Positions 1 to 44,680 of a stretch of DNA of 44,680 bases are shown here, one piece after another. Below the pieces are notes generated by a model. The model ran no database searches, had not been told where the DNA came from, and was given only the letters and a program-made list of their open reading frames with translations. Source of the DNA: Armatimonadota bacterium. Lineage in GTDB: Bacteria > Armatimonadota > UBA5829 > DTLH01. A program made the translations under genes and the position numbers. Numbering within the stretch: the first letter of the stretch is position 1; the number at the start of each line of letters is the position of its first letter. The DNA is taken from the NCBI GenBank assembly GCA_038207085.1, contig JBBRAE010000024.1, positions 1 to 44,680 of the forward strand. The letters run 5' to 3'.

Positions 1-98
1 TCTCCTGTAATGTCTATTATTGACCCCGATACCGAAAAGGCGTAGCTGGTAGTCATTCTGCATTATACAAGCTCACACACAGGCCCGCCCATATATAT

Positions 99-1025
99 CT
101 AAGCCAAAAATCCGATTCGTTTCTCTTCGCGTCCGCCTACCGAGGCGGCGATCTTCGCGGCGACTCGGGCGTTGTTCTTGAGCAGCGCGATGTTCGCGTC
201 GATCGCTTTGCCACCGGAAAGCTCCTGCACTCGGGCGAGGAGCCAGGGGGTGAGCGACTGGCCGGTGATGCCTTCGCTCTTGGCGGCGGCGACGGACTGC
301 TCGATTGCGTCCGTGAGGTCGATTGAGGACTCCTCGGGGATCGGCACGCCGACGATCATCCCGCTTCGAAGGCCCAGGCCGACGCGCGTGGTGAACAGCT
401 CGGAGGCCTCTTTGGGGTCATCGAGCCTCGGGACCGAAAGGCCGGAATTGGCTGAGAAAAACGCGGGGAACTCGCCCGTGCCGTAACCGTAGACCCCGAT
501 CTGGTGGGTCTCCAGCCACTCAATGGTCGCGGGCAGGTCGAGCACGGACTTTGCACCGGAGCAGACGACCATAACCGAGGTCTTCGCCATCTCCCAGAGG
601 TCGGCTGAGATGTCCCAGCTCTCGCCTGCGCCGCGGTGGACGCCGCCGATGCCGCCGGTCGCCATAACCTGGATGCCTGAGTTTGCAGCCAGAAACGCGG
701 TCGCGGCGACCGTGGTCGCGCCGTCCTTTTTGCGAAAGACCGCCTCGGCTATCTCGCGGGTCGAAACCTTCATCACATCGCCGGACTCGGCGAACCGGGC
801 GATCTCGTCCTCGCTTAGACCGATCTTGATCTTGCCCTCGATGATCCCGATCACGGCCGGGGTGCACAATTCCTCGGCGATCTCGCGTGTCATCGCGATC
901 GCAGCCTCAGCGCCCCGTGCGCCGGGAAGCCCCTGCGCGATTACGCTCGACTCAAGCGCGACGACCGGCAGCCCGCGGCTGAGCGCTGTTTTTACTTCCT
1001 GTGATATCTCATATGGTTCTATCAT
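99..1025 (-). CDS. psuG: Pseudouridine-5'-phosphate glycosidase (IndA/PsuG family)
   Basis: Motifs PVVALESSVIAQGLP, GATTVAAT, ATGGIGGVHRGA, DISADL, CSGAKSVLD; 308 aa. Confidence 0.93.
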   Translation of the reverse strand: MIEPYEISQEVKTALSRGLPVVALESSVIAQGLPGARGAEAAIAMTREIAEELCTPAVIGIIEGKIKIGLSEDEIARFAESGDVMKVSTREIAEAVFRKKDGATTVAATAFLAANSGIQVMATGGIGGVHRGAGESWDISADLWEMAKTSVMVVCSGAKSVLDLPATIEWLETHQIGVYGYGTGEFPAFFSANSGLSVPRLDDPKEASELFTTRVGLGLRSGMIVGVPIPEESSIDLTDAIEQSVAAAKSEGITGQSLTPWLLARVQELSGGKAIDANIALLKNNARVAAKIAASVGGREEKRIGFLA

Positions 1026-1412
1026 ACACGTTTCCTTCCTTCAATAACTTCATATCGAAACTTGTTATTCCATATTGCAGCAGCCCCGGAGATTGCTCCG
1101 AGGCCAAAAATTGTACCGCGCTCACCCTTCGTGCTTCGAGAGCCTCAGGATGGCGTCAGTTTCAGGTCAGGATGGTGGTTGCCATGAAGTGATTCTCTGC
1201 TCGTAACAAAGCGTTAAGATAATGTATATCTTAGCCTCACAGGAAATAAACTCCTTCCCCCAGGCCTGATGCCAATCTTGACTTGTCGAGCCTGTTTCAG
1301 CTAATCTTACTGTGGCGCCAAACGACGCGGCGCATTTTGGACATTTTTTGGCAACTCACGGCACAAAAAGCGTGCCGCTGTTTGCAGCGTAAATGGCAAA
1401 AACCGCCATTTA

Positions 1413-1493
1413 CTAACCTGCATTATTCACGAGGAGCGTGAATAATGCTTTGCTAGCGAGAGCTTTATTCGCTTCACGAATAAAGCGGGCTAG
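1413..1493. mobile_element. MITE family A, copy 1 (75-bp core flanked by TA, two internal hairpins)
   Basis: GCATTATTCACG..CGTGAATAATGC and GCTTTATTCG..CGAATAAAGC hairpins; same element at 7646-7726, 27964-28044, 34013-34093. Confidence 0.85.
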
Positions 1494-1507
1494 GGAGAGG
1501 TAATTGG

Positions 1508-3526
1508 ATGCAGAAACTGAATGTTGAATCGGATCTTTCGCAGCTTGCTGTAAACACGATCCGCTTGCTCTGTGTGGATATGGTCGAGAAGGCCAAGTCG
1601 GGACACCCGGGAATGCCGTGTGGGGCCGCTGACTACGCATATGTGCTTTGGACCAAGTTCATGCGATACAACCCGACCGCCCCGGACTGGGCAAACCGCG
1701 ACAGGTTCATACTGTCCGCCGGGCACGGGTCTACCCTGATTTATACCATGCTTCACCTGATGGGCAACCCCGAGCTCACTATGGACGAGCTAAAGAGCTT
1801 CAGGCAGTGGGGAAGCAAGACGCCGGGGCACCCCGAGCACTGCATCGACTGCGGTATCGAGACCACAACCGGGCCGCTTGGACAGGGTTTCGCAAACGGC
1901 GTCGGAATGGCGATCGCCTCCAAGATGATGGGCGCGCGCTTCAATCAGCCCGGCTTTGACCTTATCAACAACAGGATCTTCGGCATCACAAGCGACGGCG
2001 AACTGATGGAAGGTATCAGCCACGAGGCGGCCTCCATCGCCGGACACATGGGCCTGGGTAATCTTGTATATATATATGACGATAACCAGATAACAATAGA
2101 AGGCTCGACCGACATCACCTTCAGCGAAGACGTCGAGATGCGCTTCGAGAGCTACAACTGGCACGTGCAGAAGATCGACGGGCATGACAGGACAGCGATC
2201 GAGGTCGCGATCGAGGCCGCCGTCGCCGAGACCGAACGCCCGAGCATCATCATCGCCAAGACCACCATCGGCTGCTGCGCGCCGACCAAAGCTGGCAAGC
2301 CCGAAAGCCACGGCGAGCCGCTTGGAGCCGAAGAGATCTCAGCGATGAAGACCTGCCTCAACTGGCCGACCCAGGATGCGTTCTTCGTCCCCGACGAGGT
2401 CTACGCGCTCTTCGCCGAGGTCCGAGCCGAGCAGGAAAAGGCCAACCAGCAGTGGAACGATCTGTTCGCGCGCTACAGAGCCGAGAACCCGTCGCTTGCA
2501 GAGCTCTGGGACACGATGAACTCCTGCAAGGTCCCAGCAGACATCACAGAGCAGCTTCTGGCCTGCGCCGATCTTTCAAAAGATATGGCGACCCGAGCCT
2601 CGGGCGGCGCGATTCTGCAGAAGGCCGCGGAACTCGTCCCGAGCCTCGTTGGCGGAAGCGCCGACCTTCACCCGTCGACCAAGACATGGATGAAGGCGTT
2701 CTCTGCGATCAGCAAGGACGACTACTCAGGACGCAACTTCCACTTTGGAATCCGCGAGCACGGCATGGGCTCGGTCATGAACGGGCTCGTCCTCTACGGA
2801 GGGTTTATACCGTTTGGCTCGACCTTCTTTGTCTTTGCCGACTATATGCGTCCGACGGTGCGAATCGCCGCGATCAACGGCAGCCAGTGCATATACGTCT
2901 TCACCCACGACTCGATCTTCGTCGGTGAGGACGGCCCGACCCATCAGCCGATCGAGCAACTCGCGAGCTTCCGCGCGATGCCGAACGTCACCGTGCTCCG
3001 ACCCGCAGACACCGCTGAGACCGCAGTCGCATGGGCCACAGCTCTGAAGAACACCGGCGGGCCGACGATCCTTGCGCTTTCGAGGCAGAACCTCGCAGCC
3101 GTCACCCCCGGGAACCCCGAGGCGGCCAAGGGAGTCGAGAAGGGCGCGTATATCGTCACCGAAGCGCCGAATATGAAGATCGACGTGATCCTGATCGGCA
3201 CCGGTAGCGAAGTGCAGGTAGCTCAGGGCGCGGCGAAGATCCTCGCAGAAGCCGGAATCGGCGCGAGAGTCGTTTCGATGCCCTCGATGGAGCTTTTCAA
3301 CAAGCAGAGCGAGGAATACCGCGAGACGGTGCTTCCGAGCGCTGCCACCAAGCGGGTCGCGGTCGAGGCTGGAATCACATTCGGCTGGGGCGACTACGTT
3401 GGGTGCGGCGGAATGGTGATCGGGATGGAGGGCTTTGGAGCTTCCGGGCCTGCCAAGACGCTCGCCGAGAAGTACGGCTTCACCGCCGAGTCGGTTGCCG
3501 CAAGGGTCAAGAAGTATCTTGGCTAG
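1508..3526 (+). CDS. tkt: Transketolase
   Basis: SGHPG, DRFILSAGHGS, TPGHPE, TTGPLGQG, SDGELMEG, GIREHGM, GEDGPTHQP; SD GGAGAGG upstream. Confidence 0.98.
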   Translation: MQKLNVESDLSQLAVNTIRLLCVDMVEKAKSGHPGMPCGAADYAYVLWTKFMRYNPTAPDWANRDRFILSAGHGSTLIYTMLHLMGNPELTMDELKSFRQWGSKTPGHPEHCIDCGIETTTGPLGQGFANGVGMAIASKMMGARFNQPGFDLINNRIFGITSDGELMEGISHEAASIAGHMGLGNLVYIYDDNQITIEGSTDITFSEDVEMRFESYNWHVQKIDGHDRTAIEVAIEAAVAETERPSIIIAKTTIGCCAPTKAGKPESHGEPLGAEEISAMKTCLNWPTQDAFFVPDEVYALFAEVRAEQEKANQQWNDLFARYRAENPSLAELWDTMNSCKVPADITEQLLACADLSKDMATRASGGAILQKAAELVPSLVGGSADLHPSTKTWMKAFSAISKDDYSGRNFHFGIREHGMGSVMNGLVLYGGFIPFGSTFFVFADYMRPTVRIAAINGSQCIYVFTHDSIFVGEDGPTHQPIEQLASFRAMPNVTVLRPADTAETAVAWATALKNTGGPTILALSRQNLAAVTPGNPEAAKGVEKGAYIVTEAPNMKIDVILIGTGSEVQVAQGAAKILAEAGIGARVVSMPSMELFNKQSEEYRETVLPSAATKRVAVEAGITFGWGDYVGCGGMVIGMEGFGASGPAKTLAEKYGFTAESVAARVKKYLG

Positions 3527-3544
3527 ATTGAGATGAAACACAAG

Positions 3545-3577
3545 GGCCCGAGGGCGAATTCGTTCTCGGGCCTTTTT
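3545..3577 (+). terminator. Rho-independent terminator after tkt
   Basis: GGCCCGAGGGCG-aatt-CGTTCTCGGGCC followed by TTTTT. Confidence 0.85.
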
Positions 3578-3647
3578 ACGTGATAGGCAATACAGACTCT
3601 GCTGTTTCGACTATTTGTAATGAGGGGATTTCAAGGAGGATTTCAAA

Positions 3648-4223
3648 ATGAGGATGAAGATTCTTGCCGGCGCTGCGCTGGCAGTGATTATGGCAGCCGG
3701 CGCGGCTAACTGCGCCCCGATTCTGCCATCGACAGGCCTTGCGTTTGACGCAGGGGCGTTTCGCCCGTCTGACTCAACAACCCGCGACGCGCTCGGCGAG
3801 ACATGGATCGGCGGACAGGTAAGCTACAGGCAGAAGCAGGTCGGGCCGATCTCAACCGACCTTTCGATCGGCTACTACAAAGCCGGCGGCAGATCGTTTG
3901 CCAACAGGGTGTCTGACGACACTGTCGACACCAGCGGATACGTCATCCCGATGGTCTACCGCACCAAGACAACCGTTCCGCTGACCGGTATGTACTACGG
4001 CGGCGGAGTCGGCGCATATTATGCCAACGTCGAAGGAATCGACGGCGACGGGGTGATTACCCCTGGAGCAAGCGAGAGCGGCACCAAGTTCGGATGGGAG
4101 CTTTTCGGCGGGATGAAGCTGATGGGCCCCTTGAGCGCAGAGCTCGGCTACAGAAACGTCCGTGGAGACGTGGCAGGAATGGATCTGAGCGGTTTCACGC
4201 TCACGGTGAAGGGTAAGTTCTAG
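3648..4223 (+). CDS. Small outer-membrane beta-barrel protein (OmpA/OmpW-like 8-strand)
   Basis: Signal peptide, YYGGGVGAYY strand, alternating hydrophobic strands, C-terminal Phe; SD AAGGAGG. Confidence 0.75.
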   Translation: MRMKILAGAALAVIMAAGAANCAPILPSTGLAFDAGAFRPSDSTTRDALGETWIGGQVSYRQKQVGPISTDLSIGYYKAGGRSFANRVSDDTVDTSGYVIPMVYRTKTTVPLTGMYYGGGVGAYYANVEGIDGDGVITPGASESGTKFGWELFGGMKLMGPLSAELGYRNVRGDVAGMDLSGFTLTVKGKF

Positions 4224-4244
4224 AATAACAGATGTTTCGGATTG

Positions 4245-4276
4245 TGGCCCGATGGAGAAATCCGTCGGGCCATTTT
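4245..4276. terminator. Hairpin terminator between convergent genes
   Basis: TGGCCCGATGGA-gaaa-TCCGTCGGGCCA then TTTT. Confidence 0.7.
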
Positions 4277-4277
4277 G

Positions 4278-5360
4278 CTAAGTCCACTCACAACGTTGCT
4301 TCAGCCCATTGAGATGAGTTCGCGGAAGCTTGCCATCATGCTGAAGCCTTCCAACGACGATGCCGGGAGCAACGCCTACTTCCTTCGCGAACTGCCTTAC
4401 CCTGAGTTCACTTAGCACACTGCCCACTGCAAACGGTTCATACCTGGACTTCGGAATCAGCAGATCGGCCGCAAACAGATCAGCCTCGACCTCCGTGTCT
4501 CCGTGATCATCATTTGACTCAATGAACAGCCTGCTCTTGCCGTGCAGTAAAATATGCCCCGCCTCGTGAAAGAACGTAAACCAGAGGTGGTCGTTGGTCT
4601 TGTATCTCAGACTAAGTTGAATTATCGCCTTGTGCTGAGTAGGCCACCGAGTAGCACCACACACCCTTGTGCCGGGCAACTCCGGCACAAAAGCCACCGC
4701 CACCCCCGCCTCAGCAAACATCTGAACCAGCTTTGTCGTAAAATACTTCACCGGTTCGACGGTCAATGATCTGGCGTTCTTCAGCGCAGCCTTGAACGCT
4801 TTCTTATCATAGGTAAGGCACTCAATTGACTGGGCCACAATTTCACCTCGTCGAAGCCACGCCGCCACAGCACCAGGATTGCACTCGAAGGCCTTCGAGC
4901 GTCTGAAGGCAACATGCTCCCCACGCCAGATATCCTCCCAAGCGCCCGGAGTGGCAACACCAAAGTACCGAAGCACCTCATCCAGCTGCTCCACCTTGTC
5001 CTGAAACCGCCTGATCCACCCGAGGTCGCACATGGCCTTGATTGGAACCGTCTTCAGCCATTCAACATCATTTCGCAGCCTGGCTTGCTCCTCAAGCCTT
5101 GCCAGTGACTCGCGGTAATGCCGCTCACGATTCATCCAGAAAGATGCGGGTGTGCCAAGCACTTTCTCCAGCTGCAGCGCCGTTTCCGGCGTGATCGCAG
5201 CCTTTCCTTTGATGATCTCACTGATGGTCTTGGTCGGTCTGCCGGTGCGCTCAGCGAGCTCGACTTGTGACATGTCGAGGGCCTCAATGGTCTCAAGAAG
5301 CGTCTCTCCTGGAGGGGAGACATAATCCGGTATATATCTATTCTCGATTGTGTCAACCAT
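4278..5360 (-). CDS. higA: HigA-family antitoxin: XRE HTH fused to ImmA/IrrE-type metallopeptidase
   Basis: PPGETLLE..MSQVELAERTGRP..TISEIIKGKAAITPETALQLE HTH; WFTFFHEAGH (HExxH) and EVEADLFA. Confidence 0.88.
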   Translation of the reverse strand: MVDTIENRYIPDYVSPPGETLLETIEALDMSQVELAERTGRPTKTISEIIKGKAAITPETALQLEKVLGTPASFWMNRERHYRESLARLEEQARLRNDVEWLKTVPIKAMCDLGWIRRFQDKVEQLDEVLRYFGVATPGAWEDIWRGEHVAFRRSKAFECNPGAVAAWLRRGEIVAQSIECLTYDKKAFKAALKNARSLTVEPVKYFTTKLVQMFAEAGVAVAFVPELPGTRVCGATRWPTQHKAIIQLSLRYKTNDHLWFTFFHEAGHILLHGKSRLFIESNDDHGDTEVEADLFAADLLIPKSRYEPFAVGSVLSELRVRQFAKEVGVAPGIVVGRLQHDGKLPRTHLNGLKQRCEWT

Positions 5361-5691
5361 GTGTGTCCTCTATATCTACGATCTTGACTGCAGTCACTCC
5401 AGCCCAATCAAGCCCACCTTCGGGCCTGACGGGAACCGGATCGTTCGCGACTACAAAGAGCAACCTGTAGGGATGGTCAAGATCAATCGAAAGCTGCCCT
5501 GCGCGGTCCCCTTTCAGCTCGTGGCATCGAGCTGGTGGGAGTCTGGAGATATCCTCAAGGCTATCAGCAGCCCGAAGGTCGTCGAGACGCCGTCCAAGAA
5601 GCTCCGCTTGCTTGTCACCCAACTCGCGCTGACGCAGAACTGCACTGTTGCAAAACTTCTCCAGTTTACTTGTCCTGAATATTATATCCAT
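5353..5691 (-). CDS. higB: HigB-like (RelE-family) killer toxin
   Basis: MDIIFRTSKLEK, CHELKGDRAGQLSIDLDHPYRLLF, IVDIEDTH; overlaps antitoxin start; toxin-first order. Confidence 0.88.
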   Translation of the reverse strand: MDIIFRTSKLEKFCNSAVLRQRELGDKQAELLGRRLDDLRAADSLEDISRLPPARCHELKGDRAGQLSIDLDHPYRLLFVVANDPVPVRPEGGLDWAGVTAVKIVDIEDTHG

Positions 5692-5710
5692 ATCCCACCG
5701 GCATGTAAAC

Positions 5711-5741
5711 AATATTATTAACCCTTAGGGTTAATAATATT
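5711..5741. promoter_or_regulatory. Perfect 15-bp-arm palindrome, probable HigA autoregulatory operator
   Basis: AATATTATTAACCCT-T-AGGGTTAATAATATT, 20 nt upstream of the higB ATG. Confidence 0.75.
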
Positions 5742-5815
5742 ACCTATAACCCAAGAATTGCTCTTTCACATCATCATAGCACACAACCAGCCAGGGAAGA
5801 CAAGTAGGTGGTCCA

Positions 5816-6268
5816 TTACTGGCAGACCGCGCTGATCGCGCGTGCGAGCCCCTCAGGCGTCAACGATGAGACCGACTTTCCTCCCGTCCACACCTCAAGA
5901 TGCAGGTGGGGGTCGCGCAGTTTGCGGTCTACCCAGCCGATCACCTCGCCCGCACGCACCCGACTTCCTAGCGCGATGCACTCTCTTATATGAATGTGAG
6001 CGTGTACGGTCGTCGTGCCACACCCTGCGATGTAGAGGCAGGAGAATCGGCCGCCACGGTCGGCGATTCGACTGATTTGCCCATCGTGCATCGCACGCAC
6101 CGGCTCACCCGCCGGGACGAAGATGTCGAGCGCGTCGCCTACCCCCGGGCGACTGTACCCGAGCACTACGTTGTGCCCGGGCACGTCACCCCTTCGGTGG
6201 ACGCTTCTGCCGTGAAGCGTCCGGTTGTACCTGCGGCCAAGTATTCCCCCAGATATTGGGCTTTCCAT
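5816..6268 (-). CDS. M23-family peptidase, putative endolysin (start trimmed to ATG 6268)
   Basis: LDIFVPAGEPVRAMHDG, TTVHAHI, VRAGEVIGWV, PHLHLEV (HxH); starts 1 nt after the holin stop; no signal peptide. Confidence 0.8.
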   Translation of the reverse strand: MESPISGGILGRRYNRTLHGRSVHRRGDVPGHNVVLGYSRPGVGDALDIFVPAGEPVRAMHDGQISRIADRGGRFSCLYIAGCGTTTVHAHIHIRECIALGSRVRAGEVIGWVDRKLRDPHLHLEVWTGGKSVSSLTPEGLARAISAVCQ

Positions 6269-6269
6269 A

Positions 6270-6590
6270 CTATTTCCTCTTCCAGCTCTGGTAGACGAAC
6301 TCGACCAGCAGGTTGGCAACGCTTTGGGGGACGGCAAAGCCGAACTCACGCTCCGACAGCCGCACGAGGTAGCCGACCGCCTCGACTCGCCGCTCACCGG
6401 GGGACATTTCGCCCAGGCGCGCGGCGTAGTCGATCGCGTCCCCCACTCTTTCCCGCCCGATTCGTGAAAGCCAACGCCTTGCCCACTTCGGCAGCCGCTC
6501 GCGGCTCTGCAGATAACTCAGCACAAACCCCGCGACGCCGATTGCGCACGCGAGCCAGTCGCCGTGCGACACGTTTCCTAGTTCTATCAA
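6270..6590 (-). CDS. Phage holin, LL-H-like (TTG start 6590)
   Basis: One N-terminal TM segment, then AIDYA..GERRVEA..LLVEFV pattern like LL-H holins; SD GGAGGT; directly upstream of the M23 gene. Confidence 0.65.
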   Translation of the reverse strand: MIELGNVSHGDWLACAIGVAGFVLSYLQSRERLPKWARRWLSRIGRERVGDAIDYAARLGEMSPGERRVEAVGYLVRLSEREFGFAVPQSVANLLVEFVYQSWKRK

Positions 6591-6591
6591 T

Positions 6592-6819
6592 TTATCCACC
6601 TCCAAATATGTGGGCGACAAACGCCCCGATCGCCGCTGTTGTGATGAACCCCGCAAGCCACTGCATGCTGTGCTGTCCGCGCTCAAGCACGCATATCCGC
6701 TGGCAGTGCTCGACGATCCCTGAGGGCACGTGCTTGCGGATCACTCCGATCTCCTCAAGGATCGTCTCAAGCTTGCTCTCGATCACCGCCAGGCGCTCCC
6801 CGACATCGATCTCTCTCAT
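6592..6819 (-). CDS. Small coiled-coil protein with C-terminal TM (XhlA-like lysis-cassette protein)
   Basis: ERLAVIESKLE..RICVLER then hydrophobic WLAGFITTAAIGAFVAHIF; position before the holin. Confidence 0.6.
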   Translation of the reverse strand: MREIDVGERLAVIESKLETILEEIGVIRKHVPSGIVEHCQRICVLERGQHSMQWLAGFITTAAIGAFVAHIFGGG

Positions 6820-6830
6820 AAACTCCTCCG

Positions 6831-7136
6831 TTACGCCGAGATGATCGCCGTTTTAGCCGTCGCAATCCCTTGAAACCGCTCCGTCCACACCTTGCGCACG
6901 TGGTAGGTGCGCCCATCGCGGACTATGGTGTTGTCGAGCGCGATCGGGGTGCTCTGGAGCGTGATCAGAAACAGCGCGGGCTTGGCGACGGCCATTATCT
7001 CGGTATCGTCGAGGTAGTTTCGCATGGTCCCTGAGTCCAGCATACGAAAGAACCCCTTGGCGGCGGTCGTCCCGTTCAAGAGAAACGACTCGCCGTGCTT
7101 GTTGATCTTCTTTTCGATGCGCGATAGCACACTCAT
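6831..7136 (-). CDS. Putative head-closure (stopper; gpFII/SPP1 gp16-like) protein
   Basis: ~100 aa beta-rich; NTIVRDGRTYHVRKV C-terminal pattern; follows adaptor. Confidence 0.6.
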   Translation of the reverse strand: MSVLSRIEKKINKHGESFLLNGTTAAKGFFRMLDSGTMRNYLDDTEIMAVAKPALFLITLQSTPIALDNTIVRDGRTYHVRKVWTERFQGIATAKTAIISA

Positions 7137-7139
7137 CGC

Positions 7140-7571
7140 CTAGATCACCCCCTCTGAGTTGAACGTAAGCTGGCAGTCGCGGGTGGTGCTCTGGATAGCG
7201 CTTTCGCGCATCATCGGCTGCACGCTTTTCTGGAACGCCGCGAGCCGGGTCGTCCCCTGCAGAACAAGCGACGGCCCCCGCTCTTTCATCTCGCCGACAG
7301 TCACGCCGCCGACCGAAAAATCTTCGAGGTTCCCGAACTCCCGCGCCAGCTGCTGCAGGAACTCGCCCGAGATCAGCTCCAGCACCCCAAGCTTGAGCGC
7401 CGCCTGCAGTCCGACATTTCCCGTGTCGGTGAGATAAGCGTCGACGATCGAGAACTCGACCGCGGTCTGCATCTCAGAGATGAGCGAGTCGATCATCGTG
7501 TCGTAACCCGTCTCAGAGGTAGGAATCATAGCCTTGCGCTTCACATCAGCGCGGGTGATTGTGATTGCCAT
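7140..7571 (-). CDS. Putative head-tail adaptor/connector (HK97 gp6/SPP1 gp15-like)
   Basis: ITRADVKR..YDTMIDSLI..AVE and ALKLGVLELI helical pattern; immediately downstream of MCP. Confidence 0.65.
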   Translation of the reverse strand: MAITITRADVKRKAMIPTSETGYDTMIDSLISEMQTAVEFSIVDAYLTDTGNVGLQAALKLGVLELISGEFLQQLAREFGNLEDFSVGGVTVGEMKERGPSLVLQGTTRLAAFQKSVQPMMRESAIQSTTRDCQLTFNSEGVI

Positions 7572-7593
7572 AGTTGGACTCCTTTCGTGGTGT

Positions 7594-7650
7594 TAGTGGC
7601 TAGTCGCTGGTTTGGGACTGGCGACTAGCCACTGACGACTAGCGACTAGC
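7594..7650. repeat. Inverted heptamer (CTAG-core) tandem tracts
   Basis: TAGTGGC TAGTCGC ... GCGACTA GCCACTG ACGACTA GCGACTA; arms match 33606-33618 and 34002-34014. Confidence 0.7.
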
Positions 7651-7726
7651 CCGCTTTATTCGTGAAGCGAATAAAGCTCTCGCTAGCAAAGCATTATTCA
7701 CGCTCCTCGTGAATAATGCAGGCTAT
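7646..7726. mobile_element. MITE family A, copy 2 (inverted relative to copy 1)
   Basis: 7646-7722 is the exact reverse complement of 1417-1493 (77 nt). Confidence 0.85.
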
Positions 7727-7732
7727 CCCCCA

Positions 7733-8647
7733 TTAGCCTACTTTGCTGCCAAACGCCGTCTGCCAGAGTCCGTAGCCTGCGTTGTAGCGGGCTCGGACGC
7801 CGTAGACGTACTGGTCGCGCATAAAGCCGGTCTCGCTTGTGCCCTCAAGGGCTGCGAAGTCGAGCGGCACGCGGCTCTGGAAGATCATCGGACGGACGAT
7901 CCACTTGCTTGCGAGGAGAAACCAGTCGTTTGAGTCCGTGAGATACGGGCTTACGACCAGGTCAAGCCGTCCTTTGAGCGGGTTCGCCGAGAGCTTCTGC
8001 GAGCCTGCGCCTGCGGCGACGAGCTCGGGGTAGTAGGTGGAGTTCAGCAGTTCGAGCGCCGTCCACTGGAGGTCCGGCGGGACGACGAGCACGTCCGGGA
8101 CGATGCCCAGCACCTTGCCGCGGTCGTCCTTGAACTTCATCATCGCGGTGATCGCCGTCTCAAGCGAGGTCGAGGAGAGCGCATCGGTCCCCCTGTTGCT
8201 CTGCGTGCCGGAGTCGCCCTCGGCGTGGTCGGTATCGAAGAAATACTGACCGTCGTGGCAGTTCGATGTGAACCCACCGGCGAGCAGCGAGAATACGAGC
8301 TCGTCGATATGTCTTTTCGACTCGCGAGCGAGCCCCTGAACTCTGAGCTTGATCTGGCCGTAGAGGTCGTCTTCGATCGCCGCGCGCTCCACTGCGACCG
8401 AGGCCTCCCAGGTCTTGTTCTTGATCGCATAATTGTGCTCAAGGAGCCCTGCGGGGAGCCTTTCGTCCTTGAACTCGCGCATCTTGGGCACGCTTCCAAG
8501 CCATGCGTAGGTTTCGGTGTCCTGCTCGCTCGGGACGACGGTCGAGATCTTCTCCCAATCGCCGACCGAAGCGTCATAAGCCTCGAAAAAGACCGTCTTC
8601 AGCCCGGCCTCAAGCAGTTTCGGAACGTCTGATTTTACAAGTGACAT
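7733..8647 (-). CDS. Major capsid protein, Mu gpT family (start trimmed to ATG 8647)
   Basis: ETYAWLGSVPKMRE, YAIKNKTWEASVAVERAAIEDD, DGQYFFDTDH, LVVPPDL, YGVRARYNAGYGLWQ; SD AAGGAG. Confidence 0.92.
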   Translation of the reverse strand: MSLVKSDVPKLLEAGLKTVFFEAYDASVGDWEKISTVVPSEQDTETYAWLGSVPKMREFKDERLPAGLLEHNYAIKNKTWEASVAVERAAIEDDLYGQIKLRVQGLARESKRHIDELVFSLLAGGFTSNCHDGQYFFDTDHAEGDSGTQSNRGTDALSSTSLETAITAMMKFKDDRGKVLGIVPDVLVVPPDLQWTALELLNSTYYPELVAAGAGSQKLSANPLKGRLDLVVSPYLTDSNDWFLLASKWIVRPMIFQSRVPLDFAALEGTSETGFMRDQYVYGVRARYNAGYGLWQTAFGSKVG

Positions 8648-8687
8648 AATAGATTTTCTCCTTTGGATTGTGTAGAGTAGCGGGCGA

Positions 8688-8826
8688 TGTTGGCCTGGAT
8701 CTGTGATCCGGGCCTTCTTGGCAAACAAGGGATCTGTGATCCCGGTCTTTCGATGACATCCGATCAACCGGCATCACAGATGCCTATTTGGCCCATGCGT
8801 CCCGGATTGCAAATCCGGACGAACGA
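8688..8826. repeat. Cluster of REP-like palindromes between decoration and capsid genes
   Basis: GGATCTGTGATCC twice, GGCATCACAGATGCC, and CCGGATTGCAAATCCGG (similar to GGGATTTGCAATCCC at ~31583). Confidence 0.55.
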
Positions 8827-8838
8827 AACCCCCATCCC

Positions 8839-9255
8839 CTAGCTCGCGTAGCGGTCGATTTTCACCCTGACGGTATTCGCATCGATCGACTCAACGCAGA
8901 TACCGGCCTTGAGGTTGTTGCTTGTAGCCGCGTCTGTGATGGTCTGGTTGTCGACGACCTTGAACTCGACTCCGACGTCGGTCTGCGCCCCGTTTCCGCC
9001 TCCGTCGACGAATACGAAGGTGCCTCGGTTCTCAACTCTGATCTCTTTGTCGCCCGCCGAGCCTGTCGAGTTGTCGACGGTCTCATAGGCGACCCCCGCG
9101 AACGTCTCACTCGCCGCATCGGTCGCGTTGGTCGCGAACCCCGCGGCGTTGATGTTCACGAGCGCCCCCTTGGGGATCTTGACGGCGGCCATCTTGTAAC
9201 TGATAAGCTCACCGTCCTTGCGTTTGGATTCTCTTGCGTTTGTGGTTGCTGTCAT
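8839..9255 (-). CDS. Capsid decoration/cement protein (start trimmed to ATG 9255)
   Basis: AAVKIPKGALVNINAAGFA, FAGVA.E.VDNS.G.AGD, TDVG..DNQT pattern of genes adjacent to Mu-type MCPs; SD GAAAGGAG. Confidence 0.78.
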   Translation of the reverse strand: MTATTNARESKRKDGELISYKMAAVKIPKGALVNINAAGFATNATDAASETFAGVAYETVDNSTGSAGDKEIRVENRGTFVFVDGGGNGAQTDVGVEFKVVDNQTITDAATSNNLKAGICVESIDANTVRVKIDRYAS

Positions 9256-9277
9256 GGTATGCTCCTTTCGAGTGTAT

Positions 9278-9331
9278 AGCTGACAGCTTTCAGCAGTCAG
9301 CTTTTGGAGTGCGGCGCGCAAGCGCCACTTT
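9278..9331. repeat. Heptamer remnant plus REP-like palindrome
   Basis: AGCTGAC AGCTTTC AGCAGTC AGC, then TTGGAGTGCGGCGCGCAAGCGCCACTTT. Confidence 0.5.
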
Positions 9332-9493
9332 CTCATTAGTGACAATCCAGTTGATCGCCAATTATCTGCCATTCTTCATAGCCCGAGCAATCGCCTGCCG
9401 TCAAACTCAAAACTCGTGACTCTCTCAAGTTCCCCTCCAAACGTGGCATAATCTAGAATGGCAACCACAGAGTTGCGCGAGGAGGTGAGCAGT

Positions 9494-10438
9494 TTGAAAC
9501 GATCGTCCGATACTGCTTCGATAAGAGACCGGAAGCTCGACGTTGAGCCGGTGCTCGAACAGCTTTCGCAGATAGTGCAAGTCGACCTGCTCCAGCTGGC
9601 CCAGGACACACTCTCGTCGGCCATCGGAGTGCCCATTCTCTTTGTCGCCCCCGACGGCTCACCGATCACCAAGTCCGACCAAATGGACTCGTTTTGCTGG
9701 CATGTCGCCAAAAAGACCTGCGCACAGGAACCGTGCCGCGACTGCGACAGACTGCAGAACGCGGCGAAGTTTCACTGCCCGATGGATATCCGCGACGTAA
9801 TCCTGCCGATCGAGGCGGGTGATATCGTCGTCGGCTACCTGATCGCCTCACAGGCCGCTTCAGAACGGCTCGATGACGCGACCCCCGCGCTTTCGATGCT
9901 CGCCGCGATGGTCTCCAGGCTCGCAACTGCCGAGCGGGAGAACATCTTCGGTCGCATCCGGGACCCGCTGACAGGCCTTGCAAGCCGGGCGCACTTCTGG
10001 GAGTGCCTCACCCGAGAGCTTGAGGTCGCCGACACCTACCATTATCCCGTTTCAGTGCTCGTGTTCGACCTAGACGACTTCAAGAGCGTCAACAGCGTCT
10101 ACGGGCACGACATGGGCGACCGGGTGCTTAGAACCGTCGGCGAGATACTGCGAAAAGAGATTCGCACAACCGACATAGCCGCGCGTTACAGCGGGGACTC
10201 GTTTCTGGTGATGCTCAGATGCGCCGACCCAATCGGGGCCGAAGCCGTCGCATGGCGGATACTGAACAAGCTCAACGACATAAAACTGACGGCCCGCGGG
10301 CAGCTTGTGCCTGTCGCGGCAAGCGTCGGTATGGTCACATACCCCGCATGCGCCGCTCGCGAGCCTGATGCCATCTTCAAAGAAGCCCTCACCTCGCTCA
10401 CCCAAACACGGGGATGCGAGCTGCGAGTGGCAAGCTAA
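9494..10438 (+). CDS. PocR-sensor + degenerate GGDEF-domain protein (ORF open from 9458; TTG 9494 has SD GGAGGT)
   Basis: PocR-like Cys pattern (FC..C..HCP..LPI..G.VVGYL); DPLTGL, DLDDFKSVN..GH..GD; I-site RTTD; A-site SGDSF. Confidence 0.85.
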   Translation: MKRSSDTASIRDRKLDVEPVLEQLSQIVQVDLLQLAQDTLSSAIGVPILFVAPDGSPITKSDQMDSFCWHVAKKTCAQEPCRDCDRLQNAAKFHCPMDIRDVILPIEAGDIVVGYLIASQAASERLDDATPALSMLAAMVSRLATAERENIFGRIRDPLTGLASRAHFWECLTRELEVADTYHYPVSVLVFDLDDFKSVNSVYGHDMGDRVLRTVGEILRKEIRTTDIAARYSGDSFLVMLRCADPIGAEAVAWRILNKLNDIKLTARGQLVPVAASVGMVTYPACAAREPDAIFKEALTSLTQTRGCELRVAS

Positions 10439-10505
10439 CGACTTCGAACCGGGGGCTCAGGGCCGGGGACCAACATCCCCCTCCCAGAGCCTCCGATCCA
10501 GCACA

Positions 10506-10844
10506 CTACTCCACAAGCGTCACTGACACCTTGAAGTCTCCGGACGACCCGCCGTTGTTCTTCACGGAAAGACGGAACGAAGTCCCAGCGCTAAGCTCGT
10601 AATCGGTCTCGCTGCGCAGCCCGTCCGCGGTCGCTTCACCGAGACTGACGGCCAGGATTTCGGTCCCCAGCGAACCATCCGCCCCGCGCCTCTGGATCGT
10701 CACGTCGCATGCCTGCTCCGCCTCGACCCTGAGGATCAGCTTGCCGACCCACCAGTAACCATCAAGCCAGCTGGAGCATGCCTTGCCACCCGCGGCCAAG
10801 TCGTTCACCACAAGAACGTTTACCAACTCCTGATAACCTCTCAT
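10506..10844 (-). CDS. Hypothetical beta-rich protein within the head module
   Basis: Strong SD AGGAGGTG; co-oriented with head genes; no recognised family. Confidence 0.7.
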   Translation of the reverse strand: MRGYQELVNVLVVNDLAAGGKACSSWLDGYWWVGKLILRVEAEQACDVTIQRRGADGSLGTEILAVSLGEATADGLRSETDYELSAGTSFRLSVKNNGGSSGDFKVSVTLVE

Positions 10845-10870
10845 AGAATCACCTCCTTTCGGTTTGGGGT

Positions 10871-10900
10871 TTCAGATTTGAGATTGCAGATTGCAGATTG
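10871..10900. repeat. Heptamer tandem repeat
   Basis: TTCAGAT TTGAGAT TGCAGAT TGCAGAT TG. Confidence 0.6.
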
Positions 10901-10923
10901 TGTGCAGGCATTGACACCTGCTT

Positions 10924-11292
10924 TTAGCGCCCTTTCTGCCGCGCGACAGCCTCCGGGCTCACCCCGAGCTTCGCGTAGAACTCACGTTCCTCGTCGGTCA
11001 TCTGGGATAGCTCCTTCGCCCCTTCCGCAAGCTCTGAGAACTCGACGACTTTGGGCTGCGACAGAAGGAACTCCGCGAACACCCCCGCGACGGGCTTCTC
11101 GCTTCCGTCGGAGAAGTTCACGACATGCGCCTCCCCGGCGGAAAGGAGCGCCCGCGCAAGGTCCTCGGACGCCGGAACGAGCTTGCCGGCGCGCTTGAGC
11201 GAGTCGATCTGCCCATCCACCTCGCGGGCCCGAAGCTGCCGCTCAAGCTCATCTATCCTCTTTGAAAACTCAACTGATTTTGCCTCTGACAT
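10924..11292 (-). CDS. Putative nested in-frame scaffolding protein
   Basis: Internal GAAGGAGAAGAAGAT-ATG at the protease/coiled-coil boundary. Confidence 0.55.
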   Translation of the reverse strand: MSEAKSVEFSKRIDELERQLRAREVDGQIDSLKRAGKLVPASEDLARALLSAGEAHVVNFSDGSEKPVAGVFAEFLLSQPKVVEFSELAEGAKELSQMTDEEREFYAKLGVSPEAVARQKGR

Positions 11293-11922
11293 ATCTTCTT
11301 CTCCTTCATCTATATCGAACTGAAACTCAACTACGTCTGCCGAAAACACCACCGCTCCCGCCACCCTTGGGGTGCGCACCAGGCTCACTTCGGTAAGCTC
11401 GGACTTGTCGCGTTTGATCGCCGCCGACAGCTTTTTCGCCCCGCATGCGTCCACCAGCGCCCAGGCCGGTGCGGTAAAAGCGAGCCGCCCGAAGAGGTCG
11501 CGGCCTTTGCGCCAGATGCGGGTGACTATACCAAGCTCAAGCGGCGTGTCGGTGTGCTCGATCTTGATCGGCACCGGGCGCTGCCGCTCGACCATACGAT
11601 CAAGGTCCTCTTCGGTCACCTCGATGCCGCGATCGGGATATTCCCCTGCCGTAAACAGCCGCGCCTCCCGCTCGACGACCTCCTCAGTGAGCTTCACACC
11701 GAACTTCCCGGCAGCCTCCGCGATCCGGGACTTGATCGTCTCAAGCTCGGTCACGCTGTAGAACATTGCGTTTCGAGGGATGTGCACCCTCGCCCAAGCC
11801 GCCCGGACCCGCTCGGGGGTATCGATCGGATACCTGTTGTTCACGGGGTCAGCAAACTCGACCTCGCCATACTTTCTCACCCCATCCCTGGGGTCAATGT
11901 CATCTCTTTTTTGAATGTTCAA
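10924..11922 (-). CDS. Prohead protease-scaffold (Mu gpI-like) with N-terminal DUF6582-like domain (TTG start 11922)
   Basis: FADP..RYPIDT.ERVRAAW N-domain; LF.AGEY..VTEEDLDRMV..VPIKIEH..G..KKLS..VSLVRTP protease core; coiled-coil C-terminus; SD AAAGGA. Confidence 0.8.
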   Translation of the reverse strand: MNIQKRDDIDPRDGVRKYGEVEFADPVNNRYPIDTPERVRAAWARVHIPRNAMFYSVTELETIKSRIAEAAGKFGVKLTEEVVEREARLFTAGEYPDRGIEVTEEDLDRMVERQRPVPIKIEHTDTPLELGIVTRIWRKGRDLFGRLAFTAPAWALVDACGAKKLSAAIKRDKSELTEVSLVRTPRVAGAVVFSADVVEFQFDIDEGEEDMSEAKSVEFSKRIDELERQLRAREVDGQIDSLKRAGKLVPASEDLARALLSAGEAHVVNFSDGSEKPVAGVFAEFLLSQPKVVEFSELAEGAKELSQMTDEEREFYAKLGVSPEAVARQKGR

Positions 11923-11953
11923 TGGTGTTCCTTTCGTAAGGGTAGTTTGAGTA

Positions 11954-12090
11954 GAGCGCACGTTTCGAGAGCCTCAACGTGATTGGTTTTGGATTGATCT
12001 ATATGTGAGGGATTGGTGGTAGCGGTACAATCCCTCATATCTCCACCCAAGCCAGACCATATCACCCTGAGGCTCTCGAAGGGTGCGCTC
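11954..12090. repeat. REP doublet/MITE family B, copy 1
   Basis: ~29-bp imperfect terminal inverted repeats GAGCGCAC..TTCGAGAGCCTCA..GTGA; homologous copy 36179-36306; half-site near 1125-1151. Confidence 0.8.
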
Positions 12091-12124
12091 CACTAATCAA
12101 AGGACGTACTACAGACTCCGGAAG

Positions 12125-13309
12125 CTAATCCCCGCACGGAATCTCCAAATACTCCCTGATCCACCCCTCGTCGGGCGCAACGACACCGCCTGAGACAAGC
12201 TTCGTCACCACGTCGGCCAGAAGTGTCAGGTCGCGCTCCCTAAGAGTCCCAAGCGAGAACGTGGGGTAGCTCTCGGTCTTGAAGTTATAATCGACGAGCC
12301 GACGAATCAACTGCTCGCCCATCACCGACTCCTCCAAATCACGCTTGATCTTCTCAAGCGTCATGCGAAGCACGTCCATGTGCACCTTGGCAAGCGCGAA
12401 CGAGCCAAACCGCATCCCCTCGTCGGTCGTCAGCGTCTGCCCGAGGATGGACTTTGCGATCTGCCGGTCGTGATACTCGATCGCCTGGAGGTAGCCAAGT
12501 TCGCCGCCCCTCTGGGCCTCCATAAGCTCGATCTTGATGTCCTGCGGAAGCACAATCGCCGTCTCCTGCTGGATCCGGTCGAGCACCTTCAAAAGGTCGT
12601 CCTGCTGCGATTTCGGCGTGCCCCGGGTATAGCTCCCAAGCACCGTCGGCGCGCCATACTTCTCCAAATAGATATTGTAGAACTTGAGAATCACGTCCTT
12701 GCTCCACCAGTGCCGGTACGCCGAACGCAGGTCGCTTGACCCGTAGGGCGACTCATAGCGCGGCATATAGGTGTAGAGCAAAAACTTCTCCGCCGGGAGC
12801 TTCTTTTCGCGCCCAGGCGACTGATAAAGCCCGGTCATATTCAAAAACTCATCGGTCTCGAACGTAACCGAGGTCGGGTCCTTGCTCTTGATCGAGTCAA
12901 GCCCGATCATCCCCTCAAACGCCCCCCGCTCGATCACCTTGTAGTTGATCTCAGAGATCGAATACCCCTTGGCAACGGCGTCGAGGGTATTGTAGAGCAC
13001 GTCGATCATCGCCCCGCGCATATCGGCCAGGCAGAACTCTACGAACTTCGCGATCCACTGGTCCTCCTTGTGGCTAGACGCCGGAACGACCCTCCACCCC
13101 CGCGAGAGAATCGAGAGTTTCTTGATACTCAGGCACGCCCGCACCTGCGAGTCCCCCTGCATCCGGTCATACACTTCGTAGCCGCGCGAGGCGACCAGGT
13201 CATCGGGATTGGCCGGCCCGATCCGCCCAAACGCCCCCGCGAGCCGGTCGGCGACGGCAGTCTCGACCAGCCTTGGCCGACGAATGATTGATTTCAGCTT
13301 TGTAAGCAT
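12125..13309 (-). CDS. Phage portal protein, DUF935/Mu gp29 family (start trimmed to ATG 13309)
   Basis: YDRM..DSQV, LDAVAKGYSISEI, PYGSSDLR, LEKYGAP, IAKSILGQTLTT, GSFALAKVH; SD AAGGAG. Confidence 0.92.
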   Translation of the reverse strand: MLTKLKSIIRRPRLVETAVADRLAGAFGRIGPANPDDLVASRGYEVYDRMQGDSQVRACLSIKKLSILSRGWRVVPASSHKEDQWIAKFVEFCLADMRGAMIDVLYNTLDAVAKGYSISEINYKVIERGAFEGMIGLDSIKSKDPTSVTFETDEFLNMTGLYQSPGREKKLPAEKFLLYTYMPRYESPYGSSDLRSAYRHWWSKDVILKFYNIYLEKYGAPTVLGSYTRGTPKSQQDDLLKVLDRIQQETAIVLPQDIKIELMEAQRGGELGYLQAIEYHDRQIAKSILGQTLTTDEGMRFGSFALAKVHMDVLRMTLEKIKRDLEESVMGEQLIRRLVDYNFKTESYPTFSLGTLRERDLTLLADVVTKLVSGGVVAPDEGWIREYLEIPCGD

Positions 13310-13346
13310 AGATACTCCTTTCGTAGTTGTGAATATCTGATAGGCA

Positions 13347-13446
13347 TGTTGGTCGGGGGAATCCGTCCCTCGACCCCGTTCCGCTGATTCTGTCCGCCCG
13401 AACATGGACCGGCTAACGCCGTAGGGGCGGACCAGTGTGTCCGCCC
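13347..13446. repeat. REP family C copy plus GTAG-type REP
   Basis: 13347-13398 nearly identical to 39064-39115; GTAGGGGCGGACCAGTGTGTCCGCCC at 13421-13446. Confidence 0.75.
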
Positions 13447-13583
13447 TTCTCTGGGCGTGCGGTAAATACGCCACCAGCCGATAAATCCCCCGTCGCCGGG
13501 GCACGATCCTTCACTATCATTCAAGATGACAGTTTGGCAAGCCCAATCACCCGCGATATCCGCCCGTTCCGCGCCTCCGCGAT

Positions 13584-14897
13584 TCAGGAAACGCTCTGAC
13601 TTGCAACCCGCAATTTACTCCCCGCCAAGAACCTAGCAGGTCCCCCCGCGCTCTTCCCCTGCCACTCAGCAAGCGCGAGCGCGACGACCAGGTCGTCGGT
13701 ATAGCCGCTCCGGGCGTTCATCCGCACGTTCCCCGAGGTCGTAAGCTCATACTCGAAGTACTGAAGCTCGCGGACGAGCTGTTCGTCGTCTGGAATCGCG
13801 GTCTCACCGGCTGAGAGCCGCACGACGAGGTTGTCGATGATCTCGCGCTTACTCGCATTGGTGAAGGCCATCCCCTCGATCGCCATCCCGGCTCCCTTCT
13901 CCCAAACGCAGCGCCGCAGCTGCTCAAGCAGCGGGTCGCCGATCGAGGTCTGATCGGTAAGCACCTCGCTTACCCCGCAGCCGATCAGAATCGACGCCAC
14001 CCGCTCCACCTGCGCCTCCCAGGAAAGCTTGTGGAAGCGGTCCATCGCAACCACCCTGTGAGGCGTCTCCGAGGCATCGAGCACGATCACCGTCGTATAG
14101 TCCGAGTAGCGCGCCCAATCGACCCCCGCGACAAGCCAAGGCTCATCCGACACATAAGTTTCCCGCCCAAGCCCGACCGCACGCTCGATCGTCTCCCAGG
14201 GGAATACCGAGGCCTGATCGTCCAGAAACTCAGCCTCATACTCCACCGAAAACTGCCGGGGAGTGATCACCCCGCGCTGGAACTCGATATACTCCCCGCT
14301 CACAAACGGGTTGGTCCGGGAAGGAAACCTATGGGCAGAATAGCGCCCGTCTCCTCCATTGCCACGAGCAAACGCGCGGTAGAAGTGGTTCTTGCCCCAG
14401 GGCGTCGAGATCATCACGAGCTGCCCATTTCGGTCTGCGAGCATCGGGCTGATCACCTCCTCGACCACCGCGTCCCGAACGTACGCCGCCTCATCGACGA
14501 TCACCCGGTCGGCTGAGTGGCCCCTCAGGTTTCGCCCGTCGTCGTCTGCGGTGCGCGCCGTGATCTCGCTTCGATTGATCCTAAGCCTGGGGAAAGGCGT
14601 CCGGGTCACTTTGGACACCCTGCGAGTGACCGCGCGACCCATCACCAGGCGCTCCACCGTGTCAAAGATCAGGCGGCTCTGGTCGCAGGTCGGAGCGACG
14701 ATCATCTGGGCCGAGCCCGGGCAGGCTAGTGCAAAGGTCGCCGCGTCCACCGCCGCCGCCTCGGTCTTACCCCAGCGACGGCCGCACGCCGCGACCTTCA
14801 CACGCGCATCGTCGACCATCCACTGCTTCTGAGTAGGATGAGGCCGCCAGCCAAAGAACAGGCGGGCCATCCCAAGCCTCGCATCAGCGCTAACCAT
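13584..14897 (-). CDS. terL: Terminase large subunit
   Basis: Walker A GRRWGKT, Walker B VIVDEAAY, coupling motif ISTP, nuclease GVDWA..DYT and DDLVVALALA; all intact. Confidence 0.95.
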   Translation of the reverse strand: MVSADARLGMARLFFGWRPHPTQKQWMVDDARVKVAACGRRWGKTEAAAVDAATFALACPGSAQMIVAPTCDQSRLIFDTVERLVMGRAVTRRVSKVTRTPFPRLRINRSEITARTADDDGRNLRGHSADRVIVDEAAYVRDAVVEEVISPMLADRNGQLVMISTPWGKNHFYRAFARGNGGDGRYSAHRFPSRTNPFVSGEYIEFQRGVITPRQFSVEYEAEFLDDQASVFPWETIERAVGLGRETYVSDEPWLVAGVDWARYSDYTTVIVLDASETPHRVVAMDRFHKLSWEAQVERVASILIGCGVSEVLTDQTSIGDPLLEQLRRCVWEKGAGMAIEGMAFTNASKREIIDNLVVRLSAGETAIPDDEQLVRELQYFEYELTTSGNVRMNARSGYTDDLVVALALAEWQGKSAGGPARFLAGSKLRVASQSVS

Positions 14898-15246
14898 CGG
14901 CGCCCTCCTCGACCGCCCGGGCGATCAGCGCCTCTATCGCATCCTCAGCCCCCTCGACTCTTTCCTGAAAGGCCCCGCTTGCCTTCAGCACATCGAGCGC
15001 CGACTTTTCCGCACCTCCGTCCAGCATCTGATGGAGCCTGCGCGCCGCCTCAAGTGAGGCCCCAGCCGCGATTCTCGAAGCCGCCGCCCGTATCTGGCGT
15101 TCCTCCCCGGCAAGCGCCGCGGCAAACTGCGGCTTCTTCCTCCAGCCGTCTATCGCCTCCTGCGTTACACCGATCTCCCCCGCGACCTCCTCGTCGGTCA
15201 TCCGAAACATCAGGCGCACCGCCCGTTTCTGTTTAGCACTGAGCAT
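14890..15246 (-). CDS. Terminase small subunit (N-terminal HTH; start trimmed to ATG 15246)
   Basis: LSAKQKRA..TDEEVAGEIGVT..IDGWRKKPQF; overlaps terL start; SD GGAGG. Confidence 0.75.
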   Translation of the reverse strand: MLSAKQKRAVRLMFRMTDEEVAGEIGVTQEAIDGWRKKPQFAAALAGEERQIRAAASRIAAGASLEAARRLHQMLDGGAEKSALDVLKASGAFQERVEGAEDAIEALIARAVEEGADG

Positions 15247-15550
15247 CTGTCCCTCCAAAGTTTGTTCTCCATAATTATAAGACAACAACTCGGGCAAAAA
15301 CTGGAATCGCGAGCGTGAAATGATAGGTAAATGTTGTTCATAAATTGCGAACAGGCGGGCGAGCTTGGGCATTGGAGGATTACCCTCAATTAGTTGTCAA
15401 CTCATCGTGAACATTACGTGATCTGTTCACCACTTTGCCCAAATGAGCCCCTGGAAGTGGGACCTGGACGGGGTCAATGTCACAATTGAAGGTTTTCTTC
15501 ACAGGGGTTATTTGTTCAAAATGGGGGTAATGTAAGAAATGCTGGCTTAT

Positions 15551-15566
15551 TGGCACGCTTTATGCA
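15551..15566 (+). promoter_or_regulatory. Sigma54 -24/-12 promoter
   Basis: TGGCACGCTTTATGCA (GG-N10-GC), ~95 nt upstream of PEP-CTERM gene. Confidence 0.7.
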
Positions 15567-15659
15567 CCATACTCGCTAGTGTTTGCGTCTCCGGGGGTAA
15601 CTTTGGGGTCGCTCTTTCCCGATAACATTACTGGGGGTTTCAATACAGGAGGCTAAATA

Positions 15660-16457
15660 ATGAGGCGTGTGTCAATACTGGCTGCGTCGGCGTTTGCGGC
15701 TCTGCTTTTGCAGGGAATGAGCGTCGCCGACACCGCAAGTCCCGTCATCTGGTCGCAGACACCGGACATGGACGGGGGGCTTGCTTACTCGTCTGAGATC
15801 AAGGTGCCATCCACCGTCGCCGGCTGCTGGACATGCGGCGACGTCGACCTTGCCATCTCAAAGATCAAGTGGTGGGGCGCTTACTGGGGCGCCAATCAGG
15901 CCGGGGCCTACGCCGATGACAGCGACAGCTTGCCACTTGTTGCAGAAGGTGGCATTCAGGGGTTCACCGTCAAGCTTTGGACCAACACACCTGCGGGCAC
16001 GGGTGGCATCACCTTCGCCCGTCCCGGCACTACAGTCTGGACTTACGCTGCGACAAGCTTTACCGAATCACTCTACGGCACAACCATAAACAAGAACCGC
16101 AACGTCTACGAGTACTCGGTGGACATCGCCCAGGCGGATCGGTTCGTGCATCAGCAGGGCAGCGGCGCGAGCCAGTACTGGATCTCGATCGTGGCCGATA
16201 TGAGCAATGGCGGCACAGTCGACACCACCCGCCAGTGGGGATGGATGGAGTCGGCAAACTCCCAGTACAACGCACCGGCTGCGGTCCAGGACTACAAGGG
16301 TTCGCTTTGGAAGTCTATCGACAACAACATTTACAGCTCAGACATGAGCTTTGTCATCGAGGACAGCCCTGTCCCCGAGCCAGGCAGCTTCGCATCCCTG
16401 GCGGCAGGACTCGTCGGAATGCTCGGCATCGCATCGGGAATCAGACGACGGAGCTAA
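15660..16457 (+). CDS. PEP-CTERM exosortase-sorted surface protein
   Basis: Signal peptide; C-terminal VPEPGS + TM + RRRS; SD AGGAGG. Confidence 0.9.
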   Translation: MRRVSILAASAFAALLLQGMSVADTASPVIWSQTPDMDGGLAYSSEIKVPSTVAGCWTCGDVDLAISKIKWWGAYWGANQAGAYADDSDSLPLVAEGGIQGFTVKLWTNTPAGTGGITFARPGTTVWTYAATSFTESLYGTTINKNRNVYEYSVDIAQADRFVHQQGSGASQYWISIVADMSNGGTVDTTRQWGWMESANSQYNAPAAVQDYKGSLWKSIDNNIYSSDMSFVIEDSPVPEPGSFASLAAGLVGMLGIASGIRRRS

Positions 16458-16477
16458 CCGTAACTTAGCAGTAATAA

Positions 16478-16513
16478 ACAAAAAGACCCGGCAGCAACGC
16501 CGGGTCTTTTTGT
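16478..16513. terminator. Bidirectional intrinsic terminator
   Basis: AAAAAGACCCGGC-agcaac-GCCGGGTCTTTTT between convergent genes. Confidence 0.88.
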
Positions 16514-16530
16514 GCAAATTGATGATACCC

Positions 16531-16866
16531 CTAACCCCCAAAACTCCCCCGCAGCCGCTCAAGCAGCGCGCGAAGCTCAGAAATCGTCTCCTCATCAGCC
16601 GGAAGACACGCGTCTATTCTCTGGTGCAGCCGTTCGGACATCTCCCGGGCGATCTCTGAGCCTTCCGGGAACCCATACGACCCCGCAGAGCCGATCAGGT
16701 TGTGCAACAGCCTGCGCAGTCGCCGCTCGTTTGGCTGGCTCTTGGGGTTGATCGCGAGCGAGTTGATCGCGCTTTCGAGATCGGCGAGCTTCCCCGGAAC
16801 GCTTGCGAGGTAGATCTTTCGCGCCTCGACCAGCCACTCGACGTTCATCAACGGGTCGTCCATCAC
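16531..16866 (-). CDS. Stand-alone Hpt phosphotransfer protein
   Basis: LHNLIGSAGSYGF (H-x-L-x-G-S motif); coupled to kinase stop. Confidence 0.85.
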   Translation of the reverse strand: MMDDPLMNVEWLVEARKIYLASVPGKLADLESAINSLAINPKSQPNERRLRRLLHNLIGSAGSYGFPEGSEIAREMSERLHQRIDACLPADEETISELRALLERLRGSFGG

Positions 16867-18527
16867 GACTTTTCCTCCGGCATCAGCGCGTACTCGCCGG
16901 GGATCGGCAGCAGAAAACTGAACGTAGTCCCCTTGACCTTGTGGCTGCGCGCGCTGATCCGCCCGCCGTGCTGCTCGACGATCGCCCTGCTGATCGCAAG
17001 CCCGAGCCCGCTGCTGTTTTCCTTGTGCGCGGGCTTCAGATCGAGCTGGCAGAACTTTTCAAATACCTGATCGAGCTTGTCGACTGGAATCCCAGGGCCC
17101 TGATCGGTCACCCGCACCCGCACAAACCCCCTGAACCTGTGCGCGCTGACCCTGACGGTCGACCCCGTCGGAGAAAATTTGAGCGCATTCGAGAGCAGGT
17201 TCACAACAACCTGCTCGATCCTGTCCCCGTCGCCGATGATCTTCGGCAGCCGCTCGCTTATATCAGAAGTAACGATGACGCCGCGCTCGCATGCGATCTG
17301 GGTCATCTGGTCTACCGCCCTTTGCACCCGCTCACCGACGGATAAAATATCCATCTCAATCCTAAGGTGCCCGGACTCGATCTTGGCGATATCGAGCATG
17401 TCGTCGACCAGGCGAATCAGTCGGTTGCAGTTGTTCTGCGCCATCGAGACCATCTCGCGGGTCCCGCCTTCGACGTTCCCGACCGCACCCGCAAGCATCA
17501 GCCCGAGCGAACCCTTCAGCACCGTAAGCGGCGTCCGAAGCTCGTGCGCGACCATCGAAACGAACTCATTTTTCGCCTCATCGAGCGCTTCCTGCTTGGT
17601 GATGTCGGTCAGCACACAGGCCGAGCCGACAAACGTGCCACTTGAAAGAAACACGGGGCGAATATTCACCCGCAACACCTTCTTGTTCGGAAGGGTTATC
17701 TTCTGCTCAAGAAACCGTCTGTCCTCGGGGTTCGACTCCGCAAGCTGCTTCATCAATACTGCAATCTCGCTTTGGAACGACACCGGATGCATGTCGACCA
17801 AGGTCTTACCTTCACTTCCCTCAGCCGAGGTCCCCATGATCGTCTCGGCGGCCTCGTTGAACATCACGATGAGGCCATCGGCGTCACAGACTACGACCCC
17901 GTCGCCCAGCTGCGCGAGCACCGCCTCGATCTTCATCTTTTCGGCTTCAAGCGCTGAGTGCGCCGCTCTGTTTCGGGCGTGGAGCTCGGCGTGGGCGACT
18001 GCGACCGCGGCGTGGTTGGCGATCGTCTCAAACACTCTGACGTCCCTGGGACCAAACGAGCCGCCGCGCTTGTTTGCGGCGATCAGCACCCCGATCACTC
18101 CACGGCGCACCCGAAGCGGCACAATCAACAGCGACCGGATACCATACTCCGTGAGAATCTCTCGGGGAAGCCTCGGGTCCTGTTCAGCGTCGTCGATTAC
18201 TACGGGTTTGGCGTTTTGGGTGATAAATCGCGCAAGATTTTTGGAAAGCGGCATCCTCGCGCCGGTCAAGAGGTAGGAAAGCTTACCGAACGTCTCGGTG
18301 TAGTGGAGTTCGCGCGTCTGCCTGTCGACCAGGACTACTGCGGTATGTTCGGCCTTCACCGCACGCGCAGAGCGGGAGGCTATCATCTGCAGCACGCTTG
18401 AAAGCTCGACCTCGTCGATGACGGCTTTGCTCGTTTCCAGCACGTCGTCGACTATTCGCAGCCGTTCAAGCGCCTCAGCGGCGTCGAGCTCGATGGGGTC
18501 GATGATCCGTTTAGAGGTTTTCGACAC
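16863..18527 (-). CDS. Cytoplasmic GAF-PAS sensor histidine kinase (probable GTG start 18527)
   Basis: GAF, PAS, H-box AHELRTPL, N-box NLLSNALKF, DQGPGI, GLGLAI. Confidence 0.93.
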   Translation of the reverse strand: MSKTSKRIIDPIELDAAEALERLRIVDDVLETSKAVIDEVELSSVLQMIASRSARAVKAEHTAVVLVDRQTRELHYTETFGKLSYLLTGARMPLSKNLARFITQNAKPVVIDDAEQDPRLPREILTEYGIRSLLIVPLRVRRGVIGVLIAANKRGGSFGPRDVRVFETIANHAAVAVAHAELHARNRAAHSALEAEKMKIEAVLAQLGDGVVVCDADGLIVMFNEAAETIMGTSAEGSEGKTLVDMHPVSFQSEIAVLMKQLAESNPEDRRFLEQKITLPNKKVLRVNIRPVFLSSGTFVGSACVLTDITKQEALDEAKNEFVSMVAHELRTPLTVLKGSLGLMLAGAVGNVEGGTREMVSMAQNNCNRLIRLVDDMLDIAKIESGHLRIEMDILSVGERVQRAVDQMTQIACERGVIVTSDISERLPKIIGDGDRIEQVVVNLLSNALKFSPTGSTVRVSAHRFRGFVRVRVTDQGPGIPVDKLDQVFEKFCQLDLKPAHKENSSGLGLAISRAIVEQHGGRISARSHKVKGTTFSFLLPIPGEYALMPEEKS

Positions 18528-18906
18528 GTTTTGCTTCCTCGGTGATTTCTTCGAGTTGAGCAGAGAGCGTGAGCGGGTCAAACGGTTTGGCAAGACACGC
18601 GCAAGCTCCCGCACGGATGGCCCGGTCCACTTCCCGCTGATCGGTTTTCGCGGTCAAGAAGACGACTGGAATGCTTTTGAGCGCCGGGTCCTGTTTGATA
18701 AGTCTACAAGCCGCGTAACCGTCCATCCGTGGCATCAACGCGTCGAGCAGGATGATATCGGGCACAAACATCCGAGCCATCTCAAGCCCTTCCACTCCGT
18801 CGCTTGCAAGTATGGTCTCATACCCGCCGACATGACGCAAGCAAAGGCTCAGGATCAGCCTGATCTCCGGCTCATCTTCAATTATAAGAATGCTGCGGCA
18901 GTTCAT
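18511..18906 (-). CDS. Single-domain response regulator (REC)
   Basis: ILIIEDE, PDIILLDALMPRMDG, FLTA, KPF. Confidence 0.92.
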   Translation of the reverse strand: MNCRSILIIEDEPEIRLILSLCLRHVGGYETILASDGVEGLEMARMFVPDIILLDALMPRMDGYAACRLIKQDPALKSIPVVFLTAKTDQREVDRAIRAGACACLAKPFDPLTLSAQLEEITEEAKRVENL

Positions 18907-19190
18907 AGTATCCCCAAGGTAACACACGCTCGTTACTTACGTAAGACGTTACAGTAACTCGCATGTAACACCTTGTGAAAAAAACTCATGAACAGCTTTC
19001 AGCAGCCGTGATCGTGCTGATCGTGCGCGATGTGTATCGCGCACGCAAAGAACAGCAAGGGAGTTAACTCCCGCTCAATCGACTGCAGCCATCCTAACGC
19101 CCCAACCGCCACCCCGCCAGATGAAACCGCCATCATGAGCCCCGTCGAAGGGTAAGCGACCACAATCTCCCAACCCTCGCCAGTCCCAAT

Positions 19191-19901
19191 CTAGCGACTA
19201 TCCCCGCCCCCCGGCATTTTGTATCCCATCCCCGGCACAGTAACAATGTACTCGGGATGCGTGGGGTCTTTTTCGATCTTTTTCCGGAGCCGCCCAATAT
19301 GCACGTCGACGGTTCGAGTATAGATGCCATCGGCCCGGAGGTCCCACACGGAGTCTAGGAGTTGATCTCGGGTAAGCACCTGGTCGGGGTGTTCGGCGAG
19401 TGTCTGGAGCAGACGAAACTCGGTTGCGGTAAGCTGGATGGGGACGCCGGACTTGCGCGTTTCGTAGGCGGACAGGTCGAGCGTAAGCTCTCTTACTTCG
19501 AGCAATTTGCGGCTTCTCTTGCGCTCGGCGTAGACGGTTTCGCGGCGCAGCAGTGTCTCGACCCTCGCGATCAGCTCCGAGACGCGAAACGGCTTGGTGA
19601 CGTAGCTGTCCGCACCGACCCCAAGGCCCAGCACGAAATCCGTCTCCTCGCTTCTCACGGTCAGAAAGATGATGGGGACGACATTGATCCGCCGAATCTC
19701 CTGGCAGACCTCGATCCCGTCCTTGTCAGGAAGTTCGATATCAAGAATAACGATGTCAGGACGTTCCTCCACGCAAAGCTCGATCCCCTGTGCGCCGGTT
19801 GACCCGGTAATCACATCGAACCCGCGGGATTTGAGAGCTCCGCTGACCAGTCTCAGGATATCCTCATCGTCGTCGACTACGAGAACTTTGCCCTTTCGCA
19901 A
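19191..19901 (-). CDS. OmpR/PhoB-family response regulator
   Basis: VLVVDDD, LDIELP, GADSYVTKPF, LTATEFRLL, RTVDVHIGRLRKK; SD AGGAGG. Confidence 0.95.
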   Translation of the reverse strand: MRKGKVLVVDDDEDILRLVSGALKSRGFDVITGSTGAQGIELCVEERPDIVILDIELPDKDGIEVCQEIRRINVVPIIFLTVRSEETDFVLGLGVGADSYVTKPFRVSELIARVETLLRRETVYAERKRSRKLLEVRELTLDLSAYETRKSGVPIQLTATEFRLLQTLAEHPDQVLTRDQLLDSVWDLRADGIYTRTVDVHIGRLRKKIEKDPTHPEYIVTVPGMGYKMPGGGDSR

Positions 19902-20021
19902 CGGTCGGATGCACCTCCTACTATCAGTACACTGCTCTTGTGCCAGTGGCGCTTGCGCCGCGATAGGCCTTTAGGGGACGGCGCAGATATCGCCGTCGAG
20001 GCAGTTTTGTTACATGACTAT

Positions 20022-20036
20022 TCAAGAAGCGTGCCG
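20022..20036 (-). promoter_or_regulatory. Possible sigma54 promoter for the regulator cluster
   Basis: Minus strand CGGCACGCTTCTTGA (GG-N10-GA; -12 box deviates). Confidence 0.4.
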
Positions 20037-20220
20037 AAAACTCCTGCAAACACAGTGACAACGATTAGTAATTTCCTTCGGATGTGCAACTTGGGGCCAT
20101 GCAAAGATTGCCGACAGCAAGGCGCGCCAGCGCCATATTATCGCCAGCCGGAAGATTTGTGAAAGCGGCTCTCGCAAGCCGCACTCCAAATCAAGATTCA
20201 CGGCTACCGACAATTCTCAC

Positions 20221-22695
20221 ATGCACCCCCTGTCGCGTTTCCGTTTGACACGTTCCCCCGCTCGAAGTATAATGCCAATGTCCGAAGGCCAGCAGGCTGC
20301 GGCGATTCACTGCGTTGTACACCCTCTTCTAATGCAAAACACGAACAGTATTGGGATAACGATACCTCTGGATTGCGCCAGACACGTCCGCAGCGTCGGC
20401 CAAAAAGCGCTCGACGCCGGGCGACTATATACGCACGGCTTCGCGGTCCCCTACGGCTTTGTCATCTCATCAGACGCCTACCACGCACACCTCTGGGCGA
20501 CGGGCGCAAGGCCCCTTGCACGAGAGTCCACCGAACCCGATTTCGAGTCGATCCAGGACGCGATTCTCTCTGCGGCAATACCCAAAGACGTATGGCGCGC
20601 GATCGAGTCCGCCTATGACCGTCTTGGAGACAACGCGACCGTCGCCGTCCGCCACTCCGCGACCGATGAGCGCGTGGCAGGCTCGACCTATTCGACCCTA
20701 CTTGGGGTGCGCGGCGCGCGCGACCTCGTTACGGCGATAAAGCAGGTCTGGGCGTCGCTTTGGAACGAAGACGCCGTCGAGCTGCGAAGCCTCACAGGCG
20801 AAAGCTTCGAGCCGGCGATGGCCATATTTGTCCAGATCATGGTCGACTCAGTCGTCTCCGGCGTCGCTTCAAGCGTCAACCCAGAGACTGGAGACCCAAC
20901 CGAGATCGCGATCCGCTCCATGTGGGGCGTCTACTCCGTGGCAAGCGACGCCGACGAGTTCACAGTCGACCTTGAGCACTTTCGCCTCAGCAGGGCGACA
21001 ACCGCCCACAAAGAGACACTCACGCTCCTTGGCGCTGAAGGCATAGAAATCGGCCCCGCGCCCGCAGAGCTGGTCGCAGCCCCGTCGCTTTCCCACGCAG
21101 AGATGGTCGAGCTCGCCGAAACCGCGCTCTGGGTCGAGTCCGCGCTTGGCGGTAGGGTATCGATCAACTGGGCAAACGACGGCAAGCGCTTCCTGATCCT
21201 TGGCGCAAAGCCCGCCGACTCACCCGAGTTCTTCCCAGCTGAGAGCACGGGGCGAGTCATGCGATCGGTCTCAAACGAGCCGATTTCCCCGTTCGCACAG
21301 AGCCTGATCCAGTCGGCCCCGAATACCTCCATAAAGCTTACAAACGCCCGGGCATACCTTCCCGCGCGGGACAAGACCGGCTCCGTCGCCGCAAGCGCCC
21401 GCGCTGCGACAAGAGCGATTAAACACTATCACGAGTTCGCTTCGGCCGCCCAGCAAATATCGCGCGCAGCCAGGCCCAACCTCGCCACCGCACACGCTCT
21501 CTCGACCGCCGACCTGGTCGCCCGCATCGCGGCATGTGCCCGCGCAGCCGAGGAGTCATTGGGCTGGATGAGCGAGATCATCGCCGAGGGCTCGAAGTTC
21601 AAGTCGGGGCTCCGCCACCTGCTCCAGTCGCTCGGTGCCGATCCGAGCCTCCCCGGCAGGCTCCTGGTCGCCTGCGAGCGCGAAAACCTACAGTTTGGGC
21701 AGGCGTTTCAGCGGCTTGCGACCTACGTCTGGCAGTCCCGGGACGACTACGAGTTCGCCCCATCGCCAGAAGATGTGGCAGAAGATCTCGCCCGAGCCTG
21801 GGGATACTCCTTTGCAAGCGCCCGAGACGCGTTTGACCCCGCAGTCTGGCAGAGCTGGGCCGAGAACCCCGAGCAGCCGCTCGCCATCGCCTTTGCGCTC
21901 GCCCGCGGGCCGCTAAACGATATCTACCTCGGCGCGGCGCACTCCGTGTCCTCCGCCGCCCAAGCCGAAGAAGAGGCGCTTGAGCTGATATCCGAGGTTC
22001 GGGGCGCGTGGAAGAAAAAGTCGGTGCGGCGCAGGTTCGACCTAGTGCTCGAGTGCGCGAGGCTGTGGAGAGGCGGCTGGGTGGTGTGGCAGCAGGTTCA
22101 CGCGCTCGCCCTAACCTCGCTTCGAGTGAACACAAATGAGCTTGGCGCGAGGCTCGTGGACTCAGCCGTCCTGAGTGAGCGCTCCGACATATTCTACCTC
22201 ACCGTGGATGAGATATCCCAGGTGCGGTCAAAGATGGAGCAGTCCGAGATTTCATCTCTGCGCCGCTCTGTCGCCGCCCGAAAGCACGAGCTATGGCTGA
22301 TGGGCAGGCTCAATGCTCCAAGGTGGCTGCCGATGGACGCAAAAGCACCGCCGACGCAGCCCCCAACCCACGCGCGCATCATAACAGGGCAACCCGCCTC
22401 AAACGGAAGCGCAGTCGGCCCGGCGCGGCTTGCCCAAACGCTCGACGAAGCGATCAAGCTGCAGCCCGGGGAAATCCTGATCGCCGGGGAGTTCGCCCCG
22501 GCCTGGACTCCGCTTCTATGCCTTGCCGGAGGCCTCGTGCTGACCGGTGACGACACCTTGGGCGCAGCCAAAGCCGCCCGCCACTATGGCATCCCCTGTG
22601 TAACGGGACTTTCGGGTCTGGAGCGCATAATCCGCCCCGGCGCAACTGTCATGGTAGACGGCACAGCAGGCGTAGTGGAGATCGTCCGAAAGTAA
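20221..22695 (+). CDS. PEP-synthase/rifampin-phosphotransferase-like protein (PEP/pyruvate-binding + PEP-utiliser mobile domain), catalytically degenerate; start uncertain (20278 or 20332)
   Basis: VGQKA, VPYGF, VAVRHSA, VWASLWN, MAIFVQIMV, GEILIA..PAWTPL, YGIPCV, VDGTAGVV; phospho-His motif absent. Confidence 0.8.
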   Translation: MHPLSRFRLTRSPARSIMPMSEGQQAAAIHCVVHPLLMQNTNSIGITIPLDCARHVRSVGQKALDAGRLYTHGFAVPYGFVISSDAYHAHLWATGARPLARESTEPDFESIQDAILSAAIPKDVWRAIESAYDRLGDNATVAVRHSATDERVAGSTYSTLLGVRGARDLVTAIKQVWASLWNEDAVELRSLTGESFEPAMAIFVQIMVDSVVSGVASSVNPETGDPTEIAIRSMWGVYSVASDADEFTVDLEHFRLSRATTAHKETLTLLGAEGIEIGPAPAELVAAPSLSHAEMVELAETALWVESALGGRVSINWANDGKRFLILGAKPADSPEFFPAESTGRVMRSVSNEPISPFAQSLIQSAPNTSIKLTNARAYLPARDKTGSVAASARAATRAIKHYHEFASAAQQISRAARPNLATAHALSTADLVARIAACARAAEESLGWMSEIIAEGSKFKSGLRHLLQSLGADPSLPGRLLVACERENLQFGQAFQRLATYVWQSRDDYEFAPSPEDVAEDLARAWGYSFASARDAFDPAVWQSWAENPEQPLAIAFALARGPLNDIYLGAAHSVSSAAQAEEEALELISEVRGAWKKKSVRRRFDLVLECARLWRGGWVVWQQVHALALTSLRVNTNELGARLVDSAVLSERSDIFYLTVDEISQVRSKMEQSEISSLRRSVAARKHELWLMGRLNAPRWLPMDAKAPPTQPPTHARIITGQPASNGSAVGPARLAQTLDEAIKLQPGEILIAGEFAPAWTPLLCLAGGLVLTGDDTLGAAKAARHYGIPCVTGLSGLERIIRPGATVMVDGTAGVVEIVRK

Positions 22696-22715
22696 GAGGC
22701 AAGAGCAGGGCGACG

Positions 22716-23957
22716 CTACCCGGCGCTGTCTTTTTGACCGCCACCCAGCCCGTCGTCCACCATTTTGTGTGCCCGCGCAAGCAGCTTTCTCGCCGTATCG
22801 GCCCATTTTGACTCAGGACACTGCGCGAGTAGTTTCTCGATCGGAGGAATCGCCTTTTCGGGCCGACAGAGCTTGTTCAGCTCTACCTGACCTAGTTTCA
22901 GAAGCGCCATCTGCCCCTCCGGCTGGCCCTCTGCGGCAACCGCAAGCCACGCGAACCTGTCCGCTGCCTGCTCCGGCTCCCCAAGTATCTCAAAGAAACA
23001 CGCGGTCTTGAACACGGTATCGCAGCTCAGAGTGACCTCGGGCCAGAGCCCGAGCATCTCGTGAAGCGCGGCAACTGCGTCGCTGTAGGCCCCGAGCTTT
23101 CTGCAAAGATCCGCCGCCGCAAGGAAACTCGCCACCGACCCCTCCTGGTCCCCAAGCAGCGCCCGAATGCGCCCGAGTTCGCTGTAAGCGAACGGGTCCA
23201 GTGGGTCAGCCGCCGCAAGGATTTCAAGCTTGAGTGCGATCTCAGCAAGCGTCCGCTCCCGCAGCCCCTCCGCGTGCCCGGCGCGTTTCCCTCGCCTGCG
23301 CTCACGTCTGACCAAAAACCACGCCCCAGTCATCCCAAAGACAAACCCGCCGACATGCGACCAGTAGCCAACATATCTCAGGTCAAAGTTTCCAAGCGTG
23401 TGGCGAGTGAAACCCGCCATCCCAAGAGCCACCTGGAAAAGAAACCATGCAAGCAGCAGCGTAAGGGCCGGAGCTTCCCTGCCCCGCACGTAGAGCTTTT
23501 CCCTGCTGAACCTGAACGCGTACATCCCGATGACCCCCGAGATCGCCCCAGACGCCCCAACAAGCGGGATGCTGATATCGTTGTGCAAAAACACCCGCAC
23601 CACCGCGACATGCAGCAGGCAGGCGACAAACCCGCTCAAAAGATAAAGCACCAGAAAGGCGATCGGCCCAAGCGCAAGCTCCACTTTTCGTCCAAATATC
23701 CAAAGGAACAGCGTGTTTACGAGCAGGTGCGAGAGCTCAAAGTGGATAAACAGCGAGGTGAAAATGCTGATGAAGTGAAAGTTCTGCGGCACAACTCCAT
23801 ACCAGCTTGCGGTATACTGAGGGTTGCCAGGCATAAGCCCGAGGTACACAAATAAGTTCAGCGCGATCAAACACCAGGTCGCTACGGGAAACGGCCCGAG
23901 CAATCGCGCCCAAACCGATATCCTCGCGGACGAAATACTACCTCTTTGTTCCATCAT
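22716..23957 (-). CDS. Rhomboid intramembrane serine protease with C-terminal TPR-like region (start uncertain)
   Basis: SLFIH..HLLVN..WIFG, GASGAISG, SHVGGFVFG; helical repeats downstream. Confidence 0.88.
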   Translation of the reverse strand: MMEQRGSISSARISVWARLLGPFPVATWCLIALNLFVYLGLMPGNPQYTASWYGVVPQNFHFISIFTSLFIHFELSHLLVNTLFLWIFGRKVELALGPIAFLVLYLLSGFVACLLHVAVVRVFLHNDISIPLVGASGAISGVIGMYAFRFSREKLYVRGREAPALTLLLAWFLFQVALGMAGFTRHTLGNFDLRYVGYWSHVGGFVFGMTGAWFLVRRERRRGKRAGHAEGLRERTLAEIALKLEILAAADPLDPFAYSELGRIRALLGDQEGSVASFLAAADLCRKLGAYSDAVAALHEMLGLWPEVTLSCDTVFKTACFFEILGEPEQAADRFAWLAVAAEGQPEGQMALLKLGQVELNKLCRPEKAIPPIEKLLAQCPESKWADTARKLLARAHKMVDDGLGGGQKDSAG

Positions 23958-24361
23958 AACTATACCCACTAGTGCTGGATTAATTTGAATCTTGAGCCTG
24001 GGTGAATCTTTCATCGAAGCCTCTGCACGCAACAAAAGAGCTTGGGCAAAGAAACGAAAATCATGCTAAGCGTGCACCAGCTTGCCAGAGCCATTATACA
24101 CCTCAGCCCCACCTCGCGCAAACTCGCGCGTCGCATCGGCAGGACTTACCTTTACAGTTTTGTGACTGTAACTACTGGGTAATGTAAATTGAAATGGCTT
24201 ACGTTTTCAGTTGACGCTCTGGGTTATATAAGCTAAGCTTATGAATAGGATTCTGTCTATTGCCCAAGCATTTATGACGCGTGCACATGCTTCGAGGCAA
24301 GAGTAGCGAAAACAGAAGAATCGGGCTACTGCAGCAATAGAGTTGGTGGGGGTATCAAACA

Positions 24362-24700
24362 TTGGAAGTCACGCCGTTTGAGGTGTCAGTCAATTGGGAA
24401 GGCGAAGAACCTATCATCCACATCCGTGGGGAAATAGACTTCGCGACCGCGCCGGCTCTCAACAAGAGTCTGTCGGAGGTAATCGACCGTGGAGCCCGGC
24501 ACCTTACGCTCGACTTTCAGCAAGTGTCATTCCTTGACAGTGAAGGCCTCAAAGTCATCCTGCAGACCTACAGGCACCTAAGGGCCCGTGAGGGGTCTAT
24601 GACTGTAAAAGGATGCAGCCAGTTTGTAGCCCGAACCTTTGAAATCCTCGGCTTCGACAAATACATCGACATGGACCATGACTCCTGCAAGAACAGTTAA
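24362..24700 (+). CDS. STAS-domain anti-sigma factor antagonist
   Basis: GEIDFATAP, LDFQQVSFLDSEGL. Confidence 0.9.
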   Translation: MEVTPFEVSVNWEGEEPIIHIRGEIDFATAPALNKSLSEVIDRGARHLTLDFQQVSFLDSEGLKVILQTYRHLRAREGSMTVKGCSQFVARTFEILGFDKYIDMDHDSCKNS

Positions 24701-24736
24701 CCCTCGGGAGTCACCACAAATGCCGCCGTTAGGAGT

Positions 24737-25891
24737 CTGCCAATCGTACGCACCGGTCTTGATGTCCTGCTTGAGGACCACCCAAAAGAGCTTGTCGGCG
24801 CAAATATCGGTCTAATCACCAACCAAAGCGCCCGCACTCGTACGCTCACCCCGTGCCTCGACGCTTTCCTTGCCGCCGAGTTGCGCGTCAAATCCGTCTT
24901 CGCCCCCGAGCACGGGTTCCTCGCCGATATCGCGGCGGGAGCGGACGTCCCAAGCGCCTCAGACCCCCGCAGCCGGCTCCCGATCCACAGCCTCTACGGC
25001 CCCACCAAAAAGCCGACCGCCGAAATGCTTCGCGGGCTTGACGTCCTGGTCTTTGACATCCAGGACACCGGCGCGCGCTTCTACATGTTTTTGTACACAA
25101 TGGCCCTTGCGATGGAGGCCGCAGCCGAGCACAGTCTGCCGTTTATCGTCCTTGACCGGCCAAACCCGATCGGCGGGGTCAAGATCGAAGGCCCTCTGCT
25201 CCGCCCTGAGTTCGCCTCTTTTGTCGGGATGTATCCGATCCCCATCCGCACCGGGATGACCATAGGGGAGCTTGCCCTGCTCTTTAACGCCGAGTTTGGC
25301 ATCGCCGCCGACCTGCGGGTGATCCCGCTCGACGGCTGGATGCGCTCGATGTGTTGGGACCGGACCGCGCTCAAATGGGTTGCGCCTTCGCCGAACATCC
25401 CAAGCCCCAACACCGCGCTCCTCTACCCCGGCACGTGCCTGCTTGAGGGCACAAACGTCTCCGAAGGGCGAGGAACGAGCGATCCGTTCGGCACCTTGGG
25501 CGCGCCGTGGATCGACCCTGTCAGCCTCGCCGATACTCTGCGTTCAGGCGGGCTCCCAGACGTCAGCTTCGAGCCTGCGCGCTTCACCCCGACCACCTCC
25601 AAGCACTGTGGCGCGACATGCGGCGGGGTTCAAATACTTGTGACCGACCGCGAGACGTACGCTCCGGTGCTCACAGGCCTAAAAATAATCGAGGTAATCC
25701 ACGGACTGTGGCCCAGGGAGTTTGAGTTCACCGCCTCCGCCCCAGGCGACAGGTTCTTCTTCGACCTGCTCGCCGGTGACGACTCCATTCGCCTTGCGAC
25801 TCTTTCCGGCAAGTCCGCCGAAACAATCGCATCCGGCTGGGACACAACAACCTACCAGTCCGTTCGCCTCCAATACCTGCAGTATAACTAG
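24737..25891 (+). CDS. Exo-beta-N-acetylmuramidase NamZ-like (DUF1343); N-terminus extends upstream of the called TTG 24881
   Basis: In-frame VRTGLDVLL..IGLITNQS, then FAPEHG, SLYG, FDIQDTGARFY, LDRPNP, GMTIGELA, WVAPSPN, SEGRGT. Confidence 0.88.
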   Translation: MPIVRTGLDVLLEDHPKELVGANIGLITNQSARTRTLTPCLDAFLAAELRVKSVFAPEHGFLADIAAGADVPSASDPRSRLPIHSLYGPTKKPTAEMLRGLDVLVFDIQDTGARFYMFLYTMALAMEAAAEHSLPFIVLDRPNPIGGVKIEGPLLRPEFASFVGMYPIPIRTGMTIGELALLFNAEFGIAADLRVIPLDGWMRSMCWDRTALKWVAPSPNIPSPNTALLYPGTCLLEGTNVSEGRGTSDPFGTLGAPWIDPVSLADTLRSGGLPDVSFEPARFTPTTSKHCGATCGGVQILVTDRETYAPVLTGLKIIEVIHGLWPREFEFTASAPGDRFFFDLLAGDDSIRLATLSGKSAETIASGWDTTTYQSVRLQYLQYN

Positions 25892-25996
25892 TATTGTAAC
25901 GACGTTGTTGGGTGGCGATTTCCGAATCGCCACATCAAAGCTAAGATGGGATTTCTGAATCCCGAATGGCGTAATGCATGGCAATTGACCCACCAG
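25888..25996. mobile_element. MITE family D, copy 1 (left end degenerate)
   Basis: ~85 nt shared with 26555-26639 in direct orientation. Confidence 0.65.
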
Positions 25997-26117
25997 GACT
26001 CTGACCTATCAGTCAAAATTATTACTCAAATCCACGCGTTTCCCGTGGAACAAATTATTTGGAAATCCAGCCGATGTTCGGCGCAATCTATTTGTCCGAG
26101 GCAGGTATTTTAGCAAA

Positions 26118-26501
26118 ATGGCAAGAAGCAGATACGGATTTACTCTTATAGAGATCATGGTGGTCGTGCTCATCATCGCGATGCTGCTTGGGATCGCTAT
26201 ACCGAACTTCCTGCGAACTCGGGACACTTCCCGCGCCAGGTCGTGTCAGGGAAATCTGCGCATGATCGCTAGCGCCAAGGAGCAGTGGGCCATGGACAAC
26301 CGCAAAAACGGCATAGACGAGCCAACCAAAGAAGAGCTGGTCAACACCTACATCAAAGGCGCCTCAGGCCAGCTTCCTCTGTGTCCGGGAAGCGGCATCT
26401 ACTCCGTAGGCGCGATGTCGAGTTGGCCGGCCTGCACCATTGGCACCAACGACACCACCGAGGAAAACGACGACCACGCCTACTTCGACCGAGGCGGATA
26501 A
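26118..26501 (+). CDS. Type IV pilin/pseudopilin-like protein
   Basis: Prepilin motif G|FTLIEIMVVVLIIAMLLGIAIP; C-terminal CP.SG.Y..C. Confidence 0.9.
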   Translation: MARSRYGFTLIEIMVVVLIIAMLLGIAIPNFLRTRDTSRARSCQGNLRMIASAKEQWAMDNRKNGIDEPTKEELVNTYIKGASGQLPLCPGSGIYSVGAMSSWPACTIGTNDTTEENDDHAYFDRGG

Positions 26502-26517
26502 TCACCTCAGATTTCGA

Positions 26518-26639
26518 CTAGTGGGTCACTTGGCATGAAATCAGCCATTGTTTAGTGGCGATTTCCGAATCGCCACCTCAAAGCTAAGACGGGATTTCCG
26601 AATCCAGAATGGCGTAATGCATGGCAATTGACCCACTAG
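26518..26639. mobile_element. MITE family D, copy 2 (complete, 122 bp)
   Basis: Terminal IRs CTAGTGGGTCACTTGGCATG / CATGGCAATTGACCCACTAG (18/20); internal GCGATTTCCGAATCGC palindrome. Confidence 0.75.
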
Positions 26640-26679
26640 ATTGAGCCGAAGGAGAACTATCCCAACCGGCTCATAGCCT

Positions 26680-27684
26680 CTATCTTCCCCGCAGAATCCT
26701 CCGCAGGCGATAGATGTCGCGCCTTTTGCTGTCGATCTCGTCTGGGGTCAGGTTTCGGTTTCGGGTCATGTCAAACCTTGAGATCGCCAAAATCCCGTCT
26801 ACCAAATACTCCTTTGGCGCGGCCTCGATGTCCGGGTCCCGGTTTTCAAGATCGCGCAACCCCATACGTCCCTTGACGTAGAGCATCGCCGCAAAGAGAT
26901 CGATCAACTCCTCATTGGACATCGCCTCAAGCTCCTCGCGGGAGTAGACGTGATCTTCCAGGTAGCTGTATTCCACGCTGTAGGGAGGATCGTCCCCGAA
27001 CGACTCCGCAAGGAACTTGGCCGCCCGCCAGTTCAGGATCACCCGCCGTCCTTCGGCTGTATAGTAGAGCTTGATCTCCGGGTCGTAGATAGCCGTCGTC
27101 CGACCGTCGTCCACCTGCGCCGTGTACATCTTGCGCACCGCGTAGCGCCCACCTGGTGACTCGATCGCGTCGATATCGGGCTCGGCCACATCGATCACCT
27201 TGGCGTAGTGATTGTGGCAGGACTCGATCTCGGGGCGAAGCTCGCCGCGGATCCTGATGTAGTCGCCCTGAGAGACAGGCAGGTCGCGCCCCTCACGCTG
27301 CGCCGCCGCATCCGACTCCTCACGCACCCGCGACTCCTCGATGTGCATCCGAAGAAACCGCGCCAGAGGCGACTCGTCTACGGACCGGCTGAGCTCTTCT
27401 GCCAGACGCTCCACATCGACCTGCGGACGCACGCTGCCCGTCCTCTTCGGCGCATAGCTTGCGTAGAGAATATCGGGCTCCGGCACCCTCACAACTTCGC
27501 CCGTTCGCAAGTTCTCGACCGTATATACCCAGACGTGGTCGTCCGCGCCTCCCGCGTCAACCGACCGCACAGTGCCAAGCGTGCGCTCGGGGCCATACTG
27601 ACCGTATTCCCGCGTGGACCTGCCGGGGTTGGAGTGCCTGTAAACTACGTTTCTACCAATGCTGTATTTATAATCATCTATCAT
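26680..27684 (-). CDS. Hypothetical protein, possibly two SH3/Tudor-like barrels plus helical C-terminus
   Basis: Long ORF with host-like codon use; two similar beta-segments. Confidence 0.6.
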   Translation of the reverse strand: MIDDYKYSIGRNVVYRHSNPGRSTREYGQYGPERTLGTVRSVDAGGADDHVWVYTVENLRTGEVVRVPEPDILYASYAPKRTGSVRPQVDVERLAEELSRSVDESPLARFLRMHIEESRVREESDAAAQREGRDLPVSQGDYIRIRGELRPEIESCHNHYAKVIDVAEPDIDAIESPGGRYAVRKMYTAQVDDGRTTAIYDPEIKLYYTAEGRRVILNWRAAKFLAESFGDDPPYSVEYSYLEDHVYSREELEAMSNEELIDLFAAMLYVKGRMGLRDLENRDPDIEAAPKEYLVDGILAISRFDMTRNRNLTPDEIDSKRRDIYRLRRILRGR

Positions 27685-27866
27685 CGCACTATCGTCTTCT
27701 CCGATATTAATTATACCTCTTTTGACAAACACAAAGTGCCTATTGATTTTCGGCTCGAATACTCAGTGGCTGACAGTAAAGCTATCTGCCGAAAATCCAT
27801 AGATGGGCCAGTCCCACGCGTCATGCCAGAGCTCTGAAGCGATATTTTCAGTAATAATACCTGGAT

Positions 27867-27882
27867 TGGCACCATTCTTGCA
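27867..27882 (+). promoter_or_regulatory. Sigma54 -24/-12 promoter
   Basis: TGGCACCATTCTTGCA, consensus TGGCAC-N5-TTGCA, upstream of the second PEP-CTERM gene. Confidence 0.8.
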
Positions 27883-27963
27883 TTATAGACTTCCAGATGA
27901 ACCAGTAAGTGTTAACAGGTACGGAAACGAAGGATCGATTAATGCAAGGTAATACAAAATACT

Positions 27964-28044
27964 CTAACCCGCATTATTCACGAGTAGCGTGAATAATGCT
28001 CTGTTAGCGAAAGCTTTATTCGCTTCACGAATAAAGCAGGGTAA
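27964..28044. mobile_element. MITE family A, copy 3
   Basis: Same double hairpin, TA-flanked. Confidence 0.85.
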
Positions 28045-28062
28045 CGAAAGGTAGCGATTTCA

Positions 28063-28821
28063 TTGAGAAAGGCACTTATATTATCGGCAGTCTTACTCAC
28101 AGTGGCATCATCAGCAATTATGGCCGCGGACACACTTGGCAGATCGTTTCTGAACGCTCCAGTCGGCAGCGTCGAGCAGCTCAGCCAGCAAGTGGCTAAC
28201 GATGCTGTCGTCGCCGCAAGGTACGCCAAGCACTTCCACACATCACGCAGCGCTGTAGCTGAGTATTTCACGGAGAACCTCGCGGTGGGAATGCTCACCC
28301 AGGACGTGGAATGCACTGTCTACTCGATCAGCGACAAGACGGGAGTCGTCTCCTGCAAAATGGTCCTTGGAAAAGGGACTCCTGTCTTCCTGTCAGCCGA
28401 CGGTCGCCCAATGCTCGTGCTTGCAACGGGCAACCCACTGACAAGCGCGATGCCGGTCGCGGGAATCAGCCCCAAAGAGGTCAAGACCGGCTCGGTCTCA
28501 GCATCGACCGACTGGGTTGTGACCAAGGTTCTTGGGGACACTTCATCTCTTGCAGCGGCTGTGGCTGACCCTGTGGCTCAGTCAGTCGCAACGACCCCTG
28601 TAGCCGCAGCACCGGCAACTATCGGCAGATCGAAGTCATTCCCGGTCGCGATTCCGATTGCGGCGCTCGTAGGCGGTCTTGCGATGGTTGGAGGCGGCAG
28701 TTCAAACGGCGCCACCCCCCGAAGTGAGGCCCCGCTCGACCTGGTCCCCGAGCCCGCCTCGATGGCGATGCTCGCGCTGGGAGCAGGAGCGCTTTTCTCC
28801 AAAATCAGAAAGAGCGCCTGA
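28063..28821 (+). CDS. PEP-CTERM surface protein
   Basis: Signal peptide; VPEPASMAMLALGAGAL + KIRK. Confidence 0.88.
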   Translation: MRKALILSAVLLTVASSAIMAADTLGRSFLNAPVGSVEQLSQQVANDAVVAARYAKHFHTSRSAVAEYFTENLAVGMLTQDVECTVYSISDKTGVVSCKMVLGKGTPVFLSADGRPMLVLATGNPLTSAMPVAGISPKEVKTGSVSASTDWVVTKVLGDTSSLAAAVADPVAQSVATTPVAAAPATIGRSKSFPVAIPIAALVGGLAMVGGGSSNGATPRSEAPLDLVPEPASMAMLALGAGALFSKIRKSA

Positions 28822-28851
28822 CCGAGATAGACAAGCAATAAGTAAAGTGGT

Positions 28852-28906
28852 AAAGTGGAAAGCGCAGGGAGTATGGAATACTCGACCCTCTGCGTTTTCC
28901 ACTTTT
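28852..28906 (+). terminator. Probable intrinsic terminator
   Basis: AAAGTGGAAAGCGCAG..CTGCGTTTTCCACTTTT stem. Confidence 0.6.
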
Positions 28907-28936
28907 GGTTTGTGTCCGGTAGAAAAAGTGACATCA

Positions 28937-29704
28937 GTGCCTATTTCACAACAGCCGTTTCCGTTTCTACATACCGCATCGCGCATTATCGAGAGCAAGG
29001 GAAACGTGTGCCTGCGCAGTTGCTGTGTATGTGGCGGCACCAGACCGTTTGCGCGCAAGCTCAGGAATGAGAAGCTGGTCTGCACCCTTTGCGGCAGCAT
29101 CGGCCGACAGCGAGCGCTCATATCATTGATGGATCACTTCTTTCCTGATTGGGAGAGCAGCAAGATACACGAATCTTCGCCTGGTGGCGCAACGCTGCCG
29201 AGGTTTGCTCGGGACTGTGTCGATTACATCCCCACGCATTTCTGGCCCGATGCCCCCGCTGGGTCGTTTAGAGACGGCTTCAGATGCGAGAACCTTGAGA
29301 ACATGACGTTTGAGGACGATAGCTTCGATATTGTGATCACCCAAGACGTCTTTGAGCACATTTATCACCCCCAAAAGGCTTTCCAAGACGTTATTCGCAC
29401 TCTTAGGCCCGGAGGGGCCCACATCTTCACCATACCGATCGACGGCAGGACACTTAGCACGACTCGCGCCAGAGAAGAAGACGGATCTCTCACCTATATT
29501 CTGCCGCCACAATATCATGGCAACCCGATTGACCCGAACGGATCGGTAGTCATAACGGATTGGGGCACCGACATCGTCGAATATATTCACCAAGCGACCG
29601 GCATGAACACTCTTCTCTGCCGGATCAGAAACACAAAAGCCAGCATAGAGGGTCGCCACCGGCAAGACACCCACTCCGAGATATTCATCACCTGGAAAAC
29701 ATAG
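28937..29704 (+). CDS. Class I SAM-dependent methyltransferase with N-terminal Zn-ribbon (start uncertain, 28937 or 29006)
   Basis: CCVCG, CTLCGS..RQR, FEDDSFDIVITQDVFEHI, RTLRPGG. Confidence 0.82.
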   Translation: MPISQQPFPFLHTASRIIESKGNVCLRSCCVCGGTRPFARKLRNEKLVCTLCGSIGRQRALISLMDHFFPDWESSKIHESSPGGATLPRFARDCVDYIPTHFWPDAPAGSFRDGFRCENLENMTFEDDSFDIVITQDVFEHIYHPQKAFQDVIRTLRPGGAHIFTIPIDGRTLSTTRAREEDGSLTYILPPQYHGNPIDPNGSVVITDWGTDIVEYIHQATGMNTLLCRIRNTKASIEGRHRQDTHSEIFITWKT

Positions 29705-29716
29705 ACCTGAATATTC

Positions 29717-30994
29717 TTACTTCATCTGCCGAATCGCACTTATCGCGATCTCTTTCAGGTAACCGGACCTTGACTCGGCGAACTGCACCAGCAGAGCCCG
29801 CGCCTTCGGCCCCCCCGTATAGGCAAGCGCGCTGACCGCACTTTTCACGACCTCTTCACTCGAGTCTTTCAGCATATCTGTGAGCGTATCAATGACGTGT
29901 TCATCACTGAAACGGGCCAGGGTGAGCGCCGCCTGGCTGCGAACAAGCGGCTCTTTGTCCACCTTGGCGCGCCGGATAACTGCGTTTATCGTCCCATCAA
30001 ACTGTGCGCTTCCGAGCACCAGGAGCGCGCACCTGCGAACAAGCGGCGCGTTGTCCTCAAGCGAAGAGAGCGCCACAGGCTTTAGCTCGGGCTTCAATGC
30101 GGCTTTGTCGAGCACGCTTAGCGACAGAAGTGCGTCAGCGCGCTGCCTTTCCTTGCCGTCCTTCACCCATACCACAAGCGCCGGGACGATCTTGCCCGCT
30201 GGCGGATTGAACCGCGCAAGCAAGAGTGCGAACGTCTCGCTCGGTCCGTTTTTCTCAAGGTCCGAGACAAGCGCGTCGGCCATGCTCGCGCCGAGCTCCG
30301 AAGCCGACTCGATCTTGGCAAACCTGGCGAACGCGGCCTCGACCTCTGCGGCTATCTCGGGCTGCCGCGACACCTTCACAAGCTCCGGCACGGCTCTGGG
30401 ATCAAGGGTCAGGCCGAGCGAACACACCGCCGCGGCCTTTTCATCCCTGGTCTTTGCAGCTTTCAGCTTGTCTCTGGCGTCAGAGAGCCTGCGGTCGAGC
30501 CCTTCCTGAGTCGCCCCGACCACTGTAAAGGCGACGCTCGGGCTCTCCACCTTGGCCGCGTCATCAGTCGGAGGAAGAAGCGTGTACGGCGGCCACGGGG
30601 ATACTCTGGGTGACCAGACCGCGCGCGCCGAATACTTCCCCGGCGAGGCTACTACCGCCCAGCGGTTCGCAACGTCGCTTATCACCGCCGTCTTGCCTGC
30701 GGCAATAGAAACTGGAGTTCCGGTCTTCGAAGAGGCCCCGAAGTACGCCGAAACCGGCTTGCCGGACTCGTCCAGCACTTCGAGCCGACAGTCAAGCGGC
30801 ATCCCCGCGGCGCGGTTGTCGACATAGATCACTGCATCGCGTTCGGTCGTATTGGTAAAGGTCAAGTCGAAGCCAACGGCCTCCCCGACCTCAAAACTGC
30901 TTCCCTTGAGCGCAAGATCGAGCTTGATATCATCCACCGCATAAGCAGAGCACGCCGCAGCAAGCACAAACATAACCCAAAGACTCTTTCTCAT
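29717..30994 (-). CDS. Secreted protein with Ig-like N-domain and HEAT/PBS-lyase repeats (start 30994)
   Basis: Signal peptide; repeated PLVR..A..L motifs. Confidence 0.75.
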   Translation of the reverse strand: MRKSLWVMFVLAAACSAYAVDDIKLDLALKGSSFEVGEAVGFDLTFTNTTERDAVIYVDNRAAGMPLDCRLEVLDESGKPVSAYFGASSKTGTPVSIAAGKTAVISDVANRWAVVASPGKYSARAVWSPRVSPWPPYTLLPPTDDAAKVESPSVAFTVVGATQEGLDRRLSDARDKLKAAKTRDEKAAAVCSLGLTLDPRAVPELVKVSRQPEIAAEVEAAFARFAKIESASELGASMADALVSDLEKNGPSETFALLLARFNPPAGKIVPALVVWVKDGKERQRADALLSLSVLDKAALKPELKPVALSSLEDNAPLVRRCALLVLGSAQFDGTINAVIRRAKVDKEPLVRSQAALTLARFSDEHVIDTLTDMLKDSSEEVVKSAVSALAYTGGPKARALLVQFAESRSGYLKEIAISAIRQMK

Positions 30995-31019
30995 AACACA
31001 CATTCCTCTCGATCCTGAC

Positions 31020-31544
31020 TCAGTCCTGCGAAGACAACCCGTCTTCGTCTTCATCTTTGCCGCCGCTATCGGTCTCGCCTATGCCACAGACCTCGACCTG
31101 TGCCACTTTAAAGGCACTCCCGATGTCCCGAATCGCATAGACCGTCCCCGCAAGCACCGATGTCATACCCGCCAAAAACACCAAAAGCGCAGGGACGACC
31201 GGCACCCCTATCCCAAACGTAAGGCCCGCGCCAATTACTATAGACGACAGAACAAAGAGCGCAATCGCCACATACAGGCTCATAATCGAGTTTCTAACGA
31301 GCCTAGTGCGCTCGAGTATCATCCCGATCTGGCAGCTGACCGCCCCAAGCCGCAGAGCGTCGAACTCATCGACCGAAAGCGACAGCCCGCGTTTCTCTTC
31401 ATTGAGCGCGCGGAGCCGGTCGGTCAGGTGCGAGTATTTCGCATGGAGCGCAAGTATCATAAGTGCGCTCGCGCTGATCATAATCGCAGGCGCGACAATC
31501 CCGTTTATGGCCCGCGCCAGGGCCGCAACATCACCAGTTGGCAC
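31020..31544 (-). CDS. DUF2721-like membrane protein
   Basis: VAPAIMISASALM..LTDRLR; three TM helices. Confidence 0.8.
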   Translation of the reverse strand: MPTGDVAALARAINGIVAPAIMISASALMILALHAKYSHLTDRLRALNEEKRGLSLSVDEFDALRLGAVSCQIGMILERTRLVRNSIMSLYVAIALFVLSSIVIGAGLTFGIGVPVVPALLVFLAGMTSVLAGTVYAIRDIGSAFKVAQVEVCGIGETDSGGKDEDEDGLSSQD

Positions 31545-31750
31545 TATGTAACATCCTCCACCGAAGTTCGCGACGATGGTTCGGGATTTGCAATCCCGGA
31601 CCCCCTATTTTGCAGATCCGTGACCCACCACCATGTCCCCTACGCCAAACGATCTCACTCGTCCTGCATGTTTCGAGCTCACCTGCCCTCAGGCTTTGCC
31701 CCTGCCCTGCCGATAATCCAATAATGAATAGCTCATGACCGGAGGAATTG

Positions 31751-33601
31751 ATGACAAAGGCCCGGACTTCACTTGAGGCTAGACTTAGCCTGTTAATGAT
31801 AGGAATACTGTTTGTAGTGCTCTTTGGCATAGGCGGATTCGCGATTCAGTCGCAAAACCGCGCAATAGTCGAGCACACCGAGCGCGGGTTCGACCTCGTC
31901 ACCCGGGCGCTCTCCGTCGGCGCGCCTTCCGCCGCACGCGGCGAAGTGACAGCCGATGTAGACCGTCTGATCAAAAACTCAGAGTCAGGTCTGAAATACG
32001 TCCTGGTCACCGATCAAAACGGCCAAGCGCTTTTCTCAAGCTCGCGCACGCCCGTCGAAATCTTAAGCTCACCATCTCGGATCGCCAAGAGCCACATCGA
32101 GTCGGCAAACGGCATAGACCCCGGACGCATTTATTCATCTACCCATCCCGTAGCGATCTCGAAAACCCGCGACGGCATCTTCACCGCAGCCTGGGACACA
32201 TCCGGGATGCACGACGAGATTATCTCAGCCACCGCAAAGACTCTTTTGATAGTCTCTCTCGGCTTTATCGCCGGTATAATACTCTCACTCACCTTTGCAC
32301 GGAGCATCACAAACGCGATTCGCCCACTCACCGACTGCGCGAGGTCCGTCGCCGCAGGCAATCTCACCTGCAAGGCTCCGGGCTCACCCCGGGGCGAGAT
32401 CGGCGAGCTCACACAGGCGTTCAACTACATGGTCGAGGTGCTCCACGGCAACCAGGAGCAGCTAATTGAGCGCGCCAACACCGACGTGCTGACCGGCCTC
32501 TATAACCACCGGTATTTCCAGGAGCGGCTCCAGGACGAAGTCAATCGCGCGGCCCGCTACGGAGGCAAAGTCGCGCTCCTGATGATAGACATCGACTACT
32601 TCAAGACCTTTAACGACGACCACGGCCACCCAACCGGCGACGCAGCGCTCCACGGGCTCGCGCAGGTGCTGATGCAGAGTATCCGCGACACCGACATCCC
32701 CGTGCGCTACGGCGGCGAGGAGTTCGCTGTAATTCTCCCTGAAACAGGCATGCGCGAAGCCTCACAAACCGCCGAGCGTATTCGAAAGTCTGTCGAAGAG
32801 TGTCATTTCGCCGATCCGGAGCACCAAAAGCTCTCGCTCACCGTAAGCATCGGCGCGTCGGAGTTCCCGACGCACGCCTCAGACCGCACAGGCCTTATCA
32901 GCACCGCCGACATCGCGCTCTACCAGGCGAAGGCAAAGGGCCGTAACAGGACCGAGACCTACAGCGCCGACTGCCCCGCGATGCCCAAACCGGACCCGCA
33001 AAAGCTCTACGTGCTCCTGCACACTGACGACATGGCCACAATCGAGGCACTCGCCGAAGCCATTGACGCCAAGCTCAAGCTCTCCGCCGGCCACTCGCAC
33101 CAGGTGGCAAGGCACGCTATGGCGATCGGAAAAAAGATGGGGCTCTCAGAGGCCGAGCGCGCAGGGATCCAACTCGCGGCGCTGCTTCGGGATGTCGGCC
33201 AGATCGCCGTACCCGACGCGGTCCTCAGCAAGTCCGCAGCGCTTTCAACCGAAGAGATGGCGGAGGTCGCTACCCACCCCATGCTCGGGCACGCGATCAT
33301 CCAAAAGGCCCCGCACCTGTCCAGCGTGCTTCCGGCGATCCTGCATCACCACGAGCACTACAACGGCACCGGCTACCCGTCCCACATCGCAGCCGACCAG
33401 ATTCCGCTCGCCGCAAGGATAATCGCCGTAGCCGACGCCTACCAGTCGATGCTGATCTCCCGCCCCCACCGCAAGTACCTGACCCCAGGCGAGGCCCAAA
33501 TGGAGCTCGCATCAAAAAGCGGCAGCCAGTTCGATCCAAAAGTAGTGGATGCGTTCCTTGAAGTTCTCGCCGAAGAAACCGGCTACAGACAAGCGGCGTG
33601 A
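31751..33601 (+). CDS. Membrane sensor HAMP-GGDEF-HD-GYP protein
   Basis: Two TMs, HAMP EIGELTQAFN, RYGGEEF intact, I-site RDTD; HD-GYP with LLRDVG and HHEHYNGTGYP. Confidence 0.92.
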   Translation: MTKARTSLEARLSLLMIGILFVVLFGIGGFAIQSQNRAIVEHTERGFDLVTRALSVGAPSAARGEVTADVDRLIKNSESGLKYVLVTDQNGQALFSSSRTPVEILSSPSRIAKSHIESANGIDPGRIYSSTHPVAISKTRDGIFTAAWDTSGMHDEIISATAKTLLIVSLGFIAGIILSLTFARSITNAIRPLTDCARSVAAGNLTCKAPGSPRGEIGELTQAFNYMVEVLHGNQEQLIERANTDVLTGLYNHRYFQERLQDEVNRAARYGGKVALLMIDIDYFKTFNDDHGHPTGDAALHGLAQVLMQSIRDTDIPVRYGGEEFAVILPETGMREASQTAERIRKSVEECHFADPEHQKLSLTVSIGASEFPTHASDRTGLISTADIALYQAKAKGRNRTETYSADCPAMPKPDPQKLYVLLHTDDMATIEALAEAIDAKLKLSAGHSHQVARHAMAIGKKMGLSEAERAGIQLAALLRDVGQIAVPDAVLSKSAALSTEEMAEVATHPMLGHAIIQKAPHLSSVLPAILHHHEHYNGTGYPSHIAADQIPLAARIIAVADAYQSMLISRPHRKYLTPGEAQMELASKSGSQFDPKVVDAFLEVLAEETGYRQAA

Positions 33602-33610
33602 GGAAAGTGG

Positions 33611-33988
33611 CTAGTCGCTAGCTAGAGAGGCTTGGACCGACGTCATCAACCCGTTGAGCATTTTGCCTACCTCGGTGGAGAGCGCCTGCGGCTTTGTGAG
33701 TTGGTCTTTGTTCATAAGACCGACTCGCTCGGCCAAGAGAAGATGAGTCTCAAACTCGCCGAGCGATCCTTTGGAAATGCTGAGGAAGTGTAAAAACTCC
33801 TTCTTGTATCCGCGAGAGTGTCCTTCCGCGATATTCGCAGGCACCGAACAAGCGCACCTCCGAATCTGCGAAACCATCCCAAATAGTTCGTCTTTAGGAA
33901 AGCTACGCGTGATCTCATAGCAAAGCTCAGCTAAATCCATAGACTTCTGCCAAACCACCAGATCCCCGTAATGCCTAACACTCACCAC
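33611..33988 (-). CDS. Four-helix-bundle protein (23S rRNA IVP-like family)
   Basis: DLVVWQKSM, FPKDELFGMVSQIRR, SVPANIAEG, FLSISKGSLGE. Confidence 0.92.
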   Translation of the reverse strand: MVSVRHYGDLVVWQKSMDLAELCYEITRSFPKDELFGMVSQIRRCACSVPANIAEGHSRGYKKEFLHFLSISKGSLGEFETHLLLAERVGLMNKDQLTKPQALSTEVGKMLNGLMTSVQASLASD

Positions 33989-34012
33989 AACTCTCCCCCT
34001 AGCGGCTAGCCA

Positions 34013-34093
34013 CTAGCCCGCATTATTCACCAGTAGCGTGAATAATGCTCTGTTAGCGAAAGCTTTATTCGCTTCACGAATAAAGCGGGCTAG
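34013..34093. mobile_element. MITE family A, copy 4
   Basis: Terminal IRs CTAGCCCGCATTATTC / GAATAAAGCGGGCTAG (15/16), embedded in CTAG heptamers. Confidence 0.85.
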
Positions 34094-34106
34094 CTACTAG
34101 CTACTA

Positions 34107-34814
34107 TCATGGTCTCTGCGGATTCTTCCCTCGAACAAGCTTCTTCAGCCCGCGAAAGACGCGACGGGAGCGGGAGACTCGGTGGCCGAGGACGATGATG
34201 CGGACGATGTCGTAGTACATCTTTATGCGTGCGACGGTTCCAGGCCAGTAGCCGAGCTTCTCTTCCTTCATAACGTGCGTGCAACCGTGGATGGTGACGG
34301 TGCCCATCTTGAGCCCGTTTGCTCGGAAATACTTGCTCATCGCCACTTCCACGCCGGAACGCACCGTGTCGATTTCGGGGATATCGAGGAAAACGCTGCG
34401 AGTCAGTGCACGCTGGCCTGAGATATAAGGGGCTACGACCTGCGCGAGGTCGGTCACTTTTCTGCCACCAGCAAAAAGGCCGATGCAGACATCCATCTCG
34501 CAATCGACCACGGGGCGGACGATCGAGTCTATCTGATCTCCCGTGATCCCGATCAGGTCGGCGTCGAGGAACAAAATCACTTCGGCGTCGGTGTTTGAAG
34601 CTCCGGCGTACATAGCCCCGCCCTTGCCCAGGTTTTCAGCAAGCTCAACCAGGCGAACATACTCGTGAGAGCGGGCGACTTCCGAGGTGTTATCGACCGA
34701 CCCGTCGTTGACGACGACGATCTCGTCGACAAGCGCCGCGTTGTTGATCGCCTCAAGAACCGCGCTCAGTCTGCAAGCCTCGTTATACGCCGGCACAATG
34801 GCCGCAACCTTCAA
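34107..34814 (-). CDS. Glycosyltransferase family 2 (TTG start 34814)
   Basis: VPAYNE, VVNDGS.DNT, NLGKGGAM, FLDADL, SGQRA. Confidence 0.9.
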   Translation of the reverse strand: MKVAAIVPAYNEACRLSAVLEAINNAALVDEIVVVNDGSVDNTSEVARSHEYVRLVELAENLGKGGAMYAGASNTDAEVILFLDADLIGITGDQIDSIVRPVVDCEMDVCIGLFAGGRKVTDLAQVVAPYISGQRALTRSVFLDIPEIDTVRSGVEVAMSKYFRANGLKMGTVTIHGCTHVMKEEKLGYWPGTVARIKMYYDIVRIIVLGHRVSRSRRVFRGLKKLVRGKNPQRP

Positions 34815-34827
34815 TATTCCACCCCTG

Positions 34828-35565
34828 CTACTTGCATTGCCCCGCCGCCTTTTTCTTGGCCAGATAATCCTCCGCACGAAGAATTCGGTTTTCCGTAAGC
34901 GGGTGAGTCTGCAAAAAGGCTGGGGTCGCTCCACGTTTTTCGCTTGCGACGAGCACGCGGAAGAAATTGATCAACCCTTGAGGATTGTACTGCGATGGGC
35001 AGGTATAGTCAATGCCCAGCTTGTCCGCCTCATACTCTTCCTCCCTGCTGTAGTGCAGGAGATTGAGGTTCGCGAACACCGCGGCATACTGTTGAACGTT
35101 CCCTTTGGTAAGCGTCCCGATAGCGATCCCATAGATCTGCTGTCGGCCCATCTGCTCGGCCGAGTGTCTGGCCTGCACGTGCCCAATCTCGTGGGCGATG
35201 ACCCCCGCGATCTGGTTCGTGTCGCCCTTGGCAGCCTCGATCAGGCCGCGCTCGACGTATATCCAACCACCGGGCAGGGCGAACGCGTTCACTTCGTCGG
35301 AATCAATCACCTTGAAAGTGTATGTGATCCCCTTACGCACTGTGATATGGCGCAAAATATTCTCACCGATCCCGCTGACGAGCTGGTTCTGCCTCACGTC
35401 TTTGCTGATCGGATACTTTTTCTCCACATCGATCGACGCCTGTCGCCCGACCTCCACCTCATCGCTCGTGGAGACGATATCCTCAGGCTTGCACCCGGAG
35501 ACTGCGCTGCAGATCACCCCGATGGCCATAAGCAGAAGGACTTTACTTGCGAGTATTCGTTTCAT
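34828..35565 (-). CDS. M48-family metallopeptidase lipoprotein (start 35565)
   Basis: Lipobox VSGC; NAFALPGG, HEIGH, YSREEEYEAD, THP. Confidence 0.9.
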   Translation of the reverse strand: MKRILASKVLLLMAIGVICSAVSGCKPEDIVSTSDEVEVGRQASIDVEKKYPISKDVRQNQLVSGIGENILRHITVRKGITYTFKVIDSDEVNAFALPGGWIYVERGLIEAAKGDTNQIAGVIAHEIGHVQARHSAEQMGRQQIYGIAIGTLTKGNVQQYAAVFANLNLLHYSREEEYEADKLGIDYTCPSQYNPQGLINFFRVLVASEKRGATPAFLQTHPLTENRILRAEDYLAKKKAAGQCK

Positions 35566-35962
35566 TACCTTCCATCCTCTTCCCTTCACCCTTGGAGATG
35601 CCGTCGATCGCGTTTTTGATGTCTGAGACGGCACCGTTTACGCCTCGAACTGCGCTGTCGGCTATGTCCTTGGACATCTCCGATGCCTTATCGAGCTTCT
35701 GCAGGCTCTTGTTCAGCTCCTGCCGGGCCCGCTCGAACTGTCCGCGTGCGACCAGATCTTTGGCGCGCTCTGTCTGTTTTCTGGCGTCCTCAACGAGCCT
35801 GTTAAGCTCCTTTTCGGCCCCATCCTGCCCAGCCGGCTTCTCAGCCCGAGCTCTAACGCCGACGAGTTCCGCCCGAAGCTCTCTGATCTGCCACGTATTG
35901 TAGGCAGAAAGCGCGATCAGCCCAACAACTGCAAGCATAAGAAACGGCGTCAGACACCTCAA
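35543..35962 (-). CDS. Membrane-anchored coiled-coil hypothetical protein
   Basis: N-terminal TM then heptads; SD AAGGAG; overlaps the M48 start. Confidence 0.7.
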   Translation of the reverse strand: MRCLTPFLMLAVVGLIALSAYNTWQIRELRAELVGVRARAEKPAGQDGAEKELNRLVEDARKQTERAKDLVARGQFERARQELNKSLQKLDKASEMSKDIADSAVRGVNGAVSDIKNAIDGISKGEGKRMEGNETNTRK

Positions 35963-36178
35963 TGTAGAAGAAACTCCTTACGTATAGACTCCTAAGACGG
36001 TCCATCCGCAGGGTTCTAGCCACAAGTGTGTACCCTCACGCCTCCCGGCTGCAAACGACCGCCCACCGTACCAGCGATTTATTATACCAGCCTACCGACA
36101 ATATGCGCAACGCCACCTCGCGGATGTCTATGGTTTGGGATTAGCTCCCGGGGATTGGTGGGGCTGATTCTTTGGGTG

Positions 36179-36306
36179 GAGCGCACGTTTCGAGAGCCTC
36201 AACGTGATTGGTTTTCTATTGATCTTTAGTTGAGAGATTGGTGGTCGCTCACTCATATATCCACCCACGCCAACCCCTCACCCTGAGGCTCTCGAAGGGT
36301 GCGCTA
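36179..36306. repeat. REP doublet/MITE family B, copy 2
   Basis: Same terminal IRs and internal sequence as 11954-12090. Confidence 0.8.
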
Positions 36307-36390
36307 CACAGATCAAAGGGCCTACTACAACAAAGGAAAGCTAACACAGTCCCCCACAGCAAACACCGCAGGGGACTGCCAGACTTAGGG

Positions 36391-38322
36391 TCAGCTAGCG
36401 CTCTGCTGGCGGATATAGTTTAGCATTCCACCTGCGAGCATGTTGTCGATCTGCCGCTTGGTAAGATCATGGCGGGCCTGAATCTCTTCTCCGGTTCGCC
36501 TGTTCACCACCGTCACAAACGTCTCGCCTGTCTCGATCGCTTTGCGGGCGTTCGGGATCTCAAGCTCGTCTTCCTGCTTGATCTTGTCATAATCCTCAGG
36601 GTTCGCGAACGTGAGCGGCAGGATACCGAAGTTGATCAGGTTCTCCCTGTGAATTCGGGCGAAGCTCTTGACGATTACTGCTTTGACGCCAAGATACATC
36701 GGCGCAAGCGCCGCGTGCTCTCTTGAAGACCCCTGCCCGTAGTTCTCTCCGCCGATGACGATGCTCTGCCCCGCCTCTCTTGCGCGCGCCGGGAATGTCG
36801 GGTCCACCCCTGCAAAGACAAACTCGGAGATCGCCGGGATGTTGGAGCGAAGCGGCAGCACTTTCGCGCCCGCAGGCATGATGTGGTCGGTCGAGATGTT
36901 GTCCCCGACGACGAGCAGCACCTTGCCGGTGATCGTATCGGCCATCGGAGCGTTCATCGGCAGCGGCTTGATGTTCGGGCCGCGATAGATCTCAACGTCC
37001 GCACCGCCGTTTGGCGGGATGATCATCGTGTCGTCCACGAGGAACTTCTCGGGGTTCTTGATCTCGATCGGCTCGCCGAGCTTGCGCGGGTCGGTCAGCA
37101 CGCCAAATATCGCCGCCGCAGCCGCGACCTCGGGGCCGCAGAGGTAGACGTTGGCGTTTGGTGTGCCGCTTCTGCCCGGGAAGTTGCGGTTAAATGTGCG
37201 AACGGAGACGCCTCCCCACCGAGGGGCATGCCCCATCCCGATACACGGCCCGCAGGCCGATTCAAGCATCCGAACGCCTGAAGCGATCAGGTCGGCAAGC
37301 GCCCCTTCTCTGGCGATCATGGTGTAGACCTGCCGCGAGCCTGGGCTGATCAAAAGGCTCGTCTCAGGATGCACGGTCTTGCCCTTCAGCACCGCCGCAA
37401 CGGTCATCAGCTCCCTGAAGCTTGAGTTTGTGCAGCTTCCTATCGCGACCTGATCGACCTTGATCCCTTCGATGTCTCTCACTTTGACGACGTTATCCGG
37501 GCTGTGCGGCTGAGCGATCAAGGGCTCAAGCTCATCGAGATTGATCTCGACCACTTCGTCGTACTCCGCATCGGGGTCAGCCGCGAACGGCACCCACTGG
37601 TCGCCTCGCCCCTGAGCTTCCATGAACTCCCGAGTGCGTTCGTCGCTTGGGAAGATCGAGGTCGTCGCGCCGAGTTCCGCGCCCATGTTGGTGATCGTAA
37701 AGCGCTCGTCGACCGAGAGGCCGTCGACGCCTGGGCCGCCGTACTCCATAATCTTTCCGACCCCGCCTTTGACGGTGAGGAGCCGCAAAACTTCGAGTAT
37801 CACGTCCTTGCCGCCGACCCATGGCTGAAGTTTCCCGGTAAGCTTGATCAGAACGACTTTGGGCATCCTGGTGTAGTAGGGCTGCCCCGCCATCGCCGCG
37901 GCGACATCAAGCCCGCCCGCGCCGATCGCGATCATCCCGAGCCCACCCGCGGTCGGGGTGTGGGAGTCGGACCCGAGAAGCGTCTGCCCCGGCACTGCGA
38001 AGCGCTCGCGGTGGACCTGGTGACAGATCCCGTTTCCGGGCCTGCTGAAATAGATGCCGTACTTGGCCGCGACTGACTGCAAAAACGTATGATCATCCGC
38101 GTTTTCGAACCCTGTTTGAAGCGTATTGTGGTCGACATAGCTCACGGAGAGCTTGGTCTTGACTCTTGGGACGCCCATCGCCTCAAACTGCAGATACGAC
38201 ATCGTGCCTGTGGCGTCCTGAGTGAGCGTCTGGTCGATCCTGATCGCGATTTCCTTGCCTGCGATCATCTCGCCTATTATCAGATGCTCTTCCAGTATTT
38301 TGCGGGTCAAATTCTTGCCCAT
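36391..38322 (-). CDS. acn: Aconitate hydratase (start trimmed to ATG 38322)
   Basis: QDATGTM, DHN, GICHQ, GSDSHT, IGSCTNS, CGPCIG, TFNRNF, STDHI, YGQGSSREHAAL. Confidence 0.93.
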   Translation of the reverse strand: MGKNLTRKILEEHLIIGEMIAGKEIAIRIDQTLTQDATGTMSYLQFEAMGVPRVKTKLSVSYVDHNTLQTGFENADDHTFLQSVAAKYGIYFSRPGNGICHQVHRERFAVPGQTLLGSDSHTPTAGGLGMIAIGAGGLDVAAAMAGQPYYTRMPKVVLIKLTGKLQPWVGGKDVILEVLRLLTVKGGVGKIMEYGGPGVDGLSVDERFTITNMGAELGATTSIFPSDERTREFMEAQGRGDQWVPFAADPDAEYDEVVEINLDELEPLIAQPHSPDNVVKVRDIEGIKVDQVAIGSCTNSSFRELMTVAAVLKGKTVHPETSLLISPGSRQVYTMIAREGALADLIASGVRMLESACGPCIGMGHAPRWGGVSVRTFNRNFPGRSGTPNANVYLCGPEVAAAAAIFGVLTDPRKLGEPIEIKNPEKFLVDDTMIIPPNGGADVEIYRGPNIKPLPMNAPMADTITGKVLLVVGDNISTDHIMPAGAKVLPLRSNIPAISEFVFAGVDPTFPARAREAGQSIVIGGENYGQGSSREHAALAPMYLGVKAVIVKSFARIHRENLINFGILPLTFANPEDYDKIKQEDELEIPNARKAIETGETFVTVVNRRTGEEIQARHDLTKRQIDNMLAGGMLNYIRQQSAS

Positions 38323-38380
38323 TGGTACCCCCTGAAGGTCTTTATTGCTCAATATTATATTATACCCGTTTTTCGCAGAC

Positions 38381-38555
38381 CTTGCAGGCGGACGTTTTGA
38401 GCGAGAATCCGAGGCAGGGGACGATGGCGGATGTTCGCCCCCTGCCTCCCACTCTTGGCCGGGTGAGCTGCGGACGCCCAGCTGCGTCAAGTGCCGGCAA
38501 GCCACAGCAGGACGCTCGCCGCCCACCCTCGACGCAAGCTTTACCCACACCCGTT
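38381..38555. ncRNA. Candidate structured non-coding RNA (unassigned)
   Basis: Multiple long stems in a non-coding gap; minus-strand TTGATT-N16-TATAAG upstream. Confidence 0.3.
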
Positions 38556-38616
38556 TTCGCTTATACCTCACGTTGGGTAACAATCAACAGATGCGATTAT
38601 TCGATGGAGGATACCA

Positions 38617-39033
38617 ATGGAAGTGATCGGACCGGCAGGCTATGCTATTCGAACCAAGACCAACATGCCCTACGATGAGGCCGTATCCCGCACGCGGGAG
38701 GCGCTAAAGAGCCAGGGCTTCGGAGTGCTCACTGAAATCGACGTAAAGAAAACAATGAAAGAGAAGCTCGACATCGACACGCGCCCCTACATCATCCTCG
38801 GCGCATGCAACCCCACGCTCGCCCACGAGGCGATCAAAGCCGAGCCCGACATCGGCGTGCTTCTCCCCTGCAACGTGGTAGTCTACGAAGATGACGACGG
38901 CGAAACGGTCATAGCCGCGATGAACCCCGAAAACCTGACCGACCAGATCATCAACCCAGACCTTGCCCCGGTCACAACCGAAGTGACGGAGAAACTTCGC
39001 CTGGTGATAGACGACCTGTCGCCAAAGGAATAG
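38617..39033 (+). CDS. DUF302-family protein
   Basis: GFGVLTEID, YIILGACNP, IGVLLPCNVVV; SD GGAGG. Confidence 0.92.
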   Translation: MEVIGPAGYAIRTKTNMPYDEAVSRTREALKSQGFGVLTEIDVKKTMKEKLDIDTRPYIILGACNPTLAHEAIKAEPDIGVLLPCNVVVYEDDDGETVIAAMNPENLTDQIINPDLAPVTTEVTEKLRLVIDDLSPKE

Positions 39034-39063
39034 AGGATAACTACTGTGGATCTGTTGGTCGTC

Positions 39064-39201
39064 TGTTGGTCGGGGGAATCCGTCCCCCGACCCCGTTCCG
39101 CGGATTCTATCCGCCAACCAAATGATCGACCATGCCCAATAAGCGAGCAGGGGGAATGATTCCCCTGAAACAGCGTCGGGGGACAGATTCCCCGGACGAA
39201 C
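39064..39201. repeat. REP family C inverted doublet
   Basis: GTTGGTCGGGGGAATCCGTCCCCCGACC and inverted partner GTCGGGGGACAGATTCCCCGGACGAAC. Confidence 0.7.
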
Positions 39202-39210
39202 TTACTATGG

Positions 39211-41781
39211 CTAATGGCTCTCTTTCCCATTAAACTCCTGCTTGAGGATCGACGCGGCCGCGGTCGGCAGCCTGTTGCCGTTTCGGTCGGAGACGGCGAA
39301 GGTGTCTATCGCCTGATGGCCGAGCGTGGCGATTCGGGCCGATAGGATGTTCCAGTTGAGCTTCGCCATCGCGCGGGTGACGTAGTAGAGCAAGCCGTCC
39401 ACGTCGTCGGCGCGCACTTCAACGATGGAGTGCGTCTCGGAGTGGCGGCCCAGAAGCTGCACGCTCTTTACAGGAACCGCGCTGATCTCTTTGCCGCGCG
39501 CCTGCAAAAGCTCCTCTACCGTGACATCGCCCTTTAGCACCCGAAGAAGCTCGCGCTCGACCTCTTTGCGCTTCATATAAGGAAGCCGGTCGCGCAGGTA
39601 ATCGATCGAAAGCGTGTCGATCGCGATGCTGTCCTCTTCTGTCTTGCGCGTGAAGACCGACGCCGCGTGGACCGTCACGTCAAGGGCGAACAAGACGCCC
39701 GTGATCTTGCTCATAAGCCCCGGGCCCCGGTCGGGCGCGCAGACGGTGAGCTCGGTCACGCGGTCCATCAGGTCCTCATCCATCCGCACGACGGTCTTGC
39801 CCTTGCGGACGGCGATAACCCCTTCGATGTGCTTTGCCATGCGCACAGGCCGGATGTTCAAGAGATATGCCGGCGGCATCACGTTGCAGTGCTCGTGGAC
39901 GATCTCCTCGGGCAGGTTCGCAAGCGTGAGCTCGCGGTGGAGCCTCCTGCGGTAGCGCTCGGCGCGCTCGTTTTCGTCCTGTGTGCGCGGGCCCATGATG
40001 TTGGCCTCGGCGACAAAATATAGCTCCTCAAGGAATCGGCGCTGCATCTCTCCCCACGAGACCTGACCGACCGACACCGCATCGGCGACCGATAGCAGGA
40101 AGAGCATCCTAAGCTGGTGGACATCTCTTATCTTGCCCGTGAAGTCGCAGACGGTCGCGTTTGCGGTCACGTCGCAGCGGCGCGCCGTCTCGCTCATAAG
40201 CTGATGGTTTGCGACCAGGAACTTGATCATTCCAACCGACGACTCAGGGAAGCCGACGCGACGCGCAATCTCCTCGGCGATGATCGCGCCCGACTCCTGG
40301 TGGTTGCCTTTTCCGTCCTTGCCGATGTCGTGCATAATCGCGGCAAAGTAGAGCGCGGCGGGGTCCTTGATCGACCCCCAGATGCCCGAATAGAGCGTGT
40401 CTCGCTCAAGGCGCATCTCCTCAAGACGGCGCAGCACGAGAAGCGAGTGCTCCCCTATCGTAAACTCGTGGACCCGCTCGTCCGGCACCCTATGAAGGAG
40501 CACGCCAAACTCGGGGATAACCTGCTGCACCCCCCCAAGGCTCGCCATATGCGCAAGTGTCGCGTAGACGTTCTCCCCTTCGAGCACGGAGCGAAGTTCC
40601 GCGTAACTCTGCTTGTCGGCGATATCGATAGAGTCCGACTCTATAACGGCGCGAATCTGTTCCTCAAGCTGCGGGCTGAAACCCACCGCGCACTCCTGAG
40701 CGTGCCGAAACGCTCGCATGATCACACCGGGACGGGTGAGCGCGACCGGTTTGTCGCCAAGCGCGAGCATGCCGTTTGTGAGGTAAAATATTCGATCCAA
40801 CGGCAGCCTGCGGCTGCTCAGGACATCGATCAGCGAGTTACATATCCATCTAATTTTCTCGGCGTTCAGGTAGAACCGGTCCATCAGCACAAACTCGTCC
40901 CCGAGTCCAAGAAACTCTGCTACTTCCACCTGACGCTCGACCGAAAGCACGTCAAGCGTGCGCCCGGCTGAAATATGAAGCGCGTTTCGCACCGAGGAGA
41001 TAAAGTCCCGGCACTCCGAAAGCGCGCGCGCATGCGTGGGGGTCATCACCCGCCGCTCCACAAGCTCCCGCCAGACCTCTTCGGTCCCACAGTCAAAGAG
41101 CGCTTGTCCGATCCACCCCGCCACCTGAATGTCCCTGAGCCCTCCTGGCCCACATTTGACATTCGGCTCGACCGCATAAAGCGACGCCGCCTCTACCTGC
41201 TGAGGTTTGGGTCGGCTGCGCGCCTGCTGGATGACATAGTCGGCCTTCAGGGTAGCTCGCAGGTCCCGGGTAAACGTTTCGGCGATCTCGGGGTTCCCCG
41301 CGATCGGGCGCGAGTCAAGAAGCGCGGTCTTGGTGATAAAGTCGAGCGTCTCATAGTCGTCGAGCACCCGGTAGGCATAGCCGATCTTGAGCCCGATGCG
41401 GTCGAGGATCACATCCATCAATATATGAAACGCCTCGCGCACGACGTGGTCTACCGCGGGGTCGTCCTGCACGCTGGAAATGATAGTCACATCGACATCG
41501 GAGTACGGGGCAAGCTCGCGCCTGCCGTAGCCGCCGGTTGCGACCACAACGAGGCTTGAGAGCACCCGTTCCCGCTCCAGCGGATCGGAGACGGTCTCGA
41601 CCGCCGCGCGAAACACCCGCGCCATCCCTGAGTCGATGATGTCCGCGTGCTTGCTCATCAGTTCCAGACCGGGTACCGGTTTGTACTGAGAAAACAGCTC
41701 CTCCCGAGCAGCCGAAAGCCGAGCAGCAAGCCGCTCAGGGAGTGTAATATCTATTGGGTTTTGCGAAATGACTATGTCCAT
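39211..41781 (-). CDS. glnD: P-II uridylyl(adenylyl)transferase/removing enzyme
   Basis: GGYGRRELAPYSDVD, EPNVK..GGLRDI, H..TIGEH and MHDIGK (HD), two ACT domains. Confidence 0.93.
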   Translation of the reverse strand: MDIVISQNPIDITLPERLAARLSAAREELFSQYKPVPGLELMSKHADIIDSGMARVFRAAVETVSDPLERERVLSSLVVVATGGYGRRELAPYSDVDVTIISSVQDDPAVDHVVREAFHILMDVILDRIGLKIGYAYRVLDDYETLDFITKTALLDSRPIAGNPEIAETFTRDLRATLKADYVIQQARSRPKPQQVEAASLYAVEPNVKCGPGGLRDIQVAGWIGQALFDCGTEEVWRELVERRVMTPTHARALSECRDFISSVRNALHISAGRTLDVLSVERQVEVAEFLGLGDEFVLMDRFYLNAEKIRWICNSLIDVLSSRRLPLDRIFYLTNGMLALGDKPVALTRPGVIMRAFRHAQECAVGFSPQLEEQIRAVIESDSIDIADKQSYAELRSVLEGENVYATLAHMASLGGVQQVIPEFGVLLHRVPDERVHEFTIGEHSLLVLRRLEEMRLERDTLYSGIWGSIKDPAALYFAAIMHDIGKDGKGNHQESGAIIAEEIARRVGFPESSVGMIKFLVANHQLMSETARRCDVTANATVCDFTGKIRDVHQLRMLFLLSVADAVSVGQVSWGEMQRRFLEELYFVAEANIMGPRTQDENERAERYRRRLHRELTLANLPEEIVHEHCNVMPPAYLLNIRPVRMAKHIEGVIAVRKGKTVVRMDEDLMDRVTELTVCAPDRGPGLMSKITGVLFALDVTVHAASVFTRKTEEDSIAIDTLSIDYLRDRLPYMKRKEVERELLRVLKGDVTVEELLQARGKEISAVPVKSVQLLGRHSETHSIVEVRADDVDGLLYYVTRAMAKLNWNILSARIATLGHQAIDTFAVSDRNGNRLPTAAASILKQEFNGKESH

Positions 41782-41876
41782 AGTGCGCTTCTACTATCTC
41801 CGGCGTACGAGACTCATACTAATTGTTAAGTGATAACTTGCCTAATTTCACCTATACATACTAGTCTCCAATTGTT

Positions 41877-41892
41877 TCGGCAATATTTCCGA
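41877..41892. promoter_or_regulatory. Near-palindrome in the glnD/amtB divergent promoter
   Basis: TCGGCAATATTTCCGA (one mismatched pair). Confidence 0.4.
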
Positions 41893-42028
41893 GCTATTAA
41901 CTATTCGTTTCTATGCTTCGGTCGTGCGTTTTAATTGCTACGAAATCATACCGTAACAATAGCTGTCTAACATGAGAGTAACCGCAGGCCCTACTACTCC
42001 TGCGGACTCGTACGGAGGTGGACAAATA

Positions 42029-43348
42029 ATGAGATTTGGGTTTACACTCAGGAAAGTAAGAGCGCTTGCCGTTGCCGCGCTCGGCACACTTGCATTGTCC
42101 GGGGCCGCCCACGCCCAGGGCGCATCGGAAATAAGCTCGGGAGACACCGCGTGGGTGCTCGCATCGGCGGCGCTGGTCATGCTGATGACCCCCGCGCTCG
42201 GGCTCTTCTACGCAGGAATGGTCCGCAAGAAAAACGCGCTTGCGACGATACTTCAAAGCTTTATCATGGTCGGCGTGATCGGCGTGCAGTGGATCCTCTA
42301 CGGTTACAGCCTGGCATTCAGCCCCGGCAACGCCTTTATCGGCGGGCTCTCATGGATTGGGCTAAAGGGCGTCGGACAGACCCCCGGCCCCTACGCCGCG
42401 ACGATTCCTCACCTTGCATTTATGATGTTTCAGGGGATGTTCGCGATCATCACCCCTGCGCTGATCTCCGGCGCGGTCGCCGAAAGAATGCGCTTCAAGA
42501 GCTATCTCATCTTTATGGTCCTTTGGGCGACGCTCGTATATGACCCGGTCGCTCACTGGGTGTGGTCGCTCGACGGCTGGCTCTTCAAGAAGGGCGCGCT
42601 CGACTTTGCGGGCGGCACCGTAGTACACATCTGCTCAGGCGTCGCCGCTCTTTGCTGCGCTCTTATGCTCGGCAAGAGGAAGGGCTACGGCAGGGAAGAG
42701 TTTATTCCCCACGGCACATGGATGACGGTCGTTGGCGCGGCGCTGCTTTGGTTTGGATGGTTCGGTTTCAACGCCGGAAGTGCGCTTGGCGCAAACGGGC
42801 TCGCCGCAAATGCATTCGTTGTAACAAACACTGCAGCGGCGACTGCAGCGATGTCCTGGATGTTCATCGAGTGGCTCCACCGTGGCAAACCGACCGCTCT
42901 TGGCGCTGCCTCTGGCGCAGTTGCGGGGCTTGTCGCAATCACACCGGCTTCGGGGTTTGTCGGCCCGATGGCCTCAATTGCGATCGGTTTTGCGGTCGGG
43001 ATCATCTGCTACTTTGCAATTCTCCTTAAGCACAAGCTTAAGTATGACGATTCACTCGACGTCTTCGGCGTCCACGGCATTGGCGGAATGTTCGGCGCGC
43101 TTGCGACCGGGCTTTTCGCAAGCAGCGCGATCAACTCAGTGGTCAAGGAGCAAGGGCTATTTCTTGGAGGCGGGGCGTTGCTTGGCAAGCAGATTATTGC
43201 TATACTTGCAGTGTTCGTTTACTCCTTTGTGGTGACTGCGGTCCTCTTGAAGATCGTCGGGTTCATCTCCCCGCTCCGTGTAGAAAAGGGTGATGAAGAG
43301 ATGGGTCTTGACCTGAGCCAGCACGGTGAAGTAGCCTATAATCTGTAA
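42029..43348 (+). CDS. amtB: Ammonium transporter (start trimmed to ATG 42029)
   Basis: GDTAW, FQGMFAIIT, DFAGGTVVH, WFGWFGFN, DDSLDVFGVHG; SD GGAGGT. Confidence 0.97.
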   Translation: MRFGFTLRKVRALAVAALGTLALSGAAHAQGASEISSGDTAWVLASAALVMLMTPALGLFYAGMVRKKNALATILQSFIMVGVIGVQWILYGYSLAFSPGNAFIGGLSWIGLKGVGQTPGPYAATIPHLAFMMFQGMFAIITPALISGAVAERMRFKSYLIFMVLWATLVYDPVAHWVWSLDGWLFKKGALDFAGGTVVHICSGVAALCCALMLGKRKGYGREEFIPHGTWMTVVGAALLWFGWFGFNAGSALGANGLAANAFVVTNTAAATAAMSWMFIEWLHRGKPTALGAASGAVAGLVAITPASGFVGPMASIAIGFAVGIICYFAILLKHKLKYDDSLDVFGVHGIGGMFGALATGLFASSAINSVVKEQGLFLGGGALLGKQIIAILAVFVYSFVVTAVLLKIVGFISPLRVEKGDEEMGLDLSQHGEVAYNL

Positions 43349-43399
43349 GGGCGTTACGCTCTCCCGTGGAAAACACCGCGGGATTGAAGGAGAAGTCAG

Positions 43400-43741
43400 A
43401 TGATCAAAATAGAAGCAATCATTCGTCCGAGCAAGCTCGACGAGGTTAAGGCCGCCCTGGATGACATGGGCGTCGCCGGAATGACAGTGACCCATGTGAT
43501 GGGCTGCGGCAAGCAGAGAGGCCGAACCCAGTACTACCGTGGTCAAGAGTACACCGTGAACCTGCTTGATAAGGTCAAGCTTGAGGTAGTAGTACCAAAG
43601 GATGAGGCCGACCAGGTAGTTGAGTCTATCGCAAAGAACGCATCGACCGGCGAAATCGGAGATGGAAAAATATTCCTCTATGAAGTCGCTGGCGCGATAA
43701 GAATTCGTACGAAAGAGCAGGGAGAGGCTGCACTGCGATAG
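43400..43741 (+). CDS. glnK: Nitrogen regulatory protein P-II
   Basis: IEAIIRP.KL, GKQRG..YRGQEY (T-loop Tyr), TGEIGDGKIF; downstream of amtB. Confidence 0.93.
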   Translation: MIKIEAIIRPSKLDEVKAALDDMGVAGMTVTHVMGCGKQRGRTQYYRGQEYTVNLLDKVKLEVVVPKDEADQVVESIAKNASTGEIGDGKIFLYEVAGAIRIRTKEQGEAALR

Positions 43742-43945
43742 TTTTGTGATATAATGGATGTGGAGAGAGCCCCCGGAGCGTCGGATCCCCCTCACCAACG
43801 CTCCACTCTCTCCACTTATTTAAGCTCTTCTTCAGATTTACCACCACCCCTTTTCCACATTACCTTGCCATCGTTTTGACCTACGCCTTCTCCGGGTAAT
43901 TCATTTATAGACCTTCGGGACTTTGTAACGAAGGAGGGGTTAAAT

Positions 43946-44197
43946 ATGAAAAACGAGCTTCGCGTCATCGACGAGGAGGCGAATATTCTTATAGGCCGAA
44001 CTGACACCGAGGAGTTCCCGCTTCCGGTTGCAGAGGAGTGGGATACCCAGGTGTCAAAGGCTAACAAGGCGGCTGAGGTCATCGACAAGCATCTCGACTT
44101 CGAAGAGGGCTTCCAGGGCATGGAGATGCGGCCACTAAGGCTATGCCCGGAACAAAGGGTAAGTATGATGACCGACCTCGCCTCAGTGACACAGTAA
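43946..44197 (+). CDS. Small acidic hypothetical protein
   Basis: Strong SD AAGGAGG; hairpin follows stop. Confidence 0.6.
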   Translation: MKNELRVIDEEANILIGRTDTEEFPLPVAEEWDTQVSKANKAAEVIDKHLDFEEGFQGMEMRPLRLCPEQRVSMMTDLASVTQ

Positions 44198-44261
44198 CTT
44201 AGCCGGGGCCGACAGACAAAGTTTCGGCCCCGGATCAGCAATATCTTCAGGAATCTTTTCA

Positions 44262-44546
44262 ATGGACATTACATGTAACGTCGGTGGTTCCGACAGAACA
44301 GCTAGAATAGGGCTCGGCGCAGCGCTCATCGCCCTTGGGCTTTTCGCTCCGATATCAAAGCCCCTAAAACTCGCCGCATCCATCGCAGGCGTGCTGGGCC
44401 TCGCGACGGGAATCACCCGCCACTGCCCCGCAAGTAGCGCGCTTGGCCGCAACACCTGCGACTTGGACGAAGTGGCCCGGCAAAAATCGATCAAAGAAGC
44501 CAAATCCCGCGGAACCCGAATCGTCGAGTTCGTGATGCAGCCCTGA
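44262..44546 (+). CDS. DUF2892 (YgaP-like) membrane protein
   Basis: CNVGGSDR.ARI..G, LATG..RHCP...LG.NTC. Confidence 0.88.
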   Translation: MDITCNVGGSDRTARIGLGAALIALGLFAPISKPLKLAASIAGVLGLATGITRHCPASSALGRNTCDLDEVARQKSIKEAKSRGTRIVEFVMQP

Positions 44547-44680
44547 ACGGCGCACGCACGTCAACACCCTGCCCGCCCTGCATTCATTGACCAGGGCGAA
44601 CGCATCTTAGCTGTTGGGCAGCACCGAACGCCCGTAGTGGCGGGTCGCCGCGCCCGCCATCAGCACCAAAGGTGCTGCGC

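Follow-up and report, generated by a model that had tools for sequence, protein, structure and literature searches.

Bacteria have tamed whole phage particles as gene transfer agents (GTAs), tails alone as tailocins, and empty shells as encapsulins, the last being host-owned HK97-type shells without portal, terminase, neck, or lysis genes. PBSX of Bacillus subtilis is induced by DNA damage, packages host DNA, and carries a contractile killing tail. GTAs (RcGTA, BaGTA, and BhGTA/VSH-1) consist of vertically inherited head, packaging, and lysis genes that are under purifying selection, split over multiple loci, and regulated by the host, without replication or integration genes; RcGTA and BhGTA encode their tails in the host genome, and the RcGTA small terminase gp1 is described as having no HTH (PMC6854486). 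cf-PICIs and cf-PISPs are mobile units of 10-18 kb with integrase, replication, and regulatory modules, whose structural genes end at adaptor and stopper and which make tail-less heads; for cf-PICIs, tail specificity is reported to be set by the adaptor and connector, and the search criteria described in the same preprint exclude lytic genes (bioRxiv 2025.02.11.637232).

We analyzed a 44,680-nucleotide stretch of DNA (the window) from an Armatimonadota genome of 100% marker completeness in 83 contigs, and find in it a phage-derived head, packaging, and lysis module with no recognizable tail. All 12 intact ORFs listed by a first-pass annotation were recovered on the minus strand (positions 5816..15246), and Pfam and PHROG searches name most of them, with no match in either for the adaptor, closure, holin, and orphan genes. 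The co-orientation claimed by that annotation holds for the 12 phage genes and not for the block, because a 326-aa PocR+GGDEF host gene sits on the plus strand at 9458-10438. The features are as follows:

15247..15400, minus strand: control region with a conserved -10-like element at ~15281-15269
15269-15254, minus strand: weak LexA-like site upstream of TerS
~15362-15347, minus strand: right half-site
14890..15246, minus strand: small terminase TerS, 118 aa (phrog_7344, E 4e-9; phrog_2538; weak HTH Pfam match)
13584..14897, minus strand: large terminase TerL, 437 aa (phrog_2, E 7e-42; ATPase and nuclease motifs intact)
12125..13309, minus strand: Mu-type portal, 394 aa (PF06074, E 6e-77, model positions 1-333 of 336; phrog_113)
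10924..11922, minus strand: maturation protease-scaffold, ~332 aa, N-terminal DUF6582 (PF20223, PF10123, phrog_976)
10506..10844, minus strand: orphan single jelly-roll protein (predicted XepA/YomS/turret-like fold)
9458..10438, plus strand: PocR+GGDEF host gene (PF00990, PF10114), an antisense insertion
8839..9255, minus strand: decoration/cement protein, 138 aa (phrog_1731, E 7e-25; weak PF09956)
7733..8647, minus strand: Mu-gpT-like major capsid protein, 304 aa (PF10124, E 9e-76)
7140..7571, minus strand: head-tail adaptor, 143 aa (homology to the adaptor of phage L100; place after the capsid gene)
6831..7136, minus strand: head closure (stopper), 101 aa (predicted stopper fold; last structural gene)
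6592..6819, minus strand: XhlA-like membrane protein, 75 aa (phrog_1193 "hemolysin", E 1e-3; C-terminal hydrophobic segment)
6270..6590, minus strand: LL-H-like holin candidate, 106 aa (ESM Atlas 0.93, PF09682 on 25% of cluster members)
5816..6268, minus strand: M23 peptidase in the lysin slot (PF01551)
4278..5691, minus strand: HigBA toxin-antitoxin pair (PF05015, HTH_3/M78), outside the conserved module

The head and packaging genes are caudoviricete-derived, as judged from Pfam and PHROG matches and the stopper fold, and SD-like sequences precede most starts, as had been reported. The catalytic motifs described by the first-pass annotation are near-invariant: Walker A/B and nuclease aspartates of TerL in 35-36/36 host copies, and His and Ser of the protease in 33-34/34. 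The start of the protease is most likely TTG 11922 and not GTG 11961, as suggested by the SD sequence and the start of homologues. TerS retains its N-terminal HTH and has homologues in 33 loci; TerL matches occur in 49/61 genomes, part of which are weak prophage matches. The AlphaFold model of the orphan protein (pLDDT 87.7) resembles PBSX XepA (VIA Z 11.6, rmsd 2.7, 105 aligned), SPbeta YomS (Z 10.1), and the HFTV1 turret (Z 9.2), with unrelated jelly-rolls scoring nearly as high; on this model it is a probable vertex spike or lysis accessory. Its gene changes position among genomes.

In the neck, the adaptor is homologous to that of the tailed phage L100 (E 1e-4), with an ESM Atlas lead to Phage_connect_1 (on 30% of the 0.95 cluster), and downstream of the stopper gene there is no terminator, tube, or tape measure. 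The stopper model (AlphaFold pLDDT 93.6) matches the Pam3 neck (Z 10.1, rmsd 3.0, 79 aligned), stoppers in BFVD, and the GTA virion chain 6tba_3A (Z 8.2). The stopper is also the most variable head or neck protein (38% mean identity, compared with 67% for the capsid), which we count in favor of tail capture because variability is expected where a surface meets foreign tails; the support is weak, since stoppers evolve fast in general.

Genes of lysis type follow (XhlA-like, holin-like, and lysin). The holin candidate has its hydrophobic segment at the N terminus, and the M23 peptidase keeps HxH, yet at the position four residues N-terminal to the zinc Asp 6/6 family copies have G in place of H, so that it is a candidate lysin whose first zinc-ligand His appears to lie off the canonical place; in other families, Amidase_3 or an M15 peptidase fills this slot. 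The GGDEF gene, which has a degenerate active site (SGDSF) with RxxD present and is found at this place in 5 family loci, the present one among them, is probably a passenger. Module flanks vary from genome to genome. Within the window, neither we nor the first-pass annotation recognize an integrase or transposase, replication, repressor, MuF, or tail gene (Pfam and PHROG), and no tRNA was found; the claimed lack of att sites also stands among the 20 largest direct-repeat families, none of which gives an att-like pair bracketing the block.

Upstream of TerS/TerL, an exact GAAC-N4-GTTC occurs in 20/43 loci, compared with 0.13 in shuffles, and in the source genome the same motif lies ahead of the lexA operon, recA, and a gene resembling dinB; its identification as a LexA box is based on these matches together with the Gram-positive consensus. 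The site in the present locus is degenerate (8.4 bits, where every training site scores at least 14.8). In 17/43 loci there is no box even at one mismatch, the -10-like element occurs in 16/43 loci, and the box is found before the protease in 0/40 cases and before the decoration gene in 0/53. A ~75-bp upstream element, present also at four other sites of the source genome, led to no phage structural genes there.

The gene set is class-wide, mostly in one copy, with the capsid gene in 47/53 genomes of the class; across the phylum, the stopper profile matches 140/401 genomes, mostly in single copy, and the spread is patchy (45/106 in family f13, 0 in many families). The first-pass annotation had proposed congruence of trees and dN/dS below 1 as checks, and both came out as it anticipated. 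The concatenated module tree has 16/30 splits in common with that of RpoB (at random, a mean of 0.2 and at most 3 in 1000) at a patristic rho of 0.82, with families f1, f3, f4, and f5 each monophyletic; 2-5 well-supported splits per gene disagree with RpoB, and some conflicts are deep (all trees FastTree, SH-like support). Module dN/dS is 0.080, 0.107, 0.080, 0.057, and 0.053 in the five closest pairs, in 3/5 of which dS is near that of rpoB, and ranges over 0.05-0.20 across nine pairs, the tenth being saturated. In closed relatives, module genes lie up to 1 Mb apart, and in several genomes that are closed or nearly so, 0.3-1.0 Mb separates TerL from the capsid genes. About 10 carriers have a lesion in some gene (G004, G010, G014, G015, G017, G035, G039, G047, G049, and G050), including an internally deleted TerL in the closed genome G050; part of these lesions may be assembly errors. 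Because its trees track RpoB, its dN/dS is low, its catalytic residues are near-invariant, and it is split across closed genomes, the module is very probably domesticated and functional.

A search for a tail elsewhere in the source genome, also proposed earlier, gave no match with 8 family or profile searches and 30 related-phage proteins; a very divergent host-encoded tail could escape these searches, and PHROG covers the tail proteins of related phages poorly. Five Pfam tail families were found in neither the source genome nor four closed genomes, and PF04865, PF18906, PF04984, PF13550, and phrog_8462 each match 0/5 genomes. The tape measure family PF10145 occurs in 16/61 genomes (14/47 carriers) and tail-completion phrog_5 in 12/36, mostly on the same contigs. 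We rejected these contigs as a partner tail operon because the one case inspected, in G045, carries its own terminase, portal, and capsid and is a whole myophage. The tail-hub profile of related phages matches 1/61 genomes, in a prophage.

We further find mobile relatives that are tail-less as well: a complete virus of 30,719 bp bounded by terminal repeats (CheckV 100%), a circle of 26,247 bp that encodes three paralogous stoppers, a 15,312-bp circle, and three islands of at least 24-34 kb in family f29 that carry a serine recombinase, a Prim-Pol, and R-M cargo. In the FastTree phylogeny they group as sisters of the chromosomal f29 copies. Adaptors of the tail-less viruses carry long C-terminal extensions and measure 251-313 aa in all, compared with 143 aa for the chromosomal adaptor, and small ORFs of these viruses could encode an unrecognized stub tail; no similarity was found between the orphan family and a virus accessory ORF. 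We found no published account of the module or of the tail-less viruses among titles and the openings of abstracts, with subscription journals and bioRxiv supplements outside the scope of the search. The first-pass annotation had also asked after close homologues in tailed phages, and the answer is mixed: capsids are 50-63% identical, and the terminases differ, as do most necks. The closest capsid, that of tailed phage L098 (63%), falls within the host clade, where its placement is weakly supported. The 45.5-kb prophage of Fimbriimonas ginsengisoli (PMC4072686, supplementary Table S10) was considered as the same element and set aside: judged by that table alone it is a different one, having a far larger set of late genes and a protease of PF03420.

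Like GTAs, the module is vertically inherited, under purifying selection, probably host-regulated, free of replication and integration genes, and split over several loci, so far apart in closed relatives that it could not package its entire gene set, and its stopper matches a GTA virion chain; it differs in having no tail genes that we could find, a Mu-gpT-type head, in many loci a LexA box at the terminase itself, and an HTH in TerS that RcGTA lacks. Like cf-PICIs and cf-PISPs, it has a capsid, protease, portal, adaptor, connector, and terminases of its own, stops at adaptor and stopper with no tail, and could in principle make tail-less heads, whereas it is chromosome-fixed, carries lysis genes, and has no integrase, recombinase, replication, or regulatory module, mobile genes being present only in the f29 islands, which do resemble cf-PICIs in joining integrase and primase with defense cargo and no tail. 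Its head is moreover of Mu type and not PF05065, with no HNH packaging nuclease. Thus it fits neither class, as the first-pass annotation had held. With PBSX it has in common an XhlA-like gene, a lysin, and an XepA/YomS-like jelly-roll, without the tail, and unlike encapsulins it conserves portal, terminase, neck, and lysis genes. Mu-like tailed prophages and the Armatimonadota siphophages L098, L100, and G006:C68 share portal, protease, decoration, and capsid (34-63% identity), but they are patchy and have MuF, tail completion, tube, tape measure, hub, and other terminases; neither transposase, repressor, MuF, nor tail genes of a Mu-like prophage, nor its neutral decay, are seen in the module.

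The reading we favor, at a probability of roughly 45%, is that the host owns, and inherits vertically, a particle system that makes heads alone and borrows tails. DNA damage would lift LexA repression and turn the module on. By analogy with known phages, a prohead would form from the capsid, portal, protease/scaffold, and decoration proteins, TerS and TerL would fill it with DNA, adaptor and stopper would seal it, and holin, XhlA-like protein, and lysin would release the particle. We consider it likely that DNA-filled tail-less heads are released on SOS in this way. As the module does not make up a replicon of its own, their cargo would be mainly chromosomal; against this, packaging may be sequence-specific, as TerS keeps an HTH, unlike that of RcGTA. 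Sealed heads would be non-infectious until the stopper picks up a matching tail, supplied by a phage lysate or a co-induced prophage, in the manner of cf-PICI heads, and the outcome would be GTA-like gene transfer through tail piracy; that tail capture and gene transfer are the selected role is a proposition to which we give slightly less than even odds.

Apparent host SOS control would also suit an anti-phage device, in which SOS-made heads soak up tails, or the HTH-bearing terminase diverts phage DNA to heads that lead nowhere, and the lysis cassette brings about early cell death. Prophages are SOS-induced too, TerS has retained its HTH, the phylum is infected by tailed phages whose capsids are related, 14/47 carriers have tail prophage markers, and cf-PICIs are reported to lower helper titre >100-fold (bioRxiv 2025.02.11.637232). 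A particle meant to reach cell surfaces is better suited, however, by a complete, decorated head and by accessories that vary and resemble lectins or esterases (LamG, GDSL), and the differing flanks offer no conserved defense neighborhood, so that we regard such a device as unlikely, though the main competitor. Still less probable is a sealed head that acts alone, via stacked stopper rings, spikes, or as protected DNA (for uptake, biofilm, or repair), which implies that the related viruses are naturally tail-less or stub-tailed HK97-fold phages. A tail-less crossing of a diderm envelope has no known precedent. The viruses share no protein without known function of ejection-protein size, and the chromosomal adaptor is without the extension of theirs, yet complete viruses with their own replication and lysis genes and no recognizable tail do exist, one with three stopper paralogues, and particles of the B. 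henselae GTA are described as first reported tail-less or short-tailed (PMC9662315).

An ordinary GTA with a divergent, overlooked tail operon elsewhere would accord with a module already spread over several loci and with searches made by family and profile, PHROG coverage of the tail proteins of related phages being poor; but the lack of tail matches in the source and four closed genomes, the single prophage hit of the tail-hub profile, and the tail-less state of the complete mobile relatives make it very improbable. We give a similarly small chance, if anything smaller, to a remnant in decay, or to a module that persists only because mobile elements bring it in again and again. The lesions in about 10 carriers, the patchy spread across the phylum, and the mobile sisters of the f29 copies speak for it; the trees and dN/dS (~0.05-0.1) largely refute it, and near-invariant catalytic residues, single copy, and apparent host LexA control also count against it.

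A common ancestor of the module and of the phylum's tail-less viruses and satellites is probable, so that the module may never have had a tail. More tentatively than the borrowing of tails itself, we suggest that Armatimonadota harbor one tail-less HK97-type lineage, comprising viruses of 26-31 kb that replicate and lyse by themselves, satellites that form capsids, and a domesticated phylum-wide copy that would be an SOS-triggered, never-tailed GTA, pirating tails from unrelated phages so that the captured tail sets the recipient range. What has been missing beside GTAs, tailocins, and encapsulins is a tamed head that packages DNA and has no tail, and the complete tail-less viruses challenge the rule that phages with portal and terminase encode their own tails. 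If heads serve as decoys, they would represent a new type of defense; if transfer by borrowed tails is true, it would join GTA biology with tail piracy and provide a route for gene flow across species.

The genes for TerS, TerL, portal, protease-scaffold, an orphan protein, decoration protein, Mu-gpT capsid, adaptor, closure, XhlA-like protein, holin-like protein and M23 lysin are all intact on the minus strand of contig C24 from a 3.35-Mb genome (G000), as the first-pass annotation had described; the window spans this contig in full. Its account of a co-oriented block stands for these twelve phage genes but had overlooked one plus-strand gene:

9458-10438, plus strand: PocR+GGDEF gene with a degenerate active site; antisense insert between the protease and decoration genes

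Five loci of the family have the PocR+GGDEF gene in this position. Modeling of the closure (pLDDT 93.6) predicts a stopper: its structural matches are phage stoppers, with the Pam3 neck best (Z 10.1), and it also resembles a GTA virion chain (Z 8.2). The orphan is modeled as a single jelly-roll. Its nearest matches are PBSX XepA, at Z 11.6, and SPbeta YomS, at Z 10.1; unrelated jelly-rolls score only slightly lower. According to PMC6834076, XepA and YomS are pentamers, belong to the lysis cassettes of prophages and may attach to capsid vertices. The structural genes have no second copy elsewhere in G000, and a search of the 20 largest direct-repeat families gave no att-like pair around the module, in agreement with the earlier reading. 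A HigBA pair (HTH+M78 antitoxin; 4278-5691) directly follows the lysin, some relatives (L058, L059, L257) likewise have TA or addiction-type genes within the module or next to it, and REP-like repeats with many copies genome-wide occupy 13340-13560, between TerL and portal.

The head-only system is widespread in Armatimonadota. The capsid gene occurs in 49 of 61 sampled relatives (47/53 of the class, a module from a different class and a tailed prophage), with second full copies in a tailed prophage of G006 and a mobile element of G048. A stopper profile built from 70 sequences matches 140 of the 401 searched genomes of at least 90% completeness, including 5/5 in host family f1, 20/21 in f2, 9/10 in f5, 45/106 in f13, 10/15 in f18 and 22/28 in f29, with no match in many other families. 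Tail-like genes, sought with custom profiles, with 30 proteins of related phages and by manual inspection, follow only one of 38 inspected stopper matches, a weak match in a different prophage. The genes keep their order across 39 chromosomal loci, some of which are on short contigs, and the flanks differ; the lysin slot is swapped between M23, Amidase_3 and M15, and the capsid-to-neck interval holds variable accessories including LamG and GDSL domains. Ten closed or near-closed f13 and f29 genomes each carry a chromosomal TerL of the module family separate from the capsid genes, at distances up to about 1.0 Mb. A stand-alone second copy of the module's TerL lies on G007:C139 (L138).

Vertical inheritance had been suggested at first pass, and the module tree does follow RpoB, with some strong conflicts: the seven-gene tree of 33 genomes (7 of 40 fetched RpoB loci were excluded for having fewer than five module genes) has 16 of 30 splits in common with it (random mean 0.2, maximum 3 in 1,000; rho 0.82), families f1, f3, f4 and f5 are each monophyletic, and each gene shows 2-5 strong conflicting splits. 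The dN/dS, expected there to fall below 1, is 0.05-0.20 in nine pairs: 0.080, 0.107, 0.080, 0.057 and 0.053 for the closest five, 0.08-0.20 for four that are more distant; one further pair was saturated. Because dS in the G010/G013 pair is below rpoB in most module genes and above it in closure and holin, recombination is suggested there. We conclude that this domesticated, head-only system is real, DNA packaging and lysis being its predicted functions. Against domestication, about ten carriers have some gene that is split, interrupted by a stop or affected by a deletion, including closed genome G050 (L130, L041), whose TerL is internally deleted to 161 codons. In G050 a transposase-like gene also separates decoration from capsid, and a perfect LexA box is nonetheless retained.

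Tailed phages have portal, protease, decoration and capsid (50-63% identical) in common with the module; their terminases are different, and they carry tube, tape measure and hub as well. The capsid of one tailed provirus (L098:6533-7429), 63% identical to the window's, groups among host modules with weak support, which may reflect capsid exchange between module and phages. Elements whose adaptor and stopper belong to the module's families have no recognizable tail. IMG/VR record G411 (L371 and L381; 30,719 bp, direct terminal repeats, CheckV 100%) encodes helicases, nuclease, terminase, head, adaptor, stopper and lysis-like proteins; none of 38 further ORFs scanned matches a PHROG tail family, and one of its accessories has a homologue (E 1e-17) among the chromosomal ones. 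Contig G048:C55 and record L192 close into a 26,247-bp circle (L065/L140/L192), whose portal is repeated at 26,511 bp in another assembly; it has three tandem stopper paralogues, no recognized integrase, and tail-family matches only over short segments common to a head-fibre-like gene and the adaptor. Record L195 shares this late operon, which runs up to a convergent helicase. All three appear to be complete viruses: they have genes for replication, head, neck and lysis and no recognizable tail or integrase; their small unassigned ORFs could form a stub tail. They merit separate study.

Islands in G146, G162 and G243 combine serine recombinase, Prim-Pol, R-M cargo and a head set, and G247:C3 repeats with a 15,312-bp period. 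The cf-PICI-like islands and circles are:

L237/L271/L272, in G146
L240/L273/L274, in G162
L251/L269, in G243
L249, G247:C3
L264/L239/L265, G162:C2

They have a Mu-type head, a recombinase of the serine or tyrosine type, genes for primase or replication, and defense cargo (R-M, GmrSD, ThiF-containing genes, RHS). In FastTree trees, the islands and circles from f29 form the sister group of the chromosomal copies in that family, and the viruses branch outside both, with a different terminase.

Upstream of TerS/TerL, 20 of 43 loci have an exact GAAC-N4-GTTC box within 250 bp, against a mean of 0.13 and a maximum of 2 in shuffles; 0/40 protease and 0/53 decoration upstream regions have one. Scanned with a matrix derived from these boxes, G000 shows matching positions ahead of recA, a dinB-like gene, the lexA operon, gyrA and gyrB (names other than recA and lexA were read from the sequences). 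LexA control in the window is uncertain, since its best site is weak (8.4 bits). G000 has two recA and two lexA genes (C4:87548, C5:128457, C37:17995, C30:7616). An element of about 75 bp upstream of TerS (15340-15257) recurs at C19:48557, C43:161, C54:451 and C4:55231. The C19 copy lies ahead of two ORFs: one is small, and the other, of 144 aa, has a GPKTxEGK motif as in terminase-small-subunit-like proteins.

A tail at another locus, also raised at first pass, was sought in G000: five Pfam tail families, two PHROG families and a hub profile gave no match, and 30 related-phage neck, tail, decoration and MuF proteins found nothing except the module's own adaptor (E 0.05); the library tail families did match in control genomes. 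Tape measures are present in 14 of 47 carriers, and the one prophage checked as a partner tail was a complete myophage with its own head. Tail-marker pairs of similar spacing recur in several genomes of the class (L124-L129, with tape-measure matches); they may all belong to a single family of myophage prophages that could donate tails.

Our leading reading, with a probability of about 0.45, is that DNA damage would relieve LexA repression, heads would assemble and be filled by TerS/TerL, adaptor and stopper would seal them, and lysis would release them. The cargo would probably be chromosomal, because the module genes form no replicon, and delivery would need an outside tail, as the module has none, by analogy with cf-PICI heads, which take foreign tails chosen through adaptor and connector according to bioRxiv 2025.02.11.637232. 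That the heads instead serve as an anti-phage decoy is a weaker candidate, and a particle acting independently of any tail, as the tail-less viruses might be, is weaker again and rather unlikely. Set beside the searches of G000 and their controls, a tail present but missed is improbable; a remnant, considered with both the lesions and the low dN/dS, is slightly more so.

Compared with known systems, the module lies outside the GTAs described in PMC9662315, lacking a tail and having a TerS with HTH, and outside cf-PICIs, lacking integrase and replication genes and carrying lysis genes; Vibrio has episomal versions of cf-PICI-type elements, as PMC13230959 describes. No description of it was found in titles and the starts of abstracts, and this head-only packaging and lysis system is apparently undescribed so far. 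Judged from its genes, it would operate as a hybrid of GTA and cf-PICI and is a member of neither, and because its TerS keeps the HTH that the RcGTA TerS lacks, as given in PMC6854486, there is room for selective packaging.

Follow-up and report, generated by a model that had tools for sequence, protein, structure and literature searches.

The window analyzed here, the whole 44.7-kb stretch of DNA, carries on its minus strand a phage-derived module (15246..5816) that is probably the domesticated remainder of a Mu-type tailed phage, passed on vertically and kept as a working system for head formation, DNA packaging and lysis, that is, a GTA-like "viriform". Because many Armatimonadota have retained this tail-less block undamaged, use of the module by the bacteria themselves is suggested, with its products being DNA-filled capsids, and it may represent a gene transfer agent (GTA) of a new type. 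An earlier description of this module was not found in a literature search.

Gene content of the module

ORF, Pfam and PHROGs analyses gave the following order along the minus strand: TerS, TerL, Mu-type portal, protease-scaffold, decoration protein, gpT capsid, adaptor-like protein, stopper, XhlA-like protein, holin-like protein and M23 hydrolase. The head, packaging and lysis genes of the original prediction are thereby confirmed together with their coordinates. Its description of the genes as all co-oriented fails, as a plus-strand gene that it did not list (9458..10438) lies inside the module between the orphan and decoration genes, encoding a 326-aa protein with a PocR sensor (PF10114, E 8e-14) and a degenerate GGDEF domain (SGDSF; PF00990, E 1e-32). 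This gene is a candidate local regulator; its position and orientation are shared by all five window-clade loci covering the site (the window, L002, L003, L028 and L037), the GGDEF motif is degenerate in 5/5 copies, and dN/dS is 0.19.

As predicted, a Pfam search of 47 window ORFs (17 + 30) found no gene for a tail, an integrase, a transposase or replication, and AlpA, HNH and recombinase families are likewise missing from the 44.7 kb by Pfam. No tRNA gene was found in the window, and the predicted lack of att repeats agrees with a window repeat search, in which no direct repeat flanking the module exceeded chance-size matches. The statement that a repressor is also lacking is less clear-cut, because the adjoining gene, originally read as an antitoxin, encodes a fusion of HTH_3 and Peptidase_M78 (ImmA/IrrE-type) that PHROGs places among transcriptional regulators (phrog_2439, E 3e-32). 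This fusion gene and its partner are missing from all relatives and have foreign GC3. The module itself has a GC3 of 0.77, compared with 0.74 for host genes, and a dispersed palindromic repeat of the host is located between the portal and protease genes.

Ahead of the packaging genes lies a promoter-like motif, GTTGTCTTATAAT (15274..15286, minus strand), which contains a perfect -10 TATAAT at 15279-15274, has no recognizable -35, and precedes the ATG of TerS by 28-40 nt. A sigma-70 consensus scan did not detect it. In alignment the motif is identical in 5/5 window-clade loci, at -41 to -68 of TerS, and it recurs with one mismatch in L005 and L045 and with three mismatches in L024, L025 and L026, on a search background of 0.026 hits per 400 nt; it is kept across lineages with saturated synonymous sites. 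TerS (14890..15246, minus strand; 118 aa; phrog_7344, E 4e-9; phrog_2538, E 1e-8) has an N-terminal HTH and a GGAGG ribosome-site sequence 5 nt ahead of its ATG, and is the least conserved core protein, with 39-55% identity inside the window clade. TerL (13584..14897, minus strand; 437 aa; phrog_2, E 7e-42; PF03237, E 3e-9) comprises ATPase and nuclease domains, whose Walker A (GRRWGKTE), DEAA, STP and nuclease Asp residues are invariant in 17/17 aligned orthologs; together with an omega of 0.06-0.13, this invariance points to selection for DNA packaging itself. Its best 120 database matches share 54-72% identity, and 12 of the 13 names with an organism are Armatimonadota. The Mu-type portal (DUF935; 12125..13309, minus strand; 394 aa) matches PF06074 Portal_Mu (E 9e-77) and phrog_113 (E 6e-87), with AAGGAG 7 nt ahead of the ATG at 13309.

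The head maturation protease-scaffold fusion (10924..11961, minus strand; phrog_976, E 1e-15) joins an N-terminal DUF6582 (PF20223, E 6e-28) to a Mu-like_Pro C-terminus (E 4e-7). The protease core itself has no Pfam or PHROGs HMM match, and its protease-like residues (EH...LS...E.S.V..PR) are retained in 90% or more of 29 sequences. The 139-aa decoration or virion structural protein (8839..9258, minus strand; phrog_1731, E 2e-24) has a 50% local match to gp30 of phage FP_Mushu, and both genes sit between protease and capsid genes. The major capsid protein (7733..8647, minus strand; 304 aa) belongs to the Mu gpT family (PF10124, E 2e-75; phrog_371, E 8e-81), and directly 3' of its gene is a stem-loop (7592..7651; inverted repeats I11, 16 nt and 94% complementary, and I24) that could be a putative attenuator or terminator.

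Two small neck-region proteins, of 143 and 101 aa, have no Pfam or PHROGs HMM match. The helical 143-aa protein (7140..7571, minus strand), conserved in 38/45 loci, occupies the position of the FP_Mushu adaptor gp32, and its AF2 model (pLDDT 79.5) gave weak fold matches (neck/adaptor chains, E about 1; best BFVD match, E 1e-2). For the 101-aa protein (6831..7136, minus strand), the predicted fold supports a stopper or head-closure protein of the SPP1 gp16/lambda FII class: Foldseek matches to the AF2 model (pLDDT 93.8), with probability 0.9-1.0, TM 0.4-0.6 and E 1e-2 to 1e-1, include the lambda neck (8k37_M), SPP1 gp16 (2kca, 7z4w), the T1 and R4C stoppers and PBSX XkdH (3f3b). The label "closure" in the original prediction is thus borne out by the fold, and "adaptor", like "XhlA-like" and "holin" for the next two genes, is weakly based.

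The XhlA-like protein (6592..6819, minus strand; 75 aa), a small membrane protein with a coiled coil and a C-terminal TM, matches only phrog_1193 "hemolysin" (E 1e-3) and has homologs in 11 loci. The holin-like one-TM protein (6270..6572, minus strand; start uncertain, the ORF extending to 6686) has no HMM match in Pfam or PHROGs; a language-model lead points to Phage_holin_6_1 (score 0.91, including an Armatimonadota-dominated cluster), and homologs follow the stopper in about 20 loci. The M23 peptidoglycan endopeptidase (5816..6268, minus strand; PF01551, E 8e-12; endolysin PHROGs) is likely the endolysin. It also matches the tape-measure phrog_10030 (E 2e-7), via the M23 domain only. In other clades M23 is replaced at this fixed position by Amidase_3, VanY/M15_4, Amidase_2 or NlpC/P60, as expected for a lysis cassette in use. 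The 112-aa orphan protein (10506..10844, minus strand), which has no Pfam or PHROG match, is possibly linked to lysis; its sole homolog found (L001, 35% identity) lies between the holin-like gene and M23, and a language-model search gave a weak lead to viral hypothetical clusters and XepA.

Distribution, inheritance and selection

A capsid-based scan of species-representative genomes with two family-specific peptide patterns, which counts carriers rather than their share of Armatimonadota, recovered 45 loci in 45 different assemblies, one copy each. Armatimonadota, Armatimonadetes or Capsulimonadaceae appear in 37/45 assembly titles and only "bacterium" in 8/45; the same scan returned two short Vibrio contigs at 38-44% identity. 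Carriers of the module include the complete chromosomes OY970325.1, OY760504.1, OZ252240.1, OZ251980.1, OZ255823.1 and OZ241338.1. The best 120 capsid matches in the database (293-329 aa) share 68-88% identity, and all 12 names with an organism are Armatimonadota, whereas a control gpT relative, P0124 (49% identity), had matches of 51% or less by the third, with nine organism names spanning Bacillota, Planctomycetota, Nitrospirota and Armatimonadota. Clustered at 50%, capsid relatives form a continuum from 53% down with no clear gap.

The same head-only module, for which the original prediction proposed a search in relatives, is present once in each of the 45 genomes. All eight core genes occur in window order in 14/45 loci, or 15 with L004, where TerS was assigned by ORF clustering only, and most loci short of eight are truncated by contig ends. 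In-frame stops affect 1/45 capsid, 2/45 decoration and 1/45 stopper matches. The portal is relocated behind the stopper in the Capsulimonadaceae clade, and TerS/TerL were not within 10 kb in eight loci with sufficient flank (L011, L012, L015, L032, L034, L036, L038 and L040), suggesting that the packaging genes are unlinked or lost in those lineages. Tail families were found in 0/200 representative ORFs in or beside modules by Pfam and in 0/50 unknown ORFs by PHROGs, a search that took in the window and, for relatives, as much as 10 kb on each side of the capsid gene. Host-type genes are found inside several modules, including an aquaporin (L005), a GHMP-kinase/nucleotidyltransferase (L014), GNAT (four loci) and the PocR-GGDEF gene of the window clade, and L012 contains an IS. 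None of the window's own flank genes lies beside the module in any relative.

The module is best read as vertically inherited, on the basis of flank co-divergence in three close pairs and congruence within the module. Between L003 and L028, module genes have dS of 0.45-0.71 and omega of 0.06-0.14, and flank genes have dS of 0.35-0.50; between L024 and L025, the module values are 0.23-0.31 and 0.04-0.09, and the flank genes F22 and F60 have dS of 0.22-0.26. The portals of L036 and L038 are 95% identical and their only shared neighbor family, F68, is 31% identical; their neighborhoods, with Eco57I and Prim-Pol + AAA_25 (about 4 kb past the portal) in L036 and Dnd and HNH in L038, look like defense or mobile regions, and this mismatch and setting imply some movement or rapid flank turnover. 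Capsid-defined clades, taken from the capsid tree rather than a host tree as MAG ranks at NCBI end at phylum, are recovered with as few changes as possible on the portal (five) and TerL (three) trees. Of the tests set by the original prediction, congruence came out in its favor within the module and against flank divergence in close genome pairs, and so did dN/dS, at 0.04-0.14 where dS is unsaturated.

Proposed function and alternative explanations

Judging from gene content and homology, transcription would start at the promoter upstream of TerS, whose conserved -10 and missing -35 make it probably activator-dependent and likely to fire in a subset of cells. Procapsids would be built from the portal, protease-scaffold, gpT capsid and decoration proteins, and TerS and TerL, with catalytic motifs intact, are predicted to pump DNA into them. 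The adaptor-like protein and the gp16/FII-class stopper may then seal the portal, yielding stable DNA-filled heads, and the XhlA-like and holin-like proteins with the peptidoglycan hydrolase would lyse the producer and free the particles, as gene content and the non-orthologous replacement of the hydrolase suggest. On a rough division, tail genes at an unlinked locus come close to an even chance, particles that remain tail-less are rather unlikely, and heads that capture free tails of resident phages are unlikelier still.

A complete tailed GTA distributed over several loci, in which a tail/baseplate locus elsewhere on the chromosome joins the stopper-capped heads, differs from the preferred reading only on the tail and is an appreciable possibility, although it falls well below even. 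In phages the gp16/FII-class stopper is the docking point of the tail, and here it is under purifying selection (omega 0.14-0.27); the system is already dispersed in some lineages, as the eight loci with TerS/TerL beyond 10 kb and the moved Capsulimonadaceae portal show; and FpGTA offers a precedent, with a tail/baseplate/lysis operon 125 kb from a 10.5-kb head operon (PMC12946183). However, no tail gene occurs in the 44.7-kb window or, in the 45 genomes, less than 10 kb from the capsid gene, and the lysis genes that accompany the tail genes of FpGTA accompany the head in the Armatimonadota module. A domesticated module with a function other than transfer, whether programmed lysis releasing capsid-protected DNA (biofilm matrix, nutrient sharing) or capsid decoys against related phages, seems improbable. 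It would accord with a lysis cassette at the module end in every clade, a delivery device not encoded at the locus, a c-di-GMP-type signaling gene embedded in the window clade, and lineages that may be without linked terminase genes, but the selection on TerL argues for packaging, and only heads filled with DNA require an adaptor and a stopper.

The two remaining explanations were rejected as identities of the module. That it is a capsid-forming PICI-type (cf-PICI) satellite, which excises, replicates, packages itself and borrows helper tails, is very unlikely, although the repertoire of TerS, TerL, portal, protease, capsid, adaptor and connector without a tail is shared (10.1101/2025.02.11.637232) and L036 has the Prim-Pol + AAA_25 gene near its portal. 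Integrase, recombinase, replication module, AlpA and HNH are absent in the window and, except in L036, none adjoins the module elsewhere; no att repeats were found in the window; host genes are interspersed in modules; dS equals that of the flanks in close genome pairs; each genome holds one copy, with divergence following clades; and lytic genes, excluded by the cf-PICI criteria, are present. An inert, decaying Mu-like prophage that has lost its tail, transposase and regulators is, if anything, even harder to credit. Prophage decay commonly ends in fragments that keep only head genes, and the MAGs contain a few in-frame stops, but eight genes in constant order are retained in up to 45 species, with omega of 0.04-0.14, invariant catalytic motifs, a conserved promoter motif, and 68-88% capsid identity over more than 120 database clusters against the rapid fall-off seen for P0124.

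Comparison with known systems

Close homologs in complete tailed phages, which the original prediction had set against its own reading, reach only 41% capsid identity at the nearest. This best cultured-phage match (over 94% of the query) is FP_Mushu (NC_047913.1), a Mu-like transposable phage whose portal is 28% identical and whose gene order (TerS, TerL, portal, protease, small structural protein, capsid, adaptor, neck) is shared. However, FP_Mushu also has sheath, tube, tape measure, baseplate, transposase A/B, repressor, Gam and a MuF-like minor head protein, all absent from the module, and the module TerL found no tblastn match in it at E <= 1.

In alphaproteobacterial GTAs the head is of HK97 type and tails are encoded as well. 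Agents of the RcGTA/CcGTA type (PMC11841831, PMC9632790) resemble the Armatimonadota module in being sets of structural and lysis genes of phage origin on the host chromosome that lack modules for replication, integration or lysogeny. They are inherited with the host under purifying selection, as the module probably is, and GTA production culminates in lysis of the producer. The module differs in its Mu gpT/DUF935-type head with a decoration protein, in the lack of tail genes at the locus across the 45 genomes, and in belonging to another phylum. PBSX, the defective prophage of Bacillus subtilis, is similarly a host-kept phage-derived particle, and its XkdH is among the stopper fold matches. 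Its lysis cassette consists of XhlA, holin, hydrolase and XepA. The weak XhlA, holin and XepA leads of the module resemble this cassette, a likeness at the level of folds or leads only, whereas PBSX has a full contractile tail and tailocin-like action (PMC12946183).

As originally predicted, the module fits neither GTAs nor cf-PICIs as characterized, lacking tail genes at the locus on the one hand and, on the other, lacking integrase and replication genes while carrying lytic genes. The cf-PICIs (10.1101/2025.02.11.637232) likewise build capsids from genes of their own (TerS, TerL, portal, protease, capsid, adaptor and connector) and release tail-less DNA-filled heads able to take foreign tails, but they are mobile and self-packaging, with integrase/recombinase, replication and regulation modules and HNH and without lytic genes. 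FpGTA of Faecalibacterium, compared with the module by description (PMC12946183), also has an operon of about 10 kb, comprising genes for TerS, TerL, portal, scaffold and capsid; it occurs almost throughout one host group outside Alphaproteobacteria and forms particles without visible tails. It differs in its second operon with baseplate, fiber, receptor-binding and lysis genes, whereas the module holds its lysis genes inside the head module. Domesticated Caudovirales-derived loci of Thaumarchaeota, proposed by their authors to be GTA-like, likewise retain an apparently functional morphogenesis module without att sites or replication genes (PMC6563490). However, these archaeal loci are described as head-tail elements and are few and mutually divergent, whereas the Armatimonadota module represents a single family conserved across many species.

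Gene content and possible control of the module

ORF listing combined with Pfam and PHROGs searches resolved the module as a minus-strand block (15246-5816) encoding, in order, TerS (14890-15246; phrog_7344, E 4e-9), TerL (13584-14897; phrog_2, E 7e-42), a Mu-type portal (12125-13309; PF06074, E 9e-77), a protease-scaffold protein with an N-terminal DUF6582 domain (10924-11961; Pfam HMM matches), a 112-aa orphan without support (10506-10844), a small structural/decoration protein (8839-9258; phrog_1731, E 2e-24), a gpT capsid (7733-8647; PF10124, E 2e-75), a 143-aa helical, adaptor-like protein (7140-7571) and a 101-aa stopper-like protein (6831-7136), both without an HMM match, an XhlA-like protein (6592-6819; E 1e-3 only), a one-TM holin-like protein (6270-6572; a lead only), and an M23 hydrolase (5816-6268; PF01551, E 8e-12). 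The original prediction had described the genes of this block correctly but missed a plus-strand gene in its middle (9458-10438), which encodes a 326-aa protein with PocR and GGDEF domains. Its description of the flanks as host genes also holds, with a transketolase, a porin-like protein, and a HigB/HTH-M78 pair on one side, and a PEP-CTERM protein and two-component regulators on the other. Likewise, the mobile and phage functions that it reported missing (tail, integrase, transposase, and replication proteins) were found in none of the 47 window ORFs by Pfam, and no replication, integration, or lysogeny-control genes were detected among these 47 ORFs (Pfam) or among the 17 searched against PHROGs. 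The adjacent HTH-M78/HigB pair is window-specific and compositionally foreign. No tRNA was found in the window, no direct repeats bracket the module beyond chance-size matches of 14-20 nt, and the sole Rfam match over 4000-17000 (E <= 0.1) was a sub-threshold isrO on the terminator hairpin at 16480-16518.

AlphaFold models of the two neck candidates were built on alignments of 35 orthologues for the 143-aa protein (pLDDT 79.5) and 32 for the 101-aa protein (pLDDT 93.8). In Foldseek searches, the fold of the 101-aa protein resembled neck stopper/head-closure proteins, including the lambda neck, SPP1 gp16, the T1 and R4C stoppers, and PBSX XkdH, with probabilities of 0.9-1.0 and TM scores of 0.4-0.6, at E-values of only 1e-2 to 1e-1. 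For the 143-aa protein, fold matches were weak, some of them to neck/adaptor chains (every match to PDB folds had E >= 0.9, and the best match in BFVD, at E 1e-2, was among unnamed proteins), so the adaptor label is mainly positional. Sequence-profile searches of PDB with the adaptor and stopper alignments returned nothing below E 0.1. A strong stem-loop (7592-7651) separates the capsid gene, which it immediately follows, from the adaptor gene, and is possibly a transcription attenuator setting the ratio of capsid to neck proteins.

Upstream of TerS, the motif GTTGTCTTATAAT (15274-15286; 28-40 nt before the start codon) is identical in 5/5 window-clade loci. The loci L005 and L045 of other genomes carry it with a single mismatch, and L024, L025, and L026 with three, against a background of 0.026 matches per 400 nt. 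The motif contains a perfect -10 element without a -35 element and was overlooked by a sigma-70 scan, which suggests an activator-dependent promoter. In all five window-clade loci that cover its site (the window and L002, L003, L028, and L037 of other genomes), the embedded PocR-GGDEF gene sits at the same place in the same orientation, and its GGDEF motif is degenerate in every one (SGDSF in the window; GSDSF, AGDSF, AGDSF, and GSGEF in the others), so far as the sequences indicate making a sensor or receptor more likely than a cyclase. The PocR region of the window protein is about 33 residues shorter than those of its four orthologues.

Two further features appear to be insertions. The pair of a HigB-like toxin and an HTH_3/Peptidase_M78 (ImmA/IrrE-type) fusion (4278-5741, minus strand) has GC3 values of 0.53 and 0.61 versus 0.74 for host genes, and includes both a sigma-70 promoter close to consensus (5709-5681) and a 15-nt perfect palindrome (5711-5741); it was found in none of the 45 relatives and is therefore probably a recent insertion beside the module. 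A palindromic repeat some 160 nt long (11954-12094; RNA fold -84.6 kcal/mol, z -7.9) lies between the portal and protease genes. It resembles a MITE or REP-type element dispersed in this genome that landed inside the module, since a second intergenic copy occurs at 36179-36329 (83% identity), with a partial match at 1134-1149. The second copy rules out a module-specific RNA element, as does the arrangement in L002 and L037, where the abutting portal and protease genes leave no room for one.

Elsewhere in the window, a GGDEF-HD-GYP gene and a glycosyltransferase gene flank a solitary gene for a 23S rRNA-intervening-sequence protein/bAvd-like four-helix bundle (33611-33988, minus strand; PF05635, E 2e-38), with no reverse transcriptase seen nearby among the ORFs scanned. 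An ORF with a STAS domain of the anti-sigma antagonist type (24362-24700, plus strand) belongs to a family whose members also occur in L017, L018, and L024, some 5 kb downstream of the module there; this may be fortuitous or a remnant of ancestral synteny.

Relatives and inheritance of the module

Database searches with the window capsid gave 1333 matches at E <= 1e-20 among 8000 scored candidates. The best 120 of these were 68-88% identical and nearly uniform in length, and all 12 organism names among them were Armatimonadota; among the TerL matches listed (54-72% identity), 12 of 13 organism names were Armatimonadota. A control gpT relative, 49% identical to the window capsid, fell to <= 51% identity by its third match and returned nine organism names over four phyla, a spread that, judged by these names, shows the patchiness usual for prophage genes. 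An isolated capsid clade was not seen in a search of the representative library, where 6570 clusters (E <= 1e-3) formed an identity continuum with a best match of only 52%; by local BLAST, the top library representatives were 40-66% identical to the loci.

The original prediction called for a search of relatives for the same gene set, and a capsid-based pattern scan of species-representative genomes returned 47 loci: 45 with the head-only module from 45 different assemblies, one each, and two on short Vibrio contigs. Of the 45 assemblies, 37 are titled Armatimonadota, Armatimonadetes, or Capsulimonadaceae and eight only "bacterium", and several loci lie on complete chromosomes; the module-bearing complete chromosomes and long contigs include OY970325.1, OY760504.1, OZ252240.1, OZ251980.1, OZ255823.1, OZ241338.1, and JBMNES010000001.1. 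Comparison by tblastn with the window proteins and by ORF clustering revealed a core order of TerS-TerL-portal-protease/scaffold-decoration-capsid-adaptor-stopper, after which come a holin-like gene, an XhlA-like gene, or both, and then a gene for a wall hydrolase. All eight core genes are present in 14 loci, or 15 with L004, whose TerS appeared in clustering only, and most of the remaining loci are cut by contig ends. No terminase was found within reach in L011, L012, and L015, three loci of one clade, or in L032, L034, L036, L038, and L040, five loci of a Capsulimonadaceae-type clade in which the order is decoration-protease-capsid-adaptor-stopper-portal. In-frame stops are rare (capsid 1/45, decoration 2/45, stopper 1/45). 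The terminal hydrolase varies by clade (M23, Amidase_3, VanY/M15_4, Amidase_2, or NlpC/P60) in a fixed position, a case of non-orthologous replacement, as expected for a lysis function in use. Host-like genes lie between or beside the module genes, including those for an aquaporin, GHMP-kinase/nucleotidyltransferase, GNAT, DUF2961, IS, ParA/ParB, SpoIIE, and a peroxiredoxin, among others. In several clades, conserved small ORFs of the families F11, F16, and F21 (about 127, 152, and 80 aa; e.g., L002:7249-7632 and L003:9260-9969) occur between the decoration, capsid, and adaptor genes; the window lacks them, neither Pfam nor PHROGs gives a match, and they may be further head or neck components.

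Selection was estimated by the Nei-Gojobori method, and the original expectation of dN/dS (omega) below 1 was borne out. In the pair L003/L028, module genes had omega of 0.06-0.14 and dS of 0.45-0.71, with 0.35-0.50 for three flanking host genes; in L024/L025, omega was 0.04-0.09 and dS 0.23-0.31, with flanking dS of 0.22 and 0.26; and in L032/L034, the portal had omega of 0.26 and dS of 0.73, with flanking dS of 0.62-0.95. Module dS thus equals flank dS in the first two pairs, and for the portal in the third. Comparisons of the window with its nearest relatives gave saturated dS, and omega estimates of 0.06-0.27 where defined. Clades defined on the capsid tree required five label changes on the portal tree and three on the TerL tree, the minimum in each case and reached by none of 200 shuffles (quick IQ-TREE searches with SH-aLRT support only). 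GC3 of the module (0.77) matches that of host genes (0.74).

Strict verticality is opposed by two observations: the flanking genes of the window are common to no relative's locus, and the portals of L036 and L038 are 95% identical, whereas the only neighbour family common to these loci is 31% identical. In these two Capsulimonadaceae chromosomes, defence/mobile-type genes adjoin the rearranged module (L036:13251-19676 and L038:13396-19648), namely an Eco57I-type methylase and Prim-Pol+AAA_25 in L036, and HATPase, DndB, HNH, and DUF4007 in L038. Taken together, flank dS, omega, and the congruence of capsid, portal, and TerL argue that the module is probably inherited with the host lineage and is held by purifying selection.

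The tail and comparison with known systems

To our knowledge, all characterised gene transfer agents (GTAs) encode a complete tailed particle. No such particle is encoded at this locus, either in the window or within up to 10 kb on either side of the capsid gene in relatives. The neighbouring ORFs were surveyed over a span reaching 2.5 kb upstream and 7 kb downstream of the core genes, with one representative per ORF family; 14 families that appeared to be antisense shadows of core genes were removed, as were singletons of <90 aa and minus-strand singletons of <150 aa. None of the 200 remaining representatives matched a tail family (Pfam, E <= 1e-5), and none of 50 neighbouring ORFs, most of them lacking a Pfam match, matched a tail-category PHROG. 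A tail locus at a distance in the carrier genomes is a live possibility, because in the Faecalibacterium gene transfer agent (FpGTA), according to PMC12946183, the head operon lies 125 kb from the operon for tail and lysis, and the particles show no visible tails. That the carriers encode no tail anywhere, and that Armatimonadota maintain as a vertically inherited cellular trait a machine for loading DNA into tail-less Mu-type capsids and setting these free by lysis, seems to us rather unlikely. If true, delivery would proceed via captured free tails of unrelated phages (a host-level "tail piracy"), or competent cells would take up the capsid-protected DNA; genes would then be exchanged in a way that differs from GTAs and satellites alike.

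The evidence fits a domesticated, host-inherited head/packaging/lysis system. Characterised GTAs are few and mostly from Alphaproteobacteria (PMC12946183). If GTA-like, the module would represent a viriform in a phylum sparsely represented in culture, with a Mu-type rather than an HK97-type head and no tail encoded at the locus. Whether hosts can select for capsid-only DNA packaging could be tested cleanly on this natural system, which also illustrates how domesticated phage modules fragment and acquire host genes over long times. The large, slowly evolving capsid/portal/terminase family could be used to spot such systems in metagenomes. No prior description was found among the papers listed on gene transfer agents in Armatimonadota/Armatimonadetes, none of the 12 top-listed papers on Mu-like capsids and prophages concerned this phylum, and searches on tail-less or domesticated systems returned nothing beyond PMC12946183, PMC6563490, 10.1101/2025.02.11.637232, and works on GTAs.

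The module shares its gpT capsid (PF10124) and Mu-type portal (PF06074) with Mu-like transposable phages, and the best cultured-phage match to its capsid (41% identity) is that of FP_Mushu, a Mu-like Faecalibacterium phage (NC_047913.1). The gene order of this phage is TerS, TerL, portal, MuF, protease, small structural protein, capsid, adaptor, neck, sheath, tube, tape measure, and baseplate, and by this order the module is the head section of a Mu-like myovirus that stops precisely at the neck, is capped by a lysis cassette, and lacks MuF. Transposase A/B, a repressor, MuF, and a contractile or long tail are present in FP_Mushu but absent from the window.

Capsid-forming PICIs (cf-PICIs) were considered by the features set out in 10.1101/2025.02.11.637232. 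The window has no integrase (Pfam), flanking repeat, or tRNA, and none of the replication/regulation modules (pri-rep, alpA), Prim-Pol+AAA_25 near the module in L036 being the only such case among relatives. The cf-PICI packaging set (capsid, protease, portal, adaptor, connector, TerS, TerL, and HNH) is present except for HNH, the adaptor assignment being weak. Moreover, cf-PICIs lack lytic genes, whereas the module ends in an M23 hydrolase with holin-like and XhlA-like genes, and other clades carry their hydrolases in the same position. In lacking an integrase, a replication module, and HNH, and in having lytic genes, the module departs from cf-PICIs. Judged from its genes, the module appears to carry the genomic hallmarks of a GTA except for the tail. 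FpGTA (PMC12946183) is its nearest precedent, and the thaumarchaeal loci proposed as GTA-like in PMC6563490 provide a looser parallel.
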